A DNA stretch of 64,000 nt from Candidatus Vogelbacteria bacterium RIFOXYD1_FULL_51_18 (GTDB lineage Bacteria > Patescibacteriota > Minisyncoccia > Phycocordibacterales > UBA9988). The stretch covers positions 1,035-65,034 of the forward strand of contig MHTL01000012.1 in assembly GCA_001823095.1 (NCBI GenBank). Direction: 5' to 3'. The notes under the pieces were generated by a model. That model ran no database searches, was not told the origin of the DNA, and worked only from the letters and a program-made list of their open reading frames with translations. The stretch's first letter is position 1. Each line of letters opens with the position of its first letter. The position numbers and the translations under genes are program-made. Below, piece by piece: positions 1 through 64,000 of the stretch.

Positions 1-1384
1 GGTCCTCGCCGCTGTTCTCCACAATAGCGGCAATCGGCGACTCTGCGGCGCGGCGCAGTATCACCCGCGCGTAGGCGTTGATGGTATCAACGCTCTTCCC
101 CTCGTCAATGCCGAGCACTACGTTAAAAAGCGCAATGCCGCCGCCCGGAATAATCCCCTCTTCCATCGCGGCGCGCGTCGCGGCAACAGCATCTTCCACA
201 CGCTGTTTGAGCTCCTTTTGCGCGGACTCGGTCGGCGCGCCAACTTTAATCACCCCGACACCCCCCGAGAGCTTGCCGAGGCGCTCCTGCAGTTTCTCCT
301 TGTCATAGTTTGATTCCGTATTCTCAATCTGCTTTCTGATGGCAATCACACGCTCTTCCACGTCCGCCTTTTTCCCTTTGCCGCCCACGATCGTCGTCGC
401 GTCTTTACTCGCAATCACCCTGCGCGCACGGCCGAGCATGGCAAGTTCAATGCTCTCCAGCTTAAGCCCAACATCCTCTGAAATCACCTTTGCCCCCGTA
501 AGCACGGCAATGTCCGCGAGCATTTCCTTTTTGCGGTCGCCGAAGGCGGGCGCCTTCACCGCAAGCGCGTTAAATGTCCCGCGCAGTTTGTTGACGAGGA
601 GCGTGGTGAGCGCCTCGCCGTCCATGTCGTCGGCAATAATCACAAGGTCCTTCTTCCCCTTCTGCGCAAGCGACTCAAGCAGAGGCAAAATCTCTTTTAC
701 TGAAGAAATTTTTTTGTCAGTCACGAGGATGAAAGGGTCCTCGTACTCCGCCTCCATGCGGTCTGGATTGGTGATCATGTAGGGGGAGACGTAGCCCTTG
801 TCAAACTGCATGCCCTCCACAAGCTCGGAAGAGTTGAGGCCGGTGTTGGAATCCTCAATGGTCACCACCCCATCCTTGCCCACCTTCTTAATCACGTCTG
901 CAATAAGTTTACCGAGGTCGGCATCTTTAGAGGCAAGCGTTGCCACTTCTTCAATTTTTTTGGTGTCGTCAATAGACTCGCTCTGGTCCTCAAGCGCGGC
1001 AATGATGCTCTCGCTCTCGCGCATGAGCTCGTCGGCAAGATGGATAACGTTAAAGCCCTTTTCGGCGACGGCCTTCTCTCCTCCATCAATAATCGCCTGT
1101 GCGAGCACCACCGACGTCGTCGTCCCGTCACCCACATTGTCATTGGTCTTGTCGGCCGCCTGCTTGATAAGGTCGGCGCCCACGTTCTCGAACTTGTCTT
1201 CAAACTCTATTGCCTTGGCAACCGTCACGCCGTCCAAGGTAACCTGCGGCGCGCCGTAGCCTTTGTCTATCACCACCGCGCGGCCGCGGGGCCCGAGCGT
1301 CATCTTGACTGCCTCGGCAAGCGTATCAATCCCTTTTTTGAGGGACTTGCGCGCGTTATTGTTGAACAAAATTTGCTTCGCCAT
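1..1384 (-). CDS. groL: Chaperonin GroEL (60 kDa), C-terminus cut by window edge
   Basis: Reverse-strand translation from ATG at 1384 reads MAKQILFNNNARKSLKKGIDTLAEAVKMTLGPRGR...DGTTTSVVLAQ, the canonical GroEL N-terminus. The plus-strand ORFs listed over this span are shadow ORFs. Confidence 0.9.
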   Translation of the reverse strand, partial: MAKQILFNNNARKSLKKGIDTLAEAVKMTLGPRGRAVVIDKGYGAPQVTLDGVTVAKAIEFEDKFENVGADLIKQAADKTNDNVGDGTTTSVVLAQAIIDGGEKAVAEKGFNVIHLADELMRESESIIAALEDQSESIDDTKKIEEVATLASKDADLGKLIADVIKKVGKDGVVTIEDSNTGLNSSELVEGMQFDKGYVSPYMITNPDRMEAEYEDPFILVTDKKISSVKEILPLLESLAQKGKKDLVIIADDMDGEALTTLLVNKLRGTFNALAVKAPAFGDRKKEMLADIAVLTGAKVISEDVGLKLESIELAMLGRARRVIASKDATTIVGGKGKKADVEERVIAIRKQIENTESNYDKEKLQERLGKLSGGVGVIKVGAPTESAQKELKQRVEDAVAATRAAMEEGIIPGGGIALFNVVLGIDEGKSVDTINAYARVILRRAAESPIAAIVENSGED

Positions 1385-1470
1385 AATGTTTTAAGGAGTC
1401 GTATGCGATTTTTGAGACGCGTCGGAGCCCTTTAGGGTAAAGCGCGAAAAAATCGCATACGACGACTGCA

Positions 1471-1785
1471 TTAATCCTCAATGATTGCTAAAATGTTCGA
1501 CTCGCTGACAATTAGGTACTCCTTACCGTCAATCTTTATCTCATCGGGCCCGTACTTTGAAAAAATAATCCGGTCGCCTTTCTTGACCTTGAGCGGAACT
1601 AGCGCTCCTTCATTGTTCACTTTCCCCTCCCCGCAGGCCACCACTCGTCCCTCTTCAGGACGTTCCTTATTGACGGTATCGGGGATAATAATGCCGCTCT
1701 TGGTCTTGCCGTGCTTGTCTTCTTCCGAGACCGGCTCAACAAGAACACGGTCTCCGAGTGGCTTGATGCGTATTTTTTGAGCCAT
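1471..1785 (-). CDS. groS: Co-chaperonin GroES
   Basis: 104 aa, MAQKIRIKPLGDRVLVEP...GDRIIFSKYG, typical GroES. It lies immediately upstream of groEL on the same strand. Confidence 0.9.
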   Translation of the reverse strand: MAQKIRIKPLGDRVLVEPVSEEDKHGKTKSGIIIPDTVNKERPEEGRVVACGEGKVNNEGALVPLKVKKGDRIIFSKYGPDEIKIDGKEYLIVSESNILAIIED

Positions 1786-1827
1786 ATTTATACTATGTTA
1801 AAATAATAAAATCCTATGCGCACACGT

Positions 1828-1855
1828 ATTATAAGGATACGCGATTGACTGTCAA
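1828..1855 (-). promoter_or_regulatory. Candidate sigma70 promoter for groES-groEL
   Basis: Minus strand reads TTGACA, a 16-nt spacer, then TATAAT (plus-strand tgtcaa at 1850-1855, attata at 1828-1833). No CIRCE (TTAGCACTC-N9-GAGTGCTAA) was seen. Confidence 0.4.
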
Positions 1856-1881
1856 CTCTCCCCGTGCTACTCTAGACGCAC

Positions 1882-2127
1882 ATGCAAGGACTAGCCTCCG
1901 TACTTCCCTGGGTGCAAGTCGCGCTCTCTGTGCTCCTCGTCGCCGCCATTCTCGTACAGCAGAACGAAGCGGGTTTAGGCGCCGCATTTGGCGGCGGCGA
2001 CGGAGGCGGGCCTAACTTTCGCAAACGGGGTATTGAGAAAGTTATGTTTATTGCTACAATAGTTATTGCCATTCTTTTTGCCCTCTCCGCACTTGCGCCG
2101 GAGCTCTTGCGACTGGTGAGCCGCTAG
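1882..2127 (+). CDS. secG: Preprotein translocase subunit SecG-like small membrane protein
   Basis: 81 aa with two TM segments flanking a Gly-rich loop (LLVAAILVQQNEAGLGAAFGGGDGGG...RKRGIEK), the SecG pattern. Confidence 0.55.
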   Translation: MQGLASVLPWVQVALSVLLVAAILVQQNEAGLGAAFGGGDGGGPNFRKRGIEKVMFIATIVIAILFALSALAPELLRLVSR

Positions 2128-2148
2128 GAGGGTCCACTCTCTAGAATC

Positions 2149-3891
2149 GTGAACCAACAGGATACAGAAGCCTCGCGGCGCGTGTTGCCGACCACGGCTG
2201 AAATATCTGCGGTCAACCAATCATTTGGCTTCTATGGCCGTATCATTCTTTTTGCGCTCGCGGTAATCTCCATTGTTGCCGTGCTCGGCGGATCGTGGAA
2301 GCTCAACCAGTACGCGCTCGTCGAGGTACCCAAGAAGGGCGGCATCCTTACGGAAGGAGTCATCGGCACTCCCCGCTTCATCAATCCCGTCCTTGCCACA
2401 TCTGACGCGGACCGCGATCTCACCGCACTCATCTACTCGGGACTTATGCGCATAAGTAACGATGGGAGTCTGGAGCCCGACCTTGCCGAGAAGTACACGG
2501 TGAGCCCTGACGGGAGGCGCTACACCTTTACCCTCAAAAAGGATTCACTCTGGCACGATGGCAAGCCGGTCACGGCGGACGACGTTGTTTTTACCGTGCA
2601 GAAAGTCCTTGACCAGGAGCTCAAAAGCCCCCGGCGAGCGAACTGGGAAGGAGTCAGTGTACGGAAGGACGGCTCTTTTACCGTTGAATTCACTTTGCAG
2701 AGAGCATATGCCGCATTTCTTGAAAACACGACGCTTGGTATATTGCCTAAGCACCGTTGGAGCGGAATGAATGCGGAGCAATTTACCTTCAGCGAGTACA
2801 ACGGGGAGCCCATCGGCTCCGGCCCCTACAAAATTGCTTCCATCAGTCGGGATGACAACGGCATCCCCCGTTCCTATGAACTTGCTCCTTTTAAGCGCGC
2901 CGGGGTCTATGATGCAAAAATTGCGCTTACCATCACTTTTTATGGCAAGAGTGAGGACATGCTCACGGCGTACGAGCAGGGCAACATTGAGAGCATGAGC
3001 GCCATCCCTCCGCCTGTTGCACGGATATTGAGCAAGCGAGACATCCCTGTCGTTCAAGCGCCGCTCCCTCGCGTTTTTGGCGTCTTCGTCAACCAGAGCC
3101 GGGCGCCCATCTTTACCCATGCAGAAGTACGCACGGCGCTCTCGCTTGCCGCTCCAAGAGAGCGGATTGTGCAGGAAGTGCTCTATGGGTACGGAGAGAC
3201 AATTGACGGCCCCATACCTCCGGGGTCCTTCGGCTATATGAGCTCGCCCAACAGCACAAGCTCTCAAACTGAAAAGGCGCGAGAACTCCTTGAGAAAAAT
3301 GGTTGGATGGAAGGTTCTGATGGCGTGCGCGCTAAAACAAACAAGAACGGAACAGAGACTCTTGAATTCACCTTAGATACTTCTAATGTGCCGGAGCTGA
3401 AGGCGGTCGCGGAACTACTCAAGGAGGAGTGGGGGCGTATCGGAGTCTCGGTGCGCACGCAATACTTTGAAGAGAGCGACCTCAAGAACCTGGTCATCCG
3501 CCCGCGCAAGTATGATGCGCTCCTCTTTGGAGAGGTTGTGGGGCGCAACCCTGACCTCTTCTCTTTTTGGCACTCGTCACAGCGTCTTGACCCGGGGCTC
3601 AACATTGCGCTCTACACCAATGCCGCCGCAGACAAATTCCTTGAAGAAGAGAGGATAGCACTGACGGAAAACGAGCGGCGCGCGAAGATTGAGAATTTCC
3701 AAATCATTATTCGAGACGAGACACCAGCTATCTTTCTCTACTCTCCGCAATTTATTTACGTGCTACCGCGGGGGCTCAAGGGAGTGAAGCTCCCGCCGAT
3801 TACCACTCCATCAGAGCGCTTTGCGCGCATCTTTGAGTGGCATTACGAAACGGACCGCGTGTGGAAAATTTTTTCAAACTATTACAATTAG
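2149..3891 (+). CDS. Extracellular solute-binding protein, family 5 (Opp/Dpp-like), membrane anchored
   Basis: 580 aa with an N-terminal TM helix followed by an SBP_bac_5-like region (IGTPRFINPVLATSDADRDLTALIYSGLMR). Confidence 0.5.
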   Translation: MNQQDTEASRRVLPTTAEISAVNQSFGFYGRIILFALAVISIVAVLGGSWKLNQYALVEVPKKGGILTEGVIGTPRFINPVLATSDADRDLTALIYSGLMRISNDGSLEPDLAEKYTVSPDGRRYTFTLKKDSLWHDGKPVTADDVVFTVQKVLDQELKSPRRANWEGVSVRKDGSFTVEFTLQRAYAAFLENTTLGILPKHRWSGMNAEQFTFSEYNGEPIGSGPYKIASISRDDNGIPRSYELAPFKRAGVYDAKIALTITFYGKSEDMLTAYEQGNIESMSAIPPPVARILSKRDIPVVQAPLPRVFGVFVNQSRAPIFTHAEVRTALSLAAPRERIVQEVLYGYGETIDGPIPPGSFGYMSSPNSTSSQTEKARELLEKNGWMEGSDGVRAKTNKNGTETLEFTLDTSNVPELKAVAELLKEEWGRIGVSVRTQYFEESDLKNLVIRPRKYDALLFGEVVGRNPDLFSFWHSSQRLDPGLNIALYTNAAADKFLEEERIALTENERRAKIENFQIIIRDETPAIFLYSPQFIYVLPRGLKGVKLPPITTPSERFARIFEWHYETDRVWKIFSNYYN

Positions 3892-3900
3892 ACTACATTC

Positions 3901-5757
3901 ATGGATATACAAACAACGCCAAGGCGGAGGACGCAGCAACCGGGGAGGAGAACTTTCCAGCGGGGAGGTCGCAGGCCTGCGCGGCAGGGGACCGAGGGAC
4001 ATTCGGCACACAATCACAACGACCACGAGGATGTCCGCCGCGGCGAACGAGAACGCAAGCGCATGCCGATACCCAAGCTTGAACCGGGAGACATCCGCAT
4101 CATCCCGCTCGGCGGGGTTGAGGAGGTCGGCAAGAATATGACCGCCATTGAGTACGGCGGCGAGATTGTGGTTGTGGACATTGGTGTGCAATTCCCTGAT
4201 GAGCAGACACCGGGCGTTGATTACATTATCCCCGACACCTCCTACCTTGAAGAGCGCGCGTCTGCGGTCAAAGCAGTGCTCGTTACCCACGGACACCTTG
4301 ACCACATCGGCGGCATCCCTTTTGTAATGGGCAAAATCGGGAACCCCCCCATCTACACCACACTCCTCACCGCGGTGATGATTAAAAAGCGGCAGGAAGA
4401 ATTCCCCCACCTCGCCAAGCTCAACATTGAGGTCATCGCTCGCGGGGAAACCTTGCGCGTAGGAAAACATTTTTCCTTTAGATTCTTTGAGACCACGCAC
4501 ACTATCCCCGATACGGTGGGGATCATCATGGACACCCCGTATGGAAATATCGTCATGACCGGAGACATTAAGATTGACCATAAGAATGGCGTCCCCGAGC
4601 CACACGAGGTGGAGACGTTCTCCGCTATCGGTAAGGAAAAGAATCTGCTCCTCATCGCCGATTCCACCAACGTAGAGAAGCCCGGCTTCTCTTACTCCGA
4701 GCGTGACGTGCACATCAACCTGCATAAAATCATTTCCGAAGCAACCGGCCGGCTTATCGTCGGCACCTTTGCCTCGCTCTTGGAGCGCATCATCTTTATC
4801 ATCAAGGACGCGGAGGAAATGGGGAAAAAAATCGTGATTGAGGGACGCTCCATGAAGACAAATGTGGAAATCGCCAGGGAACTGGGGCTCCTCTCCGTGC
4901 ACCGCGGCACCATCATCCCCGCAGAGGAAATGCAGAACTACCCGGATAACAAAATCGTGGTGCTCGCGACCGGCGCGCAGGGCGACGAGTATGCGGCGCT
5001 CATGCGCATCTCCAACCGAGCCCACAAGACGGTCAAACTTAAAAAAGGAGATGTCACTCTCCTCTCCTCCTCGGTTATCCCGGGCAACGAGAAGGCGGTG
5101 CAGAAACTCAAAGATAACCTGGCACGGCAGGGGGCAAAAATTATCCACAACAACATTGCCGACGTGCACTCATCTGGCCACTCCTACGGCGGTGAGCTCC
5201 AATGGGTGCACGAGATGGTCAAGGCTCGCTTCTTCATGCCCGTGCACGGGTATCACCACATGCTCCGCGTGCATGCCGACATGGCCGAGCGTCTCGGCAC
5301 TCCCGAGAAGAACATCATCGTGCCGGACAACGGGAGCGTGATTGAAATTGTGGAGGAAGGGAAGCGTATCATCAAACGCAAGGAGAACGCCTCGGCCGGC
5401 ATCGTCATGGTGGACAGTCTTGGCACTGGCGACGTGAAGGATGTGGTTATTCGCGACCGGCAGATGCTCTCCGAGGAGGGCATCTTCATGATTGTTGCTA
5501 TAATTAATCTCAAGACTGGGAAGGTGCGCAAGTCTCCCGACATCATCTCACGCGGTTTTGTGTATTTGAAAGAGTCGCAGGACCTCCTGCATCGGGTTCG
5601 CTTCCTGATAAAGAAGACGATTGAGACCGCAACGAGCAAACAGCACCCGATCAACTTTGACTACGTGCGCAACGAGGTGCGAGAGACGGTCGGCAAGCTC
5701 CTCTTCCAGGAAACGCACAAGCGCCCTATCATACTCCCGGTACTCATTGAAGTGTAA
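3901..5757 (+). CDS. rnj: Ribonuclease J (metallo-beta-lactamase / beta-CASP RNase) with Arg-rich N-terminal extension
   Basis: HxHxDH motif (VLVTHGHLDHIGGIPF), beta-CASP domain and RNase J C-terminal domain. The first ~54 aa are Arg-rich low complexity; an alternative start is M at 4063. Confidence 0.85.
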   Translation: MDIQTTPRRRTQQPGRRTFQRGGRRPARQGTEGHSAHNHNDHEDVRRGERERKRMPIPKLEPGDIRIIPLGGVEEVGKNMTAIEYGGEIVVVDIGVQFPDEQTPGVDYIIPDTSYLEERASAVKAVLVTHGHLDHIGGIPFVMGKIGNPPIYTTLLTAVMIKKRQEEFPHLAKLNIEVIARGETLRVGKHFSFRFFETTHTIPDTVGIIMDTPYGNIVMTGDIKIDHKNGVPEPHEVETFSAIGKEKNLLLIADSTNVEKPGFSYSERDVHINLHKIISEATGRLIVGTFASLLERIIFIIKDAEEMGKKIVIEGRSMKTNVEIARELGLLSVHRGTIIPAEEMQNYPDNKIVVLATGAQGDEYAALMRISNRAHKTVKLKKGDVTLLSSSVIPGNEKAVQKLKDNLARQGAKIIHNNIADVHSSGHSYGGELQWVHEMVKARFFMPVHGYHHMLRVHADMAERLGTPEKNIIVPDNGSVIEIVEEGKRIIKRKENASAGIVMVDSLGTGDVKDVVIRDRQMLSEEGIFMIVAIINLKTGKVRKSPDIISRGFVYLKESQDLLHRVRFLIKKTIETATSKQHPINFDYVRNEVRETVGKLLFQETHKRPIILPVLIEV

Positions 5758-5758
5758 T

Positions 5759-6952
5759 ATGAGCGCCGCAAGGAATCGCCAAACCTTCCACATGATACAT
5801 GTCGCGGGATTTTTCTTCGCCGCGAATATGGCGCTTGCGGCCTACGTGAGCTCCTCCTTCTTGGTTCCTTTGGTGGGCGCGCGCGCCATCGGAATCGTCT
5901 ACGCGGCGGCGGCGCTTGCGGCGCTTCTCCTCATCAACAGCATGCCCCAGGCGATTGCAACGCTGGGAGCCCAGCGCGTCACCGCGCTCCTCGTGGTGGG
6001 GAGCTACGGGAGCCTGCTCACGCTTTATGGCTCGGGGACACCGGCGCTCTCGGTGCTCGCTTTTATTATTTACTACGCGCTCGGCATCAGCGTCATGTAC
6101 TGTTTTGACGTCTATCTGGAAGAGCTTTCTGTAAATGAGCGGACGGGGAGGATACGCGGCTTTTATCTCACCGTCACCAACACCGCATGGCTGCTCTCCC
6201 CTTACCTTGCGGGGGTACTTGCCGCCTACTCCATCAATCTGGTGTACCTTCTTGCGGCAGTCGCCGTCTCGCCCGCAGTGCTCATCGCGCTTCCAGGGCT
6301 TTCGCGCGCGCCCGACATTAGAGTGCCTGCCCGACAGCAAGGCGGACGCGCCTTTTCGGTGCCGCGCGCGCTCATGACGCTCGTGCGTGGGAGGAAGAGC
6401 AGATACAAAAACATCTACAACGCGCTCGTGCTTGACCTCATGCTCAACATTTTTTACGCAACGACGGTTGTCTTCATACCTCTCTACCTGCTTGCGCTGG
6501 GCTTCGGATGGGCACAGTTGGGGCTCATATTTACCGTCATGCTCACTCCCTTTGTTCTCTTCCAGTATGGACTCGGACGCCTTGCCGACCGCTATACGGG
6601 AGAACAGGAATTTATGGTGGCAGGAATTCTTATCATGGCGGCTTCGGCCTTCCTCATGTGGTGGAGCGTTTCGCAGAATCTCTACGTGTGGATGGGGATA
6701 CTCTTTCTCTCCCGTATTGGAGCCTGCTTTTTGGAAGTGATGAAGGAGAGCTACCTCTTCAAACACCTAGACAGCGGCGATATCGCCATTATTGCGCTCT
6801 CCAGGAACGCCATGCCGCTCTCCTATGTTCTTGCGCCGGCAGCGGCGAGCATGCTGCTCATCACGCTCCCCCTCCCCGCGCTCTTCCTCATCCTCGGCGC
6901 CGTGCTCCTCATGGGCCTCCCCTTTGCTCTCTCGCTCACAGATACGAGGTAA
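5759..6952 (+). CDS. MFS-type transporter (12 TM)
   Basis: The longer ORF frame (5621..6952) overlaps rnj. An in-frame ATG at 5759 lies 2 nt after the rnj stop. The product is a polytopic membrane protein with the MFS loop motif GLGRLADR. Confidence 0.5.
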   Translation: MSAARNRQTFHMIHVAGFFFAANMALAAYVSSSFLVPLVGARAIGIVYAAAALAALLLINSMPQAIATLGAQRVTALLVVGSYGSLLTLYGSGTPALSVLAFIIYYALGISVMYCFDVYLEELSVNERTGRIRGFYLTVTNTAWLLSPYLAGVLAAYSINLVYLLAAVAVSPAVLIALPGLSRAPDIRVPARQQGGRAFSVPRALMTLVRGRKSRYKNIYNALVLDLMLNIFYATTVVFIPLYLLALGFGWAQLGLIFTVMLTPFVLFQYGLGRLADRYTGEQEFMVAGILIMAASAFLMWWSVSQNLYVWMGILFLSRIGACFLEVMKESYLFKHLDSGDIAIIALSRNAMPLSYVLAPAAASMLLITLPLPALFLILGAVLLMGLPFALSLTDTR

Positions 6953-7120
6953 TTAAAAATGTACAAATCAATCCGCTGATTGGCAAAGAAAATGACAATG
7001 CAAAGTGCAAAATTGTGTATTTTGCGCTTCAACACGCGCATTCACTTTACTTGTAATTTATTATTTTCTGCTAAATTTCATTAAGAACCTTGAGATTTTG
7101 ACTTATTGGAGGACTTGTCT

Positions 7121-7568
7121 ATGACCGAAAATATGAAAAAGGGCGTTGATTACGTCGGGGTGTGTTGTCTATTTTTGCCATGATGGAAAAGGCAATTTCA
7201 TTATGGCGAAGCGTAACAACAACACTCGCGATGAACATGGATGCTGGGACATTGGCGGTGGCGGTCTTGAATTTGGAGATACGATAAAAGACACTATCCG
7301 TAAAGAAATTCAAGAGGAATACTCTACCAATGTTCTTAATTTTGAATTCCTCGGGTATCGCGATGTGCACCGAGAGCATCAAGGCAGCCCGACACATTGG
7401 ATTGCGCTTGATTTTAAAGTGCGCATTGACCCAACGAAAATTAAGAACGGCGAGCCTCACAAATTTGAGGAAGTGAAATTATTCACTCTCAATACCATTC
7501 CCGACAACGTACACTCACAGTTTCCAAATTTCTTGAGTCTCTACCGCAAGAGGATTGAGGCTCATTAA
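7121..7568 (+). pseudogene. NUDIX hydrolase with apparent +1 frameshift in a T5 run (7172-7176)
   Basis: A GGAGG RBS at 7108 precedes ATG 7121, which encodes MTENMKKGVDYVGVCCLFL and then hits a stop at 7181. The +1 frame continues CHDGKGNFIMAKR...GGGLEFGDTIKDTIRKEIQEEYS (Nudix box). Deleting one T restores a single ORF. Confidence 0.6.
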
Positions 7569-7666
7569 TTCTTTCCGCTATGTTCTCTTGAACCTCTAGC
7601 GGATATTTTTTCTTTGCTCGTGCGGAGTGCTGAAAAATTTTTGTCCAACCTCCGATGTTGGACATT

Positions 7667-10579
7667 TCAAGATTTTTTTATCACCTTTGCCAATCTGCAG
7701 TACTCGCAGTCGGGGTCGGAGCAGGTTTGGTCCCAGAACGAGAGCGAGGCGATGGCGCGGAGCACTTCCTGCATCGTGCGCGTGAGCAAACTCACATCCT
7801 CGGGCGTAACGCTAAAGCGCTCCGTGCGGTAGCGACCCTTCTCATCCGGCTCTACAAAAGCAATCTCCCCTTCCCGCATTTTAAATGTCCCCTGCTCATC
7901 CAAGAGAAGCTTGTAAAACACCAGCTGGCGCCAGTAATTGCCGTCAGCGCGCTTTGTTTTACCTACTATTTCATTCCGTGATTTGTGCGCGCCGGTTTTG
8001 TAGTCGCTTACAAGTACGCCGTCACTTACAAACGTTATGCGGTCAAGTATGCCGTTTAAGCGCACAACATGACTCTCGCCTTCAAGCGGGAAGGGTACTC
8101 CGTGTATCGCGTACTCGATGCGGATATCCTTGGGCAGTCCCGCCCGATGCTGTGCAATGTAACCGGAGAGAGAACGCTTGCCCTTCCCCAAGGCCTCCTC
8201 TCGCTCCAGCGGTGAGAGCGGCGCCCGCGCAATGTTTTCTTCAAAAATGCGGATAATGCGCGCGGCGCTCACTCGCTCCCCTCTTGAGCCGCGATCATAG
8301 AGCTCCTTGAGCGCTGCGTGCATCGCAGAGCCGTAGATGAGATGTTTGCTCTTTGCCTCGGGGATGCGCAAGAGATTAACAAAGAAGTATTTCCATGGGC
8401 ATGCGAGATAGTTATTGAGGTGCGTGACCGAGAAGCCGCGCTCAAAAAAGAGCGCCTTCAAGTACTCGGCGTCCGGGACAGGGCGCGGCGCCGCGATCTG
8501 GTACGAGACAGAGGTAAGCGCCTGTGGAACTTTCTTCTCTGGTATGCTGGCAAGTTTGACAAGGCGTGAGTCAATTTCAGAAATAAACTGCGAGGGGAGC
8601 AGGGTTCCCCCGTTATCGTCAGAGACACTGTAGCTCACCGTTACTCGGCGCCGAGAGCGCGTGAGCGCGACATAGAAGAGCCGTCGCTCGTCATCCACTC
8701 CGATCTCCTCGCGTAAGGCACTGCCGCGCATGGGCAGGTCAAAGCGCTCACGTACCCGGCGCCCTCCAAAATGCCCATGGAAGGCCCGCACAATAAACAC
8801 GTAGTCAAACTCAAGCCCTTTGGAGCCGTGTGCGGTCATGAGTCGTACTCCCCCTCTTCCCTCTGCACGCTCCGGGATAGAGAGTCCGTGCGTCTCTAAA
8901 GCACTCAAGTAATCAAGAAAATCCGCAAGTTTGTGATCGGGATGCCGCGCGCTATAGCGCTTGACTTCAGCGAAAAAATCTCCAAGTTTTTGAATGGTTC
9001 CCGTAGGATCATCTCCGGCAATTACCTCCTCGCGGTAGCCGCTCTCGTTTACCAGAAAGTCTATTGACGCAGGCAGCATTCTCGTGAGTGACACGGCATT
9101 GAGATGCGAGAGCCTCCGCGAGAAGGCGCACGCCGGGGGCTCGGTGGCGCGCGCAAGCACGAGGTATAGCGACATATGTGTCTCTGCGGCGCGCGCGAGG
9201 AGCATGTAGCGCAGATGCGCAGGTATTCCGGTAAGCGGGAGGCATAGGAGCTCGGCAAGCTTTCTGTCATCGTCCATATGGACGGCTCCGCGCATGAGGA
9301 TGAGAAGCTCGGCAAGCGCAGGAGTTTTCAGTACATCAGTCTCCGAGCCAATAACGCTGGGAATCCCCCGTGCGGCAAGCGCTGCGGCAAAGGGCGGCAT
9401 ATCGCTGTTCTCACGGTAGAGCATCGCAATATCTCCCGGGTTCGTGCCTTTTCCAATAAGTTTTTCTACCTCTGAAGCAACATAGTCCGGTTCATCGCCG
9501 CTTCTCGGGACCGGTGCAAGGATGACCGACTCCTTCTGCCTGCGCTGCTTCTGCGCCTTGAGGCGCACATGGCTCAAGCGCTCCTTGGCGGAGAGGGCAA
9601 GCGAGTGCGCGGCGTCAAGAATGTTTTGTGTGGAGCGATAGTTCTCTGAAAGTTCAATGATTTTTGCGTTGGGGAAACGCGCGGTGAAGTAGAGAAAGTT
9701 GTGAAGCGAAGCTCCCTGGAACTGGTAGATTGCCTGCTTCTCATCGCCGACGATAAAGAGGTTGGGTTCATCGTGGAAGCTCCCGAGAAGCTCCAGTATT
9801 GTATTCTGCGCCTGGTTCGCATCTTGGTGCTCGTCCGCCAAGATGTACTGGTACTCCTCCTCCAAAGTGAGGAGGAGCTCGCGTTCAGCCACGAGCACGC
9901 GCACCAGCTCCATAATCATGTCTCCATAATCATAGAGTCGCTCGCGCTTAAGCGCCTCTTCATAGGCGCGGTAGACCAGCGCGAGCTCTCGGTTGCGCTC
10001 ATATTTTTTCGGATTCGCCGCGCGGTCTACTGTGCGCAGGAGTGCGGCAAAGGCGGAGGGAGACATATTCTCGCGCTTGAGCGTCTCTATCGCCTTGACG
10101 ACGGAGCTTACGTAGTACAAGGGATTGCCAAATGGTTTGATGGCCTTCAGGCGCCGCGCGAGCACCGCGCGCTCCACCAGGCGCAGTGAATCAATGCGGT
10201 CCGCCGTGTGCGAGCCAATAATGCGCGGAAAGTATTCGGGGAAGCGCTGGATAACAGCGTTGGCAAATCCGTGGAAGGTGTAAATGTTTACGCGGTAGGC
10301 GGCGCTCCCGATGATCTCTGCAAGCCGCGCGCGCATTGCCGCAACTCCTGAGTTGGTAAAGGTAAGCGCGAGTATTCCTTCCGGCCCCACGTCAGTGCGT
10401 TTTAAAATATTGGCAATTCGCAGAGTAAGCACCTGCGTTTTGCCTGTTCCCGGGCCGGCAATGACGATGACTGGCCCCTCAATAGCGTCCACCGCTTCGC
10501 GCTGGCGCGGATTGAGCGCCCGATAGAGAGTCTCAAATGTGCTTTTCTCTGAACGCATAGCGGTGTAGAATGGCTCCAT
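7667..10579 (-). CDS. UvrD/PcrA-family helicase fused to C-terminal PD-(D/E)xK (RecB/Cas4-like) nuclease domain with Cys cluster
   Basis: N-terminus reads LNPRQREAVDAIEGPVIVIAGPGTGKTQVL (UvrD Walker A). C-terminus reads ...DYKTG...CSDPDCEYC, the Cas4/AddB-type nuclease with Cys ligands. Start taken at MEPFY (10579), divergent from yqeY. Confidence 0.8.
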   Translation of the reverse strand: MEPFYTAMRSEKSTFETLYRALNPRQREAVDAIEGPVIVIAGPGTGKTQVLTLRIANILKRTDVGPEGILALTFTNSGVAAMRARLAEIIGSAAYRVNIYTFHGFANAVIQRFPEYFPRIIGSHTADRIDSLRLVERAVLARRLKAIKPFGNPLYYVSSVVKAIETLKRENMSPSAFAALLRTVDRAANPKKYERNRELALVYRAYEEALKRERLYDYGDMIMELVRVLVAERELLLTLEEEYQYILADEHQDANQAQNTILELLGSFHDEPNLFIVGDEKQAIYQFQGASLHNFLYFTARFPNAKIIELSENYRSTQNILDAAHSLALSAKERLSHVRLKAQKQRRQKESVILAPVPRSGDEPDYVASEVEKLIGKGTNPGDIAMLYRENSDMPPFAAALAARGIPSVIGSETDVLKTPALAELLILMRGAVHMDDDRKLAELLCLPLTGIPAHLRYMLLARAAETHMSLYLVLARATEPPACAFSRRLSHLNAVSLTRMLPASIDFLVNESGYREEVIAGDDPTGTIQKLGDFFAEVKRYSARHPDHKLADFLDYLSALETHGLSIPERAEGRGGVRLMTAHGSKGLEFDYVFIVRAFHGHFGGRRVRERFDLPMRGSALREEIGVDDERRLFYVALTRSRRRVTVSYSVSDDNGGTLLPSQFISEIDSRLVKLASIPEKKVPQALTSVSYQIAAPRPVPDAEYLKALFFERGFSVTHLNNYLACPWKYFFVNLLRIPEAKSKHLIYGSAMHAALKELYDRGSRGERVSAARIIRIFEENIARAPLSPLEREEALGKGKRSLSGYIAQHRAGLPKDIRIEYAIHGVPFPLEGESHVVRLNGILDRITFVSDGVLVSDYKTGAHKSRNEIVGKTKRADGNYWRQLVFYKLLLDEQGTFKMREGEIAFVEPDEKGRYRTERFSVTPEDVSLLTRTMQEVLRAIASLSFWDQTCSDPDCEYCRLAKVIKKS

Positions 10580-11030
10580 GATACAGGAACGCATTAAAAA
10601 TGAAACGAAGTCGGCTCTGCGGGAGAAGAACCAACCGAAGTTGAATGCCCTGCGCTCGCTCCTCGCGGCTTTTATCAATGAGCTCGTCGCCGAGAAAAAA
10701 ACGCCGGACTCCCCCGTCTCCGACGAACTAGCGCTGCGTGTTATTAAGCGCGCGATCAAAACTCGCAAGGATTCAATCGCGCAGTTTGTAGCCGGTGGAC
10801 GGCAGGACCTTGTGGAGAGTGAGGAGGCGGAGCTTGCCTATATAGAGAGCTTTGCGCCGGCCGGCGTTCCAGCGGAAGAGATAAAAAAAGCAGTCGAGGC
10901 AAAAAAGACGGAGCTTGGTATTAGCGACAAAGGCAAGGCGGGTATCCTTGTCGGTGCAGTCATGAAGGAACTCCGCGGCCGCGCAGATGGCAATGACGTG
11001 AAGCGTATCGTTGACTCGCTTTTTAACTGA
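10578..11030 (+). CDS. yqeY: GatB/YqeY domain protein
   Basis: 150 aa with full-length similarity to the YqeY family (LRSLLAAFINE...GKAGILVGAVMKEL). Confidence 0.8.
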   Translation: MIQERIKNETKSALREKNQPKLNALRSLLAAFINELVAEKKTPDSPVSDELALRVIKRAIKTRKDSIAQFVAGGRQDLVESEEAELAYIESFAPAGVPAEEIKKAVEAKKTELGISDKGKAGILVGAVMKELRGRADGNDVKRIVDSLFN

Positions 11031-11050
11031 CTGGAGTCAGACTTCAGTCA
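11028..11050. repeat. 23-bp perfect palindrome (REP/RPE-like family), copy 1; supplies the yqeY stop codon
   Basis: Sequence is TGACTGGAGTCAGACTTCAGTCA. The same element occurs 7 more times in the window. Confidence 0.7.
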
Positions 11051-11051
11051 A

Positions 11052-11088
11052 CAAAAAATCCGTCTGCGACGGCGGACGGATTTTTTGT
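11052..11088. terminator. Bidirectional rho-independent terminator
   Basis: AAAAAATCCGTCTGCGACGGCGGACGGATTTTTTG, a 7-bp GC-rich stem flanked by an A-run and a T-run, between convergent genes. Confidence 0.55.
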
Positions 11089-11101
11089 TTGTTGGAGTCC
11101 T

Positions 11102-12238
11102 CTACCGTATCAGCGGTGTCTGATTGGATGGCGTATCGTCGTCAGACTCGCTATCCATGTAGTGGAAGATGAGCCGGATGGCAATCGCAATCGCAAGGAT
11201 AATCAGGAGCAGGATAATGAGGCCGAAGCAGGGACTCCCCGTGCCGAGGTCAAAGATGTCTCCCAGCGCGGCAAGCACGTTCGGCTTGGTGACAGTAAGA
11301 TTATCAAGTGAGGATGCGGTCGTTGAGGCGGCCAGGAGCCGCTGATACTCATCAACAGTGATGCAGATTTTTTCAGGAGCTTTCGGTTGAGGAGCCGCGG
11401 CTTTGGGCTTGGCAACGGAGGCAATCTGCTTGGGGGCTGTTCTCACCACCGGACGAGGAGCAATTCCCGCACTTGCGCCGGTAACAATAATCTTCAGAGT
11501 TCCCTTTGCTTCAGGTTCATTGGAGCGTGCGTTAGGGATGCGGGCAACAACGGGAATTTCATAGGTCCCCGGGCGCGCATTCGCAAGAGTAATGAGCGGG
11601 ACATTCATGACTCCCACATCTCCGTTCGGCCGATTGCCAATACGCCAGAGGCGCGGGTAAGTGATGGCACTGCCGGTTTGGCTCACAAAGTCATCGCCTG
11701 CGATAATCCACGCCGTTGAAGTTGAGATGACTGCATTCTTGCCCTCGTAGATGAACTGGCTGGGGAGCGTCATGGTGAGATCAACGTCATTTGCTGTGGC
11801 AGTGCCAATATTGCGCACCACAAGCGAGGCATTGACCTTCGCGCCAGCACGTACCTGCGGTACTGCACCGTTTTGCGCGACAGAGAGTTTGGCGTACATC
11901 GGCGTACCGCCACCTCCTCCGCCACCTCCTCCGCCACCACCATTGTCACCGTTGCCCTCATCTTTGAGTTTACAGCCACTAATACAGTTGGGGCCACCAT
12001 CACATCGCTCATCGGGTTGATTCACAACTCCATCGCCACAGAAAGGGCCAGATTTACAGCCGTCAGTGCATCCTTCACCACCATCGCAGTCTTCATTTGG
12101 CTGATTTACCACACCATCGCCACAAAAGCCCTCTCCGGCCCAAGCAAAGCGGGGAGCAGAATTTGCCCCAACGAGTGCGACACTCACAGCAATGAGCGCC
12201 AAGGCAATGAGCGAACTTACGAATATCTGTTTATACAT
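11102..12238 (-). CDS. Secreted / C-terminally anchored protein with Cys-rich repeats and a poly-Gly linker
   Basis: Has a signal peptide. Two CGDGVVNQP(N/D)E(D/R)CDGG...C repeats are followed by GNGDNGGGGGGGGGGGG, a beta-rich domain, and a C-terminal TM helix (CFGLIILLLIILAIAIAI). Confidence 0.45.
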   Translation of the reverse strand: MYKQIFVSSLIALALIAVSVALVGANSAPRFAWAGEGFCGDGVVNQPNEDCDGGEGCTDGCKSGPFCGDGVVNQPDERCDGGPNCISGCKLKDEGNGDNGGGGGGGGGGGGTPMYAKLSVAQNGAVPQVRAGAKVNASLVVRNIGTATANDVDLTMTLPSQFIYEGKNAVISTSTAWIIAGDDFVSQTGSAITYPRLWRIGNRPNGDVGVMNVPLITLANARPGTYEIPVVARIPNARSNEPEAKGTLKIIVTGASAGIAPRPVVRTAPKQIASVAKPKAAAPQPKAPEKICITVDEYQRLLAASTTASSLDNLTVTKPNVLAALGDIFDLGTGSPCFGLIILLLIILAIAIAIRLIFHYMDSESDDDTPSNQTPLIR

Positions 12239-12369
12239 ACTAATTTGCTTACTATATTAAACTACCCCCGTAGACCTTCCGACCCTACTAATAAATAACT
12301 AAAACGTCAAGCCCTATCAGGGTTTTTTAACTATAGCATGTTTGTATAATAAAGTCAATCACAGGACGC

Positions 12370-12398
12370 TTGCCAAAGCAATATGCTTATGATATAAT
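12370..12398 (+). promoter_or_regulatory. Candidate sigma70 promoter for the 12489 surface-protein gene
   Basis: TTGCCA, a 17-nt spacer, then TATAAT. An AGGAGGA RBS precedes the ATG at 12489. Confidence 0.4.
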
Positions 12399-12488
12399 AC
12401 AATAACGCTGCAAAAGCGGCGGAAGGTGGTTCTTTGACACAAAGTTGCTCGGCGACTTACGATAAAAGAGTATAGAGGAGGAGAAAAA

Positions 12489-15110
12489 ATGAGAAAGGTA
12501 GTAGTAGTCTTGTTGTCGCTTGCAGCGCATGCTGCAAGCGCACTTCCCAACTTGCAGGTAATAGAGGCGAAGCACTTTGCCTCTGGATGCCTCAATGTGG
12601 AACAAGCGTATCACGGGAGTGGTACGGTCAAAAACGGCGGCGATGTTGCCGCCCAGAACTTCAAGGTTCTCATCATCATGTATGGTGAGGACAGCTTCTT
12701 CAAAAGGGAAAGGGTCACTGACGATGACCTCCTCGCGATGTATTACGAGAAGAGTGACGACCCGCGAATCAGGGACAGTATGTTTCTGAAAGAAGTCGCC
12801 TCTCTTGTTCCTGGAGAGACCAGAACATTTGAGGTTGACCGCACCTTGCCTGCTGATGCTCCATGCCAAAGGTATGGGCTCCGTGTTATTGCAGACGTGG
12901 ATAATGCGGTAGCTGAGAGCTCGGAAGAGGATAATGCTAAGAATGGCATCCCCTACTTCCCTTGCAAGTGTCCGGAGGCTGCTCCGTCATCAACACCGAC
13001 GGCAGCGCTGACGCCAACGATCACTTCAACCCCGACAGTAACAGGGACGGCGATTGCTTCTCCAACACACTCTCCCACGATTACGGAGACCGCGACGGTG
13101 ACCAACACCGGCGCACCGACGGCAACAGCAACGCTCTCTCCCACAGCAACAGCATCGGCAACCGTGACCAACACGGGAGCTCCGACAGCTACACAGACAG
13201 GGACGGCGACTCTGTCACCTACCGCAACGTCTACGTCAACAGTGACTGCAAGCGCAACAGTGACCAACACTGGAGTACCCACAGCCACGCAGACGGGAAC
13301 TGCTACAGCATCAGCGACAAACACTGCTTCTCCTACCGCCAGTCCTAGTGCGACGGTGACCAACACCGGCGCGCCGACGGTAACAGTTACGCCGATGGGC
13401 AAACCGAACGTCACTGTCTGGTTTGAGTTACTGGATGGCGACTTGTCGCCACTTCCAGAAGGCTCGTGCCTTGAGGACCTACACATCCATGCGCTTCTGG
13501 TCCATGTTTCTAACATTGGATCAGTCGCCGTAGAAGATGTGGCTCTTAAGATTACGAGCGTTCAGGAGAAGGATGTCCAGGTTTTTGCTAATTTGTTTGG
13601 CAAAGATCACGAAACTGTCTTAGAGGGTCCGCTCGCTCCAAATCAAGAGAAGGTGTGGACGATCAGAAATGATCCGTTCCACCCGATCTGTGCGATGAGA
13701 TACGGAGCAACAGTCATTGTTGACCCGGACGATCTAATTGACGAGGAGAACGAGAATGACAATCAGGCAGGGCGCTTTCTTTTAGAAGGTTGCTGCCCGG
13801 TTGAGACGCCCACCCCCACTGTCTCTCCCACCATCACTGCCACGGCAAGCCCCACTCATACAGAAACGGATGAGCCAACGGTTACCATGTCGCCGACAGC
13901 GACTTGGACGAGCACACCGACTCCTACCAAAACCGGCGCTCTTGAGCCCACGGCAACGTGGACGACTGTGTCGCCAACGGCAACGGTAACTCCAACGGAG
14001 ACGCGAGGGTTCTGCGACCGAGGATTCTACTTGCTAGACATCTTCGGACAACTGCATCGTGCGGGTAGTCCTCCTGTCATCACAGGGAGCATCACGCTCC
14101 CCGGCGGCAACGCTATGGGTGCGGAGAAAGTCCGCACGGACGAGGACATTGCCGTCTTGGACGGCATGGGAGTAGTCACCTTTGTCTCGCATCCGGAGAA
14201 CACTCCGATGCAAGACTTTCTCTTCCAGCCAAGTCCTGCCTTCCCCCTCGGACGCGCGGTTGACCTTGCAGTCACACCGAGCGGCGAGGGCTTCTGGGTG
14301 TTGACGGACTTCGGCGGCATCTACCGCGCAGGCACGGCTAAGGTAACAGGGCAAGGTGCTCTGGTACCGCATACCGACGAGCTCCCTCTTGGCTACGACA
14401 TCATGTTCGGGCCTATGAGGAGGCCCGGCTTCCCCAATCCGGGAGGAGCCTCTCTGCGAGCAGTTTCGCTCGGAGTGATTAACCCTGACGGGGATGATCA
14501 AGCCAATGGCTACATCATCCTTGATAGCCAAGGAGGGCGCTTCCTCCTCAATGGAGATGGGAGCACTGTTGCTCCGGGGACCTATGCAAATCGTCCTCCT
14601 GACGATCCGCTGAAGTTACTGGACTCACCCACGCGTCTGGAACCGCCGGACGCGTACATCTGGCCCTTCTTCGCAGGCATGGATATTGCTCGCGATCTGG
14701 AGCTACACCCGTCTCAAAAAGGCCTCGTGGTCTTTGACGGATGGGGTGGCATTCATCCGGTGCCAGTTGATAGGGTCAGCAATCCTGTGTTCTACACACG
14801 AAATGACGACCCGAACGACCCTGGCAACTTAATTACGACTGTGGGTATGCCTTACATTGTGGAAGGGTTTGACAATCCGGAAACTCCACAAGATGAAGGG
14901 AACGAGAACATCTACGGGGTTGATGCCGAGTCAATCTTCACGGGTTTTAACTTCTCACCGGGTTGCCAACAAGGGTTCTACACCCTTGACGAGTTCGGGG
15001 GTGTGGCCGTCTTCGGAGGAGTGCGGAGAACATCAGATAACATCGGTTCGCCATTCTCCTCACCCTACTTCTTCCCGTTTATGCACGGGAAGAAGCTCGT
15101 CATCTACTGA
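12489..15110 (+). CDS. Large secreted protein with Thr/Pro/Ala-rich tandem linker repeats and CARDB/Ig-like beta domains
   Basis: 873 aa with a signal peptide (MRKVVVVLLSLAAHAASA). It carries repeated ATVTNTGAPTATxTGTATLSPTA units and a second TPT-rich linker near aa 440-500. Confidence 0.5.
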   Translation: MRKVVVVLLSLAAHAASALPNLQVIEAKHFASGCLNVEQAYHGSGTVKNGGDVAAQNFKVLIIMYGEDSFFKRERVTDDDLLAMYYEKSDDPRIRDSMFLKEVASLVPGETRTFEVDRTLPADAPCQRYGLRVIADVDNAVAESSEEDNAKNGIPYFPCKCPEAAPSSTPTAALTPTITSTPTVTGTAIASPTHSPTITETATVTNTGAPTATATLSPTATASATVTNTGAPTATQTGTATLSPTATSTSTVTASATVTNTGVPTATQTGTATASATNTASPTASPSATVTNTGAPTVTVTPMGKPNVTVWFELLDGDLSPLPEGSCLEDLHIHALLVHVSNIGSVAVEDVALKITSVQEKDVQVFANLFGKDHETVLEGPLAPNQEKVWTIRNDPFHPICAMRYGATVIVDPDDLIDEENENDNQAGRFLLEGCCPVETPTPTVSPTITATASPTHTETDEPTVTMSPTATWTSTPTPTKTGALEPTATWTTVSPTATVTPTETRGFCDRGFYLLDIFGQLHRAGSPPVITGSITLPGGNAMGAEKVRTDEDIAVLDGMGVVTFVSHPENTPMQDFLFQPSPAFPLGRAVDLAVTPSGEGFWVLTDFGGIYRAGTAKVTGQGALVPHTDELPLGYDIMFGPMRRPGFPNPGGASLRAVSLGVINPDGDDQANGYIILDSQGGRFLLNGDGSTVAPGTYANRPPDDPLKLLDSPTRLEPPDAYIWPFFAGMDIARDLELHPSQKGLVVFDGWGGIHPVPVDRVSNPVFYTRNDDPNDPGNLITTVGMPYIVEGFDNPETPQDEGNENIYGVDAESIFTGFNFSPGCQQGFYTLDEFGGVAVFGGVRRTSDNIGSPFSSPYFFPFMHGKKLVIY
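13096..13390 (+). repeat. In-frame tandem DNA repeats (~66-96 bp units, about 4 copies) encoding the ATVTNTGAPTAT linker
   Basis: The sequence GCGACGGTGACCAACAC(C/G)GG(C/A)GC(A/T)CCGAC(G/A)GC is visibly repeated. Confidence 0.5.
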
Positions 15111-15817
15111 TGACGAGACCGAGCAACATTACTGGTTCTTTCGCCCCCGATGCGCACCACGTGTCGGGGGTTTTTCTTTTTCAATACAATACTAATCGGA
15201 TCATCATCCCCCCTCCGCGCCGGGCTGTAGACACGTCCGTATGCCTTGAGCCGGTAGGCAGTATCCCACCACTCGCGCTTTGGGAAGAGCTTCATCAGGT
15301 CGCGCTCTATTTTATTTGGGTCGCTCTCTTGGGTGAGACCGAATTTGCGCGCGAGACGGCGCACGTGGGTATCCACGGCAATCCCTTCCACTACTCCGTG
15401 CACATGCCCGAGCACTACGTTGGCGGTCTTTCTGCCCACACCGGGAATAGTGAGAAGTTCGGAAATCGTTTTGGGGAGCTTGCCTTCAAAGCGCTCTCCA
15501 AGCGCCTTGGCTGCGCCAATGATACTCCTTGCCTTGTTGCGGTAAAAGCCGGTTGAATGGATGTCCTGTTCAAGCTCCTCCTGTTTAGCCGACGCGAATG
15601 CGTTTAGGCCTCTGTATTTCTTAAAAAGCTTCGCGGTAACTTTGTTCACCTGCGCATCGGTGCACTGCGCAGAGAGAATCACGGCAACCAAAAGCTGCCA
15701 GGGAGTCTTGTAGTGCAGAGGCGTCTGCAGTTTTCCCGGGAAAAGTTTTTTCAACTCCCGAGAAATGATACGGGCTCGCCACGTAAAACTCGCGGACTCA
15801 TCACGTGACAAGCGCAT
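15104..15817 (-). CDS. nth: Endonuclease III (HhH-GPD DNA glycosylase/AP lyase)
   Basis: Contains LLVAVILSAQCTDAQVNKVTAKLF and the HhH-GPD loop LPGVGRKTANVVLGHVHG. Confidence 0.8.
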   Translation of the reverse strand: MRLSRDESASFTWRARIISRELKKLFPGKLQTPLHYKTPWQLLVAVILSAQCTDAQVNKVTAKLFKKYRGLNAFASAKQEELEQDIHSTGFYRNKARSIIGAAKALGERFEGKLPKTISELLTIPGVGRKTANVVLGHVHGVVEGIAVDTHVRRLARKFGLTQESDPNKIERDLMKLFPKREWWDTAYRLKAYGRVYSPARRGDDDPISIVLKKKNPRHVVRIGGERTSNVARSRHQ

Positions 15818-16622
15818 AGGTATTTTTTTTCTTGCTAATCAAACCGTCTTTCATCAGTGCAGAGAGGTTTTTCTCAATACGATCTTGCAGGAATGGGAGA
15901 GAGTGTGCGAGTGCGCTACTGCTCTCTGGGCCAGAGGTGAGCCTCCGCAGGAGCGCACCGCGCACTTCCCGTTCGGAGCCCTTGAAAGGTTTTTGATGGA
16001 CATGGTGCGCGCTCCTCTGGGAGGGATTTGCGCCCTGCGTTTTTAAATATGCGCCGTAGTCCATAAGCGCCGCATACCAATTGCGCGCATCGCGGGGAGG
16101 CAGTGTTGCCTCAATGAGCGGCAAGAGCTCCGCATCGCCCACCTTCTCCCGCGTAGGGAAGAAGTGATGGAGGAAGACGCTCCTGATATTGGTCTCAATA
16201 AATACCTGCGGCTCGTTGCATGCAAAAGTGAGGACGGCGCGCGCGCTGTAGCGGCCGATGCCGGGAAGTTTCCCCAGCGCCGCCGGGTCATGTGGGACTT
16301 TCCCCTTATATTCACGAACGATTATTTTTGCCGCTTTGTGGAGATAGAGGGCGCGGCGATTGTAACCGAGACCCTGCCACATACGCAGAACATCGGCAAA
16401 CGGCGCGGACGCCAATGTGGAAACGTGAGGGAAACGCTTGATAAACTCACGGTACTTCCCCACCACGCGCGAGACCTGCGTCTGTTGGAGCATCACTTCG
16501 GAAACAAGGATATGGTAGGGATCGCGCGTCCTGCGCCACGGGAAGCTCCGCTTATGAGCGCGGTAGTAGCGCCAGACAGTACATACAAATTTTTTCTTCC
16601 TTTCTTTTTCCTTTGCCTTCAT
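15801..16622 (-). CDS. HhH-GPD family DNA glycosylase (MutY/Nth-like), no Fe-S Cys cluster
   Basis: Contains VMLQQTQVSRVV...LPGIGRYSARAVLTFACN. No C-terminal Cys4 motif or NUDIX domain is present. Confidence 0.6.
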   Translation of the reverse strand: MKAKEKERKKKFVCTVWRYYRAHKRSFPWRRTRDPYHILVSEVMLQQTQVSRVVGKYREFIKRFPHVSTLASAPFADVLRMWQGLGYNRRALYLHKAAKIIVREYKGKVPHDPAALGKLPGIGRYSARAVLTFACNEPQVFIETNIRSVFLHHFFPTREKVGDAELLPLIEATLPPRDARNWYAALMDYGAYLKTQGANPSQRSAHHVHQKPFKGSEREVRGALLRRLTSGPESSSALAHSLPFLQDRIEKNLSALMKDGLISKKKNTYALVT

Positions 16623-16881
16623 GGCGCTATGATACAGGTTCGTCCCTGCAAGAGAAAGGCCCCGTCTTATGGATTGGATAAGAGCGGGGCCGGCAGATGT
16701 GTCGGGTAATTAGTCGTCCGTTACCGTGGGCTTAACACATGAGGAGGCTAAGGTAGGACCCGATGGCATCTGCGAGTTGAGTGTGCTCCGTTTACAGTAT
16801 ACTCCTCCCTTCTCCTTCCGCAAGGAGTCTCTTTAAAAAAATGGAAATATCTCAAAATCAGTGCTAGAGTATGAACGCAAT

Positions 16882-16952
16882 TGCCGGGTCGTCTAATGGT
16901 AGGACACATGCCTCTGGAGCATGGTATTGGGGTTCGAGTCCCTGCCCGGCAG
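16882..16952 (+). tRNA. tRNA-Gln (anticodon CTG)
   Basis: Cloverleaf: acceptor TGCCGGG/CCCGGCA (U1-A72, G73), 3-bp D stem, anticodon stem CATGC/GCATG with loop CTCTGGA, T-loop TTCGAGT. Confidence 0.7.
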
Positions 16953-17110
16953 TTTGGAACAGAGTGGAAAACTGACGGGCAGGGACTCGAAAAGCTTTTG
17001 AGAATTTTTATGAGCCTTGCGAAAATAAAAAGTCAAAAAGGTATACTGTTCATGTCAATATTTATTCTCTAATTCGCGCGAATAAGAGAATAAGAAAGTT
17101 AACAATAGGT

Positions 17111-17731
17111 ATGTTCCGCGATAGGAGAGATGCGGGGAGAAAGCTGGCGGAGAGACTCACCGAGTACCGCGGGGCTGACGCGGTGCTCCTCGCACTCCCC
17201 CGCGGCGGGGTAGTGCTCGGGGCAGAACTTGTCCGCTCCTTCAAACTCCCTCTGGATATCCTTTCCATACGCAAGGTAGGGCACCCCGATAATCCCGAGT
17301 ACGCCCTCTGCGCCGTGGATGCGCGCGGTATGCAATTGTGCAATGAGGATGAACTCAAGAGCGTTGGCCGCGCCTGGTTCACAGAGGCGCTTGAGCGAGA
17401 GCGCAGAGAAGCACAGCGGCGCGAGGAGCTCTACCGCGGAGGCAGAGCCGCCGTGGAGCTCACCGGCAAAACGGCCATCATTGTTGACGACGGCATCGCC
17501 ACCGGTCTCACGATGCGGCTTGCAGTGCGCTCTGCAAGAACGCAGGGCGCCGCGCGCGTGATAGCCGCTGTACCTGTTGCCTCGCGCGAAGCGTCAGAAG
17601 AGGTGCGGAGAGAGGCAGGTATGCTTATTGTGCTGGAGCCGCCGGAGCAGTTTTTAGGCGCTGTGGGTGCGCATTACAAGAATTTCGAACAGGTAGCCGA
17701 CAGCGAGGTTATTGCGCTACTACGACAGTGA
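17111..17731 (+). CDS. Phosphoribosyltransferase-domain protein (COG1926-like)
   Basis: PRPP-binding motif TAIIVDDGIATGLTM and an N-terminal RDAGRKLAERL region. Confidence 0.6.
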   Translation: MFRDRRDAGRKLAERLTEYRGADAVLLALPRGGVVLGAELVRSFKLPLDILSIRKVGHPDNPEYALCAVDARGMQLCNEDELKSVGRAWFTEALERERREAQRREELYRGGRAAVELTGKTAIIVDDGIATGLTMRLAVRSARTQGAARVIAAVPVASREASEEVRREAGMLIVLEPPEQFLGAVGAHYKNFEQVADSEVIALLRQ

Positions 17732-17768
17732 TAGTATAGTGTCCGCATATTAGTTAAGTGTACGAATC

Positions 17769-18305
17769 ATGAATAAAACGATTTGGATAGTTGTCGGAAT
17801 TGTGATACTCATCGCTTTCGGCCTTTACTTTTATATGGCCGGCAGTGGCTCTCCCGCAGAGATCCCGGGTACAGTGGGGAGTACTCCCACGTCCCTTAAC
17901 CAGCTTGCGGCGCTCGGCACGCCGCAGAAGTGCACGTTCGCGGACGGGGCGGCGGATGTTCGCTCTGAAGGTGTCGTCTATGTGAGCGGCGGCTCCGTGC
18001 GCGCGGACTTTGCGAGCGCCGAGGGCACAAACACGGCAACGCAAGGACACATGATACAGAGTGGCGGAGAGGTCTACACGTGGGTAGACGGCATGACGCA
18101 GGGCTACCGGATAGCAGCAAGCCAAGCAGGGAGCGCTACCGGCACAGCACAAGCGCTCAACCCCGACAAGAGCGTTGATTACCGTTGCGAGCCATGGTCT
18201 CCTGATGCTTCGGCATTTACTCCCCCGGCAAACATTTCATTCGTGAGCATGGCAGACATACAGAGCCAAATACGGATCCCCGTTGATGTTCCGCTCGGGC
18301 AATAA
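17769..18305 (+). CDS. Hypothetical secreted/membrane-anchored protein
   Basis: 178 aa with an N-terminal TM helix. No recognisable motif. Confidence 0.35.
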   Translation: MNKTIWIVVGIVILIAFGLYFYMAGSGSPAEIPGTVGSTPTSLNQLAALGTPQKCTFADGAADVRSEGVVYVSGGSVRADFASAEGTNTATQGHMIQSGGEVYTWVDGMTQGYRIAASQAGSATGTAQALNPDKSVDYRCEPWSPDASAFTPPANISFVSMADIQSQIRIPVDVPLGQ

Positions 18306-18322
18306 AATCATCCTTATAACGC

Positions 18323-20002
18323 TTATCTCTTTTTCTTCAAACTTTCCCGTGCCGTCGCCTTCATAAACGCCGTAAAGAGCGGGTGGGGTTTAAGCGGGGA
18401 TGATTTAAATTCAGGATGAAATTGCGTCCCCATAAAGAATGGGTGTGTTTTTGCGGGAAGTTCAAAAATCTCCATGAGCACTCCATTCGGAGAGCGGCCG
18501 GAAAAAACTCCCCCGCCTGCTTCAATACGCTCCACGTAATCAGGGTTCACCTCGTAGCGGTGCCGGTGCCGCTCGCTGATAGAATCAGCGCCGTAGGCCG
18601 TGTGCGCAATCGTCCCCTCCAAGAGCTCTGCAGGATAGGCGCCAAGGCGCATCGTCGCGCCGTACTTGCCATTCCGAACATTTTCCTTCTGCTCGGGCAT
18701 GATGTCTATGACCGGGTGTGCGGTGTTCCCGTCAATCTCGGTCGTGTGCGCGTGTGCAAATCCCAAACAATTTCGCGCAAATTCAACGATGGCAAGCTGC
18801 ATGCCGTAGCAGAGGCCGAAGTAGGGAATGCCATTCTCGCGCGCATACTCAATCACCTTAATCTTCCCCTCCACCCCCCGCTCGCCAAATCCGCCGGGGA
18901 CAAGGATGCCCGCGTAGCGAGAGAGTTCTTTGAGTTTCTTCTTTCCCTCGTTATGGCTGGACGAATCCTCTTCATATTCCGTGGAATCCAGCCAGCTGAT
19001 GGAAACTTTTTTACCCTGCGCCGCACCTGCGTGCTTGAGTGATTCAATGACTGAAATGTACACATCCGAGAGCACGAAGTCCCCAGTCTTGAAATACTTC
19101 CCCACAATGGCAATGGGCATTTCCTCGCGCGCTTTCTGCAGACGAGCCACCATAGCGCGCCACTCATGCAAGTCGGTGCTCCTGGGCCGCAGGCGCAGAC
19201 GCTTGAGGAGCCGGTCAGAGAGTTCATCCTTCTCAAAGTTGATGGGTATCTCGTAGATGCTCTCGATATCGGGGGCCGAGATGATGTCCTCGGCGGCAAT
19301 GTTGCTTGAGACGGCAATTTTCTCTTTGCGCTTCTTGTCCAGTGGCCGGTCACTGCGCGCGATGATGATGTCCGGATGCACACCGTAGCTATTCATGGTA
19401 CGCACCGCCTCCTGCGTCGGCTTGGTCTTCATCTCGCCAATCTTCCCCGGCACCGGCAAGTAGCTCACCAGCACAAAGAGCACATCCTCGGGATGTTTAA
19501 GCTTGAGAATGCGCGCCGCTTCAATAAACATGGCATTTTGGTACTCGCCCACCGTCCCGCCGATTTCCACAATCGTGATATCCGCGCCGGTTTTCTCCTG
19601 CGAACGCTTGAGGCGGCGGGTTATCTCCTCGCAAATGTAGGGCACCGGGTCAACGCATTTCCCCCCGTAGCCCAGCGCGCGTTCTTTGTCTATGACGTGC
19701 TTGTACACCATGCCACTGGTCATGTAGTTCTCCGGCGGGAGCGGCGTGTCCAAAAAGCGCTCATAGTTGCCCATATCCTGGTCGCACTCCAGACCTGAAT
19801 CCAGCACAAAGACCTCCCCATGCTCAATAGGGTTCATCGTTCCCGCGTCAACATTGAGATAGGGGTCAATTTTAACGGGACTTACCGTGAAGCCCCGCGC
19901 TTGGAGAATTTTTGCGATTGACGATGTGGTGACCCCTTTTCCCACTCCAGACATCACTCCGCCTAAGACGAAGATGTACTTGTGTCGGCGGGCCGCACTC
20001 AT
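18323..20002 (-). CDS. pyrG: CTP synthase
   Basis: N-terminus reads KYIFVLGGVMSGVGKGVTTSSIA and the C-terminus carries the GATase domain (GLCYGMQ). Confidence 0.9.
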   Translation of the reverse strand: MSAARRHKYIFVLGGVMSGVGKGVTTSSIAKILQARGFTVSPVKIDPYLNVDAGTMNPIEHGEVFVLDSGLECDQDMGNYERFLDTPLPPENYMTSGMVYKHVIDKERALGYGGKCVDPVPYICEEITRRLKRSQEKTGADITIVEIGGTVGEYQNAMFIEAARILKLKHPEDVLFVLVSYLPVPGKIGEMKTKPTQEAVRTMNSYGVHPDIIIARSDRPLDKKRKEKIAVSSNIAAEDIISAPDIESIYEIPINFEKDELSDRLLKRLRLRPRSTDLHEWRAMVARLQKAREEMPIAIVGKYFKTGDFVLSDVYISVIESLKHAGAAQGKKVSISWLDSTEYEEDSSSHNEGKKKLKELSRYAGILVPGGFGERGVEGKIKVIEYARENGIPYFGLCYGMQLAIVEFARNCLGFAHAHTTEIDGNTAHPVIDIMPEQKENVRNGKYGATMRLGAYPAELLEGTIAHTAYGADSISERHRHRYEVNPDYVERIEAGGGVFSGRSPNGVLMEIFELPAKTHPFFMGTQFHPEFKSSPLKPHPLFTAFMKATARESLKKKR

Positions 20003-20961
20003 ACCTTAAGGTAGCGTGAGAGAGCAACAAAGCTTGAGACAATACCCAGCGCAATCCCGAGCCCCAAAAGCGAGAGGAAGAGCCGCCCAAAATCCGCCAC
20101 GTAGTAGGCAAAGATGTTGAGGCCCCCAAAGGCGCTCTCTGTGCTCCGTCCGAGCCAGAAGGTTGCCGGGTACAGGAGCGCCGCCGCAAGGATGGCCGAG
20201 ACGATGCCGTACATGGCTCCCTGCATCATAAAGGGGCCACGCACAAGGTTGTTCCCCGCGCCGACAAGCTTCATAACCGAGATTTCATCCCGCGCAGTGT
20301 AGAGAGCAAGCGAGATGGTGTTTACGGTAACCATAATGGACATGATGGCAAGTGTGAGCGCAATGGTGGCGCCCACTCGGCGCGTGTAAGAAAGAATAGT
20401 GTTCATACGCTCAATAACAATTTTGTTCTGGCGGTAGTTCACTTTCTCTATGATGTTCTCGCCGCCCGGCGAGAGCGCGGTGTCGCCTTCCAGAAACTTG
20501 CTCACGCTCTCGTACTGCGAGAGTTCTTTTGCTTTAATATTGAGGCTCGCACGCAGAGGGTTCCCACCCACCTCCTCAAGCGCGGCAAGCATCACCGCGT
20601 CGTCCTTGTGCCGCTCCCTGAAAGCCAAGAGCGCCTGCTCGCGCGTAACGTATTCAACGCGGTTCACTTCGGGGAGCGTCTCGAGGGATTTTTTGAGCGC
20701 CAGAATATCCGGCTCTTGCGCGTCTATGGTAAAGTAAAGGGTCACATCCACTTTCTCTTTGACCGTCTCAAGAAACGAAGAAAGAAAAACGTTTCCCACC
20801 ATAAGAGCGCCAACCACGGAGAGCGTAATGAGCATGGCAAAGATTGCCGCAAGCGACACGGTGCCGTTGCGCCAAAAACCGATGAACCCCGACCGCATCA
20901 TCCTCCGTGTGTATGACCAAATCATAGCTGTATTATAAAACGTATTTGCCGTGTTCGTCAT
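19999..20961 (-). CDS. ftsX: Cell-division ABC transporter permease FtsX
   Basis: 320 aa with a 4-TM FtsX topology. It lies immediately downstream of ftsE with an overlapping stop/start. Confidence 0.75.
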   Translation of the reverse strand: MTNTANTFYNTAMIWSYTRRMMRSGFIGFWRNGTVSLAAIFAMLITLSVVGALMVGNVFLSSFLETVKEKVDVTLYFTIDAQEPDILALKKSLETLPEVNRVEYVTREQALLAFRERHKDDAVMLAALEEVGGNPLRASLNIKAKELSQYESVSKFLEGDTALSPGGENIIEKVNYRQNKIVIERMNTILSYTRRVGATIALTLAIMSIMVTVNTISLALYTARDEISVMKLVGAGNNLVRGPFMMQGAMYGIVSAILAAALLYPATFWLGRSTESAFGGLNIFAYYVADFGRLFLSLLGLGIALGIVSSFVALSRYLKV

Positions 20962-21613
20962 CGCGGGTAATGCGACCGTTCTCCAGCGTAATCACGCGCT
21001 TTTTGAGCGAGTCAATAACTCCCTTGTTGTGTGTGGTGAGAATGACCGTTGTGCCGAGGTCATTGATTTTTTTGAGAATCTGCACAATCTCAAAGGTATT
21101 GAGCGGGTCAAGGTTGCCCGTCGGCTCATCGGCAATAATGAGGTCAGGCTGATTGACGATGGCGCGCGCAATAGCCACGCGCTGTTTCTCGCCGCCAGAC
21201 ATCTCGCGTGGGAAGCTCCAAATTTTCTGCTTAAGCCCCACAAGATCAAGCGCATGCGGCACATCCGCCTCAATCTCCGCATCACTGCGACCCGCCGCCT
21301 CCATGGCGAAAGAAATATTCTCAAAAGCGGTCTTGTCCGGTAGGAGCCGGAAGTCCTGGAAGATACAGCCGATGCGGCGGCGCAGATGTGGGAGCTCGCG
21401 GCGTGGGAGCTCGTGCACATTTACCTTGTCAAAGAGGACCTGTCCGTCGCTCGGCTCGTCCTCAACAAGTATCAGTTTGAGGAGAGTAGACTTCCCTGCC
21501 CCTGACTGGCCGACAATGGAAAGAAATTCACCATGTCCCACCTCAAAACTTACCTTTTCAAGGGCTTTGGAATTGTCCGAATAGATTTTTGTTACCTTGT
21601 CAAAAACAATCAT
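20933..21613 (-). CDS. ftsE: Cell-division ATP-binding protein FtsE
   Basis: ABC ATPase with Walker A GQSGAGKST, signature LSGGEKQR and Walker B IIADEPT. Confidence 0.85.
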   Translation of the reverse strand: MIVFDKVTKIYSDNSKALEKVSFEVGHGEFLSIVGQSGAGKSTLLKLILVEDEPSDGQVLFDKVNVHELPRRELPHLRRRIGCIFQDFRLLPDKTAFENISFAMEAAGRSDAEIEADVPHALDLVGLKQKIWSFPREMSGGEKQRVAIARAIVNQPDLIIADEPTGNLDPLNTFEIVQILKKINDLGTTVILTTHNKGVIDSLKKRVITLENGRITRDDEHGKYVL

Positions 21614-22500
21614 AGTTTTTCTTCTGCCGCAATAAACTCGTCCAGCTCACCCTCCTTAAGCACTGCGTCCACATCATGGGTCTCCACCCCCGTCCGATGG
21701 TCTTTTACCATCTTGTATGGGTGGAGCACATAGGAGCGTATCTGATTACCCCATTCGGCTTCTGTCGTCTTGCTGATGTACATGTTCTCCACCTTCTTAA
21801 TACGCTCGTCCTGCAGCCTCCGATAGAGTTTGCCTCGCAGGATAGTAAGAGCTCGCTCTTTATTTTGTGCCTGTGAACGTTCGCTCTCGCAGTGCGCCGA
21901 GAGCTTGGTAGGGACATGCAGCACGCGCACTGCCGTCTCGCGCTTGTTCACGTTCTGCCCGCCGGGGCCGGATGATTTGGTGTACTCCACCTCAATCTCA
22001 TTCTCGGGGATTTCCACGTCTTCCACTTTGGTGAACTCCGGGATGATTTCCACCATCGTAAATGAGGTGTGGCGGAGCTTCTTGGCGTTAAAGGGCGAGA
22101 TGCGCACCAGACGGTGCACGCCAGACTCGCGCTTGAGCGTGCCATAAGCACCGGCCCCTTTGATCTCTGCCGTAATGTTGCGGTAGCCGCCATGGTCATT
22201 CTCATTCTCGTGCAACACGCGCATGTTCCATCCTCGCTTCCCTGCAAAACGCTCGTACATGTGAAAGAGCAATGCGGCAAAATCTTCTGCATCGTCGCCG
22301 CCGGCGCCGGCAAAGATAGTGAGAACGGCATTCCCTCTGTCGTAGGGCTCCATATCGCGCAATTCCGCCTTAAGGCGGCTATGCTCCTTGAGCACTTCCT
22401 GGGCACGATTCTTATCCTCCCAAAAGTGTGGGCCGGCCATCTGTGCTTCCACATCGGAAATTTTCTCGGTAAGCGCCTCCCGCACATCTCTCTCTGCCAT
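21610..22500 (-). CDS. prfB: Peptide chain release factor 2 (short form, no frameshift site)
   Basis: Has the SPF tripeptide (RISPFNAKK) and the GGQ motif (SGPGGQNVNK). It is only 296 aa, with ATG at 22500 preceded by AAGG. No CTTTGAC programmed frameshift site was seen upstream. Confidence 0.8.
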   Translation of the reverse strand: MAERDVREALTEKISDVEAQMAGPHFWEDKNRAQEVLKEHSRLKAELRDMEPYDRGNAVLTIFAGAGGDDAEDFAALLFHMYERFAGKRGWNMRVLHENENDHGGYRNITAEIKGAGAYGTLKRESGVHRLVRISPFNAKKLRHTSFTMVEIIPEFTKVEDVEIPENEIEVEYTKSSGPGGQNVNKRETAVRVLHVPTKLSAHCESERSQAQNKERALTILRGKLYRRLQDERIKKVENMYISKTTEAEWGNQIRSYVLHPYKMVKDHRTGVETHDVDAVLKEGELDEFIAAEEKL

Positions 22501-22540
22501 CCTTCGTATTATATACGAGTGAATCGCATCCGCAAAGCGC

Positions 22541-22569
22541 TTGAAATTGCCTCCATTGAGCCCTATACT
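22541..22569 (+). promoter_or_regulatory. Candidate sigma70 promoter for the tRNA-Thr pair
   Basis: TTGAAA, a 17-nt spacer, then TATACT. It ends 12 nt before the first tRNA. Confidence 0.45.
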
Positions 22570-22581
22570 GGTGGAGTTCCC

Positions 22582-22654
22582 TGCCGTTGTAGCTCAGTTG
22601 GTAGAGCACGCGCATGGTAAGCGCGAGGCCGGCAGTTCAATCCTGCCCAACGGC
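22582..22654 (+). tRNA. tRNA-Thr (anticodon GGT)
   Basis: GCCGTTGTAGCTCAGTTGGTAGAGC... with anticodon loop ATGGTAA, T-loop TTCAATC, and acceptor pairing GCCGTTG/CAACGGC. Confidence 0.8.
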
Positions 22655-22680
22655 TTACTCTAGCCTCCAGTATCTAGAGT

Positions 22681-22753
22681 GCCACCTTAGCTCAGTTGGT
22701 AGAGCGGCGCATTCGTAACGCGCAGGTCCCCAGTTCAATCCTGGGAGGTGGCT
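22681..22753 (+). tRNA. tRNA-Thr (anticodon CGT)
   Basis: GCCACCTTAGCTCAGTTGGTAGAGC... with anticodon loop TTCGTAA and acceptor GCCACCT/AGGTGGC. Confidence 0.8.
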
Positions 22754-22765
22754 CAAGTCTAAGCA

Positions 22766-23890
22766 TCAGCGCACTGAGCGGTAGCCCCCGGGCACTCCAC
22801 CCTTGGAGAGGACAACCTGCCAGAGCTGGTTGTGGCGAGCTCGGAAGCTGCCTGCACAGGAGAGGAGGTAGTAGCTCCACATGCGGTAGAAGCGCTCGCC
22901 ATACTTCTCTTTAAGTTCTGGCCATGCGGATTTAAAATTGTGATACCAGACCATGAGTGTCTTATCGTAATCGGGTCCAAAGTTATGCCAATCCTCCATC
23001 ACGAAGAGCCCTTCAAGAGCGCCCCCAATCTGCGCGACCGAGGGGATTTCTCCCCCGGGGAAGATGTAGCGGTCAATCCAGGGGTCAGTGTTGTACTGCG
23101 TGATAGTAGCGCCAATTGTGTGAAGGAGGAAGAGTCCTCCCTGCGAGAGCATGCGCGACACAGCATCAAAAAATGTCCGATAATTTTTTTGCCCCACATG
23201 CTCAAACATACCGATTGAAGCAATCGCATCAAAGCGCTCCCCTGCCTCTGCGAGCCCGCGGTAATCAGCGAGGCGCACCTCAACCGGATATCCGGCAAGC
23301 CTTGTGTGCGCGAGCTCTGCCTGCGCCTTTGAAACGGTAATGCCAAGCCCCGCCGTACCGTAGCGTTCCGCCGCAAACTTAAGCAAACTCCCCCACCCAC
23401 AGCCAATATCTAAAAGACGCTGGCCTTTTTCTAGTTTGAGCTTGCGGCAGATGAGGTCTAATTTTTGCTCTTGCGCCTCGGCAAGGTTCTGGGCTTTCTC
23501 CCAATACGCGCAGGAGTAGACCATACGAGGGTCCAGCATGCGCTCAAAGAGATCATTGCCGAGGTCATAATGCGCGCGACCGATACTGAAAGCGCGCTGG
23601 AAGGACTGACGGTTCCTAAGGATCGACTTGAGTGCAAGGAGAATGAGCGATGGGCTCCAGGGGAGCTTCTCGTCAAGTTTTGCCGCGAGTACCTTAACGA
23701 AGAATTCATCCAAATGCTCGCAGTCCCACCAACCGTCCATGTAGGCCTCACCGAGTGCGAGAGAGCCTCCGCCGAGCGCCCGTGCAAAGAAGCGCTCATT
23801 GTAAACCGTAACATCCTGCGAACGAGAGCCTCCTATGGCCACATCCGCCTGTGCGAGCAGAGATTCAATTGTCGCTCGGGCTGACATCAT
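22766..23890 (-). CDS. cfa: Cyclopropane-fatty-acyl-phospholipid synthase family SAM-dependent methyltransferase
   Basis: SAM motif LDIGCGWGSL and full-length CFA-synthase-like similarity. Confidence 0.8.
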   Translation of the reverse strand: MMSARATIESLLAQADVAIGGSRSQDVTVYNERFFARALGGGSLALGEAYMDGWWDCEHLDEFFVKVLAAKLDEKLPWSPSLILLALKSILRNRQSFQRAFSIGRAHYDLGNDLFERMLDPRMVYSCAYWEKAQNLAEAQEQKLDLICRKLKLEKGQRLLDIGCGWGSLLKFAAERYGTAGLGITVSKAQAELAHTRLAGYPVEVRLADYRGLAEAGERFDAIASIGMFEHVGQKNYRTFFDAVSRMLSQGGLFLLHTIGATITQYNTDPWIDRYIFPGGEIPSVAQIGGALEGLFVMEDWHNFGPDYDKTLMVWYHNFKSAWPELKEKYGERFYRMWSYYLLSCAGSFRARHNQLWQVVLSKGGVPGGYRSVR

Positions 23891-23907
23891 TTTGCTCTGG
23901 TTCTGGG

Positions 23908-23980
23908 CGCGGCCGAAGGGAGTTGAACCCTCAATCTATCGCGTGACAGGCGATTGTGTTAACCGCTACACCACGGCCGC
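23908..23980 (-). tRNA. tRNA-Asp (anticodon GTC)
   Basis: Reverse complement reads GCGGCCGTGGTGTAGCGGTTAACAC... with anticodon loop CTGTCAC, T-loop TTCAACT and acceptor GCGGCCG/CGGCCGC. Confidence 0.8.
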
Positions 23981-24291
23981 AACGGCATTATCCTAACAAA
24001 AATGAACTGAAAGATACAGGATGCAAGTGCAGTATTCTTGAATTAGTCCGAACGCATTTTTCCGGAAAATTCCCCCCGCGAATCCGCCAGCTGGCGGACG
24101 GAAAGGCGGCGGAGTCGCACCGCTGACAATTTCAAGTTTTTCTTTGGCGGCATTCAATCCAAAAATTTATGGAGTGAATACTTAAAGAATAAAGAATTTT
24201 TATGAAAATTTCAATGTTTTCAAATATAGAAAAAGTACGAGCCCCAAGCAGAATTGAATTCCACGAGGGGCTCGGATTGTTGCGACAACGA

Positions 24292-24762
24292 CTAGAAATC
24301 GTCGCAAAAAAAGATGACCGCTACCGCTGGCCAGATCCAGATTCCGATTCCTGCGAGAAACAGGAACCAGTACTGAACCCAAAGGTATCCCCCAGAGGGA
24401 CCCTCCAGTTCGCGGATGGTTCCACGAATGTCATCCAGCGCAACCTGGTAGGTCGTCTCGGTACGCGGAATATCCTTGACGGCCTCGAGTCGCGTGATGA
24501 TCGAGGAGATGGAACCATTCAACTTCGCCAGGTCATTCGCGGGAGTTTTGAAGATCAGGGCGGTGTGACCACGAGTCATGCCATGACGCTCCATCCCCGA
24601 CTTCAACTCCTTCATGTACTCCAACATGTCCGGCACGTCCGCAGCGACCTGTGCGCGATGGGCGACGGACTCCACGTCTCGGTTCAGTTGGTAGCCCTGA
24701 TTGATCAGGAAAATACCAACCAAAACCGACACGACCAACGAAACTATCAACGAGGTTTTCAT
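24292..24762 (-). CDS. Hypothetical exported protein with C-terminal TM anchor
   Basis: 156 aa with a strong RBS (AAAGGAGA). The overlapping plus-strand ORF 24202..25059 is judged spurious. Confidence 0.35.
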   Translation of the reverse strand: MKTSLIVSLVVSVLVGIFLINQGYQLNRDVESVAHRAQVAADVPDMLEYMKELKSGMERHGMTRGHTALIFKTPANDLAKLNGSISSIITRLEAVKDIPRTETTYQVALDDIRGTIRELEGPSGGYLWVQYWFLFLAGIGIWIWPAVAVIFFCDDF

Positions 24763-25047
24763 GCGGTTCTCCTTTCAAGGTACTGGTTGACTGAATCAAG
24801 CCACCATGACTTGATTTCATGCTATCCTACCATAACAGGAGTTCTGTGTCAAGGGCAACAAAAAAACACCATCTCTGGTGCTTCTCGTTTCTTAACTCTT
24901 TGGATTAAAAAATTTTCTTCCCCCAAAATGCGAAACCGCCAATTCGTTTTTACCCCCAAAATTGAATACGAATTAGTCGCCGAGTCCGCCGAAAAGGCGG
25001 ATAAACTCCGCGAGGCGAACCCTTCAAACTTGCAATTTCCTACGTGG

Positions 25048-25121
25048 TGCCGGGGGTGAGAATCGAACTCACGACCTTGGGTTTATGAGTCCCACGCTCT
25101 AACCAACTGAGCTACCCCGGC
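25048..25121 (-). tRNA. tRNA-Met/Ile2 (anticodon CAT), elongator type (G1-C72 paired)
   Basis: Reverse complement reads GCCGGGGTAGCTCAGTTGGTTAGAGC... with anticodon loop CTCATAA and T-loop TTCGATT. Confidence 0.7.
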
Positions 25122-25293
25122 AGCATATTATTTGATACTCTATTCTAAATTCTAACGCAAAAATCTCATTATCATCGACCCACTCCGCCAGCCGGCGGAT
25201 ACCCCGGCATACATATGACGTACAAATCATATAGTGCCACGGAACACTGAAAAAGGCCAACCTACCGACTGGAGAATTGGCCTTTTTCAGCTA

Positions 25294-25369
<76 letters not shown>

Positions 25370-25414
25370 TATACGCGGGGCAAGCCCCGCAACAACCACA
25401 AGTGTAGCACAGGG

Positions 25415-25999
25415 TTATAGATAGTCAAATTCCTTAAAAACCCTTTCATAGAGGCCGACAATTCGGCGTGCTTCACGCTCGGAGAGCGGCAGGGCGCTCC
25501 CATCGTGCGCAATGCGGTTGCGCGCCTTATGCGCTTCCCATGCATCGTCCAAGCTTACAAAATCGCTCTTCTCAACCACCTTGAGTTTATCCCCCAAACT
25601 CGCACCGGGCAGATTCATGGTCCCCACAATTTCTCCAAGGATGCTATCTGCCTCAATAATCGCCATGCGCCAATCTGATTCGTTTGAGGAGCTTAACTTA
25701 TCCTGGATGAACTGCCACCGAGCTTCATTGGGAGTGCGGTTGCTCTCCACGGCAACATGTTCCATCTCCGCTTCTTCTGCTAGGGAGCGTGCCATATTAA
25801 GCTCACGGATTTTAAACGCCACCCATATCAGTCCCGCCGCAAGGAGGCCGGAGATAATAATCGCAAACACTTTATACCAATGGATTGTCTCTGCGACAGC
25901 AGGGAGCCGTGCAAGGTCGCCGTCAATAAAGGCAAGAAAAAGCCCCCGCAAAAACTGCATGAGCTTGTAGATATAATAAAAAATTGCGTCAATCACCAT
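25415..25999 (-). CDS. Hypothetical membrane protein
   Basis: 194 aa with N-terminal TM helices. The C-terminus carries RNRIAHDGS (an Rx4H-like patch). No secure family assignment. Confidence 0.3.
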   Translation of the reverse strand: MVIDAIFYYIYKLMQFLRGLFLAFIDGDLARLPAVAETIHWYKVFAIIISGLLAAGLIWVAFKIRELNMARSLAEEAEMEHVAVESNRTPNEARWQFIQDKLSSSNESDWRMAIIEADSILGEIVGTMNLPGASLGDKLKVVEKSDFVSLDDAWEAHKARNRIAHDGSALPLSEREARRIVGLYERVFKEFDYL

Positions 26000-27404
26000 C
26001 GATATCTTTCCCTATGCTAAAGAGCGCCGACTCACCGCAGTAGGGTGCAATGAGCTGGAAGCCAACAGGCAGGCCCGGCATGGTCTTCCCCGCAGGAATG
26101 GAGATGGCAGGGAGCTCGGCAATATTTGCCGGCACGGTAAAAATGTCTTCAAGATACATTTTGAGTGGGTCATCCGCCTTCTCGCCAATAGCAAACGCCG
26201 GCGAGGGCGTAGTGGGAATTGCAATGGCATCCACGGCGCGGAAGGATTCTTCAAACTCCCTGCGGATGACGGCGCGCACCTTGCACGCCTGCGCATAATA
26301 GGCGTCGTAGTAGCCGGCAGAGAGCACGTAGGTCCCAAGAATAATGCGCCGCTTTGCCTCGCGGCCGAATCCTGCGCCGCGAGTTTTAATATAATCCCCG
26401 TAAAGATCATCCCCGTCCACATGCAGCCCGTAGCGCACACCGTCAAAGCGCGCGAGATTTGTGGAGACTTCAGCCGGCATGATGATATAGTAAACGGCAA
26501 GCGAGTGTGTGATGGTGGGGAGTTCTATGTCACAGACCTTGTAGCCTTTGCCGCGAAGCGTCGTAAGTGTCTCTTCAAAACGCGCGAGTATTTTTGCATT
26601 CACTCCCTTTTCCAAGAAGCGCCGCGGGACACCAATTCGTTTTGCCCTTTTATTCTTTTTTTGGATTTGTGCGGGATCTAGTGTTGTTGAGTCCATCGGG
26701 TCGCGGCCGGCAATTGCCTCAAAGAGCAGTTCCGCGTCAGCAACTGTTTTTGCAAAGGGGCCAATCTGGTCCAGCGAGGAGGCCATCGCCATAAGCCCCG
26801 AGCGGGAGACTCTCCCATAGGATGGTTTGAGCCCCACCACGCCGCAGAAGGCGGCTGGCTGGCGGATTGAGCCGCCGGTGTCAGAGCCAAGCGCGGCAAG
26901 CGCCAGATTCCCCGCCACCGCTGCGGCAGAGCCGCCAGATGAGCCACCGGGAACGCGGCTTGTGTCATGGGGATTTTTTGTGGGTCCAAAAGCAGAATTC
27001 TCGGTTGAGCCGCCCATGGCAAATTCATCCATGTTGGTGCGTCCCAAGAGCACGGCTCCAGCCTCCTTTAACTTGCGGATAACCGTTGCATCATAGGGCG
27101 CGCGATATCCCTCAAGAATTTTTGACGCTGATGAAGCACGCCTCCCTTCAATCAAGATATTGTCCTTTACCGCGAGCGGGATGCCCGCGAGCGAGCCGAG
27201 CGCTTCACCCTTCGCTCTCCGCTCGTCAATACGAGAAGCTTGCTCTGCGCAATCATCAAAAACTTCAAGATATGCGTTCAAGCCAGCGTTTTCTCTCTCA
27301 ATTCGGGAGAGGTAGCTTTCTGTAAGTTCACGCGCAGAGAATTCACCGTGAGAGAGTTTTCTGCTCGCGTCAGTAATGGTGAGAGTTTCTAAAGCGATTG
27401 TCAT
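25989..27404 (-). CDS. gatA: Glutamyl-tRNA(Gln) amidotransferase subunit A (amidase)
   Basis: Amidase signature GGSSGGSAAAVAG...GSDTGGSIRQPAAFCGVVGLKPSYGRVSR. Confidence 0.9.
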   Translation of the reverse strand: MTIALETLTITDASRKLSHGEFSARELTESYLSRIERENAGLNAYLEVFDDCAEQASRIDERRAKGEALGSLAGIPLAVKDNILIEGRRASSASKILEGYRAPYDATVIRKLKEAGAVLLGRTNMDEFAMGGSTENSAFGPTKNPHDTSRVPGGSSGGSAAAVAGNLALAALGSDTGGSIRQPAAFCGVVGLKPSYGRVSRSGLMAMASSLDQIGPFAKTVADAELLFEAIAGRDPMDSTTLDPAQIQKKNKRAKRIGVPRRFLEKGVNAKILARFEETLTTLRGKGYKVCDIELPTITHSLAVYYIIMPAEVSTNLARFDGVRYGLHVDGDDLYGDYIKTRGAGFGREAKRRIILGTYVLSAGYYDAYYAQACKVRAVIRREFEESFRAVDAIAIPTTPSPAFAIGEKADDPLKMYLEDIFTVPANIAELPAISIPAGKTMPGLPVGFQLIAPYCGESALFSIGKDIDGD

Positions 27405-27405
27405 G

Positions 27406-27708
27406 CTACTTGGTGATAATTTTTTTTACTGAAATAGCGCCGCCTTTTGCGCGCGGAGCCATAGCAAGGAGCGCCTCGCTAAAAATTCCCGGTTCGTGAG
27501 CATCTCTGTCTTCACGCATTGTATTAGTACTTGCCCCGCCAATACTTGCAGGGCTCCCCCCATGGGGAACAGTAATCGCATCAGGCACAGTGACCGAACT
27601 TAGTTCAGAAACATAGGCAATGATAGAGCCAAGATCACGGGCAAGTGACTCTTTCTCCTGTACGGTGAGTTCTATGCGCGCAAGTCCTGCAAGGCGCTCT
27701 ACATCCAT
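27406..27708 (-). CDS. gatC: Asp/Glu-tRNA amidotransferase subunit C
   Basis: 100 aa, starts MDVERLAGLARIELTVQEKESL. It lies directly upstream of gatA. Confidence 0.75.
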   Translation of the reverse strand: MDVERLAGLARIELTVQEKESLARDLGSIIAYVSELSSVTVPDAITVPHGGSPASIGGASTNTMREDRDAHEPGIFSEALLAMAPRAKGGAISVKKIITK

Positions 27709-27721
27709 GCCGTATATCCTA

Positions 27722-29737
<2,016 letters not shown>

Positions 29738-30373
29738 CTACTCCTGCTTAATCATTTTAACAGCTCGGTAAAGACTGTTTGGGATCGCCGTTCTGGGACT
29801 GGTGATGTTACAGATGTTTGAACCATATGCAGTAAACTTTGAGATGATATTATTAGCATTCTCAACTTTAACGATCGCGCAGGAGAGATACCCTCCCTTC
29901 CCACTTCCTGTTATAGGAAATATAAAGTAGATGTGTGAGGTAAGGGGTGTACCGTTGAAATCATCAGCATAAAGTACTGGCTTAAAGCCTGGTGCGCCAG
30001 AATCCCAGTCACCACATGGTACAGCGCCATCAGAGAAAACAGGATTATCATTTGTTAAAATTGATGCCCGGCATTTTTTTGGCGAATTATCTAACGGATT
30101 CGTCATCTCATTGCCGTCAACAATTGACACGGTGAGACATTTGAATACCGGTCTATGATTTTTAATCACAGCTGGATTATCATAATTATCCCAGAATCGA
30201 GCGCAGGATAAGCCTGAATCAGCGGCATAGTAGGCTTGGTATCCCTCAATGTCAAACCTGGATACTTTTAAGGAGCGCGCCACTATTGAGCTCATCAATA
30301 TGACCGCGAGGCTAACGATCATGGTCACCATGATTGCATAGTAGAGCGCAATTCCTTTGGATTTAATATACAT
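29738..30373 (-). CDS. Pilus-associated protein (PilX-like minor pilin?), N-terminal TM
   Basis: 211 aa with an N-terminal hydrophobic helix. It is the first gene of the minor-pilin block and lacks the canonical GFTLIE motif. Confidence 0.4.
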   Translation of the reverse strand: MYIKSKGIALYYAIMVTMIVSLAVILMSSIVARSLKVSRFDIEGYQAYYAADSGLSCARFWDNYDNPAVIKNHRPVFKCLTVSIVDGNEMTNPLDNSPKKCRASILTNDNPVFSDGAVPCGDWDSGAPGFKPVLYADDFNGTPLTSHIYFIFPITGSGKGGYLSCAIVKVENANNIISKFTAYGSNICNITSPRTAIPNSLYRAVKMIKQE

Positions 30374-31049
30374 ATGACCTGTAAAAGAATGTTGTAATTT
30401 CAGGTATTTTTACTTCCTTTCCCTTTTCAGACCAGTACACATTTGCACGAATCCGAGCTCCTTCTGCAACCTGTCGAGTTGCATCCAGATCCACTTTCTC
30501 AAAAGAAATTACCCGCCTAAACTTTGTCGTGGTCAAGCTTGAATTGCCCTGGATGTAACGAGGAGAAGTGTCTTGGTACACCGTGCAGTCATCTATACCG
30601 GAAGCTGCTACATTAACTGTGCAGAACTGCTCACTAAAGATGCTCCAGTCTCCACCTCCAGTTGGCTGGTAGATAGGAGTGCAAGGACCTTGAGCATCAG
30701 AAGAAACGCAACCATTACTGATGCTACCGCTCTCTGTCCAAATTACACAGCCCTCTTTGTGGTCGCTTGCATTAAACGCACATTCATTTATATCGTCACC
30801 TATGAGAATCCCCTCACCTTTGCTTAACACAAGGTTCTGTTTTAATTTTGCTATCCCCATTTCAAGGCCATCTTGCGCAAGATAGTAGGCTGTTGTCTCA
30901 TCACTTGCGCGGCGAATAGCGCCGAGATTTGTTGAAAATATATACAATGGCCCGATAATTCCTATGAGCAATATTGCGATCGCAACAAGGGTTTCAATTA
31001 GTGTAAAACCGGAATTAGTTTTTATGTTTTCAAAAGTAGTCTTTACCAT
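30363..31049 (-). CDS. Type IV minor pilin / pseudopilin (prepilin-type N-terminal methylation motif)
   Basis: N-terminal motif SGFTLIETLVAIAILLIGI. Confidence 0.6.
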   Translation of the reverse strand: MVKTTFENIKTNSGFTLIETLVAIAILLIGIIGPLYIFSTNLGAIRRASDETTAYYLAQDGLEMGIAKLKQNLVLSKGEGILIGDDINECAFNASDHKEGCVIWTESGSISNGCVSSDAQGPCTPIYQPTGGGDWSIFSEQFCTVNVAASGIDDCTVYQDTSPRYIQGNSSLTTTKFRRVISFEKVDLDATRQVAEGARIRANVYWSEKGKEVKIPEITTFFYRSYVY

Positions 31050-31705
31050 CGTGTTGTGATACTTGCCTGTATCGGCAGGCTAACTTTCTTCGAGCCGACC
31101 ATCTTTGAAAGAACAAGGGAAACCGTCAAGTATTGTGAATCATAATTAGGCTTTATGTTATTATAGAGAGTCTTGGGAAGGGCTCTGGACACATAAAACT
31201 TTGCTTCATCAACTTCAATTCCTGTGGAATTTAAATTCTGCCCCATTAACGGACTACTTTTAAAAATGAAAGATCGGAGGTAGTTGAGATCTTTTCCACT
31301 ACTATCATACTGATAGTAATAAAAATATGCCGTTGGTAATCCTGAAATAAAAGTGATTTGATCACTATTGGCTGGCATAGGACAACCCTGCCTTGACGTC
31401 GTATCGTCATTAAAATAGTCAGCTCCTCCAGGAAAGACGCACAATATTCTTGTCCCCTGCTTAATATCCCTCGCCCTTAACGAAATACTATCTAAAATAG
31501 TTGTCGCATTATCCATGAGCTCTTTTCGGGCAAGAATCTCACGATTGACTTGGGAAAGGAGGACGAGTGTGGAAGTGGTGAGAACTGCGATGACAACAAA
31601 AATAGTGATAGAAACCAAGAGCTCAATAAGTGTAAAACCTCGTATCTGTTTTTTAGAGCGTCTATACAGCATATTTATTGCAGTTCCATTCTGCCAGAAG
31701 ACCAT
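31043..31705 (-). CDS. Type IV minor pilin / pseudopilin
   Basis: N-terminal motif RGFTLIELLVSITIFVVIAV. Confidence 0.6.
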   Translation of the reverse strand: MVFWQNGTAINMLYRRSKKQIRGFTLIELLVSITIFVVIAVLTTSTLVLLSQVNREILARKELMDNATTILDSISLRARDIKQGTRILCVFPGGADYFNDDTTSRQGCPMPANSDQITFISGLPTAYFYYYQYDSSGKDLNYLRSFIFKSSPLMGQNLNSTGIEVDEAKFYVSRALPKTLYNNIKPNYDSQYLTVSLVLSKMVGSKKVSLPIQASITTRW

Positions 31706-32295
31706 ACTGCTAAGATTTTTTGTCTGCCACCTTGTGCTGTGAAAGTAATTTTAACATATTCTTCATCTGGTGGATTATCAGATTGATCACCCGATCTAAT
31801 CATCGCTTCTATATGAGGACTCTGAAATGTAATATTTACTTGCGCTAGGTATGTGTCTGTACCTGAATGGCAACTCTCACCTGATATTATTTTTTTTCGG
31901 CAGATTTTTGTTATCCTCACCCTTGATGGAAGATCTTTAGTAGGTTCAATATTTTCTAAACCGCCAGTATACACACCGTCTTGAGAATCAGGGTTATTTG
32001 CGATATCTCTAAAAAGAGTGTAGTTATTTGCCAGTTTACTAATATTTATTCCCACCACAGGAACCGAAGTCATGGTAATAATATCATTTTCAGTGATTCC
32101 CTGACTGCGGCCGGAAATTCCAGAGACTTGCATTTCTTTGAGCCCGGCAAGGACTTGTTGGGCGGTCAATTCTAGCTCTTTTTGTGAGCGGAAATCAGGG
32201 AGGCTTGAGACAACTATACTGGTGATGATAATAATAATCACTGTCACTACCAACATTTCAATCAATGTAAACCCTTTTTGCTTAGTAGAGTGCAT
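31675..32295 (-). CDS. Type IV minor pilin / pseudopilin
   Basis: N-terminal motif KGFTLIEMLVVTVIIIIITSIV. Confidence 0.6.
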   Translation of the reverse strand: MHSTKQKGFTLIEMLVVTVIIIIITSIVVSSLPDFRSQKELELTAQQVLAGLKEMQVSGISGRSQGITENDIITMTSVPVVGINISKLANNYTLFRDIANNPDSQDGVYTGGLENIEPTKDLPSRVRITKICRKKIISGESCHSGTDTYLAQVNITFQSPHIEAMIRSGDQSDNPPDEEYVKITFTAQGGRQKILAVWSSGRMELQ

Positions 32296-33064
32296 TGGAG
32301 AATGAGAAGAATGAGAGTACCGCCGCCATGTCTATGTGGCCAAAGGCCGCCAAGGCGGCTCCGAGGATGAGAAATGGCGCAAAGGGTACCTCGGTCTTTA
32401 TTGTAGCATAGCGTCCGCGGAAAAGGAGGAGGGCAACGCCAAAGGCCGCCCCAATCCAAAAGGCCAAGAGGAGCGCGGCAAAGCCCTGGCTGGGGCCCAA
32501 GAGGAGCCCGAGACCGAGCGCAAGCTTAGCGTCCCCCAATCCCATCCATTTGCCGGCCGAGAAGTGCCACAGCGCCGCAAAAAAGAGCGCCATAGAAAGC
32601 GCCACCCCCACCCTCCATCCAATTGACTGAAGTCTGACTTCAGTCAACAGCACGGAAAGGGCGCTCAATCCGATAAGTATATACACCATCCCGTCGGGGA
32701 TGATTTTGTGGCGGATATCGTAGGCAGTGATGGCCATGAGGATGCTCCATACGGCAAGGTGGTAAAGGGCGCTCCATAATGGCCACGATTGCCAAGCAAT
32801 AAGCGCAAAGAGGGCTCCTATCCCCAGTTCTACCAGTGGATACTGTGTGGATATCCTGCTCCCGCAGCCGCGGCACCTGCCTCCCTGCAGAAGGTAGCTC
32901 AACACCGGTATGAGCTCGTACCAAGCAAGCTTTTTGCCGCAGGAAAAACACCCCGAGCGCCCCGCCAAGGACCTCCCCGTGTTGTAGCGGAGCACCAGCA
33001 CATTAAGGAAGCTCCCTACGACAGTGCCAAAAATAAAAAAAATCACAAGCGATAAGTTTTCCAC
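32282..33064 (-). CDS. pilD: Prepilin peptidase (A24 family) with N-terminal Zn-binding Cys tetrad; contains an in-frame palindrome insertion
   Basis: Has CGSCGKKLAWYELIPVLSYLL...CRGCGSRI and the aspartyl protease TM core. The residues LLTEVRLQSIGW are encoded by the 23-bp palindrome at 32624-32646. Confidence 0.85.
   Translation of the reverse strand: MENLSLVIFFIFGTVVGSFLNVLVLRYNTGRSLAGRSGCFSCGKKLAWYELIPVLSYLLQGGRCRGCGSRISTQYPLVELGIGALFALIAWQSWPLWSALYHLAVWSILMAITAYDIRHKIIPDGMVYILIGLSALSVLLTEVRLQSIGWRVGVALSMALFFAALWHFSAGKWMGLGDAKLALGLGLLLGPSQGFAALLLAFWIGAAFGVALLLFRGRYATIKTEVPFAPFLILGAALAAFGHIDMAAVLSFFSFSNALY
32624..32646. repeat. 23-bp palindrome copy 2 (inside pilD coding sequence, in-frame)
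   Basis: Sequence is TGACTGAAGTCTGACTTCAGTCA. Confidence 0.75.
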
Positions 33065-33094
33065 AGTACCATTGTACTCCTCTCCTGCTATAAT

Positions 33095-33117
33095 TGACTG
33101 AAGTCAGACTTCAGTCA
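33095..33117. repeat. 23-bp palindrome copy 3 (5' end of RAYT gene)
   Basis: Sequence is TGACTGAAGTCAGACTTCAGTCA. Confidence 0.75.
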
Positions 33118-33277
33118 ATTTCAATGGACACCATCTACCACATCTACAATAGAGGTGTTGAGAAGAGGACAATCTTTCTTGATGACCGAGATAGAATCAG
33201 ATTTATTAATTCCTTAGCTATCTTTAACTCGAGCGATCTCGACCCAAACGTAAGCCGCACAATGCGGAATACTCTAA

Positions 33278-33300
33278 TGACTGGAGTCAGACTTCAGTCA
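33278..33300. repeat. 23-bp palindrome copy 4 (inside RAYT ORF)
   Basis: TGACTGGAGTCAGACTTCAGTCA, encoding MTGVRLQS. Confidence 0.75.
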
Positions 33301-33554
33301 GATGACCAGCTTGTGGAGATTATGGCGTTTTGTCTGATGCCGAATCACTTTCACCTCATGATGCGGGCACGAACAGAACGGGGTATCTCAAAATTTATGC
33401 AAAAACTGGGAACCGGGTATGCTAATTATTTCAATCTCCGCCGCCAGCGTGTAGGGTCCTTATTCCAAAATAAATATAAATCCGTCCCTATCATGGATGA
33501 CGCTCATTTTTTGTGGCTCCCCCACTACATACACTGCAATCCGGCTAAGAAGAA

Positions 33555-33577
33555 TGACTGGAGTCCGACTTCAGTCA
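33555..33577. repeat. 23-bp palindrome copy 5 (inside RAYT ORF)
   Basis: TGACTGGAGTCCGACTTCAGTCA, encoding DWSPTSVK. Confidence 0.75.
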
Positions 33578-33768
33578 AAGGGTACCGATGGTCAAGTTAT
33601 GGAGAATATGCAGAGGATGCCGGGAATAAGAGATATCCGGAAATTATAGATACCACCTTCCTCTCCGAAATTTTTGAGACGCCAGAAAATTTTAGGAAAC
33701 AAACTCAAGAATGGCTAAAATCCTATTCGGAATCGGAAGCAGACGGCACCAACGCGCTCATCATAGAT

Positions 33769-33791
33769 TGACTGGAGTCCGACTTCAGTCA
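33769..33791. repeat. 23-bp palindrome copy 6 (RAYT stop region)
   Basis: Sequence is TGACTGGAGTCCGACTTCAGTCA. Confidence 0.75.
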
Positions 33792-34339
33792 ATGTTGATT
33801 ACGGTTGCACTTACCAGTTTAAGATACTGAAGGTAATCACCGATGTTGTTTTTTATATCATCCACCATTCTCTTCATATCTACGTTGCCGTATTTGTGAA
33901 CGATCAAATTTCTCAACCCAACAGAGGGAGCGATTTCGAGCGCAAATTCCATAGGTAAAATTTTATTCTCGCCCAAGACAATGAAAGTGCTCTGATAATC
34001 GGCGGGAACAGCTAGATGAGATTGGCTGATAATGTGAGTGTTCAAATCAATTGCCGAATCAACGATTAATTGGAACAATCTTTCAACGGTGTGAAGGACT
34101 AAAGATTCGTCAATAATTTCGCGGCTCTCTTTTTTCAACAACGGCAACAATTCATCTAGATAATTTCTGATGTCATTGATTTTATTGGTAGTAAGAGTTT
34201 GATCAAGCATGACGCTTAATAAATGATTGAATGGAAGCGCCTTGCAGCTTATAGAGCGGCCGGGCTTCCATATATAATTTAATACTATACACTTTAAAAC
34301 GGTTGAACAGGTCGACTTCTTGTTCATAGAGCAATACAC
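33785..34339 (-). CDS. hepT: HepT-like HEPN toxin (DUF86)
   Basis: C-terminal Rx4HxY motif (RNLIVHKYGNVD). It overlaps the upstream MntA gene. Confidence 0.55.
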   Translation of the reverse strand: MYCSMNKKSTCSTVLKCIVLNYIWKPGRSISCKALPFNHLLSVMLDQTLTTNKINDIRNYLDELLPLLKKESREIIDESLVLHTVERLFQLIVDSAIDLNTHIISQSHLAVPADYQSTFIVLGENKILPMEFALEIAPSVGLRNLIVHKYGNVDMKRMVDDIKNNIGDYLQYLKLVSATVINID

Positions 34340-34610
34340 CTTCCTCCGCTACCTTCTTCAAGAGGAGTGGTGGAGCATTTTTAAGGTCAACCAGTTCAAT
34401 ATTGCCGTAACCGGTTTTAGTCATCAACTCCTCCTGGAGTTCTGCGATCTCCCGCAGACCAAGCCGGCGTTCAGCAATAAAACCAATATCAATATCGCTC
34501 TGCGCATGGGTCTTGCCCGTTGCCTGGGAGCCAAAGAGTACGCCAAGAACTAAACCACGTTCAGAAGCTAATTCAGCAAACTCCTGGCTTAAAAGCGGCA
34601 CGGATATCAT
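34203..34610 (-). CDS. mntA: MntA-like minimal nucleotidyltransferase antitoxin
   Basis: NTase motif LFGSQATGKTHAQSDIDIGF (GSx9-13DxD). Confidence 0.7.
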   Translation of the reverse strand: MISVPLLSQEFAELASERGLVLGVLFGSQATGKTHAQSDIDIGFIAERRLGLREIAELQEELMTKTGYGNIELVDLKNAPPLLLKKVAEEGVLLYEQEVDLFNRFKVYSIKLYMEARPLYKLQGASIQSFIKRHA

Positions 34611-34654
34611 TTTTTAATCATATCACAAAACACCCTTAAACCCAACCAAACCCG

Positions 34655-34677
34655 ATGACTGGAGTCTGACTCCAGTC
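34655..34677. repeat. 23-bp palindrome copy 7 with 40-bp shared upstream arm
   Basis: Sequence is TGACTGGAGTCTGACTCCAGTCA. The preceding ACACCC(T)TAAACC(T)CAACCAAACCCGA is duplicated at 35560-35589. Confidence 0.7.
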
Positions 34678-34679
34678 AG

Positions 34680-35135
34680 CTATTCAACAGATAAGCCAAA
34701 CCGGCCAGGATCCTTAACCACTGATTTGAACGTCTGGACAAAGAAATCCAGATCGGGCACGTGAGCACGGATTACATCGTACATTTCTTGAGCAGTCACT
34801 TCCCAATACAGGTGCACCAGCCGGTTGCGGTAACCCGCTAATTTTTTATTACGTTCGGCGAAGTCAACGGTGATGATGCCATGCTCGCCCAGCAACATAA
34901 TTATCTCCTGATAATCTCGAGCTTTGCCGTTTAACCGGGAGGCGATATGAGTCCCAATGGTCAAAATCCCCTCAAGGGTACGGCGCAGGTAGTGCTCGGC
35001 TAACGCATACGTTTTTTTATCGGCAATAAATTGCTCTCGGCTCATGTCTGTCACTGCACGCAACTCTGCAATCCCCGCTTCAATATCAGCGATCAAATCA
35101 ACGACTTTGGCCTTGTTTAGCGGCTGTGTGCCCAT
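34680..35135 (-). CDS. hepT: HepT-like HEPN toxin (DUF86), second copy
   Basis: Motif RNRLVHLYWEVTAQEMYD (Rx4HxY). Confidence 0.6.
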   Translation of the reverse strand: MGTQPLNKAKVVDLIADIEAGIAELRAVTDMSREQFIADKKTYALAEHYLRRTLEGILTIGTHIASRLNGKARDYQEIIMLLGEHGIITVDFAERNKKLAGYRNRLVHLYWEVTAQEMYDVIRAHVPDLDFFVQTFKSVVKDPGRFGLSVE

Positions 35136-35141
35136 ATACAG

Positions 35142-35540
35142 TTAGGATGATTGCCCAAGAACGGAAGCATGGAAAATATTTTCGTAATGCTTGAAGTCAA
35201 AGTAACGTAACATCACTTCAGCGCGATACTCTGCAAACCCTCCCGTCACCGCCTCATACAGCGGCCAGCCTTGAGTCACTGCGCGGAAGCGTAGCCCCGG
35301 GGCAGTTTCATCAAGGTAGACCAGATCAATCTTCTGGTCTGGAAAATGTTTTTGCATTTCAGCTAACAGTTCGCCGTAGACACCTACCGGATCCTGCCTC
35401 TGTAGACTAAGGTCGGCAAAAACCACGCCGATATCAAGATCGCTTAAGGGATGGGCGGAATCAGTTGCGGCTGACCCAAACAAGATCACCAGCCTCACTC
35501 TCAGCCTCTTGAGCGTTGAGGTATGCAATTGGATTGCCAT
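35142..35540 (-). CDS. mntA: MntA-like nucleotidyltransferase antitoxin, second copy
   Basis: Motif ILFGSAATDSAHPLSDLDIGVVF. Confidence 0.7.
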   Translation of the reverse strand: MAIQLHTSTLKRLRVRLVILFGSAATDSAHPLSDLDIGVVFADLSLQRQDPVGVYGELLAEMQKHFPDQKIDLVYLDETAPGLRFRAVTQGWPLYEAVTGGFAEYRAEVMLRYFDFKHYENIFHASVLGQSS

Positions 35541-35589
35541 ACTCCCGCATCATACCACAAAAACACCCTCAAACCTCAACCAAACCCGA

Positions 35590-35612
35590 TGACTGGAGTC
35601 AGACTTCAGTCA
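35590..35612. repeat. 23-bp palindrome copy 8
   Basis: Sequence is TGACTGGAGTCAGACTTCAGTCA. Confidence 0.75.
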
Positions 35613-35703
35613 ATGTTCCACTCCTCTATCGTATCACAACCCCCCGCCATGTGGCGGGGGGTTGATCACAATCGTCAAAATAAGATCCTGCTGAAAGGCT
35701 TTA

Positions 35704-36207
35704 CTAAGCGTTATCGCAGACTACATCCGTACTACTGACACCTGTCACAATTTCTGTGGCCGCTGCAGCAGTACTCACACCAGCATAGCCAGTACTATCA
35801 ACACAGTAAGTAGTACCATCGTTGAGGACAACTGCTGCTCCCCATTTTGTTGGTGCAACGCCAACAGCGGTATCTTGACCACACTGAACAACGTTCGCCG
35901 CAGGTACTTGTGTTTGAACAGCTGTCTTTAAGGTCAACAAGCTACCAGAGACGGACGCTGCTGCAGCACACAAATTTACAGCATACGTACCAGAATCAGT
36001 AACACCAAGCTCTGCTTGTGCCCTCATAGATGACATCGAGGCTTTAGCTGACGCGTCCTTTCCCTTGTTTCTTGCTGAGCCTAAACTCGTCAAAACAATT
36101 CCTGAAAGAATACCGATGATGGCGATGACGACGAGGAGTTCAATGAGGGTGAAGCCCTTCGATCCGCCACAGCGGACCCTGGATAAACCTTTCTTATAAT
36201 TCTTCAT
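35704..36207 (-). CDS. pilA: Type IV major pilin
   Basis: N-terminus reads GGSKGFTLIELLVVIAIIGILSGIVLTSL, the class III signal / N-methyl-Phe motif. 167 aa. Confidence 0.8.
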   Translation of the reverse strand: MKNYKKGLSRVRCGGSKGFTLIELLVVIAIIGILSGIVLTSLGSARNKGKDASAKASMSSMRAQAELGVTDSGTYAVNLCAAAASVSGSLLTLKTAVQTQVPAANVVQCGQDTAVGVAPTKWGAAVVLNDGTTYCVDSTGYAGVSTAAAATEIVTGVSSTDVVCDNA

Positions 36208-36324
36208 ACATTCTTTTTATATTCTAATAATTAAAGCTTTGATACGGAAATCATCCGACCGTTGGCTACCCTAGATTATATGCTTGCTTTCTATGGCCTA
36301 CAAATGCTTATGTGGATAAACGAC

Positions 36325-37533
36325 CTATGAAATAGATCCGGCAATATTATAAATGGGCAGGAGGACTGCGGTGAGTAAGATGCCTACCCCGGCGCCGAGG
36401 ACGATAATCATTGCCGGCTCAATGAGGCCTACCAGCGTATCCACCTCATTCTCCACTTCCCGCTCGTAGAACTTCGCCATAGTGGAGAGCACGTAGCCGA
36501 ACTTGCCCGACTCCTCCCCCACCTTCATCATCTGCACAATAATCCCGGGTATCTCGGGGTAGACGGCAAGCGCTTGCGAGACGGGCATGCCCGCCTTCAC
36601 CTTAAGGCTCGCCTCTTTCAGAATGTTCTTATAGACCTCGCTGTCCACCACCTCGGCGGTAATCTCTAGCGCGCGGAGCATGGAGATGCCGCTCTCCACC
36701 ATCGTGGAAAGATTGTCCGAGATGCGCGAGAGGTAGAGCTTGCGGTAGAGGAGACCGAGGTAAGGCACCTGCAGTTTAAGCTCCGAGAGCGCCTGCTTGC
36801 CCACCGCCGAGATACCGTAGCGCCAGAGGAGCACTCCTCCTGCCGCAAGCACAAGGAGGAGGAAGATGCCATAATGGACGAGAAAGTCGCTTGTCCCGAT
36901 GATTAGCTTGGTATACCAGGGGATGGCCTGCTGTGTCTCTTCAATAATATCGGCAAGCTTGGGGATAACCAGCGTCATCATGAGCACCATCACTCCGATG
37001 AAAGAGGCAATCACAAATGCCGGATAGACCAAGGCATTCCTGGCCTTGCTCACCACCGCGTGCTGGCGCTCCAGGTAATTGGCGAGGTAGGTAAAGGCCT
37101 CCGAGAGTCGCCCCGTCTCCTCACCCGAGCGCACCATGGAGACATAGAACTCGGAGAAAATATCTGGATGCTTGGCGAGCGCCTGCGAGATTTGCGCGCC
37201 GCTCTTGATGTCATCAGTAATGTCTACAAGCTTTTTCTTGAGCAATCTGCTCCCCGCCTCGCTTGCCAGCAGTTGGAATGCCGAGAGCACGGGGACTTTT
37301 GCTTCAAAGAGCGTAGAAATCTGCCGCGAGAGGATGACGATGTCGCGCGTCTTGACGCGCTCAAAGATTTTGAGAATGTCTTCCGACCAGCTCGGCTTCT
37401 CGTCGGGCACAATGGAGAGCACGATAAAGTTGCGCTTCTGGAGCGAGCTGATGGCGGAATCAATGTTTGCGGTATCAATGGTGCCCTTTTGGTCGCCGCC
37501 GTCTTTCGTTGTAACGTGGTACCTAAAAATCAT
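36325..37533 (-). CDS. pilC: Type IV pilus inner-membrane platform protein PilC (GspF family)
   Basis: 402 aa with two T2SSF repeats and a 3-TM topology. Confidence 0.85.
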   Translation of the reverse strand: MIFRYHVTTKDGGDQKGTIDTANIDSAISSLQKRNFIVLSIVPDEKPSWSEDILKIFERVKTRDIVILSRQISTLFEAKVPVLSAFQLLASEAGSRLLKKKLVDITDDIKSGAQISQALAKHPDIFSEFYVSMVRSGEETGRLSEAFTYLANYLERQHAVVSKARNALVYPAFVIASFIGVMVLMMTLVIPKLADIIEETQQAIPWYTKLIIGTSDFLVHYGIFLLLVLAAGGVLLWRYGISAVGKQALSELKLQVPYLGLLYRKLYLSRISDNLSTMVESGISMLRALEITAEVVDSEVYKNILKEASLKVKAGMPVSQALAVYPEIPGIIVQMMKVGEESGKFGYVLSTMAKFYEREVENEVDTLVGLIEPAMIIVLGAGVGILLTAVLLPIYNIAGSIS

Positions 37534-37585
37534 GAGAAGAAAGTATCAAGTAACAAGTGCCGAGGACCAAGTGATAGAAAGTACA

Positions 37586-38680
37586 TCATAAGAGTCGCTC
37601 AAGCACATCGGGGTTAGTGGAAAAGCGGTACGCGTTCTCCTGTGTAATTTCTCCACGACGGAACAGGTCGGCAAGCGAGTGGTTGAGGTCAATCATGCCG
37701 AGCTCCATGCTCGTCTCCAAAATCACATCAATCTCCGCCGTGCGCCCCTCGCGGATAAGGTTGGCAACCGCCTTGTTGTTGAGGAGGAGCTCGTAGGCCG
37801 GGATGAGCCCGCCTGACACGCGCGGCACGAGCCGCTGGGAAAAGACGCCCAAGAGGTTGGCGGCGAGCTGGACGCGAATTTGCTTCTGCTGGACGGCGGG
37901 GAAGGAGTCCAATACGCGGTCAATGGTCTGCGAGGCGGTATTGGTGTGGAGCGTGCTGAAGATGAGGTGCCCCGTCTCCGCCGCAGTTACCGCGGCAGAC
38001 ATGGTCTCGGGGTCGCGCATCTCGCCGATGAGCGCCACATTAATGTCCTCGCGGAACATAGATTGGAGCGCGGTGTGGAAGTCGTGCGTGTCAAAATGTA
38101 TCTCGCGCTGGTCAATGATGCTACGCTGTGCTTCATAAATGTATTCAACAGGGTCCTCGATGGTGATGATGTGCTCGGCGCGCTCGCGGCTGATGTGGTC
38201 AATCAATGAGGCAAGTGTTGTTGATTTGCCGTGCCCCGTCGGTCCCACCACCAAAAAAAAGCCCTGCTTCTTATTCGCAAACTCCAAGAGCGCCTCCGGG
38301 AGATTGAGCTCTGTAAGTGTAGGTATGTTCTGCGGGATGACGCGCATAGCAATGCCCACTACTCCTTTTTGAAAAAAGGCGTTGCCGCGGAAGCGGATTC
38401 CCGCGCCGGGACTGTAGGAAAAATCAATCTCCTTCCGCGCGAGGAAGCGCTTCTGGCTCTCGTCAGAGAGGAGCTCTATCACAAAGCCCATCGTCGCCTC
38501 CGGGGCGAGCTTCTCATACTTGGTGAGCGGGACGAGCTCGCTGGAGACGCGTATCGTCGGGCAGTGGCCGACAGAAAAGTGGAGGTCTGACGCCCCCTCC
38601 TTGCTTACTGTTGATATGAGCTCCTCAAGTTCGCGCTTATAATCAGCCATGGCGAGCTTGCTTTGTTTTGGTAATATCAA
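37586..38680 (-). CDS. pilT: Twitching-motility retraction ATPase PilT
   Basis: Walker A GPTGHGKSTTL, Asp box and His box; full-length PilT/PilU similarity. Confidence 0.85.
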   Translation of the reverse strand: MILPKQSKLAMADYKRELEELISTVSKEGASDLHFSVGHCPTIRVSSELVPLTKYEKLAPEATMGFVIELLSDESQKRFLARKEIDFSYSPGAGIRFRGNAFFQKGVVGIAMRVIPQNIPTLTELNLPEALLEFANKKQGFFLVVGPTGHGKSTTLASLIDHISRERAEHIITIEDPVEYIYEAQRSIIDQREIHFDTHDFHTALQSMFREDINVALIGEMRDPETMSAAVTAAETGHLIFSTLHTNTASQTIDRVLDSFPAVQQKQIRVQLAANLLGVFSQRLVPRVSGGLIPAYELLLNNKAVANLIREGRTAEIDVILETSMELGMIDLNHSLADLFRRGEITQENAYRFSTNPDVLERLL

Positions 38681-39047
38681 GCACTTTAGAGACCACCTCC
38701 GAGGGCGTTGCGCTTGCCTTCACGATGTAACCGTCAGCGCCCAGCGAGAGCCCGCGGTCAACGTCTTCCTGCTGACCGAGATTGGAAAGGATGATGCATG
38801 CGGTGCGCTCATTGCATACCTTTTTCTCTTTAATCTCCTGCAAGAACTGGAAGCCATCCATACCCGGCATAATGATGTCAATAAGGCAGATATCCGGTTC
38901 GAGTCCCTCCTTGAGCTTCCCGAGCGCTTCCGTAGCAGACGGAACCGCAGTGACCTCAAAACCGGCTTCCGTAAACTTGGTTGAGTACATATCCAAAAGG
39001 AACTTGTCATCGTCAACGAGGAGAATTTTTTGTTTTGCGTCGCTCAT
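38643..39047 (-). CDS. Stand-alone CheY-like response-regulator receiver (PilH/PilG-like)
   Basis: KILLVDDDKFLLDMYS...DICLIDIIMPGMDGFQFL...LSN...K, with the phospho-acceptor Asp and conserved Lys present. Confidence 0.8.
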   Translation of the reverse strand: MSDAKQKILLVDDDKFLLDMYSTKFTEAGFEVTAVPSATEALGKLKEGLEPDICLIDIIMPGMDGFQFLQEIKEKKVCNERTACIILSNLGQQEDVDRGLSLGADGYIVKASATPSEVVSKVLDITKTKQARHG

Positions 39048-39085
39048 ACTTGGTACTTAATACTTGTAACTTGATACTTATTTTA

Positions 39086-40654
39086 TCATAGTTTATTAAC
39101 CTCTTCAAAGGGAATCATACCCTGAAAGGCCTTGAGCATTGCGTCTTCCTTCATGGTAATCATCCCCTTCTTGCGTACGGCCCTATAAATCTCCACATCA
39201 GAGGGGTTGGTGAGGATGATTTTTTCAATATCAGCATCCATGGTAAAGAGCTCAAATACCGCCATGCGCCCTTTGGTGCCCGAGGGACAGGAGGGCGACT
39301 GTTTGGCGCGGTAGACAAACTGCGGCACTGCAAACTTTTCGCGCACGTCCGGCGGGAGGTCGGCAACATCCTTCTCCACCATCATCTTGATGCCGCCCTC
39401 GGTAGGGATTGGCTCCTTATCCTCTGGGCAGAGTTTGGCCACCAGACGCTGGGCAATGGCGCAGATGAGCGTCGGACCAATCAAATAGGGGTCAACGCCC
39501 ATATCTATGAGACGCGGGACAACGCCCACCGTATTATTGGTATGGAGCGTGCTGAACACCAGATGGCCCGTGAGCGCCGCCTGTATGGCAAGCCGAGCTG
39601 TTTCCTTGTCGCGGATTTCCCCCACCATAATGATGTCGGGGTCCTGGCGCAGGATGCTCCGCAGGCCATTTGCAAACGTATAATTGATCTCCGGGCGAAC
39701 CTGTGACTGATTGACCCCCGAGACGCTGTACTCAACCGGATCCTCAAGCGAGACCACGTTGCTTACCTCGCGGTCCAGTTCGTTGAGCATTGAGTAGAGC
39801 GTCGTGGTTTTGCCGCTCCCGGTCGGCCCGGTAATGAGTATCATGCCGTAGGGCCGGTCAATGGAATCACGGATAATCTTGAGACTCTTTTCCCCAAAAC
39901 CGATATTGTCTAGTTTGACGAGCCCTTTGTCCGGGTCGAGGATACGGAGCACCACCTTCTCTCCAAAGTAAATAGGGAAGGTGGATACGCGGAAGTCAAT
40001 CTTGCGCCCCTCAATGCGCGCGGAGAAACGTCCGTCCTGCGGCTTGCGCTTCTCATCAAGCTTCATATTGGTCAAAATTTTTATACGCGCTACCACGGCC
40101 TCCAAGACAGGAGTGGGGAGAATGAGGCTCGTATAGAGACTCCCGTCCACGCGGAAGCGCACTTTTACATTTTCCGAGGTCGGCTCAATGTGGATGTCCG
40201 AGGCGCCGCCCGAGGTGGCATGCTGGAGGATAACGGCTACAATCTTGGTTACCGGCGCATCCTCCACAAGTCCAACTTCGGGATTTTCTGTATTTTTCTT
40301 GATAATTTTTCCTTTCTCGGCCTTTGCGTCCTGTATCTCGGTATCCAGTTCGCCGAGCGCTTTGGTCACTTCGCTCTTGAGCCCTTGATAGCTCTTCAGC
40401 ACCATGTCAAAATCCGCTTGGCTGATGCCGAAGATGCGGTACGGCATGCGGCTTGCTGAAGTAATAAACTGGAGCGCGTCGCGCGCGGTGACATCATCAG
40501 GGTTCAACATGCCCACCTCAAGGGCGCCGTCCATAACGCCAAGCGGAACAAACTTGTAAAAAGAGGCCGAATCCTCGGGGATATGCTTTAAGACATCAAA
40601 GGAAACTTTCTTTCCCTCGAGGTTCTTGATGGGAATTGCGATATCTTCGTCCAT
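39086..40654 (-). CDS. pilB: Type IV pilus assembly ATPase PilB (GspE family)
   Basis: Walker A ITGPTGSGKTTTL plus an N-terminal GSPII_E_N-like domain. 522 aa. Confidence 0.85.
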   Translation of the reverse strand: MDEDIAIPIKNLEGKKVSFDVLKHIPEDSASFYKFVPLGVMDGALEVGMLNPDDVTARDALQFITSASRMPYRIFGISQADFDMVLKSYQGLKSEVTKALGELDTEIQDAKAEKGKIIKKNTENPEVGLVEDAPVTKIVAVILQHATSGGASDIHIEPTSENVKVRFRVDGSLYTSLILPTPVLEAVVARIKILTNMKLDEKRKPQDGRFSARIEGRKIDFRVSTFPIYFGEKVVLRILDPDKGLVKLDNIGFGEKSLKIIRDSIDRPYGMILITGPTGSGKTTTLYSMLNELDREVSNVVSLEDPVEYSVSGVNQSQVRPEINYTFANGLRSILRQDPDIIMVGEIRDKETARLAIQAALTGHLVFSTLHTNNTVGVVPRLIDMGVDPYLIGPTLICAIAQRLVAKLCPEDKEPIPTEGGIKMMVEKDVADLPPDVREKFAVPQFVYRAKQSPSCPSGTKGRMAVFELFTMDADIEKIILTNPSDVEIYRAVRKKGMITMKEDAMLKAFQGMIPFEEVNKL

Positions 40655-40666
40655 TGTCGTTTAAAA

Positions 40667-41083
40667 TTAAAGCTCCCCCGGAGGAATAGCGTCATTTGTT
40701 TCAGTAGACTTTTTAACCGTTGTCGGTGGAGCGCTTCCCGCCCCCGGAGGAGCAAATGGATTATCCCGCCCTACTGCGTCACTGCGGAGCGCGCGGGTAT
40801 AATCAACAAAGGAGAGGAGCGTGCCGCTCTCAAGGAATTGAGTATCAATCGTAATCGTGTTGAGCTCGGCGAGAAGCTGGACGAAGGGGTCCTGCTCGGC
40901 GAGCGTCATGGCGCCATCGGCAAGAGGCATTCCATTTTCGTCAAGGGATACAGCTCCTGAAGTCGAACCCGCCGCGACGGGTCCGACTCCGTCTGTGCCC
41001 GGCTTGGTGGCAAGATAGTACCCGTAGGCCGCTCCGGCGATGACGATGAGGATAATGACGACATTGAGGATTTTACTCATCAT
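40667..41083 (-). CDS. Hypothetical pilus-locus membrane protein (PilP-like?)
   Basis: 138 aa with an N-terminal TM helix. The assignment rests on position only. Confidence 0.3.
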   Translation of the reverse strand: MMSKILNVVIILIVIAGAAYGYYLATKPGTDGVGPVAAGSTSGAVSLDENGMPLADGAMTLAEQDPFVQLLAELNTITIDTQFLESGTLLSFVDYTRALRSDAVGRDNPFAPPGAGSAPPTTVKKSTETNDAIPPGEL

Positions 41084-41089
41084 GGCATT

Positions 41090-41674
41090 TTATGGTTGGC
41101 GATATACCTGTGCGGCGACCTTGAACTCGTAGGTTCCTTTGACGTCAGCTGATGAGAATTCCACCGAAGTGATATCAAAAATCTTTAAGCTCTTCTCCAT
41201 CTTTTCCACCAGAGAGAGAAACTGGTTGTAGGTTGCTTTGACGGTAAACGAGATAGAGACGGGCTCGTAGCCAGCGGCAACGAGCGCCACGCCTGTCTCG
41301 CTCGGCGCATTTCGCGCCGAGCCCCCGGCACCAGTTGCCTGCGCGACGGCCACACCCTTCAGCAGTGTTTTGTTCTGCATGCCGATATTCTGGACATAGA
41401 TGATGAGGCGCACTTCGTCAATCGTGTTGGGCAAGACATTCTGGAGCGCCGCTTTTTGTTCGGGGGTAATGGCATTGTACTGCGTCTCCAGCACGGTAAG
41501 TTTTTCCGCCGCAAGCCGCGCCGTATTAAGTGCGCTCTCGAGAACTTCCTTTTCCTGTTTGAGCTCCGCAATTCCGGGGTCGGCAGTTGAACCAGAGCTC
41601 AAGAGCGGCTGGGTCAGCCCAAAGAAGAGCGCGATTCCAAGAATGATAATCAGCACGGGGAGAAGAAGCTTCAT
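41090..41674 (-). CDS. pilO: PilO-like pilus assembly protein
   Basis: N-terminal TM helix plus a coiled coil. It sits between pilN-like and pilP-like genes. Confidence 0.45.
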   Translation of the reverse strand: MKLLLPVLIIILGIALFFGLTQPLLSSGSTADPGIAELKQEKEVLESALNTARLAAEKLTVLETQYNAITPEQKAALQNVLPNTIDEVRLIIYVQNIGMQNKTLLKGVAVAQATGAGGSARNAPSETGVALVAAGYEPVSISFTVKATYNQFLSLVEKMEKSLKIFDITSVEFSSADVKGTYEFKVAAQVYRQP

Positions 41675-42402
41675 GGCGTTGTACTGGTGGCAGTGCTCGT
41701 TGCCGTCGCTGCAGGCGTTGTGCTTGCAGTATATGAATATTTAATAATTTCCGGGTTGAAGACGAGCATTGCCTTAAAGGTCACTCCCCCTTTCTCTTCT
41801 TCAGTAAAATCGGAGAGTGTATAGGATGTGAGAGCGCCTTTCAGTTCTTTTTGGTACAAGTCCTGTTGCTGGGCGACTGCATCATAGTCTTTTGCTTTTC
41901 CCGAGACCGTTACTCCCTCCCTCCCAAATGAGAAACTTGCGTACTGCACGCTCCGTACAGTCGTCTGCTCCAGTCTTTTAAATATAGGTACCAGACTCGT
42001 ATGACCATGGACAATCTGCTCTGCAAGGTCTATCTTGCGCTCCATCCGCTTGATATCTTCCACCAAGTCCATACGCACTTCTGACTGCGCCCGTATGAGC
42101 GCCGCTTTGAAACCGCAGGTATTGCCCGCGCATTCGTCGTTAATTTCTTTATAGAGTATGCGGTGGTACACGAGCGCGCCCACGTATGCGCCAGCAGAGA
42201 CGAGGAAGATGATAACAGACACCACAAGAAGTATGCTCATCGAAGTTGTGCGACGCGTTAGCGTTTCCATTGCCGGAGCTTTTGGAATGAACGATGTGTG
42301 TGTTTCTGCTACTGGTGGCATGTATATACTTCTATTATGCGTCAAGTAAGAGACGCTCTGCAAGCCCGATGGCAACTGCAAATGACGGGCCCGCTTCCTC
42401 AA
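41671..42402 (-). CDS. pilN: PilN-like pilus assembly protein
   Basis: Single TM helix (SILLVVSVIIFLVSAGAYVGALVY) followed by a periplasmic domain. It is directly downstream of pilM. Confidence 0.45.
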   Translation of the reverse strand: MRKRARHLQLPSGLQSVSYLTHNRSIYMPPVAETHTSFIPKAPAMETLTRRTTSMSILLVVSVIIFLVSAGAYVGALVYHRILYKEINDECAGNTCGFKAALIRAQSEVRMDLVEDIKRMERKIDLAEQIVHGHTSLVPIFKRLEQTTVRSVQYASFSFGREGVTVSGKAKDYDAVAQQQDLYQKELKGALTSYTLSDFTEEEKGGVTFKAMLVFNPEIIKYSYTASTTPAATATSTATSTTP

Positions 42403-43513
42403 GCACGCGCGACATGGACGGCGGCGAATTCAGCCGCTCAAACGGATGAGCAATAGCAACGTCTAAACCGAGGCGGCGCACTGCAATATCGGGCGCGCCA
42501 CGGAGCAATGCCCCCCCTCCGACCAAGAGCGCTCTATCCACAGGTCGTTTGTAACGGCGCTGATAATTCACAATCACGCGGTTCGCTTCAGTAAAAATAT
42601 ATTCCACGATTGGCGTAACCGCAACCGAGAGCGTGTCCGCCTCAACTCCGCGGCGCGAGAGTCCGAGCTCGCGTTTAATCTCTTCCGCTTTTGCAAAATC
42701 AACGGAAAGAGACTTGCTGATTGCGCCGGTTACGTCCTGGGACCCCTTCCCGATCGTGTGCGAAATCTTGACCATGCCGCCCTCAACGATGGTCATCTTG
42801 GTGGAACTTGCGCCCATGTCTATCACCGCAACCGGCGCCCTATCAGAGGGGGACACGACGGAGCGCAGTGTGCTGAACGTCTCAATTTCAAAGAAGCGCG
42901 GCTCAATCTTGAGCCCTTGGGCAAGCTTCTGGTAGAGCGCAATGGTCTCTTTGTGGATTGCGGCAAGAAGCACCTCAATTTTTTGCGCGGGAACATGTAC
43001 CCCTTTAAGCGTGGGGTCAGTCGTTTTTGGCAACTTCTCCTTCTCGCCGACAGGCACGTTCGCAAAATTTTGGCGTTCCCGCGGGAGTGGCTGCCAGTCA
43101 AGCACCACCTCGGCAATCGGCACCGGGATGTACTTGCGCGCCTCAATGGGCACAGCTTGCGCGAGGGCCTCCAGCGGAAGGTCAGGCATCTCAACAACAA
43201 GGATTAAACTGGATTTGAGCGGGATAGAAAATGCCACCGTCACAGCGGTAACCCCCGCCTCTTTAAAAAGGTCACTGACAATAGATATCAGTTTATCCGC
43301 GCCAAAAGAAGCGCTCGCTCCAATGGAGAGGTCTGCGTAGGGGCCCACGGCAAGCTCGCCGTAGGTGGCAAGCACAAGCTTCTCTTTCTCGCGCGACACT
43401 TGGACGACTTTAATAGATGAAGAACCAATATCAATGCCGACAGCGCTCTCAACACTTTTCTTGCCCAGTGGAGTAGCAGATAACTTAAAAAACTTCGCGA
43501 AAGGGTTCGCCAT
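42335..43513 (-). CDS. pilM: Type IV pilus assembly ATPase-fold protein PilM (actin-like)
   Basis: GIDIGSSSIKVVQV... and an FtsA/actin-like fold. Start chosen at MANPFAKFF. Confidence 0.75.
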   Translation of the reverse strand: MANPFAKFFKLSATPLGKKSVESAVGIDIGSSSIKVVQVSREKEKLVLATYGELAVGPYADLSIGASASFGADKLISIVSDLFKEAGVTAVTVAFSIPLKSSLILVVEMPDLPLEALAQAVPIEARKYIPVPIAEVVLDWQPLPRERQNFANVPVGEKEKLPKTTDPTLKGVHVPAQKIEVLLAAIHKETIALYQKLAQGLKIEPRFFEIETFSTLRSVVSPSDRAPVAVIDMGASSTKMTIVEGGMVKISHTIGKGSQDVTGAISKSLSVDFAKAEEIKRELGLSRRGVEADTLSVAVTPIVEYIFTEANRVIVNYQRRYKRPVDRALLVGGGALLRGAPDIAVRRLGLDVAIAHPFERLNSPPSMSRVLEEAGPSFAVAIGLAERLLLDA

Positions 43514-43555
43514 GATGTTTGGTAGATATAAGTATAGCACGCTACACTTATCCAC

Positions 43556-44215
43556 ATGGAGTCTCTCTTAAGGATTCTTGATCTCCTTCTCCCGCGTCGC
43601 TGTGTCGGTTGCGGCAAGAAGGGTGTGAGTCTCTGCGGAGAGTGCACAGACGCGCTCCCGCGGGCAGTAGCCGCACCCTTGGATTGCGAAGCGCTCTTTG
43701 ATTACAATCACAAGGTGGTGCGGCGGGCGGTATGGCGTTTAAAGTACCGCGGAGACCGGACGCTTGCAGAAATATTTGGCAAGCGTATGGCGGAAGAGTT
43801 TTTAGAAGAGCATACGCAGATGCTCTCTCGCCTTGCTTATGGCGGGAGAATCCTTCTCATCCCCGTTCCGTCAACACGCAAAAGATACTTTGAGCGTGGT
43901 TATAACCAAGCAGAGCTTATTGCGCGTGCGCTGGCACAAGGCAAAACTGATGTATGGGAGCCCGCAGATGTCCTATACAAGATAAGAGACAATCAACGCC
44001 AGACAACACTAAAGGACAGAATCGAGCGGAAAAAGAATGTGTCCGATATCATTGCTGTAAAAGACAAGCATCTTACTGCCAATCGAATCTGCGTCGTTGT
44101 TGATGACGTCATTACCACTGGCGCAACCATGTGCGCCTGCATGGGTGCGCTTAAAAAATCAGGTGCGCGCGCTGTATATGGCATCGCCGTAGCGCATGGG
44201 GAAAAAATGTGGTAG
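43556..44215 (+). CDS. comFC: ComF-family protein (competence phosphoribosyltransferase ComFC)
   Basis: N-terminal Zn-finger CVGCGKKGVSLCGEC and a C-terminal PRTase motif VVDDVITTGATM. Confidence 0.75.
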   Translation: MESLLRILDLLLPRRCVGCGKKGVSLCGECTDALPRAVAAPLDCEALFDYNHKVVRRAVWRLKYRGDRTLAEIFGKRMAEEFLEEHTQMLSRLAYGGRILLIPVPSTRKRYFERGYNQAELIARALAQGKTDVWEPADVLYKIRDNQRQTTLKDRIERKKNVSDIIAVKDKHLTANRICVVVDDVITTGATMCACMGALKKSGARAVYGIAVAHGEKMW

Positions 44216-44227
44216 AAAGAGTTGGCT

Positions 44228-44315
<88 letters not shown>

Positions 44316-44382
44316 ATTTGCGCTGTGGACGCATAATCCACTTGTGCTATACTTATCTCATTAGTAGATAACTAATGCTCTT

Positions 44383-44517
44383 ATGAGTGGTCAGACTATC
44401 ACATGGATCGTTGTCGTCATCATTGTACTCGCAGGCGGGTACTGGTGGTACACGAGCCAAGGCGCTCCGGTAGAACCCCCCGTAACCGAGACGTCAGCTA
44501 CTGTTCCTGCACAGTAG
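44383..44517 (+). CDS. Small hydrophobic protein (44 aa)
   Basis: MSGQTITWIVVVIIVLAGGYWWYTSQGAPVEPPVTETSATVPAQ, a single TM helix. It is followed by a terminator and is not in the ORF track (<60 aa). Confidence 0.3.
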   Translation: MSGQTITWIVVVIIVLAGGYWWYTSQGAPVEPPVTETSATVPAQ

Positions 44518-44523
44518 TTCTCA

Positions 44524-44557
44524 AAAACCCCGTCCGCCGCGGCGGACGGGGTTTTTT
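44524..44557 (+). terminator. Rho-independent terminator
   Basis: AAAAACCCCGTCCGCCGCGGCGGACGGGGTTTTTT. Confidence 0.55.
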
Positions 44558-44580
44558 ATTGTGCTATTATACGCAAGTAT

Positions 44581-46752
44581 ATGCGCACCATCGGCAAGCT
44601 CATCACCGCCGACATGCCTCTCGGCTCCCTGTGGAGGCTCAATCCTGAACAGGAAGCAACGCTCGAAAAGCTTCATATTGCAACAGTGCATGATCTCCTC
44701 CGCCACTACCCTTCCCGTTACGAGGAGCCGGGGCAGGCAAAGCACATTGCCGACTGCGCGGCGCTCGAAACGGTAACACTCACCGGCACCATCACCAAGT
44801 CAGAAGCGCGCAGAGCATTCAAGAAAAAGACTCCCTTGGGAGAGGCAACGCTTGACGACGGCACCGGCACGCTCACACTCATCTGGTTCCACCAACCCTA
44901 CATGGCAAAAAAGTTCGGAGTAGGAGCGCAGGTGCAGGTGCGCGGGCAGGTGCGAGAACGAAATAAGAAGATTTCTATCATCAACCCGGACATAGAGTTC
45001 TCCACAGGGGAGACTACACCGCTCTTGGGCAGTCCCAAAAGCCTTGCCCCGGTGTACCCCGCAAGCGCGGGAATCTCCTCGCAGTGGTTTGCTTACCATA
45101 TTGGGGAACTCCTCGGGCGTAGAGCGCATGAGAGACTCTCCGACCCCCTGCCCGATGACCTGCGCGCGCGCTACAAACTGCCGAGTCTCTCGGCCTCACT
45201 CTTCTACGTTCACGCTCCCCAGCGTCTCTCGGATGCGCGAGCGGCGCAGAAGCGCTTTGCGTTTGAAGAGGTGTTCTTTCTCAACCTCGTGCGGCTCCGA
45301 GACCGTGAGAGCTACCAGGAGCTCGGCTCGCCGCGCCTTGCCGCGCCGGAAAGCGCGCTTGGGCAATTTACCGCGCGCTTCCCCTTTACGCTTACCTCCG
45401 CGCAAGCGCGCGCTGTTGCGGCAATCCTCACTGACCTCGCGCGGCCGCGCCCCATGATGCGCCTTTTGGAAGGTGACGTGGGCTCGGGTAAGACCGCCGT
45501 TGCGGCAATCGCGGCCTATGCGACAGTGCTCTCTGGCCAGGAGATTGCCTACATGGCGCCCACCGAGATCCTTGCGCGCCAGCACTTTGAATCCTTCATC
45601 GGCTACTTTGCCCATCTCGGCGTGCAGGTTGGCCTCATTACCGGCAGTGAGTGCCGCAAGTTCCCCTCCAAAATATCCGCCGGCTGGCGGACGGAGGAGC
45701 ACACGCACATCTCCCGCGCACAGCTCCTCAAATGGGTGGCGAACGGCGAGATACCGATTCTTGTGGGCACCCATGCGCTGATACAAAAAAACGTGTTATG
45801 GAAAGCGCTCGGCCTCGTCATTATTGACGAACAGCACCGCTTTGGCATCAGCCAACGCATGGCGTTGGCTCGCGGAAAAAATGCAGAACATACGCAGAAC
45901 AACACGAAAAAATCCGTTCCGCATTTGTTGACCATGACCGCAACGCCGATCCCCCGCACCCTCGCGCTCACCATCTATGGAGACCTTGACCTCACTCTTT
46001 TGGACGAACAGCCGGTGGGGCGCAAGCCCGTAATAACCGAGATTATTCCCGAAGGTGAGCGCGAGCGCGCTTATGAGCGCATGCGCGCAGAAATTGAGGA
46101 GGGAAGGCAGGCATTTATCATCTGCCCGCGCATTGAAGAACCCGACCCCGAGAAAGAGCTTGCGCTTGAGGCAAAGTCGGCAAAGTCTGAGGCAAAACGA
46201 CTCCAGATAGACATCTTCCCCGAGTACGAGGTGGGCCTCGTACACGGCAAACTCCACCTTCACGAGAAGGAGCAGGTTATGAAGGACTTCACCGAGAGAC
46301 GGCTCCATGTGCTCGTCTCAACGTCGGTTATTGAGGTAGGGGTCAACATCCCAAACGCCACGGTCATCGCCATTGAGGGCGCGGAGCGCTTTGGCCTTGC
46401 GCAGATACACCAGTTCCGCGGCCGCGTGGCCAGGAGCGACAAGCAGGCGTACTGCTTCCTCTTCCTGGGCAGCCGAAGCGCCGCGAGCGTGGCGCGGCTT
46501 AAGGCGGTGGTGAATGCGAAGAATGGTTTTGAGCTTGCGGAGAAAGATTTGCAAATCCGTGGCGCGGGGACGCTCGGCGGCTCCGCGCAGTCGGGACTCT
46601 CCGACATCGGCATGGAAGCGCTCAAGAATCTCAAAATGGTTGAAGCCGCCCGCGCCGAGGCGGCAAAAATCATTGACTCCGACCCTACTCTCGCCGCCCA
46701 TCCCCTCCTCCACGAGCGTCTCTCCCGAACCCAGACGATTCATTTTGAGTAA
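44581..46752 (+). CDS. recG: ATP-dependent DNA helicase RecG
   Basis: Wedge domain and helicase motifs (GDVGSGKT, DEQHRFG). 723 aa. Confidence 0.9.
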   Translation: MRTIGKLITADMPLGSLWRLNPEQEATLEKLHIATVHDLLRHYPSRYEEPGQAKHIADCAALETVTLTGTITKSEARRAFKKKTPLGEATLDDGTGTLTLIWFHQPYMAKKFGVGAQVQVRGQVRERNKKISIINPDIEFSTGETTPLLGSPKSLAPVYPASAGISSQWFAYHIGELLGRRAHERLSDPLPDDLRARYKLPSLSASLFYVHAPQRLSDARAAQKRFAFEEVFFLNLVRLRDRESYQELGSPRLAAPESALGQFTARFPFTLTSAQARAVAAILTDLARPRPMMRLLEGDVGSGKTAVAAIAAYATVLSGQEIAYMAPTEILARQHFESFIGYFAHLGVQVGLITGSECRKFPSKISAGWRTEEHTHISRAQLLKWVANGEIPILVGTHALIQKNVLWKALGLVIIDEQHRFGISQRMALARGKNAEHTQNNTKKSVPHLLTMTATPIPRTLALTIYGDLDLTLLDEQPVGRKPVITEIIPEGERERAYERMRAEIEEGRQAFIICPRIEEPDPEKELALEAKSAKSEAKRLQIDIFPEYEVGLVHGKLHLHEKEQVMKDFTERRLHVLVSTSVIEVGVNIPNATVIAIEGAERFGLAQIHQFRGRVARSDKQAYCFLFLGSRSAASVARLKAVVNAKNGFELAEKDLQIRGAGTLGGSAQSGLSDIGMEALKNLKMVEAARAEAAKIIDSDPTLAAHPLLHERLSRTQTIHFE
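46721..46752 (+). repeat. 32-bp direct repeat, left copy (3' end of recG)
   Basis: TCTCCCGAACCCAGACGATTCATTTTGAGTAA is repeated exactly at 47307-47338. Confidence 0.8.
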
Positions 46753-46793
46753 AAGATAAAAGAGGAGCAAGATTGAAAATTAGAAGCGCCGTC

Positions 46794-47015
46794 TTACTTC
46801 AACAAGGTAATAAAATCTTCGGCAGAAAGTTGAGCGTCACGTAAAATTTTCCTTAACAGGCCAGTTGCAATTATCTTGTGCATCGGCACAGTGACCGGCT
46901 TACGCTTAATACAACTAAGGCGCACATGACTGCCACGCTGACGAACCATGGTATACCCCAATTTTGCCAGACAATTAACACATTCCTTACCAGAGACGAT
47001 CGGCAGCTTTGGCAT
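46794..47015 (-). CDS. hicA: HicA-family mRNA interferase toxin
   Basis: 73 aa with the YcfA/HicA pattern (...GYTMVRQRGSHVRL...). It lies directly downstream of hicB. Confidence 0.6.
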   Translation of the reverse strand: MPKLPIVSGKECVNCLAKLGYTMVRQRGSHVRLSCIKRKPVTVPMHKIIATGLLRKILRDAQLSAEDFITLLK

Positions 47016-47017
47016 AA

Positions 47018-47266
47018 CTAAACGCTAATGGTGTGGAGGCTCAACTCTTGAGGGTGATATCGATGCAGGACGGCTCGATTACTCTTCTCTTCCAGGCAGA
47101 GGGCAATTACCTCGCGAATATTCTTAAGCGCCTCATCGAGTGTTTTGCCGTGAGTATAACAGGCATCAAAAAGAGGGCATTCCACAACATAAAAACCATC
47201 CTCATCACGCTCAATGATGACAGGAATAGTTGGCCGCCCAGATGATCGAAGTACTGTTTTTTTCAT
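47018..47266 (-). CDS. hicB: HicB-family antitoxin (UPF0150)
   Basis: 82 aa with a HicB N-terminal RNase-H-like fold (IPVIIERDEDGFYVVECPLFDACYTHGKTLDEALKNIREVI). Confidence 0.6.
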   Translation of the reverse strand: MKKTVLRSSGRPTIPVIIERDEDGFYVVECPLFDACYTHGKTLDEALKNIREVIALCLEEKSNRAVLHRYHPQELSLHTISV

Positions 47267-47306
47267 AAAAAAAATTTAGCACAAAAACACTCTGAAAACA
47301 AGCGCT

Positions 47307-47338
47307 TCTCCCGAACCCAGACGATTCATTTTGAGTAA
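47307..47338 (+). repeat. 32-bp direct repeat, right copy (abuts tRNA-Ile 3' end)
   Basis: Identical to 46721-46752. The two copies flank the 554-bp hicBA cassette. Confidence 0.8.
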
Positions 47339-47410
47339 TGGGCGTGCTAGGACTCGAACCTAGAACCAGCCGTGTATAAGACGGCTGCTCTACCATTGAG
47401 CTACACGCCC
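47339..47410 (-). tRNA. tRNA-Ile (anticodon TAT, reads AUA)
   Basis: Reverse complement reads GGGCGTGTAGCTCAATGGTAGAGCAGCCGTCTTATACACGGCTGGTTCTAGGTTCGAGTCCTAGCACGCCCA, with a 5-bp anticodon stem GCCGT/ACGGC and loop CTTATAC. Confidence 0.65.
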
Positions 47411-47418
47411 CTCCTCAA

Positions 47419-49362
<1,944 letters not shown>

Positions 49363-49396
49363 AGAGTATAGCGAAATAGGGAGAAAATGAAAGTTG

Positions 49397-49590
49397 TGGT
49401 GTTTGTTTGAAAAAGTCAGAACCCATTTTACGGAGAACCCTGAAAACTAATGCGGACTCGGCAGGGCGAAACATTTGTCTGGGGATATGGATTCGCCCTG
49501 CCTCGGCTTCCGTCCCGCCCGCAGGAGGGGTCTGGGGAGGAATGCGGGCGGGTTTCGGACTGGGGGTTTTCGGAAATTCGGCGGCTATCA
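49397..49590 (+). repeat. 194-bp perfect inverted repeat, left copy (att-arm-like)
   Basis: Identical in inverse orientation to 51637-51830. It contains GC-rich internal hairpins and begins with TGGTG. Confidence 0.85.
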
Positions 49591-49591
49591 A

Positions 49592-49921
49592 TTATTTTAA
49601 CCAAGATTTGACAATTTCCAAAACTTGGACAATTTGTGTTGCGGCAAGCGCAACGCCGACAACGGTTAGCCAAAAAATTCGCTTTTGTAATTTCTCGTTT
49701 TTACCGTCAAGATTTACGATAGTTTTTTCAAGACTCTGGACAGCGGGTTTCAATCTACGAGACATTTCCACATTTGATTGAATTGAAACCTTGTCGCCAT
49801 AATCGTATAAATGAGCGTTCGCCAATATTTCGTCTGGAAGTTTGGTAAAATCCGAATTTGGCGTAAGCTCGGTGTTATATTCCTTCTTTAGTCGTTCTTT
49901 GATTTGATCCTTTGTTTCCAT
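49592..49921 (-). CDS. Hypothetical small protein with C-terminal TM helix
   Basis: 109 aa with a coiled N-terminal part and a C-terminal hydrophobic helix. AT-rich. Confidence 0.35.
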   Translation of the reverse strand: METKDQIKERLKKEYNTELTPNSDFTKLPDEILANAHLYDYGDKVSIQSNVEMSRRLKPAVQSLEKTIVNLDGKNEKLQKRIFWLTVVGVALAATQIVQVLEIVKSWLK

Positions 49922-49956
49922 TATTTACCTGAGGGTGTTGGTTTTATTAAGAAAAA

Positions 49957-51336
49957 CTATTTAATGTCTTTGAGAAAAATTGAAGTCTTAAACACACCAC
50001 TATCTTTTGTTGTTGCGAATACAACATATCCACCAACAGATTCATCTTCAATCGTAAACAAAGATTCTATAGATGTTGGTAAATTACTCTCGAACTTTGT
50101 CCAGGTATGTGCGTTATCTATACTAACCAAGAGTAAATTTTGACCATACTCTTTACTACCTATAACAAATACCACATCTTCAAGTGCAGTTCTTTCCTTA
50201 ATATTAAATTCTTCTTTTTCTTCGTTGTCATAACAATCATAGGTTTTAATGTCGTTGTCATTATGTGAGTAGACAAAAATGTGGGTTGGAGAAACTCCCA
50301 AATCTTCTAAAGAGTTTTCTAAAATCCAATGACCTCCTCTATTTAGGCAGGTTTTGACAAGTAACTTGCTACTTAAACTAATATTCGCATATATATGTGG
50401 AATGCCTTTTTGTGAGTATGCAACTTCCGCGCCAGAATTAAGTGGATGAGGTCCAAATTTTTCTAAAATAGACTCGAGAAGATCATCTTTTTCGCAACCC
50501 ATAAAATCCTCCCAGCAAGAATAGATTGTTCTATCAGTATGAAGCCACGTCGGCCAAGTATTTTGTGTCAAGAGAGAAACAACAGATTCAGAATTGATAA
50601 CGCGAGCTTTCTCCCCGTTGGATAATGTTCTTTCTTGCAAAAAATCTATTTTCTTGGCTCTCACTATGTCGTATGTTATATCGTCATCTTCGATAGCTTT
50701 CCCCAAAAGCCTATTCGTCTCTTCTCGATTATTTTTATTAATTTCTTTTTGATCTTTATAAAGACTCTCGAAAAATGATTTGATATATGCTCGCGTTTCT
50801 TGCTGTGGCTCAGCAAAAAATCCGATGCCAGTTGATATAGAATAGATTATTGGATCTTTTGTAATGCCATAATCTGCTAAGTGAATTTTTTCATAACGAT
50901 TTTCCCTTGAATATGGTGTTAGGGCAATGTCCGCCATTCCTGTCCCCACGAGTATCCAATTATTCCCCCCATCTAAACTTTCAAACACGTCGCCTACACC
51001 CAATGCAAATATGGCTTTTGCATATGGAGCGTGGACTATTTTTCTAATCTCTGGTAATGGATTTGGTAAACCATTATTTATTGCAACCCAGCTTACCCCT
51101 TTGTCTATACTTTTAAAAATTCCCGTATCCGTTCCGGCATAAAGAATGGATTGATTGTTTACATCAGCAATAACAGTATTCACAGAAAGAGTGGTTAATC
51201 CAGTATTGGATTGTTCCCAAACTACGGTTTTATTAGTAGAAGTTTTTTGTGAAAATATAACAGCCAAAATTATCACCAACAAGACGGCTCCGATGATAAG
51301 ATGCTTTTTTGTAAATTTTATATTATTTTCAATCAT
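49957..51336 (-). CDS. Membrane-anchored protein with BNR/Asp-box repeats
   Basis: 459 aa with an N-terminal TM helix and SxDxGxxW boxes (SIDKGVSW, SLDGGNNW). The C-terminal half is unknown. Confidence 0.45.
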   Translation of the reverse strand: MIENNIKFTKKHLIIGAVLLVIILAVIFSQKTSTNKTVVWEQSNTGLTTLSVNTVIADVNNQSILYAGTDTGIFKSIDKGVSWVAINNGLPNPLPEIRKIVHAPYAKAIFALGVGDVFESLDGGNNWILVGTGMADIALTPYSRENRYEKIHLADYGITKDPIIYSISTGIGFFAEPQQETRAYIKSFFESLYKDQKEINKNNREETNRLLGKAIEDDDITYDIVRAKKIDFLQERTLSNGEKARVINSESVVSLLTQNTWPTWLHTDRTIYSCWEDFMGCEKDDLLESILEKFGPHPLNSGAEVAYSQKGIPHIYANISLSSKLLVKTCLNRGGHWILENSLEDLGVSPTHIFVYSHNDNDIKTYDCYDNEEKEEFNIKERTALEDVVFVIGSKEYGQNLLLVSIDNAHTWTKFESNLPTSIESLFTIEDESVGGYVVFATTKDSGVFKTSIFLKDIK

Positions 51337-51349
51337 ATTTTTATAAAAG

Positions 51350-51571
51350 TTATTTTATAAAATATCCAACCTCTTTTTTATAAAGTGCAGCAAACTTCCT
51401 TATCTCAACAATATCTAGCCTTTGTTCGCCCGCCTCGGACTTTGAAATATAAGATTGAGGACGCTTCAATTTCTTTGCGGCTTCAACTTGCGTAAAACCT
51501 GCCTCTAAGCGGGCATTCTTCAATTTTAACGCAAAATTCTGATATTCCTTTGTTCTTATTGAACTACCCAT
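51350..51571 (-). CDS. XRE-family helix-turn-helix transcriptional regulator
   Basis: 73 aa, LKNARLEAGFTQVEAAKKLKRPQSYISKSEAGEQRLDIVEI. Confidence 0.7.
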   Translation of the reverse strand: MGSSIRTKEYQNFALKLKNARLEAGFTQVEAAKKLKRPQSYISKSEAGEQRLDIVEIRKFAALYKKEVGYFIK

Positions 51572-51636
51572 ATATTAACAGTTTATATTCACAAAGGCAA
51601 TATTCAAAGTTAGAATAATGTGCTATGCTTAATTTA

Positions 51637-51830
51637 TGATAGCCGCCGAATTTCCGAAAACCCCCAGTCCGAAACCCGCCCGCATTCCTCCCCAGACCCC
51701 TCCTGCGGGCGGGACGGAAGCCGAGGCAGGGCGAATCCATATCCCCAGACAAATGTTTCGCCCTGCCGAGTCCGCATTAGTTTTCAGGGTTCTCCGTAAA
51801 ATGGGTTCTGACTTTTTCAAACAAACACCA
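51637..51830 (-). repeat. 194-bp perfect inverted repeat, right copy
   Basis: Reverse complement equals 49397-49590. Confidence 0.85.
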
Positions 51831-51983
51831 GAATTAAAGTCAGGTCATTTTTAGAAATTTTTTCTTTGGCGTTCGCCAAAGAAAGCCAATGGTTTTGGGC
51901 AATTCCGAACGCTCCGCGTTTTTTTAAGGTGAGGTTCAAAAATTCAAAAGCCGAAGATTTTTGGAGGGAGATTTTTTTGGAGG
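51826..51983 (-). repeat. Inverted duplicate of the recombinase gene 3' end (attP-arm-like)
   Basis: Reverse complement matches 63409-63557 except for a ~10-bp indel. It joins the 194-bp repeat at the same CTGGTG where the recombinase gene meets tmRNA. Confidence 0.7.
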
Positions 51984-52098
51984 GGAGGTCGAAGACGAAT
52001 ACATAACACTTGCCCCACCCTTCCCGTGCGCGTGTTAAAAACTTTTGCCGACTTGGAGATCGGCAAACTCCCTAAAAACAAGCAAGCAACTGATATAT

Positions 52099-55000
52099 CT
52101 AAACTATACTTTCCCTCAATATGTATCCGACAACAGAACCTTTTGCTATTAAGAAATCTAGTATCACTAACACATCTTGTTTTAACTTTTTGGTCTCTCT
52201 TATTTTTGTACGATTTTTATAAATATACTTTCTGATAAGATTTTCTATATAGAAAAGCGTGTTTACCTCAAGTTTGGCAGTAAATAAGTTTTTATTTTTT
52301 ACTAACATACCTGATATCCACTGTACGCCATCCTCCATATAGGTACTCCCGATATCATTTAGTAGTTTTGAAATTGCATAGAGGGTTGAGGCACATTGTC
52401 CAATATTCTCCGAAATTTCTTTAAAAAATCTTTTATCACTATCTTTGAATGTATGCCATTCGGTCGCAGATTCTTTCCACGGATTTTGAGCAAAAAGATA
52501 ACTTTTAATAATTTTATCAACGTACCAATATCCATCTCCCTTTTTACAAAGCTCAATTATTTTCTCGTTAAATATTCTCCAAACTTCCCAAAATATCTCA
52601 TAAGAGTTTAAATAATCCTCAGCAGATATAAATTCCTCAAATAAATCAGCGATTGCCTCTGAACTATTAAATTTATCAAGAAATGGTTGAAGGTATTCTT
52701 GAATTTCTTCTTTTGAAGAACTCAAGACGAGATAGGCTAGTTTTTCTAAAAAACCATGCTTTGTCGCATAATCAACTCTGTCCTCTCTGTCATTTGAAAT
52801 TAATTTTTCAGCAAAAGCAAAGATGGTTTTTTTGACTACTATTTTATGCTCCTCATTTTTAGTTTTTAGAGGAATCAATTGGAAAGCTGTTTTTAATGTG
52901 TATAAATCTATCTGCTCAATATCTCCAACGTCACCAATTAACAATTGATTGTTTTGGATTTTCTCTAAATACACTTTATTTTCTTCCAAGAATCTTTTCA
53001 TTGCATCACTATCTTGTATATCGTACTGATTCTTTATATATTTTTCTTGGCGTATTTTTTCTCTTAACTCATCAAATTTTGGTTTCAAATATAAGTAGCC
53101 AAACAATAATGACTGAGCATCATCAAAATTGGTACTCCATAGCTTGTGAATAGCCGTGATTGAAAATACGTTAAAACTTGTACCAGCCATATCAATGGGA
53201 TAATAGTTAAACAAATTAAACAACAAAATTTCTTTTATCTTTCCTTTTTCTTTCGGAAATTTCTCAAATAGAACTGGCAATACCGAAATTGCCGATTGCG
53301 CACCATCAGTTACCTGATATTGATAGTTAGGGCCGGAAGACGAAGACACGGCTTCTAAAACAATATCGGCGCAAAATTCGCCTTCCTCTTTTGAAAGCTT
53401 ATCAAGAAAATCTCTAATCATGACAGAGCAGACTTCTGAGGGGATAGAATGATTTAAAAGGTAAAAACTTTCTTCTTCCGAGTGCTGAAGTTTTAATGAT
53501 TCAGGTTTTTTAACAGTTTTTAATTTTGCAATGATCTCTTCAACTTCCTTAAGCGGAAGCTTGGGATCGTCCTCATATTTATTATACTGCTTGTATTTTT
53601 CGTCATTTCTGAGCCTGAAATTTGCCCATAATTTTAATTGCAGGTATTTAGATGATTCGGAATTCTTTTCTAAAGATTTCTCGCTGTATTCTTTTAATTT
53701 CGGATCAATTTGAGGATTAAAATTAATCAAATATCCGTCATCAGTTTTTTCTGAGACAAGATTCATTTTCCTTCTATCCATTCTTGCCAAGTAAAGTCTC
53801 CACGTTTTGTCTGATTCGGTTTCTACCGATGGATCGGGTAACTTTTTGTAATAATCGTCCAATATTTCCCACAGAATCTTTTGTCTGTTCTTTGATTCCT
53901 CCTCATCAACTTCTTCACTTCTAAATAATTGGTAATTTAGAAATACATTCTCTAAAGACCATTTTCTATGCTTGTCATCACAGGTTTTTAACCTCTCCTC
54001 TTCGTGAATTTCATTTTTTGAATTGATACCAAAACTTGCTCTTAAAGACAGAAGTGAACTTTTTTGACCTTGGTCTAAAACTAACCTGCTAGTGTCATAA
54101 AGAAAAAAGTCTTTTGTTCTAAAAAGAATTTTAGCCACATTAAAAGTCTTTTCGGGATAAGCCGACACAACACTTGCAACCACGCCTGAGATAGAAGCTG
54201 ATTTTGAATTTCTAATTAGATACAAAAGCCAGCTTTCCAAAGTCTTTGAATCAGTAACCTTTCCAATTTCAAGGAAATACCTTTCTAAGGCCATGTGCAT
54301 TGATTCTAGGACGTGAGGAGCAACCTGCGTACCTCTGAACGCGCACCAAAGCCGACAGCTTATGTATTGTTTTATTGGCTTATCTTTTTCAATAAAGACC
54401 TCAACTTCTTCAACTTCATATTTAGCAAATTCAGATTTGGCAAAGTATTCTACTGCTTTATTTGTAAATTTTAATATGAAATCTATTGTTTCTTGGAGCG
54501 AAGATTGGAGCAGCCAATAAATTGGAGTCTGATATGAGCTAGCCGGAAAATAATCTAAATGATCATCTTCCATGTCAAAATGTTCCGCAATGTCTATCCC
54601 AGAACGACCGGAGAAGTGATCTTCTTTTGGCGTGAACGACCAAAATAAATCTGCTAATTCCAAAACATATTTAGGAAAAGTCTTGGCAATAGTGACCCCT
54701 TCAAATTTTGTCAAAATAATTTCAGATAAATCAACATAAGGGTCTCTGTGTCTTTTCCACTTATTCTTTACAATTTCTTTAAAAATTCCCTCTAGTTGGC
54801 CTTTAATCTCTAGGGAGCTATAAAGAATTGTCTGCAAGAGCTTATCTTTAGTACCATCGTCAGAAATATGGACGTCTTCTTTAATAGTCCATTGGTAGTA
54901 TTTCAGTGCCATTAAGCCAGAATATTTTGTCGTTTCTCCTTCCTTAAATTTACTAGTCCAATCGTGGATTATCGGCAAGATAAAATGGATATTTCTAATA

Positions 55001-56907
55001 CCAACTTGATCAAAGTTTTCAAAAACAAATTTAATAAGACTTTCCCATCCTTGTCCTTTCGGCCTCGTCAAAATATATTTGAGGGAAAAGATATTTAAAT
55101 TTTTAACTCCTAGCTGTTTAAAAAAGTCATCATCAACTTCCTTGCAGGCAATTCTTAAAAGGAAAAACATTTTGTGCAACAAGCTTTCTTCGTATTTATA
55201 GTTAACGGTTAAAGATTGCGCGACTTTGGATGAATTGTCATACTTGACTACTTTTTCTGGGATACTTAGTAATTCGTTTTTAAAGAATTCAAAGAATACA
55301 GAGGAGAAATCGGAAAGTAAAACAGAAACCAATATTTCATCTTTCCAAAAAGATTCTACCCCATTATTCTTTACAGCCTCTTCAATAAAGGTTTTTATCT
55401 CTTCGTTCTGTAGCAACAACTTTTCCGATACCCATTTTCTAAAAGCACGGCGCAAAGGCAAAGAACTGCCCAGATTTTGGAAAAAAGTTTTAGTGTCGGT
55501 CTTTTTCCCAAATTCAATTTGAATATTTTTTTCCAACGCCCACTCCTCATAGATATCATGAGTAATGAAATAGCCATGCGGCGATTCATATCCTAAAATC
55601 CCGTCCTTCTTTAACTCATTATCCAGAATTTCTGATTCACAATCTGGATTAATAAAGAACTGTCCATCGGTTGCCCTCTGCAATGCCATCTTTAAAAAGC
55701 ATTGTTCTCTTGCAGGTTTAGATTTAATAATTATTTTATTCCATAATTTGTCTTTAAAATCCGTATAGTTTATTTGCTCACCCTCCTTGTAAATCTTCAA
55801 ATACTCGTTTAAGTAAAATGGATTTCTAACAAGGTCTAGTAATTTTTCGTCACTCGGAAGAGAAAACTTATATGTCTCAGAAAGTTTACTTAGCTCCTTT
55901 GCTTCCAAATTTTGGATATTGATATTTAAAGGGGCAATTCCATAAATCTCAAAAAACTGATAGTTTAAATCTTCTAGATAATTATCTCTTGTAGTAAAAA
56001 TAACTTTCCAATTTTCCTTAACCACAATAGATAAAAACTCCTTAAAGGGGTCGGTGTTTTTCAAATCCAACAATTTTTCTGCGGAATCAATTGCAATAAT
56101 TTTATCGCCATCATTTTTATGCCCATCTAAAAAATCCTGAAAACTATACCCTGTAAAGAATTCACTTAGATTTCTCAGCTCAAATTCGGTTGCTTTGAAA
56201 ATATAGAAAGGTATCTTGCCTTTCGTTTCTTCATAGAAGTCTTTAATGACCGCTGTCTTTCCAACTCCACCAACACCACTCAAGATCAATACCTTATCTA
56301 GGCTAGTTTTTATTTTCTCCAAATTACCACTCCTGTCTATCTTTATATTTTGACCATTAAAGGCGATGGTCGTTTGTATCTCGCTTAATATATTCTCCGA
56401 ATGATCCTGTTGATTTTTTATTAGGTCAAATATACTTTTGTCTAAACTAAAAAAATGTTTAGCTATTATTTCGTTATCAACCGATACAAAAGTAGATTCA
56501 AAAAAACTTGCAGTTCTCCATTCTAACTTAATGCCAAGCGTATTCGCCTTACCCTCTACGTCTTTCTTCCCTTGAGGTTCTTTGCCTTTATTTTGTACCC
56601 ACTCCTCGTTAGTATATAAAATTAGCTTTGTAATATTTGTGTAATCTCTCTTTGCCTTTTCAAGGACACCAATCAGCTCAGTCGTATGGTTTGACAATGA
56701 TGTACTGTAAAACTTAGCTTGCCAACCTATCACTTCTTCTTTTTCTTGAACAGTATCTGTCTCTATGGCAGATTGATTTTTATAACGAAAAATTCCAACA
56801 ATTTTATTGAACTCTCTGCAAAATAATGAGTAACAAAACCACTCAAAATTGTTTTGAGGATTTTCGCTAAATTTCGCCTTAAAGATGTTCCAACTTGGCT
56901 TAATCAT
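52099..56907 (-). CDS. Giant STAND/NB-ARC-like P-loop NTPase (1602 aa) with N-terminal ~200-aa domain and long C-terminal helical repeat region; candidate Avs-like antiphage protein
   Basis: Walker A VLILSGVGGVGKTAV (aa ~216-229) and a Walker B-like KIIAIDSAE motif, then >1200 aa of alpha-helical repeat-like sequence. The N-terminus has a D...QxK patch (AIETD...VIGWQAKF). It sits 74 nt downstream of Type III res on the same strand, and a 14-codon uORF overlaps the start (ATGA). Confidence 0.55.
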   Translation of the reverse strand: MIKPSWNIFKAKFSENPQNNFEWFCYSLFCREFNKIVGIFRYKNQSAIETDTVQEKEEVIGWQAKFYSTSLSNHTTELIGVLEKAKRDYTNITKLILYTNEEWVQNKGKEPQGKKDVEGKANTLGIKLEWRTASFFESTFVSVDNEIIAKHFFSLDKSIFDLIKNQQDHSENILSEIQTTIAFNGQNIKIDRSGNLEKIKTSLDKVLILSGVGGVGKTAVIKDFYEETKGKIPFYIFKATEFELRNLSEFFTGYSFQDFLDGHKNDGDKIIAIDSAEKLLDLKNTDPFKEFLSIVVKENWKVIFTTRDNYLEDLNYQFFEIYGIAPLNINIQNLEAKELSKLSETYKFSLPSDEKLLDLVRNPFYLNEYLKIYKEGEQINYTDFKDKLWNKIIIKSKPAREQCFLKMALQRATDGQFFINPDCESEILDNELKKDGILGYESPHGYFITHDIYEEWALEKNIQIEFGKKTDTKTFFQNLGSSLPLRRAFRKWVSEKLLLQNEEIKTFIEEAVKNNGVESFWKDEILVSVLLSDFSSVFFEFFKNELLSIPEKVVKYDNSSKVAQSLTVNYKYEESLLHKMFFLLRIACKEVDDDFFKQLGVKNLNIFSLKYILTRPKGQGWESLIKFVFENFDQVGIRNIHFILPIIHDWTSKFKEGETTKYSGLMALKYYQWTIKEDVHISDDGTKDKLLQTILYSSLEIKGQLEGIFKEIVKNKWKRHRDPYVDLSEIILTKFEGVTIAKTFPKYVLELADLFWSFTPKEDHFSGRSGIDIAEHFDMEDDHLDYFPASSYQTPIYWLLQSSLQETIDFILKFTNKAVEYFAKSEFAKYEVEEVEVFIEKDKPIKQYISCRLWCAFRGTQVAPHVLESMHMALERYFLEIGKVTDSKTLESWLLYLIRNSKSASISGVVASVVSAYPEKTFNVAKILFRTKDFFLYDTSRLVLDQGQKSSLLSLRASFGINSKNEIHEEERLKTCDDKHRKWSLENVFLNYQLFRSEEVDEEESKNRQKILWEILDDYYKKLPDPSVETESDKTWRLYLARMDRRKMNLVSEKTDDGYLINFNPQIDPKLKEYSEKSLEKNSESSKYLQLKLWANFRLRNDEKYKQYNKYEDDPKLPLKEVEEIIAKLKTVKKPESLKLQHSEEESFYLLNHSIPSEVCSVMIRDFLDKLSKEEGEFCADIVLEAVSSSSGPNYQYQVTDGAQSAISVLPVLFEKFPKEKGKIKEILLFNLFNYYPIDMAGTSFNVFSITAIHKLWSTNFDDAQSLLFGYLYLKPKFDELREKIRQEKYIKNQYDIQDSDAMKRFLEENKVYLEKIQNNQLLIGDVGDIEQIDLYTLKTAFQLIPLKTKNEEHKIVVKKTIFAFAEKLISNDREDRVDYATKHGFLEKLAYLVLSSSKEEIQEYLQPFLDKFNSSEAIADLFEEFISAEDYLNSYEIFWEVWRIFNEKIIELCKKGDGYWYVDKIIKSYLFAQNPWKESATEWHTFKDSDKRFFKEISENIGQCASTLYAISKLLNDIGSTYMEDGVQWISGMLVKNKNLFTAKLEVNTLFYIENLIRKYIYKNRTKIRETKKLKQDVLVILDFLIAKGSVVGYILRESIV

Positions 56908-56981
56908 TGTAATTTTCTTAGGTTTTGGGAGAGTTCCATTTTTTCCATTCTGAACCTCTTTAATACGAATTATTCATAAAT

Positions 56982-59675
56982 TTATTTCTTATCAAATACC
57001 CTCACGACCTCATCAAAGTTTTTGAGTTTATCTTTTTCCCATTCTTCTTGTTTTATATAAAGTGCTTTATAGACAACCCGATTTTGGCGATCGTTCACAT
57101 CTACACACCACTTTTGCAGTCTTTCAAATTTCAACTTATCATTTTCTTCTTCTCGTCCTTTTGTTTCAATAATATATACAGTTTTTTCGTCTTTTTTAAC
57201 AAAGAAGTCTGGATAGTAGGTGGCGATAAACCCTTCCGAATTTTTATACTCAATTCTAAGCGCGCTCGCTTCCTTGTTTTGAAAGTTTTTTGCGAAAGAA
57301 ATTACATCATCACAATTTTCAAGAAAATCCGAAAATACCAATTCAAAATCACTATCCCCAACAATCTTATTGAAAACTGATTTTTTAGGTATTAAATATG
57401 ATTTGTCATTAACAACAAAAGGTCTTGCTTCGCTGATTTTTATATAGTTCTTTATTTCCGTATCGCCCTTGTCCTCTACAGTGAGATCATTGATAGCTTT
57501 TTTGAAAGAATCTTTAATGAGCCTTATATATTCAACTTCTGATAAGTTTCTCAAGGTATTGAGGTCTGACAAATTCACAGGACTATCAAACATATTATTT
57601 TGCAAAAACTCTCTTACTTTGCCGAATAAAATATCGTAGCAACCAAACAATCGTAGCTCTCGCATTATTGCTTGCGCAAAAAACCCGACAACGCTTTGAT
57701 AATCTGGCTCTATGTCTCCAGAAAGTATTGTTGTATGGTGAGTTTTTTCACCAACAACATCTTTAAAAACAATTTCTCGTTTTTCTTCCTCCGAAAATAT
57801 TTTAACCTTTACTTTTTTATTTCCAAACTTAGACACATCCAACTCGGCAAGATTTTTGTATTCTCGCTGAATTCTAGGGGACATTACCGGAATCTCAATA
57901 TCAAGTTTCTCAATATCTTTATTCGGATTATCTTTATCAACCTCAATAACCATCGGAGCTATTGGCTTAGCTCCTATTCCCATGGCTTTCTTCTCAAGAA
58001 TAACGCCCTCGCCTTTGATTGACTCAACAAAGTCCATAAAAGCGGGAGTTCCAACAACACTCACATACTCCTCAACATCATCTCTGCCAAAAAACATTCT
58101 GCGGAGTCCTCGCCCGAGAGTTTGTTCAGGAAGAATTTTTGAATCGGCGGCGTATGGTCGTAGCCCAACGATTGTCGTTACATTTTTTACATCCCAACCC
58201 TCTTTGAGCATCATTACAGAAATAATCACCTTGAAAGGACTTTCCCAACTATCAATTTCGTTTGCCTGTTTTCTAAGCAAATCCAATTCTTCTCTGCTTT
58301 TGCCAGATACACTTTCAGAAATTTCACCACTTTTATTTGTGTGAATGGTCAAAACCGCGCCTTTCAGTTCCTTAAAACTTGTTTCAATATAACCTGCCAC
58401 CTCATCACAGTTCTTTGTATCGTCTGTCATAATAAAAAGAATAGATTTCTTGCCCATCGGTTTTAACGCCTCGTATGTTTTTTGCCATTCTTCAATACCA
58501 AGATTTATATAATCTCTGTATTTTTCGCTAAATAGCGTGCTTTGATTTTCTTTTAACTTTCCTCGGCTCGCCGCGTCTGGCACAACCGGATTTTTTACCA
58601 CTCTTTGATGGATTGCTTCAACAAGCGGATAATCCGAAATTGTTTGCACAAAAATAGAGCCGTCATTCTTTTTTGGCGTAGCTGTCAAATCAATTTGCAA
58701 GGATAGTTTCGTTCCTTTTTGTTTTAGGCGATTATCTATGTCCGTAATAGATTTAACCCAAGCTGATTTGTCATCGTGCAAGTGATGTGCTTCGTCATTG
58801 ATTACAATAAGTTCGTCAATATCCCTCACAATCATTCCCAGATCAACAGTAGAATCGCTTGTTTTCGTAACTGGCTTATCACCCAAGAAATATGCAGAAG
58901 TATCCTCGTCTTCTATGCTTGAATCTTTTATATCACCCTCGAAAACTCTGTGGATATTAGTCAAAAATATATTTCCAGTATCAGAAACATTACGCAAATC
59001 ATCTTGCAAGTGCAAAGTCATTTGAAAATCATCTTGCCAGTTTTGCCCTTGGTATCCATTCTCCGGCAGAACAGGGTCGCTAAAAAATATCTTCAATCCC
59101 TCAAAATCATGTTTTATCCTTTCAAAAACGATGACATTCGGGGTTATTAAAAGAAAATTCTTTGCCAAATTAGAATCTTCCTCATATTTTTTATGAAAAT
59201 ACGCCCATGCGACAATCAAACTCATTACCTTTGTTTTACCTGCGCCTGTCGCCATTTTTATTACAAAACGAAGCCACTCCTCGGTAAACATTTGTGGGCT
59301 TAATACGCCGGTAGAATTGTAGCGAATGAGGTCGTATTTATCTTTTACTTTTGCTACTTCATAAAGCCAAATGACTGTTTCTAGTGCCTCTCTCTGTGCG
59401 AAATAGTATTTGAAATGAGAAGATACTCCTTGCTGGTCATACAAAATATGTTCTTCCTTAAACCACCAGTTCAAAAGTGATTTTGAAGTATCGCTCGCTC
59501 CATCATAATTTTTATCTCGCCATTCTTTTACTTTTTCTCGTAAACCAGCAACAAGAGGAGGTAAGAGTTTTTGAATAGCTCCCTTTTCTCTCAAATCTTC
59601 GTCAGCAGGAAACCACCGAATGTTCGGGTCAAGTATTGCGTATGGGTCTTTGGGAAAATCTTTATGGAGTGCCAT
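56982..59675 (-). CDS. res: Type III restriction enzyme Res subunit (DEAD/DEAH helicase + endonuclease)
   Basis: Walker A MATGAGKTKV and DEAH box (VINDEAHHL). 897 aa. The upstream mod stop lies 1 nt from the ATG. Confidence 0.8.
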   Translation of the reverse strand: MALHKDFPKDPYAILDPNIRWFPADEDLREKGAIQKLLPPLVAGLREKVKEWRDKNYDGASDTSKSLLNWWFKEEHILYDQQGVSSHFKYYFAQREALETVIWLYEVAKVKDKYDLIRYNSTGVLSPQMFTEEWLRFVIKMATGAGKTKVMSLIVAWAYFHKKYEEDSNLAKNFLLITPNVIVFERIKHDFEGLKIFFSDPVLPENGYQGQNWQDDFQMTLHLQDDLRNVSDTGNIFLTNIHRVFEGDIKDSSIEDEDTSAYFLGDKPVTKTSDSTVDLGMIVRDIDELIVINDEAHHLHDDKSAWVKSITDIDNRLKQKGTKLSLQIDLTATPKKNDGSIFVQTISDYPLVEAIHQRVVKNPVVPDAASRGKLKENQSTLFSEKYRDYINLGIEEWQKTYEALKPMGKKSILFIMTDDTKNCDEVAGYIETSFKELKGAVLTIHTNKSGEISESVSGKSREELDLLRKQANEIDSWESPFKVIISVMMLKEGWDVKNVTTIVGLRPYAADSKILPEQTLGRGLRRMFFGRDDVEEYVSVVGTPAFMDFVESIKGEGVILEKKAMGIGAKPIAPMVIEVDKDNPNKDIEKLDIEIPVMSPRIQREYKNLAELDVSKFGNKKVKVKIFSEEEKREIVFKDVVGEKTHHTTILSGDIEPDYQSVVGFFAQAIMRELRLFGCYDILFGKVREFLQNNMFDSPVNLSDLNTLRNLSEVEYIRLIKDSFKKAINDLTVEDKGDTEIKNYIKISEARPFVVNDKSYLIPKKSVFNKIVGDSDFELVFSDFLENCDDVISFAKNFQNKEASALRIEYKNSEGFIATYYPDFFVKKDEKTVYIIETKGREEENDKLKFERLQKWCVDVNDRQNRVVYKALYIKQEEWEKDKLKNFDEVVRVFDKK

Positions 59676-59676
59676 G

Positions 59677-61773
59677 TTATATATTTACTTCAACTACTTT
59701 CGTCGTATCATTTCCGAAAATATCCACAACCTTTACGGCGATTTTGTGCTTACCTTTTGTCGCCACCTTTGGAGAAGTAACGAGGTCAAGATTTCTGTTC
59801 TTTTTTGTGCGGAAACTCTGCCATTCGTTGTCAAAAATATAGTCGCCAGTCCAAATTTCTTTTTCTTTGCCGTCTTCCATTATTTTTATGATTTCCTTTC
59901 TGCTCGCAAAATCAAAATCTACCGCCCAATAGTCAATCCAGTCGCTCCATTTTTTAGTCAAAATCTCCTTGGATATTTCTTCCGTCTTTTTATCTTTTGA
60001 AATTTTTACCACTTGGCCATCTTCCACCACAACTTTAGATCCGCCCGGGCGCAACGCCTCGGCTATCTCACCAGAATCATCTTGATTATAAAAAACAGAA
60101 AAATCAGTAAGCTCTATTGATATTTCTTTATCACTTCCTCGTCCTTTGATAATCGGCTTCGCCTCAATAAACGCAACATCATAAAACTTCACTTGTCCTT
60201 TTTCTACCGCTTTTTTGTCAAAAACTTCTCGTGGAATTATTCTGAAAGCGATATCAATCCCTTGATCTTTGTATTGTGAAAAATCCAGCCCCATTTCGTA
60301 ATCAAAGCCAAGTACATCAATTTTAGTTATTCCTTTTTCTTTGCATTCCTTCACAATATCTTGCACGAGTTTTGAGGAAACGGGTGTATTGATAGGTCCT
60401 ACCGCTACAAGGCGATCTCTTTTCTTGCCGATAACATTCACAAAAGATTCTATCGGCTCTGCTTTGTATGCGGAAAGTATAAGTTTTACAAATTCCTTTT
60501 CTTTCCTTTCGGCTTGTTTTGATTTTTCCTCTGCTCGCAAATCATCATTTGTCGCTAGGAAATTTTCTCTTTCATATCTCCCAACATTCAGAATCTCAAA
60601 AGCTCGAAAATTTTTACTTTCCTTTTTCAGTTCTCTTTGTATTCCAATTAGTCGTTTACGAGATGTGTGTATGCCGAATTTACCCAAATCAGAACCAATC
60701 CACTTTCTACCAAGTTTTTCAGCAACAGCGAGAGTCGTACCAGCACCGCAAAAGAAATCTGCTACAAGATCACCCTCATTGGTGGATGCACTTATGATTC
60801 TCTCCAGTAGTGCTTCGGGCTTCTGTGTCGCGTAGTCGGTGTTTTGAGTTTTATCGGCAGGTTGTAAACAAGCTATCTTCCATACATCATCAACTCTTCT
60901 TACATCTCTCATTTGATACTGCACATTACCACTCTCATCTCTAGCATTTATTGCTTTTCCTTCAAAATATTTTCTTTTTAATTGCTTAACGGGTTGGTCT
61001 CTCTTTTCTTCTTGTGGATTGAAAGTATAATTTGAATCTTTATTTTTTACATAAAACAATATTCTGTCGTGTGCGGAGGAATATTTTCTAGTACCACTCG
61101 CCATTTTATTATAGTAATACCAAGATATATCACCTAGGAAATTATCTTTTCCAAAAATCTCATCTAAAATACATCTTATATAAGAATTTGTTTTCCAGTC
61201 GCAGTGCACATAAATACTTCCGTCTTCAGCGAGTAACGAATACATAAGTTTTAGTCGCTCATAAAGCATCGCATTAAAACTATCCACCCCTTTACCCCAT
61301 GTATCACGAAAAGCGATCTCCTCTATGACGGAAGGTTTCTTTTTAAACTCATCTTCTCCTATTTTTATATCAATAGAAAAATCTGCGCCTACATCAAACG
61401 GCGGGTCAATATAAATCAATTTCAAACCGCCTTGCGCTTCTATTTCTTTGCGAAGTGGTCCATTTTTGAGAGAGGAGAGAATCAGTTTATTGTCTCCCCA
61501 AATCAATTTATTCGTCCATCCGGTTATTTGTCGTCCTGTTGTATCAAAAAGAGAATTTTGATTGCCGAATTTTGCATCACTTCTTGGCTCGTCTATTTGC
61601 TCAATAACTTGAAAAGGCAAGACAACATTCGTTACCTCATTTGTCTTTCCATTCCAAAGAAGCTCAACCTCTCTGTCATCATCAAAGAGCAAGAAACGAT
61701 ATTTTTCCGGAAGCGGTTTTCCCGCTTCCAAGTATTTCACAACATCTCTTTTTTCATTATCAGTTAATTTCAT
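59677..61773 (-). CDS. mod: Type III Mod DNA methyltransferase (beta-class N6A/N4C MTase)
   Basis: Motif IV IYIDPPFDVG precedes motif I DFFCGAGTTLAVA. Confidence 0.8.
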   Translation of the reverse strand: MKLTDNEKRDVVKYLEAGKPLPEKYRFLLFDDDREVELLWNGKTNEVTNVVLPFQVIEQIDEPRSDAKFGNQNSLFDTTGRQITGWTNKLIWGDNKLILSSLKNGPLRKEIEAQGGLKLIYIDPPFDVGADFSIDIKIGEDEFKKKPSVIEEIAFRDTWGKGVDSFNAMLYERLKLMYSLLAEDGSIYVHCDWKTNSYIRCILDEIFGKDNFLGDISWYYYNKMASGTRKYSSAHDRILFYVKNKDSNYTFNPQEEKRDQPVKQLKRKYFEGKAINARDESGNVQYQMRDVRRVDDVWKIACLQPADKTQNTDYATQKPEALLERIISASTNEGDLVADFFCGAGTTLAVAEKLGRKWIGSDLGKFGIHTSRKRLIGIQRELKKESKNFRAFEILNVGRYERENFLATNDDLRAEEKSKQAERKEKEFVKLILSAYKAEPIESFVNVIGKKRDRLVAVGPINTPVSSKLVQDIVKECKEKGITKIDVLGFDYEMGLDFSQYKDQGIDIAFRIIPREVFDKKAVEKGQVKFYDVAFIEAKPIIKGRGSDKEISIELTDFSVFYNQDDSGEIAEALRPGGSKVVVEDGQVVKISKDKKTEEISKEILTKKWSDWIDYWAVDFDFASRKEIIKIMEDGKEKEIWTGDYIFDNEWQSFRTKKNRNLDLVTSPKVATKGKHKIAVKVVDIFGNDTTKVVEVNI

Positions 61774-61777
61774 AAAT

Positions 61778-61984
61778 TTATTTGATTAAGTCTTCAATCG
61801 GAACGGCTAGTGCTTTTGCGAGACGCTCAATGTTTTTCAGAGCCATATTCCGCACACCCCGTTCAATACCGCTTATATAAGTCGAGTGAACACCTAAAAC
61901 TTTGGCGAGATCGGCTTGCGACATCTGTTTTTTGAGTCTAATTTCTTTAACCTTTTTTCCAAACTTGGCTGATATATCTGTCAT
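61778..61984 (-). CDS. Controller (C) protein, XRE-family HTH, upstream of mod
   Basis: 68 aa, MTDISAKFGKKVKEIRLKKQMSQADLAKVLGVHSTYISGIERGVRNMALKNIERLAKALAVPIEDLIK. The track ORF 61778..62392 is an N-terminal over-extension. Confidence 0.6.
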   Translation of the reverse strand: MTDISAKFGKKVKEIRLKKQMSQADLAKVLGVHSTYISGIERGVRNMALKNIERLAKALAVPIEDLIK

Positions 61985-62008
61985 AAATTCATATTTTACC
62001 CCTTGCGT

Positions 62009-62058
62009 GCATTCTATCAGATATTGTAATATAGTTCTATGTAGAATTATCATTCTAC
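62009..62058. promoter_or_regulatory. Candidate C-box operators / divergent promoter region
   Basis: Inverted repeats TTCTA-TG-TAGAA (62035-62046) and GTAGAAT-TATC-ATTCTAC (62041-62058), in an AT-rich spacer between the C gene and the recombinase gene. Confidence 0.35.
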
Positions 62059-62062
62059 CCAT

Positions 62063-63628
62063 ATGTCTAAATACTTTCTTTACGCAAGAAAATCCACCGA
62101 TGTCGAGGACAAGCAAGTCCTCTCTATTGAAGCCCAACTCGCCGAACTGCGGGCACTCGCCAAGCACGAGAACCTTTCCATATCGGACGAGTTTATAGAA
62201 AAGCGATCGGCAAAAATGCCCGGTCGCCCGATCTTCAACGATATGCTCCGCCGCATACAGACGGGCGAAGCACAAGGCATTATTTGTTGGAAGATTGACC
62301 GCTTGGCTCGCAATCCCGTGGACGGCGGACAAATTCAATGGCTTCTGCAACAAGGAGTTATCGCACATATTCAAACCCACGATAGAAGCCATTATCCAAA
62401 CGACAATGTTTTGATGATGTCCGTCGAGTTAGGCATGGCTAACGAATATATCCGCCAACTAAGTGCGAACACCGCAAGAGGATTACGGCAGAAAGCACGG
62501 CAGGGAGACTTTCCCGGCCTTGCTCCGCTTGGCTACATCAACAATTCCAACATCAAGAAAATCGCCGTTCATCGTAAAAATGCGAAGCTCATTAAAAAGA
62601 TGTTTGAACTTTACGCAACGGGAAGTGTCCGCCTTGAAAATCTTTCCGTTGTTTTGGAACAGGCGGGTATCCAATCCAAAAATAAAAATCGTGTTCATAT
62701 TTCACGAATATCAAATATTCTCACCAATCCGATTTATTACGGACACTTCCGCCACGCAGGGGAAATATACGAGGGCAAGCACGAGCCGATAATCACGAAA
62801 GACCTCTTTGATAGGGCTAACGCCGTCTTGCGAGGCCGAGGCCGCACCCCCGCTAAAAAGACCGACCCGAGGCCGTTTTGTGGCCTCCTGTCGTGTGGGA
62901 GTTGCGGTATGGGAATAACGGGAGAGATAAAGATAAAGAGGCAGAAGAACGGCAACACCCACCGCTATATTTATTACCATTGCACGAAGAAGTCCAAGAC
63001 GAAGAAATGTCCCGAGCCGTGTATTCGGCAAGAGGAATTAGACCGCCAGTTGTCGGTCATGCTTTCCGAATACGCTATGCCGAAAGAATGGGTAGCCCCA
63101 CTTTCCGTCATGCTCGACAAGGAGGAACACGACACAAAAAATTCCGCGTCGGAGGCTGTTCAAGAAATGCGAGGGCAAGTCAGCGACTTTTCCCGCAACC
63201 TCGCCAGACTTACCGATATATATGTATCGCAAGACATAGAGCGAGATGACTACCTTGAGAGGCGTCGTTCGCTCATGTCCGACAAGAAGTCCGTCGAGGA
63301 GCAAATAGCCCGTCTTGAACATACCCCCTCCGCGTGGATCGAACCGACCCGAGACTGGATTAAAGACGCTTCCATACTGGAAGAAACAGCAAAAACAGAC
63401 GACCTCCCCTCCAAAAAAATCTCCCTCCAAAAAATCTTCGGCTCGAACCTCACCTTAAAAAAACGCGGAGCGTTCGGAATTGCCCAAAACCATTGGCTTT
63501 CTTTGGCGAACGCCAAAGAAAAAATTTCTAAAAATGACCTGACTTTAATTCTGGTGGAGATGGCGGGAATCGAACCCGCGTGCAATGAGAGGCGCATGCA
63601 TGCTTCTACGGAGCCTAGACTGCTTTAA
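62063..63628 (+). CDS. Large serine recombinase (resolvase catalytic domain + recombinase domain + Zn ribbon)
   Basis: YARKSTDVEDKQVLSIEAQ (catalytic Ser), ...RLARN..., a CGLLSCGSCG...C Zn-ribbon, and a coiled-coil. The last ~77 nt overlap the tmRNA 3' end. Confidence 0.85.
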   Translation: MSKYFLYARKSTDVEDKQVLSIEAQLAELRALAKHENLSISDEFIEKRSAKMPGRPIFNDMLRRIQTGEAQGIICWKIDRLARNPVDGGQIQWLLQQGVIAHIQTHDRSHYPNDNVLMMSVELGMANEYIRQLSANTARGLRQKARQGDFPGLAPLGYINNSNIKKIAVHRKNAKLIKKMFELYATGSVRLENLSVVLEQAGIQSKNKNRVHISRISNILTNPIYYGHFRHAGEIYEGKHEPIITKDLFDRANAVLRGRGRTPAKKTDPRPFCGLLSCGSCGMGITGEIKIKRQKNGNTHRYIYYHCTKKSKTKKCPEPCIRQEELDRQLSVMLSEYAMPKEWVAPLSVMLDKEEHDTKNSASEAVQEMRGQVSDFSRNLARLTDIYVSQDIERDDYLERRRSLMSDKKSVEEQIARLEHTPSAWIEPTRDWIKDASILEETAKTDDLPSKKISLQKIFGSNLTLKKRGAFGIAQNHWLSLANAKEKISKNDLTLILVEMAGIEPACNERRMHASTEPRLL

Positions 63629-63950
63629 CTACTTGCCGGTAGTATTCGGTGCCGCGCGTCAAGAGCAGACGAAATCGCACAGCATCCTAGATTGTTTGTT
63701 TAGGTATCGTAGTCAATCATTCTACGGTACCGATCTTTGAGATATGACACCCTGCGTTTTAAGCAAAGATACTGTAAAACGCGGGCGGCATTACGCTAAC
63801 GCGAATGCGGGCGTGAAGTATGGCGATGCCACACTGCCGCCGTTTTCAGATGAGTTGGCACTTATCTGTTCTGCAATTATAGTAACGGCCTATTGCAGGA
63901 GGCCGGCGCGCACATACAAGGCGTACCCACTGTCTATGCCGATCATCCCC
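63552..63950 (-). ncRNA. ssrA: tmRNA (ssrA)
   Basis: Reverse complement starts GGGGATGATCGGCATAGACAGTGGG and ends GCACGCGGGTTCGATTCCCGCCATCTCCACCA. The 3' end matches 24 of 28 nt of E. coli ssrA (GCGGGTTCAACTCCCGCCAGCTCCACCA). The acceptor has a G3:U70 wobble. A candidate tag ORF ends AFALA-TAA (stop at plus 63791-63793). Confidence 0.75.
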
Positions 63951-64000
63951 TTAAATCCGCCGCGGCGGATCGGGCTACCTTTTCAAAGTCCTTCCCAGCT

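Follow-up and report, generated by a model that had tools for sequence, protein, structure and literature searches.

A short palindrome repeated in and around a RAYT-like gene of Patescibacteria: a probable REP/RAYT-type system with conserved intragenic hairpins

The stretch of DNA analyzed here, which we call the window, is 64 kb long and contains a RAYT-like gene of the Y1/HUH superfamily that is bracketed by copies of a perfect 23-nt palindrome and that carries two further copies, in-frame, within its coding sequence. Comparison with homologous genes shows that the RAYT gene has carried its internal copies for a long time and at conserved sites, and that their sequence changes together with that of the flanking copies. 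We consider it reasonably probable that gene and palindrome together form a REP/RAYT-type hairpin-plus-enzyme system of Patescibacteria (Parcubacteria/Paceibacteria-like). The original prediction associated the palindrome with the RAYT-like gene, and this association is confirmed by copies that flank the open reading frame (ORF) and lie within it. It also held that the element had recently invaded the gene of its presumed mobilizing enzyme, and this we reject, because the same two sites are occupied in homologues that are 43-79% identical. Below, we present the evidence and weigh the alternatives.

An exact pattern match of the 64-kb window identified exactly eight perfect copies of the palindrome, TGACTGRAGTCNGACTYCAGTCA, where none is expected and where no shuffled sequence gave a match, in agreement with the earlier count of at least eight. 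They start at positions 11028, 32624, 33095, 33278, 33555, 33769, 34656 and 35590 (no strand is assigned to them), and no extra copies appeared in the window when three mismatches were allowed. The element is minimal, being 23 nt long and perfectly symmetrical around a single central base, and as single-stranded DNA it is predicted to form a hairpin of 10-11 bp, with folding energies of the copies ranging from -6.5 to -10.2 kcal/mol (z -3.3 to -5.3). Variation among all copies is confined to one paired position (7/17) and to the central base. Asymmetric copies, which have a G.T pair, keep the same strand whatever the direction of the gene, and some of them are A.C on the sense strand. The palindrome starts with TGA and ends with TCA, so that one frame is closed on either strand, and its two open frames encode the peptides xTEVRLQS and DWSxTSV. 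No conserved tetranucleotide or other guide (e.g. GTAG) was found beside the hairpin in the flanks of 45 distinct sites, and a T-run is absent after the palindrome stems. An Rfam search at a permissive threshold over 10.5-36.5 kb returned tRNAs only and no match to the palindrome, and a scan for consensus promoters and terminators over 32.9-35.8 kb gave results at chance level. The palindrome was not found in IMG/VR viral contigs, and a literature search on palindromic repeats of the Candidate Phyla Radiation (CPR) yielded nothing specific.

The RAYT-like gene (33124..33771, + strand) is present in one copy in the window and encodes a protein of 215 aa, which belongs to the Y1 HUH superfamily according to its Pfam Y1_Tnp score of 38.7 bits (cutoff 23). 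Its score against the NCBIfam equivalog REP_Tyr_transpos (NF047646), 49.1 bits, is under the cutoff of 80. The protein contains the HUH motif N74-HFH77, then, at the ordinary HuH-Y distance of ~60 residues, the catalytic-tyrosine motif Y135-IHCNP140, and finally Y154-RWSS158. The YIHCNP sequence at 135-140 is of the Y-x3-NP type of RAYT/TnpA_REP proteins, class 2 of Quentin et al. Both HUH histidines and the catalytic tyrosine Y135 are invariant in the alignment of RAYT homologues. Because a PDB sequence search with the profile of the RAYT-like family gave nothing at E<=0.01, the fold was established through an AF2 model (pLDDT 77) and Foldseek. The top matches of the model were the TnpA proteins of IS608 and ISDra2, the probability was 1.00 for 2a6o, 2xo6 and 4er8, and the TMq to 4er8_A (E. 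coli RAYT) was 0.49; the modelled protein thus has the IS200-like ferredoxin-type fold.

The four copies at this gene occupy distinct positions. The upstream copy (33095..33117), which extends to 29 nt (AATTGACTG...CAGTCAATT), ends 6 nt before the ATG, directly downstream of a TATAAT-like hexamer. A TTG "start" at 33094, inside this copy, is probably an ORF-calling artefact, because homologues begin with MDTIYH and the ATG at 33124 is conserved. Gene callers were misled by palindrome copies both here and in the N-terminal extension of the PilD homologue P0122. At the other end, the copy at 33769..33791 begins with the TGA stop of RAYT (33769-71, +), and its other arm provides the TGA (33787-85, -) of a convergent HEPN ORF (33785..34339, -), so that it contains the stops of both genes; the HEPN stop had been missed previously. 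Thus, of the proposal that copies form the start and stop regions of RAYT, the stop stands and the start is replaced by a copy that lies just before the ATG. Internal site 1 (33278..33300) is read as M52-TGVRLQS59. In the AF2 model it belongs to the loop that connects helix aA to strand b2, ahead of the HUH motif, and residues 45-57 have a pLDDT <50. Internal site 2 (33555..33577) uses the other open frame, is read as D145-WSPTSV151 and falls in the loop directly behind the catalytic-Tyr helix (pLDDT 56 for the 141-150 block). The two copies are therefore present in-frame, as predicted, but the claim that each adds exactly eight codons is not confirmed, because the alignments contain no clean 8-codon gaps; the site 2 segment equals in length the canonical "NPVKAKLVxxxEDYxxSS" found in an outgroup RAYT.

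Further evidence comes from RAYT genes compared at the DNA level, i.e. the window gene and 12 homologues that are 43-100% identical to it (loci L001, L023, L047, L049, L050, L051, L052, L053, L054, L056, L057 and L058). It should be noted that the large scans of genomes and metagenome contigs searched for the exact 23-mer, and that variant palindromes were sampled through 12 protein look-ups. In all 13 genes, lineage-specific perfect palindromes flank the ORF and occupy site 1 and/or site 2, the exceptions to the bracketing being the upstream flank of L001, where the locus is cut, and that of L053, where it was not detected. Of the 11 complete homologue genes that were scanned, 10 have their lineage's palindrome at the upstream site, about 6-20 nt before the ATG; it is degenerate in L049. 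A palindrome overlaps the stop codon or directly follows it in every gene (13/13). The lineage's own palindrome is found at site 1 in L001, L047, L049, L050, L051, L054, L056 and L058, with a degenerate version in L023, and at site 2 in L001, L023, L047, L049, L051, L052, L053, L054 and L057. Wherever the internal sites were read codon by codon (the window, L001, L023, L047 and L049), their reading frames are identical. In distant lineages the sequence of the internal palindrome differs, and yet it equals that of the lineage's own flanking copies: TGATGGAAGTGAGACTTCCATCA in L047 and L049, TGATTGAAGTTNAACTTCAATCA in L051, CTATCGACCTCNGAGGTCGATAG in L052 and TATGGAGGTTNAACCTCCATA in L056. Within 20-kb flanks, the lineage palindromes are located almost exclusively at the RAYT gene. 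It is this occurrence of own palindromes at fixed sites throughout the homologues, and in the same frames wherever these were read, that marks the internal copies as an ancient and conserved component of the gene.

In L023 the flanking copies have remained perfect and the internal ones show decay, which suggests that the internal copies are possibly dispensable. In L060, an outgroup RAYT that is 27% identical and the one distant RAYT relative found in IMG/VR, the palindromes are flanking only, the aA-b2 loop is short and the segment after the tyrosine is canonical; the internal copies are therefore specific to this clade. Supporting evidence was obtained from a protein-only proxy, which has a high background (17/119 by shuffling, 11 pairs) and misses G.T copies such as that at site 2 of the window. 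Peptides that could be encoded by a palindrome with at least 11 pairs were present in 63 of 119 close homologues at site 1 and likewise in 63 of 119 at site 2, with 17 expected for each, and in a set of 96 representatives at <=50% identity they numbered 42 versus 15 expected at site 1 and 23 versus 12 at site 2. As to genomic context, RAYT sits between pilD and a pilin gene in the window, L023, L050, L051 and L054 and adjoins the pilin gene in L047 and L049, so that this synteny is kept in 6-7 lineages; distant RAYT homologues are not near pilus genes.

The neighboring gene pilD (32282..33064, - strand), divergent from RAYT, also contains a copy of the palindrome (32624..32646), which is read through as L140-TEVRLQS147 and leaves the ORF unbroken, as originally described. 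The encoded prepilin peptidase of 260 aa has Pfam scores of 100.6 bits for A24_N_bact and 49 bits for Peptidase_A24, keeps all 51 invariant columns of a 24-sequence alignment and has an AF2 model with a pLDDT of 89.8. The copy encodes the last residues of a membrane helix, a turn of three residues (142-144) and the first residues of the helix that follows. In the model, the turn lies opposite the catalytic residues D116 and D178, and would therefore be on the extracytoplasmic side, given the established topology of A24 peptidases. In the alignment, the PilD loop exceeds that of relatives by just 4-5 residues. In the models the PilD and RAYT sites lie in a turn or in loops, as expected, and none of them is a clean insertion of eight codons. 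Copy 32624 and copy 33095 form a perfect 27-nt inverted pair. The PilD of L054 (61% identical) has GTGATGGAAGTCTCACTTCCATCAC at the same codon position and with the same loop length, and that of L055 (72% identical) has a remnant only, CTCACTGGAGCGACAG. The PilD palindrome of L054 is unlike the palindrome of the adjacent RAYT gene. In L015 and L001, N-terminal fragments of pilD end exactly at palindromes.

Among the remaining copies, that at 11028..11050 provides with its first three bases the TGA of yqeY (ORF 10578..11030), again as described before, and it is kept in strains that are 90-100% identical (L031, L038 and L043). The copy at 34656..34678 lies between two MNT/HEPN toxin-antitoxin cassettes and is followed, on the - strand, by a conserved leader of ~45 nt and the MNT start codon. 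The same ~45-nt leader accompanies the copy at 35590..35612, which separates the second MNT/HEPN cassette from the pilin gene (35704..36207, -). The order in the window is hence palindrome, HEPN-MNT, palindrome, HEPN-MNT, palindrome and pilin. In a strain at 95% identity the same palindromes enclose another cassette, and in strains at 99% the pilin gene and its neighbors differ; most homologous loci are without cassettes.

In related genomes, in-frame palindromes are present inside the genes for Tgt, MetRS, MnmA and DUF192, and about a quarter of the distinct palindrome sites are intragenic. Depending on the relative, the palindrome in the Tgt loop is intact, decayed, in tandem or absent, and its frame differs. 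A wider census confirmed that dispersed copies exist, and also that they are few away from the RAYT locus: one of the eight in the window, i.e. one in ~60 kb, about one per 20-60 kb overall, 2-4 per contig of 85-95 kb, 1-3 exact copies in each species-representative MAG and, over the metagenome collection as a whole, 41 stretches. The MAG GCA_964574105 has perfect copies in Tgt and MnmA, with RAYT at none of its three palindrome-bearing loci and no RAYT gene called beside pilD. No presence/absence polymorphism of the palindrome was found between near-identical strains. One MAG contig has two different RAYT/palindrome pairs.

According to the REP/RAYT explanation, the system would consist of one RAYT-like gene of the Y1/HUH type, transmitted vertically and residing among the type IV pilus genes, and its cognate hairpin substrate. 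The hairpin brackets the enzyme gene, shortly before the ATG and on or right after the stop, and also stands at two fixed in-frame places, both of them predicted to be poorly ordered surface loops. These four positions are ancestral to a large clade and the hairpin sequence is not; each lineage has its own palindrome at all four, so that the copies evolve together. From the behavior of E. coli TnpA_REP and IS608 TnpA, we infer by analogy that the RAYT-like enzyme binds the hairpin when the DNA is single-stranded, and that it cuts and rejoins the DNA at the hairpin foot. Such a reaction could mobilize the element, by seeding occasional new copies, and homogenize it, by overwriting older copies with the current version. 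New copies would survive only at harmless places. Because the TGA...TCA ends close one frame on either strand, the palindrome would be useful as a stop, and the stop frame together with the two loop-friendly frames could account for copies at gene ends (yqeY, RAYT and HEPN), near cassette promoters and in-frame in loops of PilD, Tgt, MetRS, MnmA and DUF192. We counted against this explanation the lack of a guide tetranucleotide, the very low copy number, the sub-cutoff NCBIfam score, the mismatch between the PilD and RAYT palindromes of L054, the copies of GCA_964574105 without RAYT, the internal decay in L023 and the absence of strain-level insertion polymorphism from our findings. In addition, the concerted change could alternatively come from ordinary gene conversion.

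A different possibility, to which we give little weight, is that the palindromes serve as operators or other regulatory sites, that the RAYT-like protein is a domesticated DNA-binding factor, and that there is no current transposition. The start-region and internal copies would then autoregulate RAYT, by repression or as a roadblock, and the dispersed copies would regulate or insulate their neighbors. The place of the upstream copy, right behind the TATAAT-like hexamer and 6 nt from the ATG, agrees with this, and in most homologues the distance to the ATG is about 10-30 nt. So do the two copies immediately 5' of the conserved promoter-like leader of the toxin-antitoxin cassettes, the long-term synteny of the apparently single-copy RAYT gene and the low copy number, and perfect symmetry would fit a dimeric binder of double-stranded DNA. 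On the other hand, the invariance of the HUH histidines and the catalytic tyrosine would argue for catalysis, it is hard to see what the copies in Tgt, MetRS and MnmA would regulate, and the consensus promoter and terminator scan was at chance.

It seems rather unlikely that the palindrome is a currently mobile RPE-like element with random insertion, whose copies in pilD and RAYT are recent, independent and tolerated insertions of eight codons. In-frame copies do occur in several unrelated genes, the varied versions and frames in Tgt suggest repeated events in a tolerant loop, and the cassette content next to the palindromes varies among strains that are 95-99% identical. Nevertheless, the RAYT sites are common to homologues down to 43% identity with a constant frame wherever it was read, the PilD site is shared with the 61% identical ortholog, no alignment contains a clean 8-codon gap, and close strains show no insertion polymorphism. 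For the RAYT copies, recent insertion is thus largely refuted.

We regard it as less probable again that the palindromes are recombination sites for a programmed rearrangement of the pilus locus catalyzed by the HUH enzyme, either through integron- or shufflon-like capture or exchange of cassettes or through an ON/OFF switch in which the RAYT core is inverted between the two internal sites. The alternating array of palindromes and cassettes, the cassette swap in the 95% strain, the pilin-region differences in the 99% strains and the pilD fragments that end exactly at palindromes would all fit, and any palindrome is a direct and an inverted repeat together. But no contig contained an inverted or excised variant, cassettes are missing at most homologous loci, and distant homologues lie away from pilus genes. 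Inversion between sites 1 and 2 only makes stop codons; an alternative ORF created by inversion or deletion between the two internal copies was likewise rejected, as both give stops or frameshifts. DNA uptake sequences, which occur at a density of about one per kb genome-wide, were considered for the location in a pilus cluster and rejected, the density here being too low, and integron attC sites were rejected as there is no evidence of cassette circles. That no DNA-level element exists, and that the motif is just protein sequence under conservation or a hairpin or terminator acting in RNA, is very improbable: "EVxL" does recur at site 1 in many homologues and several copies lie at gene 3' ends, but the peptide changes across lineages exactly like the non-coding flanking palindromes and symmetry is kept at synonymous positions, a co-variation of coding and non-coding copies by which this view appears already contradicted, and, moreover, the stems lack a T-run, copies lie within essential genes, Rfam gave no match, and the G.T copies hold one strand irrespective of gene direction, some being A.C on the sense strand.

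Returning to the REP/RAYT explanation, the system resembles several known ones, without being identical to any of them. Canonical REPs have a 5' GT[AG]G (or CGTC) at the foot of the stem, are present in more than 100 copies per genome and are extragenic. The palindrome described here departs from this: it is bare, perfect and 23 nt long, lacks a GTAG/CGTC foot, has a very low copy number, occurs at fixed positions inside the enzyme ORF and resides in a CPR bacterium. In other respects the system is like REPtrons, which are RAYT/TnpA_REP genes flanked by cognate REP hairpins (Nunvar 2010, PMC2817692; Ton-Hoang 2012, PMC3333891; Messing 2012, PMC3479197; Quentin 2018, PMC6006769): an apparently single-copy Y1/HUH gene with the Y-x3-NP motif is bracketed, by copies 33095 and 33769, by a hairpin that is dispersed in the genome (11028, 34656 and 35590), there is a hairpin family per gene, and enzyme and hairpin co-evolve. 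REP ends can supply stop codons (PMC3733652).

For other subclasses, intragenic REPs have been published before, among them REPs located within tnpA_REP genes. In TnpA_Y1 subclass 2.4, REPs lie in-frame within tnpA_REP genes (Quentin et al. 2018, PMC6006769), and as there, the cognate palindromes reported here sit inside the enzyme gene, in peripheral loops and with the frame unbroken. The positions differ from those of subclass 2.4, since here the sites are at 52-59, before the HuH at 74-77, and at 145-151, after Y135; they are also conserved across deep divergence, and the HuH-Y distance is ordinary. By motif comparison, as opposed to the authors' HMMs, the protein matches subclass 2.1 (Bertels Group 1 RAYTs or "TIRYT"), for which NH[YF]H, FQ, Y[IV]HLNP and SS motifs and a length of ~238 aa are given (PMC6006769). 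It has NHFH, LFQ (FQ and not WQ), YIHCNP (YIHLNP in homologues) and WSS, with lengths of 215-235 aa, and shares with the subclass a length of ~215-240 aa, an apparently low copy number and flanking inverted repeats (PMC6006769, PMC5581495, PMC3733652). Subclass 2.1 was reported without REP-like hairpins nearby (PMC6006769), whereas hairpins flank and sit inside all 13 of the genes sampled here. The TIRs of TIRYTs (GGGG[AT][CG]A[CG]) are unrelated to the palindrome.

Elements of the IS200/IS605 family have a Y-x3-Q motif, multiple near-identical copies and distinct left-end and right-end hairpins. The system shares with this family (IS608, ISDra2) the protein fold, subterminal hairpins to either side of the coding sequence and, by analogy, perhaps the single-stranded DNA chemistry, and the one-strand bias of the asymmetric copies recalls strand-specific insertion. 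It differs in having Y-x3-NP, an apparently single-copy and syntenic gene, no tnpB and the same symmetric hairpin at both ends. Rickettsia palindromic elements (RPEs) are 100-150 bp long and are not known to have an associated transposase gene. Like RPEs, the palindrome is tolerated in-frame in functional genes of a reduced genome, with a preference for loops, but here the unit measures 23 nt (7-8 codons), and the RAYT-like gene with which it is associated contains copies of it. RPE-1 is a longer palindromic insertion (Ogata et al., as cited in PMC3733652). The view that in-frame palindromes are unusual outside Rickettsia is not supported, as in-frame REPs are listed in several species (Di Nocera et al. 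2013, PMC3733652) and occur in subclass 2.4 tnpA_REP genes (PMC6006769).

If the REP/RAYT explanation is correct, REP/RAYT biology would reach the CPR and a Y1 subclass that, as placed by motifs, is among those reported to be REP-less. Each lineage would present a matched pair, an enzyme sequence together with its own hairpin, of which the gene and its borders contain four copies, and since about 1,700 clusters of the RAYT-like family are found at E<=1e-30, such pairs would constitute a ready co-variation data set for how Y1/HUH enzymes read hairpins. More speculatively, and we doubt it, the hairpins inside the ORF may be functional and not passengers, making the gene a self-contained heritable "enzyme plus substrate" module. 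Such a module might reseed its hairpin family in any genome that it enters, and the gene might regulate or switch itself via its own hairpins; there might also be hairpin-bounded cassette exchange at the type IV pilus locus in this clade, which would be an HUH-based, single-stranded DNA analogue of an integron or shufflon in CPR bacteria. The hosts are ultra-small groundwater bacteria, whose housekeeping genes occasionally contain an in-frame copy that does no harm. Intragenic copies that stay at fixed sites and yet change sequence together are direct evidence of a homogenizing process acting on dispersed 23-nt repeats, which has so far been hard to observe for REPs. They also illustrate how a repeat can persist in a genome where intergenic space is nearly absent, with one frame that is a stop on both strands and two frames that encode loop peptides.

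The palindrome TGACTGRAGTCNGACTYCAGTCA occurs exactly eight times in the window (at 11028, 32624, 33095, 33278, 33555, 33769, 34656 and 35590), with no additional site at up to three mismatches, and it was not matched once in 100 dinucleotide-preserving shuffles of the window. Seven of the eight copies lie within 3 kb (32.6-35.6 kb). They vary only in the centre base and in one paired position (7/17), and as single-stranded DNA they fold into hairpins of 10-11 bp with energies of -6.5 to -10.2 kcal/mol. Placing the copies in their gene context by ORF calling and Pfam bore out the original prediction of in-frame copies in pilD and twice in the RAYT-like gene, and of further copies at the ends of that gene and at the yqeY stop. 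Firstly, copy 32624 is translated as L140-TEVRLQS147 in PilD (32282..33064, minus strand; A24_N_bact and Peptidase_A24). Secondly, the RAYT-like gene (Y1_Tnp; 33124..33771, plus strand) contains copies 33278 and 33555, which are translated as M52-TGVRLQS59 (site 1) and D145-WSPTSV151 (site 2), respectively. Thirdly, copy 33095 ends 6 nt upstream of the ATG of this gene, and the first bases of copy 33769 are its TGA stop codon, while the opposite arm supplies the convergent HEPN gene (33785..34339, minus strand) with its TGA. Finally, the first bases of copy 11028 form the TGA stop of yqeY. The palindrome is tolerated in genes because its TGA and TCA ends close one frame on either strand and small polar peptides are read from the remaining two frames; an A at position 7 gives the arm a second TGA.

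The open frames of the palindrome also mislead gene callers, as illustrated by a spurious TTG start at 33094 inside copy 33095, and by the PilD homologue P0122, in which an N-terminal extension of about 50 residues starting with MTGVRLQS is another such error. In addition, the copies in pilD (32621-32647) and upstream of the RAYT-like gene (33094-33120) form a perfect 27-nt inverted pair, flanking bases included and with the centre base inverted, separated by 446 nt and enclosing the 5' part of pilD and the divergent intergenic region.

It had been proposed that the palindrome invaded the RAYT-like gene, each internal copy adding exactly eight codons. However, the same positions are occupied in homologous genes by palindromes that are particular to each lineage. 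In the protein alignment, many homologues have xEV[RSG]L opposite the TGVRLQS of the window and xS.TS opposite DWSPTSV. We analyzed the DNA of 12 further genes (43-79% identity), drawn from the 120 best hits (at least 43% identity), and each has its own perfect palindrome on or just past the stop codon as well as at site 1 and/or site 2; a copy is also found just before the ATG, except in L001 (locus cut), L053 (none) and L049 (degenerate). All four positions are occupied by TGATGGAAGTGAGACTTCCATCA in L047 and L049 (counting the degenerate upstream copy of the latter), by TGATTGAAGTTNAACTTCAATCA in L051 and by ATCGGAAGTCNGACTTCCGAT in L054. Copies at the flanks and site 1 were found in L050 (TGATGGAAGTCCGACTTCCATCA), L056 (TATGGAGGTTNAACCTCCATA) and L058 (AATGAATGAAGTTGGACTTCATTCATT), at the flanks and site 2 in L057 (CTATGGAAGTTNAACTTCCATAG) and L052 (CTATCGACCTCNGAGGTCGATAG), and at the stop and site 2 in L053 (TATGGAAGTCGGACTTCCATA). 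The palindrome type of the window itself is present in L023 (flanks and both sites, the internal copies slightly decayed) and L001 (both sites and stop). At the codon level, site 1 reads xxEVxLxS and site 2 DxSxTSx in the window, L001, L023, L047 and L049, and the peptides at the sites of the remaining homologues are compatible with these patterns. Within 20-kb flanks, such palindromes are almost confined to the RAYT-like gene.

The four copies within one gene agree with each other and differ between lineages by compensated changes; for instance, TGACTG...CAGTCA in one lineage is TGATGG...CCATCA in another. The positions of the palindromes are inherited and their sequences are not, and coding and non-coding copies evolve in concert. 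This concerted change rules out both that the motif is merely conserved, ancestral protein sequence and that the copies are independent recent insertions; the internal copies are a conserved architecture. One metagenome-assembled genome has two RAYT-like genes of this clade on contig CAYNXC010000002.1 (L001 and L047), one with the TGACTG-type and the other with the TGATGG-type palindrome. Further palindrome families with the core G[GA]AGT[CT]NGACT[TC]C and differing outer arms (L050:4108-4134 and 4562-4594; L059:16816-16838) suggest that the hairpins of these bacteria form a superfamily.

The outgroup gene L060 (27% identity) has palindromes at its flanks only; its aA-b2 loop is short, and it has the segment NPVKAKLVIKAEDYEFSS in canonical form. 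Site 1 is therefore located in a clade-specific loop, and site 2 is an equal-length replacement of a segment rather than eight added codons. In the structural model both sites fall in low-confidence loops (pLDDT <50 for residues 45-57 at site 1, and 56 for block 141-150 at site 2), as had been anticipated. As a protein-only proxy, we scored peptides for compatibility with coding by a palindrome of 11 or more pairs. Of 119 close homologues, 63 were positive at site 1 and 63 at site 2, against 17 expected at each; among 96 representatives at up to 50% identity, the figures were 42 against 15 and 23 against 12. Internal palindromes are thus common, but not universal, across the wider RAYT-like family (1,733 clusters at E<=1e-30).

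In the case of PilD, the loop of the window protein exceeds those of its orthologs by 4-5 residues rather than by eight. The PilD of L054 (61% identity) has the same loop length and carries GTGATGGAAGTCTCACTTCCATCAC at the identical codon position, a palindrome unlike that of the neighbouring RAYT; that of L055 (72% identity), where no RAYT was called next to it, retains only the remnant CTCACTGGAGCGACAG. In the AF2 model (pLDDT 89.8), the palindrome residues close helix 124-141, form a three-residue turn (142-144) and open helix 145-168, and the catalytic residues D116 and D178 are found at the other ends of both helices; according to the established topology of A24 peptidases, the turn would face outward. 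Since all family-invariant residues are kept, this PilD is probably functional.

Dispersed copies of the palindrome are rare. Scanning species-representative genomes and metagenome contigs with the exact window 23-mer returned five stretches from three MAGs and 41 stretches, respectively, at a density of about one per 20-60 kb. The approximately 45 distinct flanks place copies at gene ends, close to starts and between genes, and some are in-frame: in Tgt (identical site in two orthologs), MetRS (linker ahead of the anticodon domain), MnmA and a DUF192 protein. The Tgt copy is located in a hypervariable acidic loop. Among relatives this loop has either no copy, one that is intact, one that has decayed (MTEVRPQL) or decayed cores in tandem (LTEVRLPEGSPTSN, verified in L059 DNA), which indicates that copies turn over within a loop that tolerates them. 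Perfect copies persist in one MAG with no RAYT detectable at its pilus locus. Elsewhere in the window, an identical pair of 24-nt hairpins, TTTCTTTGGCG(TT/AA)CGCCAAAGAAA (51861-51884 and 63498-63521), brackets a low-GC region (51.8-63.6 kb; GC 0.33-0.38 versus about 0.55) that is probably an integrated defence island, with genes for a type III restriction-modification pair (Res at 56982-59675 and Mod at 59677-61773), for an HTH protein and for a large serine recombinase (62063-63628), along with an ORF of 1602 aa (52099-56907) that has no match in Pfam. Five tRNA genes cluster on both strands at 22583-25368, and another lies at 16882-16952.

Homologues of PilD and of the RAYT-like protein come from Patescibacteria/Parcubacteria metagenome bins, largely from groundwater. 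In the window, L023, L050, L051 and L054, the RAYT-like gene has pilD on one side and the pilin gene on the other, and in L047 and L049 it adjoins a pilin gene; by this synteny across lineages it is a long-term resident. Its product combines an HUH motif (NHFH, residues 74-77) with a class-2 tyrosine motif (YIHCNP, 135-140) that precedes Y-x-WSS, and its AlphaFold model (pLDDT 77) matches the TnpA proteins of IS608 and ISDra2 as well as the REP-associated transposase of E. coli (4er8). We refer to it as RAYT-like, not as a canonical RAYT, because its NCBIfam equivalog score (49 bits) is below the cutoff of 80. By motifs only (NH[YF]H, FQ, Y[IV]H.NP and SS, in about 215-240 aa), it would belong to subclass 2.1, which was reported to lack REP-like sequences (Quentin et al. 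2018, PMC6006769).

The gene content between RAYT and pilC (33785-36210) varies among strains that are 95-99% identical elsewhere (L015, L022, L037 and L044), the differences lying in the cassettes, in the C-terminus of the pilin and in an additional four-helix-bundle gene. A leader of about 45 nt, TCGGGTTTGGTTG.GGTTTRAGGGTGTTTTTGTGGTATGAT, is fused to palindromes at 34612-34680 and 35549-35612 (minus strand) and at L015:1196-1265. In the window it stops a few bases short of the start codon of the MNT/HEPN cassette, and in a 95% strain the palindrome-leader unit precedes a different small cassette; it resembles a shared promoter, perhaps one giving leaderless transcripts. Fragments of the pilD N-terminus (about residues 2-39) that end exactly at a palindrome, apart from the intact gene (L015:602-754 and L001:7350-7444), record rearrangements whose breakpoints lay at palindromes.

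The palindromes might be autoregulatory operator sites, a reading favoured by the upstream copy directly following a TATAAT-like hexamer and by the two copies that the toxin-antitoxin cassettes have ahead of their conserved, promoter-like leader. They might also be sites at which recombination exchanges cassettes or switches genes at the pilus locus, as the variable cassettes between palindromes and the pilD fragments would suit; however, no rearranged variant was seen, and inverting the segment between the internal sites yields stop codons only. The findings contradict recent random insertion in the case of RAYT and PilD. They also contradict a pure protein or RNA feature, since the copies co-vary, have no T-runs and no Rfam match, and show a strand bias: the window's five asymmetric (G.T) copies all lie on one strand, the C-rich one, regardless of gene direction, and those on two other contigs (Ga0209727_1000123 and Ga0209210_1000137) are likewise on one strand per contig, 3/3 in one and 2/2 in the other. 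On the plus strand of these three sequences the variable pair is G-C, G.T or A-T, never A.C. Although the numbers are small, this bias is compatible with a strand-specific process at the DNA level.

In-frame tolerance had been considered unusual outside Rickettsia, but several species are documented to have REPs in frame within genes and REP ends that act as stops (Di Nocera et al. 2013, PMC3733652), and in subclass 2.4 tnpA_REP genes with in-frame REPs have been described (Quentin et al. 2018, PMC6006769). Compared with published intragenic REPs, the present system differs in its CPR host, its enzyme (subclass 2.1-like, by motifs), its element (a bare symmetric 23-mer of low copy number without a GTAG foot) and the placement of its internal copies ahead of HuH and behind Y, at positions conserved across deep divergence while the sequences co-vary; our literature search found no paper describing such RAYT-embedded, co-varying palindromes. 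By analogy with E. coli TnpA_REP (PMC3479197, PMC3333891) and IS608 TnpA, we propose that the enzyme would act on the hairpin as it extrudes from single-stranded DNA, binding it and then cutting and rejoining at its foot, and that this may occasionally generate new palindrome copies and overwrite older hairpins with the current version. Such a process would account for the concerted change, because existing hairpins would be replaced by the version current in each lineage.

Follow-up and report, generated by a model that had tools for sequence, protein, structure and literature searches.

A tmRNA-associated island in a Patescibacteria genome belongs to a family of probable serine-integrase elements with a second, inverted attP

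Between ftsH and the tmRNA gene (ssrA) of Candidatus Vogelbacteria bacterium RIFOXYD1_FULL_51_18 lies a segment of foreign composition that ends in a recombinase gene, raising the question of what delivered it there and why it holds, in its interior, an inverted copy of its own ends. Within the window, the whole 64,000-nucleotide stretch of contig MHTL01000012.1 that was analysed, positions 49394-63556 form an integrative island of ~14 kb (Table 1) with 37.2% GC overall against 53-58% in the flanks (53.2% upstream, at 1-49393, and 58.5% in ftsH). A sequence-only reading of this DNA had described an AT-rich island bounded by a sharp compositional break. Low GC content and a break are both present, and cargo bay S1 and the cargo part of bay S2 (52086-61777) each have 35.0% GC; the recombinase gene, at 48.6% GC, is not AT-rich, so the right-hand break is graded rather than sharp. 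Alongside its foreign GC (35-37% vs 53-58%), the segment shows the other mark of a genomic island: strains with identical FtsH and the same flank have other islands inserted at precisely the same point. One population alone shows five or more contents between these flanks, among them two beside a 100% identical FtsH with a different P' arm and sigma-70/efflux cargo (L091, L092), and a restriction-modification (R-M) island without a recombinase (L085). L002 has the same tmRNA and a recombinase 96% identical, but different cargo.

Table 1. Features of the island and its target, in window coordinates
Feature	Position	Strand	Evidence or remark
X: P' arm of attP and GC-rich hairpins (55.8% GC), left end of island	49394-49590	+	Inverted repeat I1, 197 nt, 99%
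attL core TGGTG; host-side arm (ftsH upstream) ends about 49396-49399	49397-49401	+	
S1 cargo bay, 35% GC, three genes	49591-51636	-	Gene calls, Pfam, GC
109-aa protein (S1)	49592-49921	-	
BNR/sortilin-like protein, 459 aa (S1)	49957-51336	-	
HTH protein (S1)	51350-51571	-	
X': inverted copy of X, 99% identical	51637-51833	-	Repeat comparison
T': inverted remnant of recombinase 3' end	51826-51991	-	Inverted repeats I2 and I3
Spacer, kept among elements with differing cargo	51992-52085	-	82-94% to L001-L003; 86% to L004 (compared over 51903-52075 only)
Avs4, 1602 aa	52099-56907	-	PADLOC PDLC02169, 2280 bits, residues 1-1602 vs profile 1-1570
Type III restriction subunit, 897 aa	56982-59675	-	Pfam ResIII; PADLOC REase_III
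Type III methyltransferase, 698 aa	59677-61773	-	Pfam N6_N4_Mtase; PADLOC MTase_III, E = 1e-112
Xre/C-protein-like HTH, divergent from recombinase	61778-61984	-	HTH_3, residues 148-202; PADLOC control protein
Large serine recombinase, 521 aa	62063-63628	+	Resolvase, Recombinase and Zn_ribbon_recom domains
T: P arm of attP = recombinase 3' end	63400-63556	+	attR core TGGTG, 63552-63556
tmRNA, intact, CCA encoded; integration target (B' arm)	63552-63950	-	ARAGORN; Rfam RF00023, 87.5 bits, full length

The island encodes a single recombinase, and this is a serine recombinase, not a tyrosine integrase in the Islander sense. An N-terminal catalytic domain with the nucleophile serine (PF00239, E = 5.9e-22, residues 5-149; motif YARKST at residues 7-12) is followed by the C-terminal recombinase (PF07508, residues 172-259) and zinc-ribbon (PF13408, residues 271-330) domains of serine integrases, and its relatives in the PDB are SPbeta SprA/YokA (E = 1.5e-13) and the A118 integrase (E = 3.6e-10). 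These domains and a 77-nt overlap on the opposite strand bear out the earlier description of a large serine recombinase running into the tmRNA 3' end. The conserved part of the protein stops at 63556; beyond it, 24 codons, counting the stop, read the tmRNA gene in antisense and add 23 aa (EMAGIEPACNERRMHASTEPRLL).

The left boundary reads ftsH-upstream sequence, TGGTG, X, and the right reads recombinase tail, TGGTG, tmRNA. As had been noticed from the letters, CTGGTG at 63551-63556 is CCACCAG on the tmRNA strand and TGGTG recurs on the left before a repeat, although that repeat is 197 nt long and not 194. The sequences of strains L085, L091 and L092 match the window flank up to 49398/49399 and differ beyond it. 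Inside the island, X' and T' are joined through the core CACCA (51826-51830) into an intact, inverted attP (51637-51991). These comparisons support a serine-integrase logic for the three junctions, with attL as host/core/P', attR as P/core/tmRNA and the internal site as P/core/P', and more than 12 complete relatives that occupy other tRNA genes show the same three-site logic (L011, L014, L017, L038, L044, L054, L055, L059, L071, L083 and others). As is characteristic of serine integrases, hybrid attL and attR sites flank the element with arms reassorted as expected, and the shared core is short, the 5-nt TGGTG in the window and 3-14 nt, once 28, in relatives. The minimal core G(A/T)G corresponds to tRNA positions 72-74, which run from the final acceptor base through the discriminator to the C that opens CCA. 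The duplication of the tmRNA 3' end that the sequence-only reading anticipated is confined to these 5 nt at both ends, as is normal for a serine recombinase; the tmRNA is intact, yet the far end repeats TGGTG instead of the displaced t(m)RNA fragment of an Islander-type element.

The arms show a further signature of serine integrases. In the Van Duyne/Rutherford model, the outer recognition motif lies farther from the centre in P-type than in B-type half-sites. Across the family, the consensus of 25 P' arms has the T-arm motif TCGAACC at +18-24 from the core and that of 53 tRNA arms has it at +14-20, so that the element arm carries the motif 4 nt farther out, as expected for attP vs attB. In the window the displacement is only about 2 nt. 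The P'-arm motif of the window (GTCAGAACCCATTTTA, 49415-49430) is found within it in X and X' only. This arm is atypical: the T-arm-like motif is 2 nt nearer the core than in close relatives, and the native recombinase tail is out of frame, reading FV and then a stop. The window copy may be poorly mobile or fixed. The predicted attB (...AAAGTTGTGGTGGAGATGGCGGG...) had no match in JGI metagenomes, and searches for an empty attB, an empty ssrA-ftsH site and an excised or circular form found none; the junction of a circle would be indistinguishable from the internal attP.

Relatives of the recombinase, at 38-96% identity, come almost entirely from Patescibacteria assemblies, and one 84% identical is in an assembly labelled Acidimicrobium. 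Of 66 full-length copies, 60 have the recombinase tail flush with a t(m)RNA 3' end, and of 32 remnant tails 26 adjoin a P' arm. Targets are tRNA-Thr (33), Gly (3), Arg (3), tmRNA (2), Val (2) and others (one each). With the junctions, these t(m)RNA-abutting relatives and the different islands at the same position all in agreement with the integration at the ssrA 3' end first proposed from sequence, we consider it very likely that 49394-63556 is an integrative island of a large, mainly Patescibacteria family and was inserted at the tmRNA end by its own serine recombinase.

The prediction of defence-related cargo also held: PADLOC identifies a full-length Avs4 and type III Mod and Res, clustered with a control-protein-like HTH gene in the manner of a defence island, and R-M systems of types I and II occur in the islands of relatives. 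The HTH gene probably starts at M137 of the ORF at 61778-62392, and a 65-94-aa HTH gene occupies the equivalent position in L001, L002 and L004. A terminator-like hairpin (52067-52044, terminator scan) lies in the conserved spacer directly after Avs4.

On either side of the internal attP lies one bay with inverted repeats at its ends, S1 (X...X') and S2 (T'...T); S2 holds the recombinase, the HTH gene and, in the window island, Avs4 and type III R-M. The length and identity of these repeats are far beyond chance (T' matches T with 100% identity over 112 nt and again over a further 34 nt). The sequence-only reading had listed the inverted recombinase-tail copy as one recurrence of the junction motif; it is indeed present, and it is a family-wide feature rather than an incidental one, with an intact inverted attP copy in 56 of 61 assessable relatives as well as in the window. 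Median identity between an element's own T and T' is 0.99 over the 100 nt beside the core, vs 0.57 between loci, and T' is closest to its own T in 26 of 28 loci, the sole cases seen of a T' foreign to its own T being L012 and L029 (65-77%). These identities indicate that T and T', and likewise X and X', evolve in concert and stay near-identical within each element. The bays also differ in orientation. L016 and L017 carry S1 in opposite directions, L039 and L040 have S2 in opposite directions with respect to the host flank, and in L022 and L072 it is T' that lies against a tRNA. The recombinase lies beside the tRNA in 60 loci and the flipped state in about 3, which argues against equal use of the internal attP, since equal use would give a ratio near 1:1. 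Recombination of attP with attL or attR is not known from canonical serine integrases, and RecA-type homologous recombination alone could explain both the inversions and the concerted evolution.

The recombinase ORF of the family crosses attP, so that a conserved 14-aa tail (xLLNxARTYFSKNx) is encoded in the P' arm and gives way, on integration, to an antisense-tRNA peptide. Of 25 unique arms, 24 stay open when read in the recombinase frame and 6-7 in the other two frames, and the synonymous fraction of differing P'-arm codons is 0.30 in that frame vs 0.17 and 0.07 elsewhere. Integration would proceed by attP × attB recombination, the 2-bp crossover falling within GTG. Since the internal site is inverted and the core is not a palindrome, excision through attL × attR would release X...T only as a whole, and it would require a directionality factor. 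Such factors are diverse and small, and among the elements no conserved candidate for one was found; the minimal element core is the recombinase with or without the HTH gene, and the smallest S2 bays are too short for a directionality factor. The least secure step concerns the internal attP, which most likely functions as a site of recombinase binding or of recombination; it may allow bay inversion or insertion of the circle either way, and would store the native 3' end of the recombinase gene. We advance only tentatively, as a possibility we rather doubt, that the family represents an undescribed serine-integrase organisation: a clade specific for discriminator/CCA ends, with a selected, functional second attP in inverted orientation, a two-bay flip-flop and a tail-isoform switch. 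If so, the bays would invert, or the circle would insert either way, and inversion would switch the recombinase between an integrated isoform with an antisense-tRNA tail and a native isoform, a switch that could replace or supplement a directionality factor.

Delivery by the recombinase has to be weighed against other origins. The ssrA-ftsH interval could be a replacement flexible island, its contents swapped by homologous recombination through tmRNA, ftsH and the conserved T'+spacer and HTH-recombinase blocks, with the recombinase an ancestral passenger and not the deliverer of cargo. The five or more contents between the same flanks in one population would suit such swapping, as would the comparison with L002, where T'+spacer (94%) and HTH+recombinase (94%) are shared and the cargo between them is unrelated; both blocks are good homology arms. 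Each of the alternative islands nevertheless brings a P' arm of its own, set at the same crossover position, and sixty relatives at many tRNA genes in different hosts require site-specific insertion. Cargo exchange by homology is moreover compatible with site-specific delivery of the platform, and we regard replacement as the main origin of the island as unlikely.

Still less probable is an accretion of two elements, S1 with 197-nt terminal inverted repeats (X) and S2 as a recombinase element, T' being all that remains of another recombinase gene, brought in by an older insertion of opposite orientation. Each bay is bracketed by its own inverted repeats, a recombinase-less island exists at the same site (L085) and tandem or nested cases are known (L056, L018, L031). 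Independent accretions, however, would not produce the properties that T' shares across the family: T' and X' form an uninterrupted attP in 56 of the 61 relatives, T' is 99% identical to the T of its own element while elements differ by ~43%, and extra bases (about 9-10 nt) lie in T' at the place of the window's insertion in the close relatives L001, L002, L009, L017 and L022 (they are absent from L003, L007 and L032). S2 alone could, furthermore, only invert and not be excised, because the core is polar and non-palindromic. That the internal attP and double inverted repeats are an assembly artefact mixing integrated and excised forms is very hard to credit. The data are metagenome-assembled and many contigs do end 140-230 nt past the internal core, inside the X repeat; against this, the architecture recurs in more than 50 contigs from several projects and assemblers, including a complete-chromosome record (OY970382.1, L067), and T' has its own indels and a private conserved spacer, neither of them in T. 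A contig from another sample (L089), with the same three S1 genes, matches window 38360-53543 at 99.93%, across X, S1, X' and T' and into Avs4.

Insertion by the island's own serine recombinase thus remains our preferred reading, and its interest reaches beyond this locus. The family provides 60 or more consistent loci at which serine integrases target tRNA or tmRNA genes, a targeting that the island-mapping literature held to be unknown or doubtful: the Islander paper states that serine integrases do not specify tRNA genes (PMC4383910), and t(m)RNA use in only 14 of 297 serine-integrase islands was described as not previously reported (PMC7192596). In Patescibacteria, whose genomes are tiny, these elements emerge as a main vehicle for defence genes (Avs4 and R-M of types I, II and III), and their natural integrase/attP/attB sets, with a conserved tRNA-end attB, could help to engineer bacteria that are hard to manipulate. 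The conserved inverted attP, concerted evolution and bay inversions pose the question of how a serine integrase is controlled where no directionality factor is evident.

Among known systems, the integrases of A118/LI, SPbeta (SprA), phiC31, Bxb1 and SCCmec (CcrAB) share with the island the combination of Resolvase, Recombinase and zinc-ribbon domains. Large serine integrases in general also resemble it in the very short attP/attB identity, the outward-displaced P-arm motif and an integrase gene beside one end, and SCCmec in its variable cargo and its placement at the very 3' tip of a conserved gene. The island family differs in targeting the discriminator/CCA end of tRNA and tmRNA genes and in the lack of a visible directionality factor. 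To our knowledge, large serine-integrase systems have not been described with a second attP lying inverted in their interior, and a literature search found no such case. Islander-type ssrA islands with tyrosine integrases have in common with the island the t(m)RNA 3' end, adjacent integrase, preserved target, foreign composition and different islands at one site across strains, but belong to a different catalytic family and displace a 15-50-nt tRNA fragment where 3-8 nt are shared here. In Mx8 (IntP/IntX) and SSV-type elements attP likewise lies inside the integrase gene, and integration gives it a new 3' end (PMC4383910, PMC6070905); these are tyrosine recombinases without a spare native 3' end, whereas the island keeps one (T'/X') inverted in its interior. 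Prochlorococcus tycheposons, compared here by description only, are also cargo elements at tRNA/tmRNA genes of streamlined genomes, often with defence or niche genes, yet they mostly use tyrosine recombinases (large serine recombinases in 27 of 937; bioRxiv 10.1101/2020.12.28.424599), many carry replication genes and the double inverted-repeat layout is not described for them. The yeast 2-micron plasmid and invertible segments offer an analogy only, with two segments, inverted repeats holding recombinase sites and both isomers present; the island has no replication function, its recombinase family and rules differ and its inversion is known from sequence alone. Set beside all of these, and as far as comparison of the elements can tell, what is new here is the family-wide intact inverted attP copy, the two repeat-bracketed bays, their concerted evolution and the flipped bays.

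The sequence-only reading had proposed an AT-rich island put into the ssrA 3' end by a large serine recombinase, and what it observed was right: the junction motif CTGGTG at the tmRNA end recurs as TGGTG at the left boundary, a recombinase ORF runs into the tmRNA 3' end (its final 77 nt overlap it on the opposite strand), and an inverted copy of the recombinase tail lies within the island, where the same core joins it to the left repeat, also in inverted copy. That left repeat is real, with a length of 197 nt and bounds that replace those first suggested. The compositional break was upheld: GC content drops from 51–61% at 45–49.4 kb of the window (58.5% in ftsH) to 30–40% between 49.6 and 62 kb, with 35.0% in each of the AT-rich stretches 49591–51636 and 52086–61777, but the right-hand edge is graded, not sharp, because the recombinase gene is intermediate (48.6%). 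The recombinase matches the SPbeta and A118 serine integrases (PDB), and the cargo, described as defence-related, includes three defence genes according to PADLOC. The 109-aa protein of the small bay S1 had no family match, and exact-sequence look-ups returned no match for the window's FtsH (GTG start), recombinase or RecG-like protein; with an ATG-start FtsH (P0121) the look-up gave matches.

Features of the island and its surroundings in the window (X, P' arm of attP at the left end; T, recombinase 3' end or P arm; X' and T', inverted copies; S1 and S2, bays between X and X' and between T' and T)
Feature	Position	Strand	Remarks
IS200-like Y1 transposase	33094..33771	plus	in lower-GC region 30000–35600
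41-nt direct repeat	46712–46752		RecG-like gene end
HicB	47018..47266	minus	
41-nt direct repeat	47298–47338		next to tRNA-Ile
tRNA-Ile, anticodon UAU	47339–47410		directly downstream of ftsH
Segment inside ftsH partly complementary to attR junction	48406–48435		30 nt
X	49394–49590		197 nt
TGGTG	49397–49401		left boundary
S1 genes			second HTH gene, 459-aa BNR/sortilin-like protein, 109-aa protein
X'	51637–51833		inverted copy of X, 99% identical
T'	51826–51991		inverted recombinase-tail copy, fused to X' through same core
Avs4, 1602 aa			PADLOC, 2280 bits, end to end
Type III restriction subunit	56982..59675		PADLOC
Type III methyltransferase	59677..61773		PADLOC
Control-protein-like HTH gene			divergent from recombinase
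Recombinase ORF	62063..63628	plus	Resolvase, Recombinase, Zn_ribbon_recom domains
CTGGTG	63551–63556		right junction
tmRNA, complete	63552..63950	minus	ARAGORN and Rfam agree

Written in a common orientation, the left junction joins host sequence ...GAAAGTTGTGGTG to TTTGTTTGAAAAAGTCAGAACCC of X (attL), the internal junction, on the reverse strand, joins the recombinase tail ...GACTTTAATTCTGGTG to the same TTTGTTTGAAAAAGTCAGAACCC (an intact attP), and the right junction joins ...GACTTTAATTCTGGTG to GAGATGGCGGGAATCGAACCC of the tmRNA (attR); TGGTG is all that the three share. On the tmRNA strand this core is CACCA, comprising the last acceptor base, the discriminator and CCA, and since it is the acceptor end of the tmRNA, the gene is left whole. 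The predicted attB is ...GAAAATGAAAGTTGTGGTG joined to GAGATGGCGGG.... T' matches the recombinase tail over 112 nt and 34 nt at 100%, with a small indel between. X was considered as a structured RNA and rejected (folding z-score −1.17; no Rfam match). The segment inside ftsH is 83% complementary to the attR junction, and its peptide is similar to what the tmRNA T-arm encodes in antisense, 'LVEMAGIEP', a likeness judged to be coincidence.

Relatives had been proposed as the place to seek an empty ssrA–ftsH site. None was found, and the predicted empty attB (ATGAAAGTTGTGGTGGAGATGGCGGGAATCGAACC) had no match in JGI metagenomes; other inserts between the same flanks were found instead. The interpretation as an ssrA island placed by a serine recombinase was essentially right. 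Closely related populations carry differing inserts between this tmRNA and this ftsH flank, all with GC below the host's. Locus L002/L084, with a 96% identical recombinase at the same tmRNA, carries DUF2779 and a giant helicase; contigs L091 and L092 (FtsH 100% identical) share the flank up to window 49399, then enter another P' arm (GATATTCTCAACTTTGGACGAACCCATTTTG) with a sigma-70 gene behind it, to which L091 adds ABC-efflux genes, the L092 contig stopping about 330 nt past the junction; L085 holds a 3.3-kb restriction–modification (R-M) island without recombinase; L086 has an unrelated 526-aa serine recombinase; and L087 has yet another insert. Because the L086 recombinase is unrelated yet reads into the same tmRNA end, a second serine-integrase lineage uses the same trick. 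This large serine recombinase of a sister population lies at L086 53–1633 and has the C-terminus ...SRLVEMAGIEPACNERRMHASTEPRLL; L085 683–2281 encodes a LexA-like repressor/S24 peptidase fused to a DNA methyltransferase, beside a restriction enzyme gene. The layout X, S1, X', T' into Avs4 was independently reproduced, since contig L089, from another sample, equals window 38360–53543 at 99.93% identity; contig L090 breaks within X. Genus-level relatives (FtsH 85% identical) have smpB, tmRNA, 2.8 kb and then ftsH, and this interval (a glycosyltransferase and a radical SAM gene, GC like the flanks) is neither empty nor obviously an island.

Outside the island, the 41-nt repeats bracket a 586-nt HicB/HicA toxin–antitoxin cassette that looks like a small insertion with duplicated target; the FtsH-85% relatives have a GreA-like gene at this position. 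The tRNA-Ile is an uncommon isoacceptor kept in all relatives examined. The second lower-GC region (39–49%) contains, besides its transposase, three type IV pilin-like genes, a prepilin peptidase, two HepT toxins and an MNT-type nucleotidyltransferase.

Homologues of the recombinase number in the thousands and, where named, come from Parcubacteria, Falkowbacteria, Paceibacterota or Patescibacteria. Among the related loci gathered (n = 83), a tRNA or tmRNA 3' end adjoins the full-length recombinase tail in 60 of 66, the targets being tRNA-Thr (33), tRNA-Gly (3), tRNA-Arg (3), tmRNA (2), tRNA-Val (2) and others singly, and the logic of attL, inverted attP and attR is repeated in >12 complete islands. 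The three-way common core spans 3–14 nt in relatives (once 28), with a minimal GAG or GTG corresponding to tRNA positions 72–74. Outward from the core, the tRNA-side arm has the consensus CCg..g.c.GGaATcGAACC and the element P' arm T.cCT.TTaAAc.agGCTcGAACctAtTTTAgCAAA, the T-arm motif TCGAACC lying 4 nt further out in the latter; such an offset is the attP versus attB half-site geometry in the structural model of serine integrases (A118/LI). The family lies outside the norm given by the literature, and the literature searched yielded no case of a serine recombinase at a tRNA gene in bacteria of the candidate phyla. Cargo of the relatives comprises type I and type II R-M systems, HerA-like proteins, biosynthetic genes and many unknowns. 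A viral origin was unsupported, IMG/VR holding one distant relative only (38% identity).

Several family members stand out individually. L003 and L007 (ERZ4201063 NODE_3, 635 kb; CAYHCC010000012.1), with an 84% identical recombinase beside tRNA-Gly and a cargo of type I R-M, PIN and M78/DUF4411, come from an assembly labelled Acidimicrobium with acyl-CoA metabolism genes atypical of Patescibacteria, explained either by recent transfer between phyla or by a problem of binning/labelling. The 93% identical recombinase of L005 adjoins a tRNA (9594–9669) called 'tRNA-Stop' by ARAGORN, whose anticodon, by reading of the flank, is complementary to a stop codon. One Paceibacterota genome (JBAZVG010000001.1, 813 kb) contains three members (L012, L014, L032), at two tRNA-Thr genes and one tRNA-Phe.

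The recombinase gene extends across attP. Of 25 distinct P' arms, 24 have no stop in its frame for 13 codons or more, against just 6–7 of 25 for the other two frames; the P' arm encodes a conserved tail, xLLNxARTYFSKNx, and the synonymous fraction of differing codons is 0.30 in the recombinase frame versus 0.17 and 0.07. Integration swaps this native tail for an antisense-tRNA peptide (median 19 aa) with a G-I/F-E-P-like motif, derived from the T-arm, in 40 of 51 cases. The window's P' arm is 2 nt shorter than those of close relatives and its native tail is FV then stop, an atypical copy that may be impaired.

Of 61 assessable loci, 56 have T' upstream of the recombinase, among them L079, a member only 38% identical; a P' arm beyond the core follows it in 26 cases, and contigs of sufficient length go on to show the second inverted-repeat pair, X/X'. 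The general arrangement runs host–X, S1, X'–T', S2 (which holds the recombinase and, in some members, HTH and cargo) and T–tRNA. S1 is the large bay in most relatives (1.3–8.9 kb, against 1.5–3.5 kb for S2), whereas the window and its closest relatives have large cargo in S2 instead. Two other readings were rejected: S2 as a transposon with terminal inverted repeats, its end sites being in inverted polarity, and T' as an expressed C-terminal fragment, its frame not being kept because its length differs from that of T by +7, +9 or +10 nt between elements. At L031 9446–12721 a full recombinase tail runs into a P' arm to form an intact attP; more inverted arms lie on either side and no tRNA is nearby. 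The locus is a multi-bay element or else one that is not integrated.

In the 100 nt closest to the core, the median identity of T to its own T' is 99% (12 of 28 pairs are identical), versus a median 57% between tails of different elements; own T is the nearest match of T' in 26 of 28 loci, and X/X' pairs are usually 93–100% identical. Farther from the core, T' has about 9–10 extra nt relative to T in the window, L001, L002, L009, L017 and L022, with no extra bases in L003, L007 and L032, and a private spacer after T', with a terminator-like hairpin behind the cargo operon, is conserved in L001–L004. These indels and the spacer argue that T' is inherited as such, its core-proximal part being repeatedly homogenised with T. 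Both bays flipped in the course of evolution. For S1, a winged-helix gene reads outward beside X' in L016 and its homologue lies beside X in L017; for S2, L039 has at T' the host flank that L040 has at the full tail, and T' adjoins a tRNA in L072 and L022. As a clean example of flipping L022 is weak, its right flank being GC-rich coding DNA and its contig possibly chimaeric. Few loci are in the flipped state (about 3 versus 60).

That a circular element was inserted at the tmRNA end by attP × attB is well supported. With an inverted internal site and a polar core, attL × attR could excise nothing but the whole unit X...T, and S1 or S2 alone would only invert; for S2, the inverted end sites and a core, G(A/T)G, without palindromic dinucleotide mean that a serine recombinase could invert but not excise it. 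No directionality factor was conserved among relatives, and the smallest S2 bays are too small for one. Either the recombinase or general homologous recombination could produce the inversions and homogenisation. Our preferred reading, held tentatively and at somewhat less than even likelihood, is that the internal attP is a putative functional binding or recombination site matched to the enzyme, allowing bays to flip-flop or insertion either way round and storing the gene's native end. It may instead act purely in regulation, as a putative recombinase roadblock or operator, which the position of the internal attP upstream of the recombinase start would allow: the site ends about 1.3 kb (median) upstream, and 125–440 nt in the 16 closest cases. 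It is also possible that the internal attP is a conserved homology arm for cargo exchange.

The island itself is ordinary in kind, a defence island at ssrA. Undescribed in the literature searched are the systematic use of tRNA/tmRNA ends by this integrase family, an attP inside this serine recombinase gene, and a second, inverted attP that is conserved and accompanied by two invertible bays. The integrase genes of Mx8 (IntP/IntX) and SSV extend across attP (PMC4383910, PMC6070905) and are alike in this respect; what the island has in addition is the T'–X' junction, which keeps the native 3' end of the gene.

What the first reader, a model, noticed from the sequence alone, without database searches (positions are those of the whole stretch)
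49397..51983. 194-bp perfect inverted repeats flanking a three-gene module, plus an inverted attP-like duplicate of the recombinase gene tail
Positions 49397-49590 and 51637-51830 are exact reverse complements, which is much too long and too perfect for chance. The right copy abuts a ~150-bp inverted copy of the last codons of the serine recombinase gene (51826-51983 versus 63409-63557, one 10-bp indel). It is joined at the same CTGGTG crossover used at the recombinase/tmRNA junction. In minus orientation this reads recombinase-tail, core, 194-bp element, which looks like an intact attP (P-O-P'). The left copy reads host-flank, core, 194-bp element, which looks like attL. This suggests the 194-bp element is the P' arm of the island's att site. 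The XRE/BNR/small-protein segment would then be either a serine-recombinase-invertible cassette or a nested, decayed second element.
Basis: seen in the sequence. Interest (0 to 1): 0.7.

Follow-up and report, generated by a model that had tools for sequence, protein, structure and literature searches.

The report
Spare inverted attP in tmRNA island
The repeats are real: they are the left junction (attL) and a complete, inverted spare copy of the attachment site (attP) of a 14-kb anti-phage defence island that a large serine recombinase inserted at the 3' end of the tmRNA gene, and most related candidate-phyla-radiation (CPR) islands carry the same spare site.

Summary
49397-49590 and 51637-51830 are exact inverted copies. 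The right copy runs on into an inverted copy of the recombinase gene tail (51826-51991 vs 63400-63556, one ~10-nt insertion).

The reading attL + intact inverted attP + attR is supported. A different island sits between the same FtsH flank and the same tmRNA in another contig. This places the crossover at TG and shows that the 194-bp element is island DNA.

The structure is neither an assembly artefact nor a decayed second element:
- The same layout is in 10 independent metagenome contigs.
- An inverted tail copy occurs in 52 of 66 related recombinase loci, one on a record titled as a chromosome; 44 are followed by the conserved P' arm.
- The spare copy has its own conserved marks: a ~10-nt insertion and a G-rich hairpin.

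Near-identical relatives carry either the recombinase's own tail or the spare copy joined to the same tRNA, so both sites are used in nature.

The 194-bp element is the P' arm plus two covarying hairpins of unknown role.

In this organism the three-gene segment has one orientation in all 10 contigs, so there is no sign of active flipping. Why a second attP is kept remains open.

Novelty: a new variant of serine-integrase islands. Interest: moderate to high.

The parts
49363..49396 (.). Host B arm: the 34 bp between the FtsH start codon (gene 47419-49362, minus strand) and the crossover.
   Evidence: Near-identical in L094 (one substitution in the stretch compared) up to ...GAAAGTTGTG, after which a different island follows. 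Host-like G+C content.
49397..49398 (+). Crossover dinucleotide TG of attL. It lies inside the 5-bp TGGTG shared by all three sites.
   Evidence: Deduced from the window and L094 junctions: GTTG[TG]GTGTTTG and GTTG[TG]CTCGCAC on the left; AATTC[TG]GTGGAG and CTGTAT[TG]GTGGAG on the right.
49397..49590 (+). Left copy of the 194-bp repeat: P' arm (AAAGTCAG 49412-49419, GAACCC 49419-49424), then hairpin 1 (49460-49502) and hairpin 2 (49514-49552).
   Evidence: P' arm homology. Hairpin covariation.
49591..51636 (-). Segment M, three minus-strand genes: 109-aa protein (49592-49921), 459-aa protein with weak sortilin/BNR-like matches (49957-51336), XRE-type HTH (51350-51571). G+C 35%.
   Evidence: Same orientation in all 10 contigs listed.
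51637..51830 (-). Right copy of the 194-bp repeat: the P' side of the internal, inverted attP.
51826..51991 (-). Inverted copy of the last ~150 nt of the recombinase gene: the P arm of the internal attP. It contains palindromes Ra (51908-51920) and Rb (51864-51881), the ~10-nt insertion (inside 51933-51952) and the polypurine run 51963-51988.
52005..52036 (.). G-rich hairpin AACAC...GTGTT that flanks only the internal tail copy. It is conserved in most relatives' internal copies examined.
52099..61984 (-). Main cargo: Avs4 (52099-56907), type III restriction subunit (56982-59675), type III methyltransferase (59677-61773), XRE regulator (61778-61984).
62063..63628 (+). Large serine recombinase, 521 aa. 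The open reading frame crosses the crossover and ends inside the antisense of the tmRNA gene.
   Evidence: Pfam Resolvase + Recombinase + Zn_ribbon_recom. PDB relatives: SPbeta integrase and A118 integrase.
63400..63556 (+). Recombinase gene tail: the P arm of attR, with core TG at 63552-63553. Contains CCTCCCCTCC...CTCCCTCC (63403-63428), Ra (63462-63474), Rb (63501-63518) and CTGACTTT (63539-63546).
63552..63950 (-). tmRNA gene. Its CCA 3' end is the B' arm of the attachment site.
   Evidence: ARAGORN. Rfam RF00023, 87.5 bits.

Best explanation
The region 49397-51991 is the left end of a 14.15-kb defence island plus an internal spare attachment site. The island carries Avs4, a type III restriction-modification system and three small genes. 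It sits in a Candidatus Uhrbacteria (CPR) genome. A large serine recombinase (LSR) integrated it at the CCA end of the tmRNA gene.

Shown:
- The layout is B-TG-P' (attL, 49397), then segment M, then an inverted complete attP (P' arm = 194-bp element; P arm = copy of the LSR gene tail), then the main cargo, then the LSR gene, whose last ~150 nt are the P arm of attR, joined at TG to the tmRNA.
- This two-attP layout is inherited across a large CPR family of LSR islands that insert at tRNA/tmRNA 3' ends.

Inferred:
- The excised circle carries two attP sites in inverted orientation. One is at the 3' end of the LSR gene. The other is at the end of the divergent XRE/cargo operon. Together they split the circle into a cargo segment and an LSR unit.
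- Either attP can recombine with a tRNA-type attB, so the element can enter in either orientation and always keeps one intact attP.
- The two segments can flip relative to each other, by rare attP x attP exchange or by homologous recombination between the 150-350-bp repeats. The same processes keep the copies alike.

In this organism the island is in the common state (the LSR's own tail joined to the target) and looks fixed. The selective benefit of the spare attP, and the role of the two hairpins in the 194-bp element, are not established.
For: Identity of the sites:
- Junction alignment.
- L094 has the same flank and the same tmRNA around another island, with the break at TG.
- The G+C shift is at 49590.
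- The LSR has the full LSR domain set and PDB relatives.

Family-wide layout:
- 95 of 120 closest homologues read through into tRNA-like sequence and 11 read into the P' arm.
- 52 of 66 LSR tails have an inverted tail copy upstream; 44 of these are followed by the P' motif; 16 also have the attL-side copy.
- Near-perfect 150-250-bp repeats around the cargo occur in L017, L019, L022, L025, L046, L062 and L067. L075 is a record titled as a chromosome of a MAG; its tail repeat is 99% identical and its cargo-flanking repeats are more diverged, 75-100% in pieces.
- Within the elements compared, the P and P' arms of one element match each other while they differ between elements.

Both attP copies are used:
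- L099/L100 have the LSR's own tail joined to tRNA-Thr(cgt).
- In L102, 99.3% identical, the unit is flipped: the insertion-bearing copy is joined to the same tRNA and the LSR's own tail is joined to a second tRNA-Thr.
- L108 has another unit with its spare copy on that tRNA.
- The longest exact repeat shared by the two tails is 50-54 nt, against assembly k = 141.
- L030, L038 and L080 also have a tRNA joined to the spare copy.

Segment flipping: the E-proximal genes and the truncated/full hairpin-2 copies are swapped in L024 relative to L022 and L025.

Published enzymology:
- A118 integrase recombines attP x attB in cis in either orientation, and attP x attP at under 5% of that rate (PMC3556126).
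- SPbeta integrase synapses two attP sites (PMC11722253).
- The shared GAACC motif lies 4 nt (two representative family sequences) or 2 nt (window) further from the core in P' than in B'. This is close to the 5-bp rule for attP versus attB.
Against: - No characterised serine integrase element is known to need or carry two attP sites.
- An intact attP inside an integrated island should be hazardous when many tRNA genes can act as attB. L102 looks like such a rearrangement.
- 14 of 66 relatives lack a detectable copy, although at least 8 of those have under 2 kb of upstream sequence. One element in L064 appears to be a simple attL...LSR-attR island.
- In this organism all 10 contigs listed have one arrangement. 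Neither an empty attB nor a circular junction was found.
- The two copies differ in conserved ways (the ~10-nt insertion and the G-rich hairpin occur only in the spare copy). This hints at a specialised role that may not be recombination.
- The L024 inversion rests on a low-coverage assembly.
- No directionality factor was identified in the window.
Confidence: 0.6

Rival explanations
1. The internal copy is kept for expression rather than recombination. It ends the leftward XRE/cargo operon with the same 3' module as the LSR gene. It acts as a terminator or insulator, as an antisense partner of the LSR mRNA tail, or as a binding platform for the LSR or XRE proteins.
For: - The spare copy has its own conserved marks: the ~10-nt insertion and the G-rich hairpin.
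- Both arms carry covarying palindromes.
- The 355-nt module folds better than shuffled sequence on the plus strand, z = -3.3.
- C-rich tail motifs are complementary to the G-rich hairpin loops.
- All cargo genes run towards it.
Against: - Natural variants show the spare copy joined to tRNAs exactly at the core, so it does recombine.
- There is no Rfam match.
- G-U pair counts do not single out a transcribed strand.
- No promoter or terminator was detected inside the repeat.
Confidence: 0.15
2. The three-gene segment is a phase-variable invertible cassette that is flipped at a useful frequency in this organism. The flipping would be done by the LSR at the two inverted cores, or by RecA acting on the 194-bp repeats.
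For: - Perfect 194-bp inverted repeats flank a membrane-anchored, BNR-like protein.
- The cargo segment has the opposite orientation in related elements.
Against: - All 10 contigs listed have the same orientation.
- Any promoter would lie inside the segment, so flipping would not switch expression.
- In relatives the segment holds 2-9 kb of unrelated cargo.
- attL x attP is not an LSR reaction.
Confidence: 0.1
3. The recombinase unit (tail copy ... LSR gene tail) is an IS-like element with ~150-bp terminal inverted repeats. It moves on its own and has landed between a tRNA-type end and an older cargo island.
For: - Compact 2.2-2.5-kb units flanked by inverted tails occur in L018, L019 and L026.
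- The unit is found flanked by two tRNAs in L102.
Against: - The cores at the two ends are in inverted orientation (CA vs TG) and the dinucleotide is not palindromic, so a serine recombinase cannot excise the unit.
- The P' arm always accompanies one end.
- The IS607 model scores 18.9 bits against a cut-off of 110.
Confidence: 0.07
4. The internal copy is the remnant of a second, nested or tandem element that has decayed.
For: - Only a tail fragment of a recombinase gene is present.
- Tandem elements do exist in this family (L064/L099).
Against: - The same fragment, with the same boundaries, occurs in 52 of 66 loci spanning 52-96% LSR identity.
- Where compared, it matches the tail of its own LSR.
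- It carries a recurring insertion.
- Tandem integration would give a direct copy, not an inverted one.
Confidence: 0.04
5. The repeats are an assembly artefact.
For: Many contigs of relatives break within ~50-300 bp beyond the tail copy.
Against: - 10 independent assemblies made with different assemblers agree.
- The internal copy has unique flanks and an indel.
- The layout is present on a record titled as a chromosome (L075).
Confidence: 0.01

Closest known systems
Large serine integrase elements (phiC31, Bxb1, A118, SPbeta SprA, SCCmec Ccr, XisF)
   Same: - Resolvase + recombinase + zinc-ribbon architecture.
- Short att sites with a 2-bp crossover.
- attL and attR are hybrids of the P and B arms.
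- attP half-sites are imperfect inverted repeats.
- A shared outer motif lies further from the centre in attP than in attB.
   Different: - The target is the CCA end of tRNA/tmRNA genes, and LSRs at least 90% identical sit at many different tRNAs.
- The attP core lies inside the recombinase's own reading frame.
- The arms are conserved for 150-190 bp and carry covarying palindromes.
- There is a second complete attP in inverted orientation.
tRNA/tmRNA-targeting islands with tyrosine integrases (P4-like islands; 'Traffic at the tmRNA gene')
   Same: The target is the 3' end of a tmRNA or tRNA gene, the cargo is a defence island, and the same site is a hot spot with alternative occupants.
   Different: The enzyme is a serine, not a tyrosine, recombinase. 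Only 5 bp are shared at the junctions, so no displaced gene fragment marks the far end.
Fusellovirus SSV1-type integration (attP inside the integrase gene)
   Same: The attachment site lies within the recombinase gene, so integration into a tRNA gene changes the reading frame.
   Different: SSV1 uses a tyrosine integrase in archaea and the gene is split in two. Here only the codons after the crossover change: FV-stop becomes a 23-aa read-through.
Yeast 2-micron plasmid FLP/FRT, and Hin/Gin invertible segments
   Same: Two inverted recombination sites split the element into two segments, one of which carries the recombinase gene. Isomers exist.
   Different: No replication gene or origin was recognised. 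The enzyme is an LSR, not FLP or a small invertase. In the integrated state the sites are attP plus hybrid sites, not identical sites.
Engineered cassette exchange with two inverted attP sites (for example MiMIC); CTX phage attP folded from two inverted sites (both recalled from memory)
   Same: A pair of inverted attP sites flanks a cargo segment. In CTX phage, complementary inverted sites can form a duplex attP within a single strand.
   Different: The first is man-made. The second uses XerCD tyrosine recombinases, with the sites about 90 nt apart.

Membership tests
Large serine recombinase (serine integrase) integrative element | N-terminal resolvase-type catalytic domain with the serine nucleophile | tested here: met
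   PF00239, E = 5.9e-22, residues 5-149. An N-terminal YARKST motif is present.
Large serine recombinase (serine integrase) integrative element | Recombinase domain plus zinc-ribbon domain C-terminal to the catalytic domain | tested here: met
   PF07508, 2.1e-15, and PF13408, 4.7e-09. PDB: SPbeta integrase 1.6e-13 and A118 integrase 4e-10.
Large serine recombinase (serine integrase) integrative element | Coiled-coil insert in the zinc-ribbon domain that controls directionality | not tested
   No structure prediction or coiled-coil analysis was run.
Large serine recombinase (serine integrase) integrative element | Element bounded by hybrid attL/attR sites that share only a short core (2-bp crossover) and no long direct repeats | tested here: met
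   The junctions share TGGVTG-type core TGGTG only. Comparison with L094 narrows the crossover to TG.
Large serine recombinase (serine integrase) integrative element | An empty attB and a circular attP junction are observable | tested here: inconclusive
   The empty-site pattern was not found in JGI metagenomes. The exact circular-form protein is not in the collection. A different island does use the same boundaries (L094). LSR-to-P' junctions exist for close relatives (P0134, P0139).
Large serine recombinase (serine integrase) integrative element | Catalysis of attP x attB recombination | not testable with these tools
   This needs an in vitro or in vivo assay.
Serine DNA-invertase switch (Hin/Gin/Cin/Pin) | Small (~190 aa) invertase with a C-terminal HTH | tested here: not met
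   The protein is a 521-aa LSR.
Serine DNA-invertase switch (Hin/Gin/Cin/Pin) | Both orientations of the segment coexist in a population | tested here: not met
   The 10 contigs listed all have one orientation. Only assembled contigs, not reads, could be examined. Opposite orientations are seen between relatives.
tRNA/tmRNA-targeting tyrosine-integrase island | Tyrosine recombinase, and a duplicated 3' fragment of the target gene at the far end | tested here: not met
   Pfam found no tyrosine-recombinase domain in the eight island proteins scanned. Only 5 bp of the tmRNA end recur at attL.
IS607-type serine transposon / IS with terminal inverted repeats | Small serine transposase with a MerR-like N-terminus; the element ends are excised as a unit | tested here: not met
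   The NCBIfam IS607 model scores 18.9 bits against a cut-off of 110. The cores at the two tail copies are in inverted orientation.
2-micron-type inverted-repeat amplification system | Autonomous replicon (origin or rep gene) with recombinase-driven flipping | tested here: not met
   No replication protein was found among the island's reading frames in Pfam, or among the subsets scanned with PADLOC and NCBIfam. An origin cannot be excluded.

The most novel reading that the evidence does not exclude
The inverted internal attP works as a built-in splint. In a single-stranded copy of the island, for example after DNA uptake by competence, on which CPR bacteria are thought to rely, the island's two ends would anneal side by side on the internal complementary copy. 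The ends are the 194-nt P' module and the ~150-nt recombinase tail. Annealing would bring the ends together exactly at the crossover. Trimming, ligation and second-strand synthesis would then regenerate the circular element with a duplex attP, without any excision in the donor.

This would explain four features:
- why the copy is inverted;
- why both arms are far longer than a recombinase site needs;
- why the copy tracks both ends of its own element;
- why islands with no recognisable transfer genes spread so widely.
Probability: 0.05. Interest if true: 0.85.

Novelty: new variant of a known kind. Interest (0 to 1): 0.6.

Why it matters
The finding defines a very large and, as far as five full-text literature searches show, undescribed family of serine-integrase islands in candidate-phyla-radiation bacteria.

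- **Target.** The family inserts at the near-universal CCA/T-arm end of tRNA and tmRNA genes. Near-identical enzymes sit at many different tRNAs.
- **Site position.** The attachment site lies inside the recombinase's own gene.
- **Spare site.** The islands keep a second, inverted attP.

For the biology of mobile elements, this raises a testable question: why would an integrated island retain a live attP despite the risk of rearranging its host? L102 looks like such a rearrangement.

For genome engineering, an integrase family that recognises conserved tRNA sequence, with naturally paired inverted attP sites, may be of practical interest.

For annotation, it explains why contigs of these genomes often break next to tRNA genes.

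Tried and rejected
1. **The 194-bp element as a host RNA gene targeted like a tRNA.** It is G+C-rich and ends in CACCA. Rejected: L094 shows that the host flank continues differently after TG, and the element travels with the islands.
2. **Excision of the recombinase unit at a palindromic AT inside GAATTC.** Rejected because the crossover is TG.
3. **Rfam.** No family matches the repeat, even at E up to 5. L011's copy also gave only noise.
4. **Assembly artefact.** Rejected.
5. **Common IS terminal repeat.** There is no other copy in the window and no transposase.
6. **Empty attB.** The exact pattern was not found in JGI metagenomes.
7. **Circular-form recombinase ending ...LILVFV.** This exact sequence is not in the protein collection.
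8. **Viral contigs.** No relatives were found with single-protein patterns.
9. **Deciding the transcribed strand of the hairpins from G-U pairs.** Inconclusive.
10. **A reading frame in the tail copy.** It is in frame in the window, but frame-shifted in L018, L025, L030 and L032, so it is not coding.
11. **Literature.** Five full-text searches returned no paper describing this family or a natural two-attP serine-integrase element; one returned paper was opened and did not.
Full report
**Observation**

The repeat finder reports arms 49394-49590 and 51637-51833 (197 nt, 99% complementary); the central 194 nt are exact. It also reports 51826-51937 vs 63445-63556 (112 nt, 100%) and 51958-51991 vs 63400-63433 (34 nt, 100%). 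A three-way alignment shows that the internal copy reads, on the minus strand, recombinase tail, then TGGTG, then the 194-bp element. It differs from the true gene tail by a ~10-nt insertion and one A. The left copy reads host flank, TGGTG, 194-bp element. The gene tail reads tail, TGGTG, tmRNA.

**Context**

- The tmRNA gene is at 63552-63950 on the minus strand.
- The 521-aa reading frame at 62063-63628 has the resolvase, recombinase and zinc-ribbon domains. It matches SPbeta and A118 integrases in the PDB.
- G+C is about 55% in the host DNA and 35% from 49591 to about 62000.
- The cargo is a full-length Avs4, a type III restriction-modification pair and an XRE regulator. The three-gene segment M lies between the repeats.
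- The host is a Candidatus Uhrbacteria, judged from the source name of one member of a recombinase cluster about 96% identical to the window's enzyme.

**Not an artefact**

A protein from segment M is on record in 80 blocks of the collection. The 10 contigs listed come from JGI, NCBI and ENA assemblies. Where they reach far enough, they carry both copies with identical flanks and one gene order.

**Where the island ends**

A scan for the tmRNA 3' end found contig L094. There the same FtsH start and flank are followed, after ...GAAAGTTGTG, by a different 3.2-kb restriction-modification island. That island ends ...CTGTAT|TGGTGGAG at the same tmRNA.
- The native site is therefore GAAAGTTG-TG-GTGGAG.
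- The crossover dinucleotide is TG.
- The 194-bp element belongs to the island, so 49397 is attL.
- A third occupant of the same site is in L095.
- An empty site was not found.

**The family**

The recombinase has thousands of close relatives in Patescibacteria.
- Of the 120 best, 95 read through into the reverse complement of a tRNA or tmRNA 3' end (...GIEP...). Another 11 read into a conserved sequence (...LLNxARTYF...).
- Enzymes at least 90% identical sit at the tmRNA and at several different tRNAs.
- In 79 genomic loci, the sequence that follows the core at the internal copy is a conserved P' arm, T.CCTYTTAAAC..GGCTAGAACCYATTTTAGCAAAAAT. The same arm follows a host flank at the far left end.
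- Of 66 recombinase tails, 52 have an inverted tail copy upstream. In 44 of these the P' motif follows. In 16 the third, attL-side copy is also within reach.
- Near-perfect 150-250-bp repeats flank the cargo in L017, L019, L022, L025, L046, L062 and L067. L075 is a record titled as a chromosome of a MAG. It has the 99% tail repeat and more diverged cargo-flanking repeats, and its left P' arm has diverged.
- The spare copy is not a decaying fragment. Where compared, it matches the tail of its own recombinase. In roughly half of the elements with a copy it carries the same kind of ~10-nt insertion (TTTTGAATTT and variants). In most internal copies examined it is preceded by a G-rich hairpin that the gene tail lacks.

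**What the repeated module contains**

- The P and P' arms are imperfect inverted repeats; in the window these are CTGACTTT and AAAGTCAG.
- P' and the tRNA arm share a GAACC motif. It lies 4 nt further from the core in P' in two representative family sequences, and 2 nt further in the window. This fits the published rule that the outer motif is 5 bp further out in attP than in attB (PMC11722253). This point is an inference.
- Beyond the P' arm, the 194-bp element holds two hairpins with conserved G-rich loops. Eleven of 19 pairs show compensatory double changes across 13 elements.
- The tail holds two covarying palindromes.
- Whether these act as DNA or as RNA could not be decided. There is no Rfam match.

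**Is the spare attP used?**

An identical recombinase (P0015) was traced across samples.
- In L099/L100, an upstream second recombinase unit has its own tail joined to tRNA-Thr(cgt), and its spare copy is joined to P'.
- In L102, 99.3% identical, the unit is flipped. The insertion-bearing copy with its G-rich hairpin is joined to the same tRNA-Thr(cgt). The recombinase's own tail is joined to another tRNA-Thr.
- In L108, a different unit has its spare copy on that tRNA.
- The longest exact repeat shared by the two tails is 50-54 nt, and the assemblies used k = 141, so these are not mis-joins.
- L030, L038 and L080 also have a tRNA joined to the spare copy.
- The 11 'ARTYF' proteins, L011 and L092 show the complementary junction.
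- The cargo segment is inverted in L024 relative to L022 and L025.
- Published work shows that A118 integrase recombines attP x attB in cis in either orientation and attP x attP at under 5% of that rate (PMC3556126). SPbeta integrase synapses two attP sites.

**Conclusion**

The 'decayed second element' alternative is not.

The best model is a two-attP island. The excised circle would carry two inverted attP sites. Either one can be used for integration, one always survives intact, and the two segments can flip.

For this window there is no evidence of current flipping or excision.

Three things remain unexplained: the benefit of the spare site, the role of the hairpins, and the role of the conserved insertion.

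Five literature searches found no description of the family.

Noticed in passing
L094 1-3628 and L095 1-3336 (same tmRNA as window 63552-63950): The FtsH-tmRNA site is a hot spot. In the same aquifer metagenomes it holds a 3.2-kb restriction-modification island without a recombinase (L094) and a third, unrelated occupant (L095). L094 also has a short inverted att-like pair about 100 bp from the tmRNA.
   Followed up: partly
L102 5225-8075, compared with L099 2229-5008: A recombinase unit lies between two convergent tRNA-Thr genes, so both of its attP sites have been used. This suggests that these elements can delete or invert host DNA between tRNA genes.
   Followed up: partly
window 52099-56907: The 1602-aa protein with no Pfam hit is a full-length Avs4 (AVAST type 4) anti-phage protein. 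It sits next to a type III restriction-modification pair, in a CPR genome.
   Followed up: partly
window 48406-48435 vs 63548-63577: The FtsH codons for [10 protein letters not shown] are 83% complementary to the tmRNA 3' end. The recombinase read-through there translates as LILVEMAGIEP. This looks like coincidence.
   Followed up: no
window 51933-51952 and 52005-52036; L017, L018, L023, L026, L030, L108 and others: A ~10-nt insertion (TTTTGAATTT) and a G-rich hairpin (AACACGCGCACGGGTGGGTGGGGCAAGTGTT) mark only the spare tail copy, across elements whose recombinases are 55-95% identical. Their function is unknown.
   Followed up: partly
window 63403-63428 vs 49524-49541: The C-rich start of the repeated tail (CCTCCCCTCC...CTCCCTCC) is complementary to the G-rich loop of hairpin 2 (GGAGGGGTCTGGGGAGG). 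Single-sequence folds pair them. Covariation was not tested.
   Followed up: partly
L011 1814-11210; L098 2511-3461; L092 2683-4559: The cargo between or beside the repeats varies widely: a histidine-biosynthesis operon with HisS and a TrpR-like gene, a reverse transcriptase, and an NgoPII-type restriction-modification system.
   Followed up: no
window 61778-62392: The 204-aa reading frame that overlaps the recombinase start is probably an over-extension. The HTH protein most likely starts at 61984 (69 aa), divergent from the recombinase gene.
   Followed up: partly
window 46794-47410: A HicA/HicB-like pair and a tRNA-Ile(TAT) lie just downstream of FtsH. In some contigs of the same population the HicB or HicA gene is differently called or missing.
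   Followed up: no

Follow-up and report, generated by a model that had tools for sequence, protein, structure and literature searches.

An Avs4 gene closes a Type III restriction-modification cargo block in a mobile element of Candidatus Vogelbacteria

A stretch of 64,000 nucleotides from Candidatus Vogelbacteria bacterium RIFOXYD1_FULL_51_18 (contig MHTL01000012.1; hereafter the window) contains a gene for a 1602-aa ATPase downstream of a Type III restriction-modification (R-M) system. A preliminary description of the region interpreted these genes as a candidate novel Avs-like defence module linked to a C-controlled R-M system, which it held not to be a standard described architecture. The locus thereby raises the question of whether the ATPase represents a new kind of defence system, acting in concert with the R-M genes, or a known antiviral protein that happens to travel with them. 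The coordinates of all features discussed below are listed in Table 1.

The 1602-aa reading frame was recovered in full on the reverse strand and is, as judged from its sequence, a canonical single-protein Avs4, a known anti-phage family. The PADLOC Avs4 model aligned to residues 1-1602 over model positions 1-1570 of 1570 with a score of 2280 bits, and the NCBIfam Avs4 equivalog NF041815, for which the cutoff is 1500 bits, aligned to residues 6-1602 over positions 2-1579 of 1579 with 2103 bits. The E. coli Avs4-portal structure (PDB 8DGF_A) was matched in one collinear stretch (residues 1-1601 vs 1-1586, 1863 bits), and by this collinearity the protein has the tripartite order of an N-terminal effector, a central STAND NTPase and a long C-terminal sensor. 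The preliminary description was thus right to propose an antiviral STAND NTPase that has a long helical sensor and, at its N-terminus, an effector of the nuclease type, and the HMM searches that it suggested as a check returned Avs4 models over the whole protein. Its claim of novelty, on the other hand, finds no support: the match is at the level of an equivalog, the N-terminus is 56% identical to that of the solved E. coli Avs4 (199 aligned columns), and since the ATPase is a textbook Avs4, the locus does not encode a new kind of defence system. GenBank already holds the exact 1602-aa protein as well as close relatives that carry the name Avs4, and the annotation is also present on relatives in Paceibacterota and Levybacteria. 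A search with Pfam yielded sub-threshold matches only (AAA_14/AAA), and used alone would have made the protein seem novel; the defence-specific and NCBIfam models decided the matter.

Table 1. Features of the avs4 locus in the window (positions are those of the window; domain limits are approximate and based on homology).
Feature	Position	Strand	Product or residues	Evidence and remarks
Left inverted-repeat arm	51826..51991	.		Complementary to 63400-63556 over 112 nt and 34 nt, 100% each
Intrinsic-terminator-like hairpin with T run	52044..52067	-		32 nt past avs4 stop; conserved backbone
avs4	52099..56907	-	1602 aa	Full-length AVAST type 4 (PADLOC, NCBIfam and PDB matches)
avs4 domains			Nuclease aa 1-~160; STAND NTPase ~200-~480; helical sensor ~480-1602	By homology
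Walker B, IIAIDSAE	56077..56100	-	aa 270-277	I-D-S-x-E nearly invariant, 25 homologues
Walker A, GVGGVGKT	56254..56277	-	aa 211-218	G/G/V/G/K/T nearly invariant in family alignment
Predicted nuclease active-site patch	56713..56763	-	E49...Q63-x-K65	Mrr-like PD-(D/E)xK domain; family alignment
uORF	56904..56948	-	14 codons, MEKMELSQNLRKLQ and stop	TGA overlaps avs4 ATG (ATGA); AGAGG 7 nt before uORF ATG
res, Type III-like	56982..59675	-	897 aa, SF2 helicase	Pfam ResIII 5e-17; PADLOC REase_III 8.6e-21
mod, Type III N6/N4 DNA methyltransferase	59677..61773	-	698 aa	Pfam N6_N4_Mtase 7e-47; PADLOC MTase_III 1.1e-112
XRE/C-protein-like HTH regulator, first operon gene	61778..61984	-	68 aa	HTH_3 2.5e-14; PADLOC Control_protein 6.4e-20
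Perfect palindrome, candidate C-box-like operator	62041..62058	.	GTAGAAT-GATA-ATTCTAC	Read from sequence
Large serine recombinase	62063..63628	+	521 aa	Pfam PF00239 Resolvase, PF07508 Recombinase, PF13408 Zn_ribbon_recom
Right inverted-repeat arm	63400..63556	.		Abuts/overlaps ssrA CCA end
ssrA (tmRNA), insertion landmark	63552..63950	-		ARAGORN; Rfam RF00023, 87.5 bits

The motifs expected of an Avs4 are intact. The GxGGxGKT Walker A was found as described, and a Walker B-like motif, of the hhhhD type with D274, was likewise present but lies 56-63 aa past Walker A rather than about 75 aa. The D...QxK patch reported for the N-terminal domain stood in part: Q63-A-K65 is present and conserved, but D51 is not (the consensus is N), and the conserved acidic residues of the domain are E22 and E49. 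Among 26 sequences, E49 and K65 were invariant and Q63 was at least 90% conserved. An AF2 model of aa 1-200 (pLDDT 72.6), a region for which a test of a PD-(D/E)xK/Mrr fold had been suggested, matched the N-terminus of 8dgf_A in Foldseek (E = 3e-20, at the identity given above), followed by weak matches to restriction endonuclease folds (E = 0.016-0.1), while Mrr_cat was not matched in the Pfam search. Residues and modelled fold together point to a Mrr-like PD-(D/E)xK nuclease effector, with nuclease activity as the predicted function.

The Type III mod-res pair lies upstream of avs4 on the same strand, as stated previously. The genes are tightly packed, with 4 nt between the HTH gene and mod and 1 nt between the mod stop codon and the ATG of res directly downstream. 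The helicase motor of Res is supported by the ResIII and REase_III matches (Table 1). For its C-terminal endonuclease we obtained a weak match to Pfam RE_endonuc (18.6 bits vs a cutoff of 23.4), and NCBIfam BPTD_3080 gave a partial match below its cutoff. Cleavage by Type III R-M systems is ATP-dependent and needs inversely oriented unmethylated sites. Ahead of the HTH gene is a divergent intergenic region of 78 nt, which holds the 7-4-7 palindrome followed by a weaker repeat, and a -10-like TAAAAT (61993-61998) is located close upstream of the HTH start codon, with a promoter-like match at 62020..61993. The palindrome is a putative operator by its sequence, and the HTH protein may control expression of the cargo. 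To consider the regulator and the R-M genes as one C-controlled unit is nevertheless not justified, since an HTH copy with about 94% identity precedes a helicase gene and a DUF2779 gene in a related contig, L042; the regulator is therefore a gene of the element's backbone, with no specific tie to R-M.

This backbone defines an element of 11.7 kb that is flanked by inverted repeats, encodes a large serine recombinase and is located at the 3' end of ssrA. The final ~75 codons of the recombinase gene cross the right inverted-repeat arm into ssrA, and the same arm holds the palindrome TTTCTTTGGCG-AA-CGCCAAAGAAA (63498-63521). Between the HTH gene with its promoter and the shared terminator lies a single cargo block of 9.7 kb, made up of mod, res and avs4. 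L042 has this backbone too, at about 94% identity, but with genes for an SF1 helicase and a DUF2779 protein as its cargo; homology to the window is lost precisely at the stop codon of the HTH gene on one side and shortly beyond the terminator (window position ~52075) on the other. L031/L033 contain the element at 99.9% identity with a host flank that is 99.8% identical, but there it is attached to ssrA the other way round. The junctions thus occur in two configurations, and the cargo in one variant form. A search of metagenomes for the empty site, as a junction between ssrA and the arm, gave a single contig, which carried the cargo-swapped element; no empty site was recovered. When all fetched loci were searched, the inverted-repeat arms were found in the Vogelbacteria lineage only, and were absent from more distant Avs4 islands. 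An assembly artefact was considered as the source of the repeats and rejected, because independent assemblies show the same arms, as does the lineage with ~94% backbone identity. An Rfam search of positions 49300-52100, including the GC-rich IR-A arms, at a permissive threshold gave nothing credible. With a GC content of 33-37% for avs4, res and mod vs about 54% for the host, and with the recombinase next to them, the earlier assignment to an AT-rich integrated island is well founded, as is that to a CPR genome, the exact proteins being GenBank entries of Candidatus Vogelbacteria/Parcubacteria MAGs.

To assess the linkage of avs4 to the R-M genes, we examined the junction between res and avs4. 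The 74 nt reported between the res stop codon and the avs4 ATG were confirmed; this gap has a GC content of 28%, and it contained neither a terminator-like site nor a stable hairpin (fold z = 0.8). No promoter-like match was found in the gap, and regional sigma-70-like matches were at chance level (49 vs 39 +/- 6 in shuffles), those at 57141-57199 inside res being weak. From the HTH gene to the element's end, the hairpin downstream of avs4 is the sole operon-closing site of its kind. In the relatives L024 and L001/L025, the R-M gene that comes before avs4 either overlaps it or ends 5 nt ahead of it. The uORF noted previously is present and overlaps the avs4 start codon, but its interpretation as a conserved coupling device was not borne out: no counterpart was found among 17 related loci outside near-identical copies, and when the gap was shuffled, about 3% of the shuffles contained a uORF of 14 codons or more with its stop at that TGA. 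The gap without a terminator, the single terminator after avs4 and the boundaries of the cargo swap make the suggested transcriptional linkage probable, and mod, res and avs4 are probably co-transcribed from the promoter of the element. Since promoters of Patescibacteria are poorly defined, an internal promoter in the AT-rich 3' end of res or in the gap is nonetheless conceivable.

The neighbourhoods of avs4 in relatives varied. An R-M module was located directly upstream on the same strand in 4 of 10 distinct close-relative contexts and in none of the 9 distant relatives (hypergeometric p ~0.05, with relatedness ignored), which could hint at an association beyond chance. These modules were mutually unrelated (a DpnII-type system, an AlwI-type system and two distinct Type III systems), which argues against a specific conserved protein partner. 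Three relatives at 70-76% identity (L039, L003 and L041) had no R-M genes upstream, and in three relatives a LexA-like gene preceded avs4. Contrary to the preliminary description, Avs4 beside an R-M system is a standard layout of defence islands, and co-localising defence systems have been described (PMC13463889). In the window, the linkage resembles the modular build of defence islands, possibly combined with co-transcription, rather than a composite mechanism.

How the protein might act can be extrapolated from E. coli Avs4, also known as AVAST type 4, which was reportedly characterised by Gao et al. in 2020 and 2022. By analogy, the C-terminal helical sensor would recognise an infecting tailed phage by binding its portal protein, the STAND NTPase would then drive tetramer assembly, and the tetramer would activate the N-terminal Mrr-like nuclease, with degradation of DNA and abortion of the infection as the outcome. 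Portal recognition by the 1602-aa protein is an extrapolation from homologues with ~56-60% identity. Portal sensing, a tetramer and an N-terminal nuclease are summarised for Avs4 in PMC11897194 and PMC12642450; portal activation, tetramer formation and DNA degradation are known from the literature for EcAvs4 and other Avs4 proteins, and co-expression assays are described in which portal proteins alone activate Avs4. The R-M layer would cut unmethylated incoming DNA, whereas the Avs4 layer would sense a structural protein late and cause suicide, independently of R-M in mechanism.

We are thus fairly confident that the window encodes a canonical Avs4 as the last gene of a mod-res-avs4 cargo, mechanistically independent of the R-M system and probably expressed along with it. 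That the R-M system and the STAND protein are functionally integrated into one module, for example with DNA ends made by Res or the status of Mod/Res feeding Avs4 activation, or with Avs4 guarding the R-M system against anti-restriction, seems quite improbable. The shared strand, the short gap without a terminator, the association among close relatives and the finding that avs4 lies downstream of the exact Res in 23 of 23 contigs read are what would be expected of such a module, but so heterogeneous a set of upstream R-M systems is not, nor is the occurrence of Avs4 relatives at 70-82% identity without any R-M genes or behind a LexA-like gene. Moreover, the protein has the complete sensor-NTPase-effector layout, of an Avs4, which the literature describes as activated by portal proteins alone in co-expression, and R-M is the dominant component of defence in Patescibacteria, which makes its adjacency to Avs4 unsurprising. 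A weaker form of linkage, in which avs4 is transcribed independently, from a promoter located in the 3' end of res or in the gap, and the genes are neighbours through defence-island clustering only, is unlikely but deserves more weight; the AT-rich gap could hide an unrecognised promoter, weak sigma-70-like matches lie inside res, and avs4 in L003, L039 and L041, with long upstream intergenic regions, clearly uses its own promoters. Set against this are the chance level of promoter-like matches, the delimitation of the cargo by a single promoter region and a single terminator, both belonging to the backbone, with no terminator found after res, and the overlapping or nearly abutting gene starts in relatives.

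It is hardly credible that avs4 is a decaying passenger on its way to being lost: while related copies are broken by frameshifts or stops (three pieces in L015; 380 + 1196 aa in L057), the copy in the window is an intact reading frame with all catalytic motifs, and 86 blocks of the sequence collection contain the identical protein. A speculative and on balance doubtful reading is that Avs4 of Patescibacteria is recurrently the terminal gene of R-M operons on small serine-recombinase elements with flanking inverted repeats, which would serve as plug-in slots for defence genes. A conserved HTH-gated promoter and a shared terminator may then bracket interchangeable cargo, inversion of the element or its movement from one tRNA/tmRNA 3' end to another may occur, and the gate may time expression of the toxic products (Res and Avs4) after transfer, so that R-M and Avs4 would be deployed as one co-regulated two-layer unit.

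The main value of the analysis is negative, in that a supposedly novel system turned out to be a member of a well-characterised family already recognised by NCBI and PADLOC models. It also documents Avs4 as mobile cargo in ultra-small CPR bacteria, and a backbone-plus-cargo element at ssrA whose slot differs between lineages, with R-M and Avs4 in the one and a helicase/nuclease pair in the other. We note that a costly abortive-infection protein of ~1600 aa is here carried in genomes of ~1 Mb. The locus could aid the cataloguing of defence hotspots in Patescibacteria and opens no new mechanism.

Compared with EcAvs4 (8DGF), the protein is similar in size (1602 vs 1587 aa), collinear from end to end and has the same Walker A/B, QxK and predicted nuclease domain, but ~40-45% of its residues differ, with an insertion of ~23 aa near aa 551-575 and a deletion of ~19 aa near aa 107-125. 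EcAvs4 is also a stand-alone gene, whereas avs4 here closes an R-M operon-like block in a Patescibacterium. The upstream end of the locus resembles C-protein-controlled R-M systems such as C.PvuII and C.AhdI in that the first operon gene encodes a small HTH_3 protein, for which Control_protein is the best PADLOC match, and in the perfect palindrome upstream and the -10-like sequence near the ATG. The gene that follows is mod, however, and in classical systems C is coupled with the endonuclease gene instead. Defence cargo hotspots are known from P2/P4 prophages, the SXT ICE, SCC-type serine-recombinase islands and integron cassettes. The element shares with these a constant backbone (recombinase, regulator, terminator and flanking repeats) and swappable defence cargo, is inserted at ssrA, which is a classic island target, and differs from them in its ~160-nt inverted instead of direct repeats, its presence in both orientations relative to ssrA and its CPR host.

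Three independent references identify the 1602-aa protein, at the level of sequence, as a full-length Avs4. The PADLOC Avs4 model matched it with 2280 bits (residues 1-1602 on model positions 1-1570 of 1570), the NCBIfam equivalog model NF041815, "AVAST type 4 anti-phage nuclease Avs4", with 2103 bits (cutoff 1500), and the solved E. coli Avs4-portal complex (PDB 8DGF) with 1863 bits in a single collinear stretch (1-1601 on 1-1586), while Pfam by itself yielded sub-threshold AAA matches and nothing more. At least 1713 homologues were found among 8000 candidates scored, and several, some of them from Paceibacterota and Levybacteria MAGs, have already been named Avs4 by NCBI. Exact copies of Avs4, Res and Mod are present in GenBank (KKT80761-3, OHA60551-3, HCQ92006/7) under Candidatus Vogelbacteria or Parcubacteria-group MAGs, in agreement with the CPR origin guessed in the preliminary description. 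That description had the reading frame and the class right, namely an antiviral STAND protein carrying a nuclease effector and encoded in a defence island of a CPR genome, and the HMM searches it proposed returned full-length or above-cutoff matches. Its claim of novelty does not stand, as the family is known, deposited before and recognisable by current models. Both Walker motifs are present, but at a spacing of 56-63 residues rather than about 75.

When the protein was aligned with 25 homologues, its Walker A and B residues proved near-invariant, and the N-terminal domain contained invariant E22, E49 and K65 along with Q63, conserved in at least 90%. The D...QxK patch singled out earlier was accordingly borne out for Q63 and K65 but not for the chosen aspartate, D51, where the consensus is N. 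The AlphaFold model of residues 1-200 (pLDDT 72.6) best matched the N-terminus of 8dgf_A (E=3e-20, 56% identity), followed by weak matches to the restriction-endonuclease folds of EcoT38I, EcoO109I and BamHI, as expected from the nuclease fold suspected there; the predicted structure fits the description of the Avs4 effector as Mrr-like PD-(D/E)xK. According to two papers (PMC11897194; PMC12642450), Avs4 is a STAND protein of three parts that responds to phage portal proteins as its activators, and its assembly into tetramers turns on the N-terminal nuclease. By homology, a portal protein would activate the window Avs4, which would then form tetramers and switch on its nuclease, and its sequence offers no argument against this mechanism.

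Proteins of 1450-1630 aa in Clostridium spp. (L019-L022) share only the N-terminal ~238 aa with the window Avs4 (50% identity), and appear to join the Avs4 effector domain to a different NTPase/sensor. Split avs4 copies were seen in two related loci, as three ORFs in L015 (9974-14823) and as 380 + 1196 aa in L057 (10769-15582), and in one MAG assembly (L029/L044) res and the recombinase were not callable as intact genes; these broken copies may represent loss of function or sequencing error.

The genes upstream of avs4, all on its strand, are tightly spaced, with 4 nt between the gene of a small HTH protein and mod and 1 nt between mod and res; the match to the Res C-terminal endonuclease was below threshold. 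A 204-aa call for the HTH gene was rejected as an over-extension, and its start was therefore placed at the ATG at 61984. As described previously, avs4 follows res by 74 nt on the same strand. A terminator in this gap had been named as evidence against the proposed module, but no terminator-like site was found there, and the gap folded no better than shuffled sequence (z=0.8). The AT-rich character of the island was also confirmed, avs4 having a GC content of 33% and both res and mod one of 37%, in a surrounding genome of about 54%. The uORF from which translational coupling had been proposed exists and overlaps the avs4 ATG, but none of the avs4 relatives beyond near-identical copies has one, and uORFs of 14 or more codons arose in about 3% of shuffled gaps. 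The stop of any ORF in this frame is fixed by the conserved ATGA of the avs4 Met-Ile start, and since most genes in the window lack a Shine-Dalgarno sequence, the AGAGG before the uORF weighs little.

Coordinates of features in the window and, where stated, in related loci
Feature	Position	Strand	Remarks
Second inverted-repeat pair	49394-49590, 51637-51833		197 nt, 99% identical, GC-rich
tRNA-Ile (UAU anticodon)	47339-47410		just downstream of ftsH
T2SS-F gene	36325-37533
Left inverted-repeat arm	51826-51991		~160 nt
Terminator-like hairpin	52044-52067		32 nt past avs4 stop; only one closing the block
avs4	52099-56907	-	1602 aa
Walker A GVGGVGKT	aa 211-218 of Avs4
Walker B-type IIAID-SAE	aa 270-277 of Avs4
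14-codon uORF	56904-56948		in res-avs4 gap; TGA overlaps avs4 ATG; AGAGG 7 nt upstream
res, ResIII-family	56982-59675	-	Pfam ResIII; PADLOC REase_III 8.6e-21
mod, N6/N4 methyltransferase	59677-61773	-	PADLOC Type III methyltransferase model 1.1e-112
Perfect palindrome	62041-62058
Large serine recombinase	62063-63628		divergent from HTH gene; ORF crosses right arm
Right inverted-repeat arm	63400-63556		~160 nt; abuts CCA end of ssrA
ssrA (tmRNA)	63552-63950
L042 cargo	L042 491-6683		= window 52075-61777; 1521-aa SF1 helicase + 529-aa DUF2779 protein
LexA-like repressor	L005 9347-9988; L038 6347-6982; L040 2422-2802

The block lies between inverted-repeat arms that are 100% complementary over 112 nt and 34 nt, separated by a 10-nt indel. 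Within the arms is a 24-nt palindrome whose centre is not palindromic, reading TT on one arm and AA on the other. Past the right arm the recombinase ORF runs 77 nt into the tmRNA gene, so that its last ~75 residues depend on the junction; in the related locus L031 it comprises 517 aa and terminates in another flank. Many independent assemblies contain the Avs4/R-M/recombinase unit at 99.9% identity. L031 and L033 have an ssrA-side host flank 99.8% identical to that of the window, but in them the avs4 end of the unit rather than the recombinase end is joined to ssrA (L031 1-1200, 12380-13140), and the far end adjoins a tRNA cluster. The reversed junction implies that the unit was recently rearranged or moved, and this arrangement could reflect inversion or relocation. 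No empty ssrA site was recovered in the metagenome search.

The repeats might be taken for an assembly artefact, but this was rejected because they are also present, diverged, in the metagenome contig L042, whose backbone of both arms, terminator, HTH gene, serine recombinase and ssrA is ~94% identical to that of the window. Between the HTH stop (window 61778) and the terminator (window ~52075), L042 carries other cargo in place of mod-res-avs4. Its helicase contains AAA_11/AAA_12 and a Zn-ribbon, with PDC-S37/MkoC/Hhe-like matches in PADLOC, and together with the DUF2779 protein possibly forms an uncharacterised helicase-nuclease defence pair. The swap shows mod-res-avs4 to be a single 9.7-kb cargo block, lying between the promoter and regulator of the backbone and its terminator, and strengthens the reading of HTH-mod-res-avs4 as a putative operon. 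As the HTH gene heads different cargo in L042, the "C protein" is a gene of the element and not R-M-specific, contrary to the C-controlled Type III system suggested earlier. The palindrome and a -10-like TAAAAT directly before the HTH ATG would fit an autoregulated, near-leaderless gene.

The second repeat pair encloses an AT-rich cassette encoding an HTH protein (73 aa), a 459-aa BNR/Ycf48-like protein and a 109-aa ORF; in L034 (8495-10902) the same arms surround a different cassette, HTH (67 aa) plus 311-aa and 274-aa ORFs. PADLOC and Rfam gave no matches here. Two small ORFs beside the tRNA-Ile gene (46794-47266) are, judged by synteny with L028, the counterparts of a HicA/HicB toxin-antitoxin pair. 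Another lower-GC stretch (29700-36000, 41-47% GC) contains three pilin-like genes whose products bear N-terminal methylation motifs, along with genes for a prepilin peptidase (A24) and for an IS200-like Y1 transposase, and with the T2SS-F gene is a type IV pilus cluster.

Close relatives of the window Avs4 (70-87% identity, mostly Patescibacteria) occur in about ten distinct contexts, four of which have a same-strand R-M module directly upstream. These modules are mutually unrelated: the Type III system of the window, a different Type III system whose res overlaps avs4 (L024), an HTH-Dam-DpnII-methyltransferase set with a 5-nt gap (L001/L002/L025) and a Dam-AlwI-methyltransferase set (L006). 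In three other contexts a LexA-like repressor (LexA_DNA_bind + Peptidase_S24) directly precedes avs4 by 12-19 nt on the same strand, which suggests that Avs4 expression in these elements is under damage-responsive or other dedicated control, and three (L003, L039, L041) have neither. A large serine recombinase lies within 10 kb in about seven of the contexts. None of nine more distant relatives (50-64% identity) has an upstream R-M module; their neighbours include HipA, AbiH, SIR2-TIR and integrase.

A composite mechanism, with R-M and Avs4 acting as one system, explains this pattern less well, since no particular R-M partner is conserved, the sensor-switch-effector architecture is complete within Avs4, and R-M systems dominate the defence repertoire of Patescibacteria. 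We argue instead for modular defence-island packaging on mobile elements. The close gene spacings suggest that, in the close-relative clade, avs4 often owes its expression to read-through from the gene before it or to coupling with that gene. The residual interest lies in the cargo-slot element at ssrA and in the way avs4 recurs in an operonic position in Patescibacteria, each of which is a variation on an established theme.
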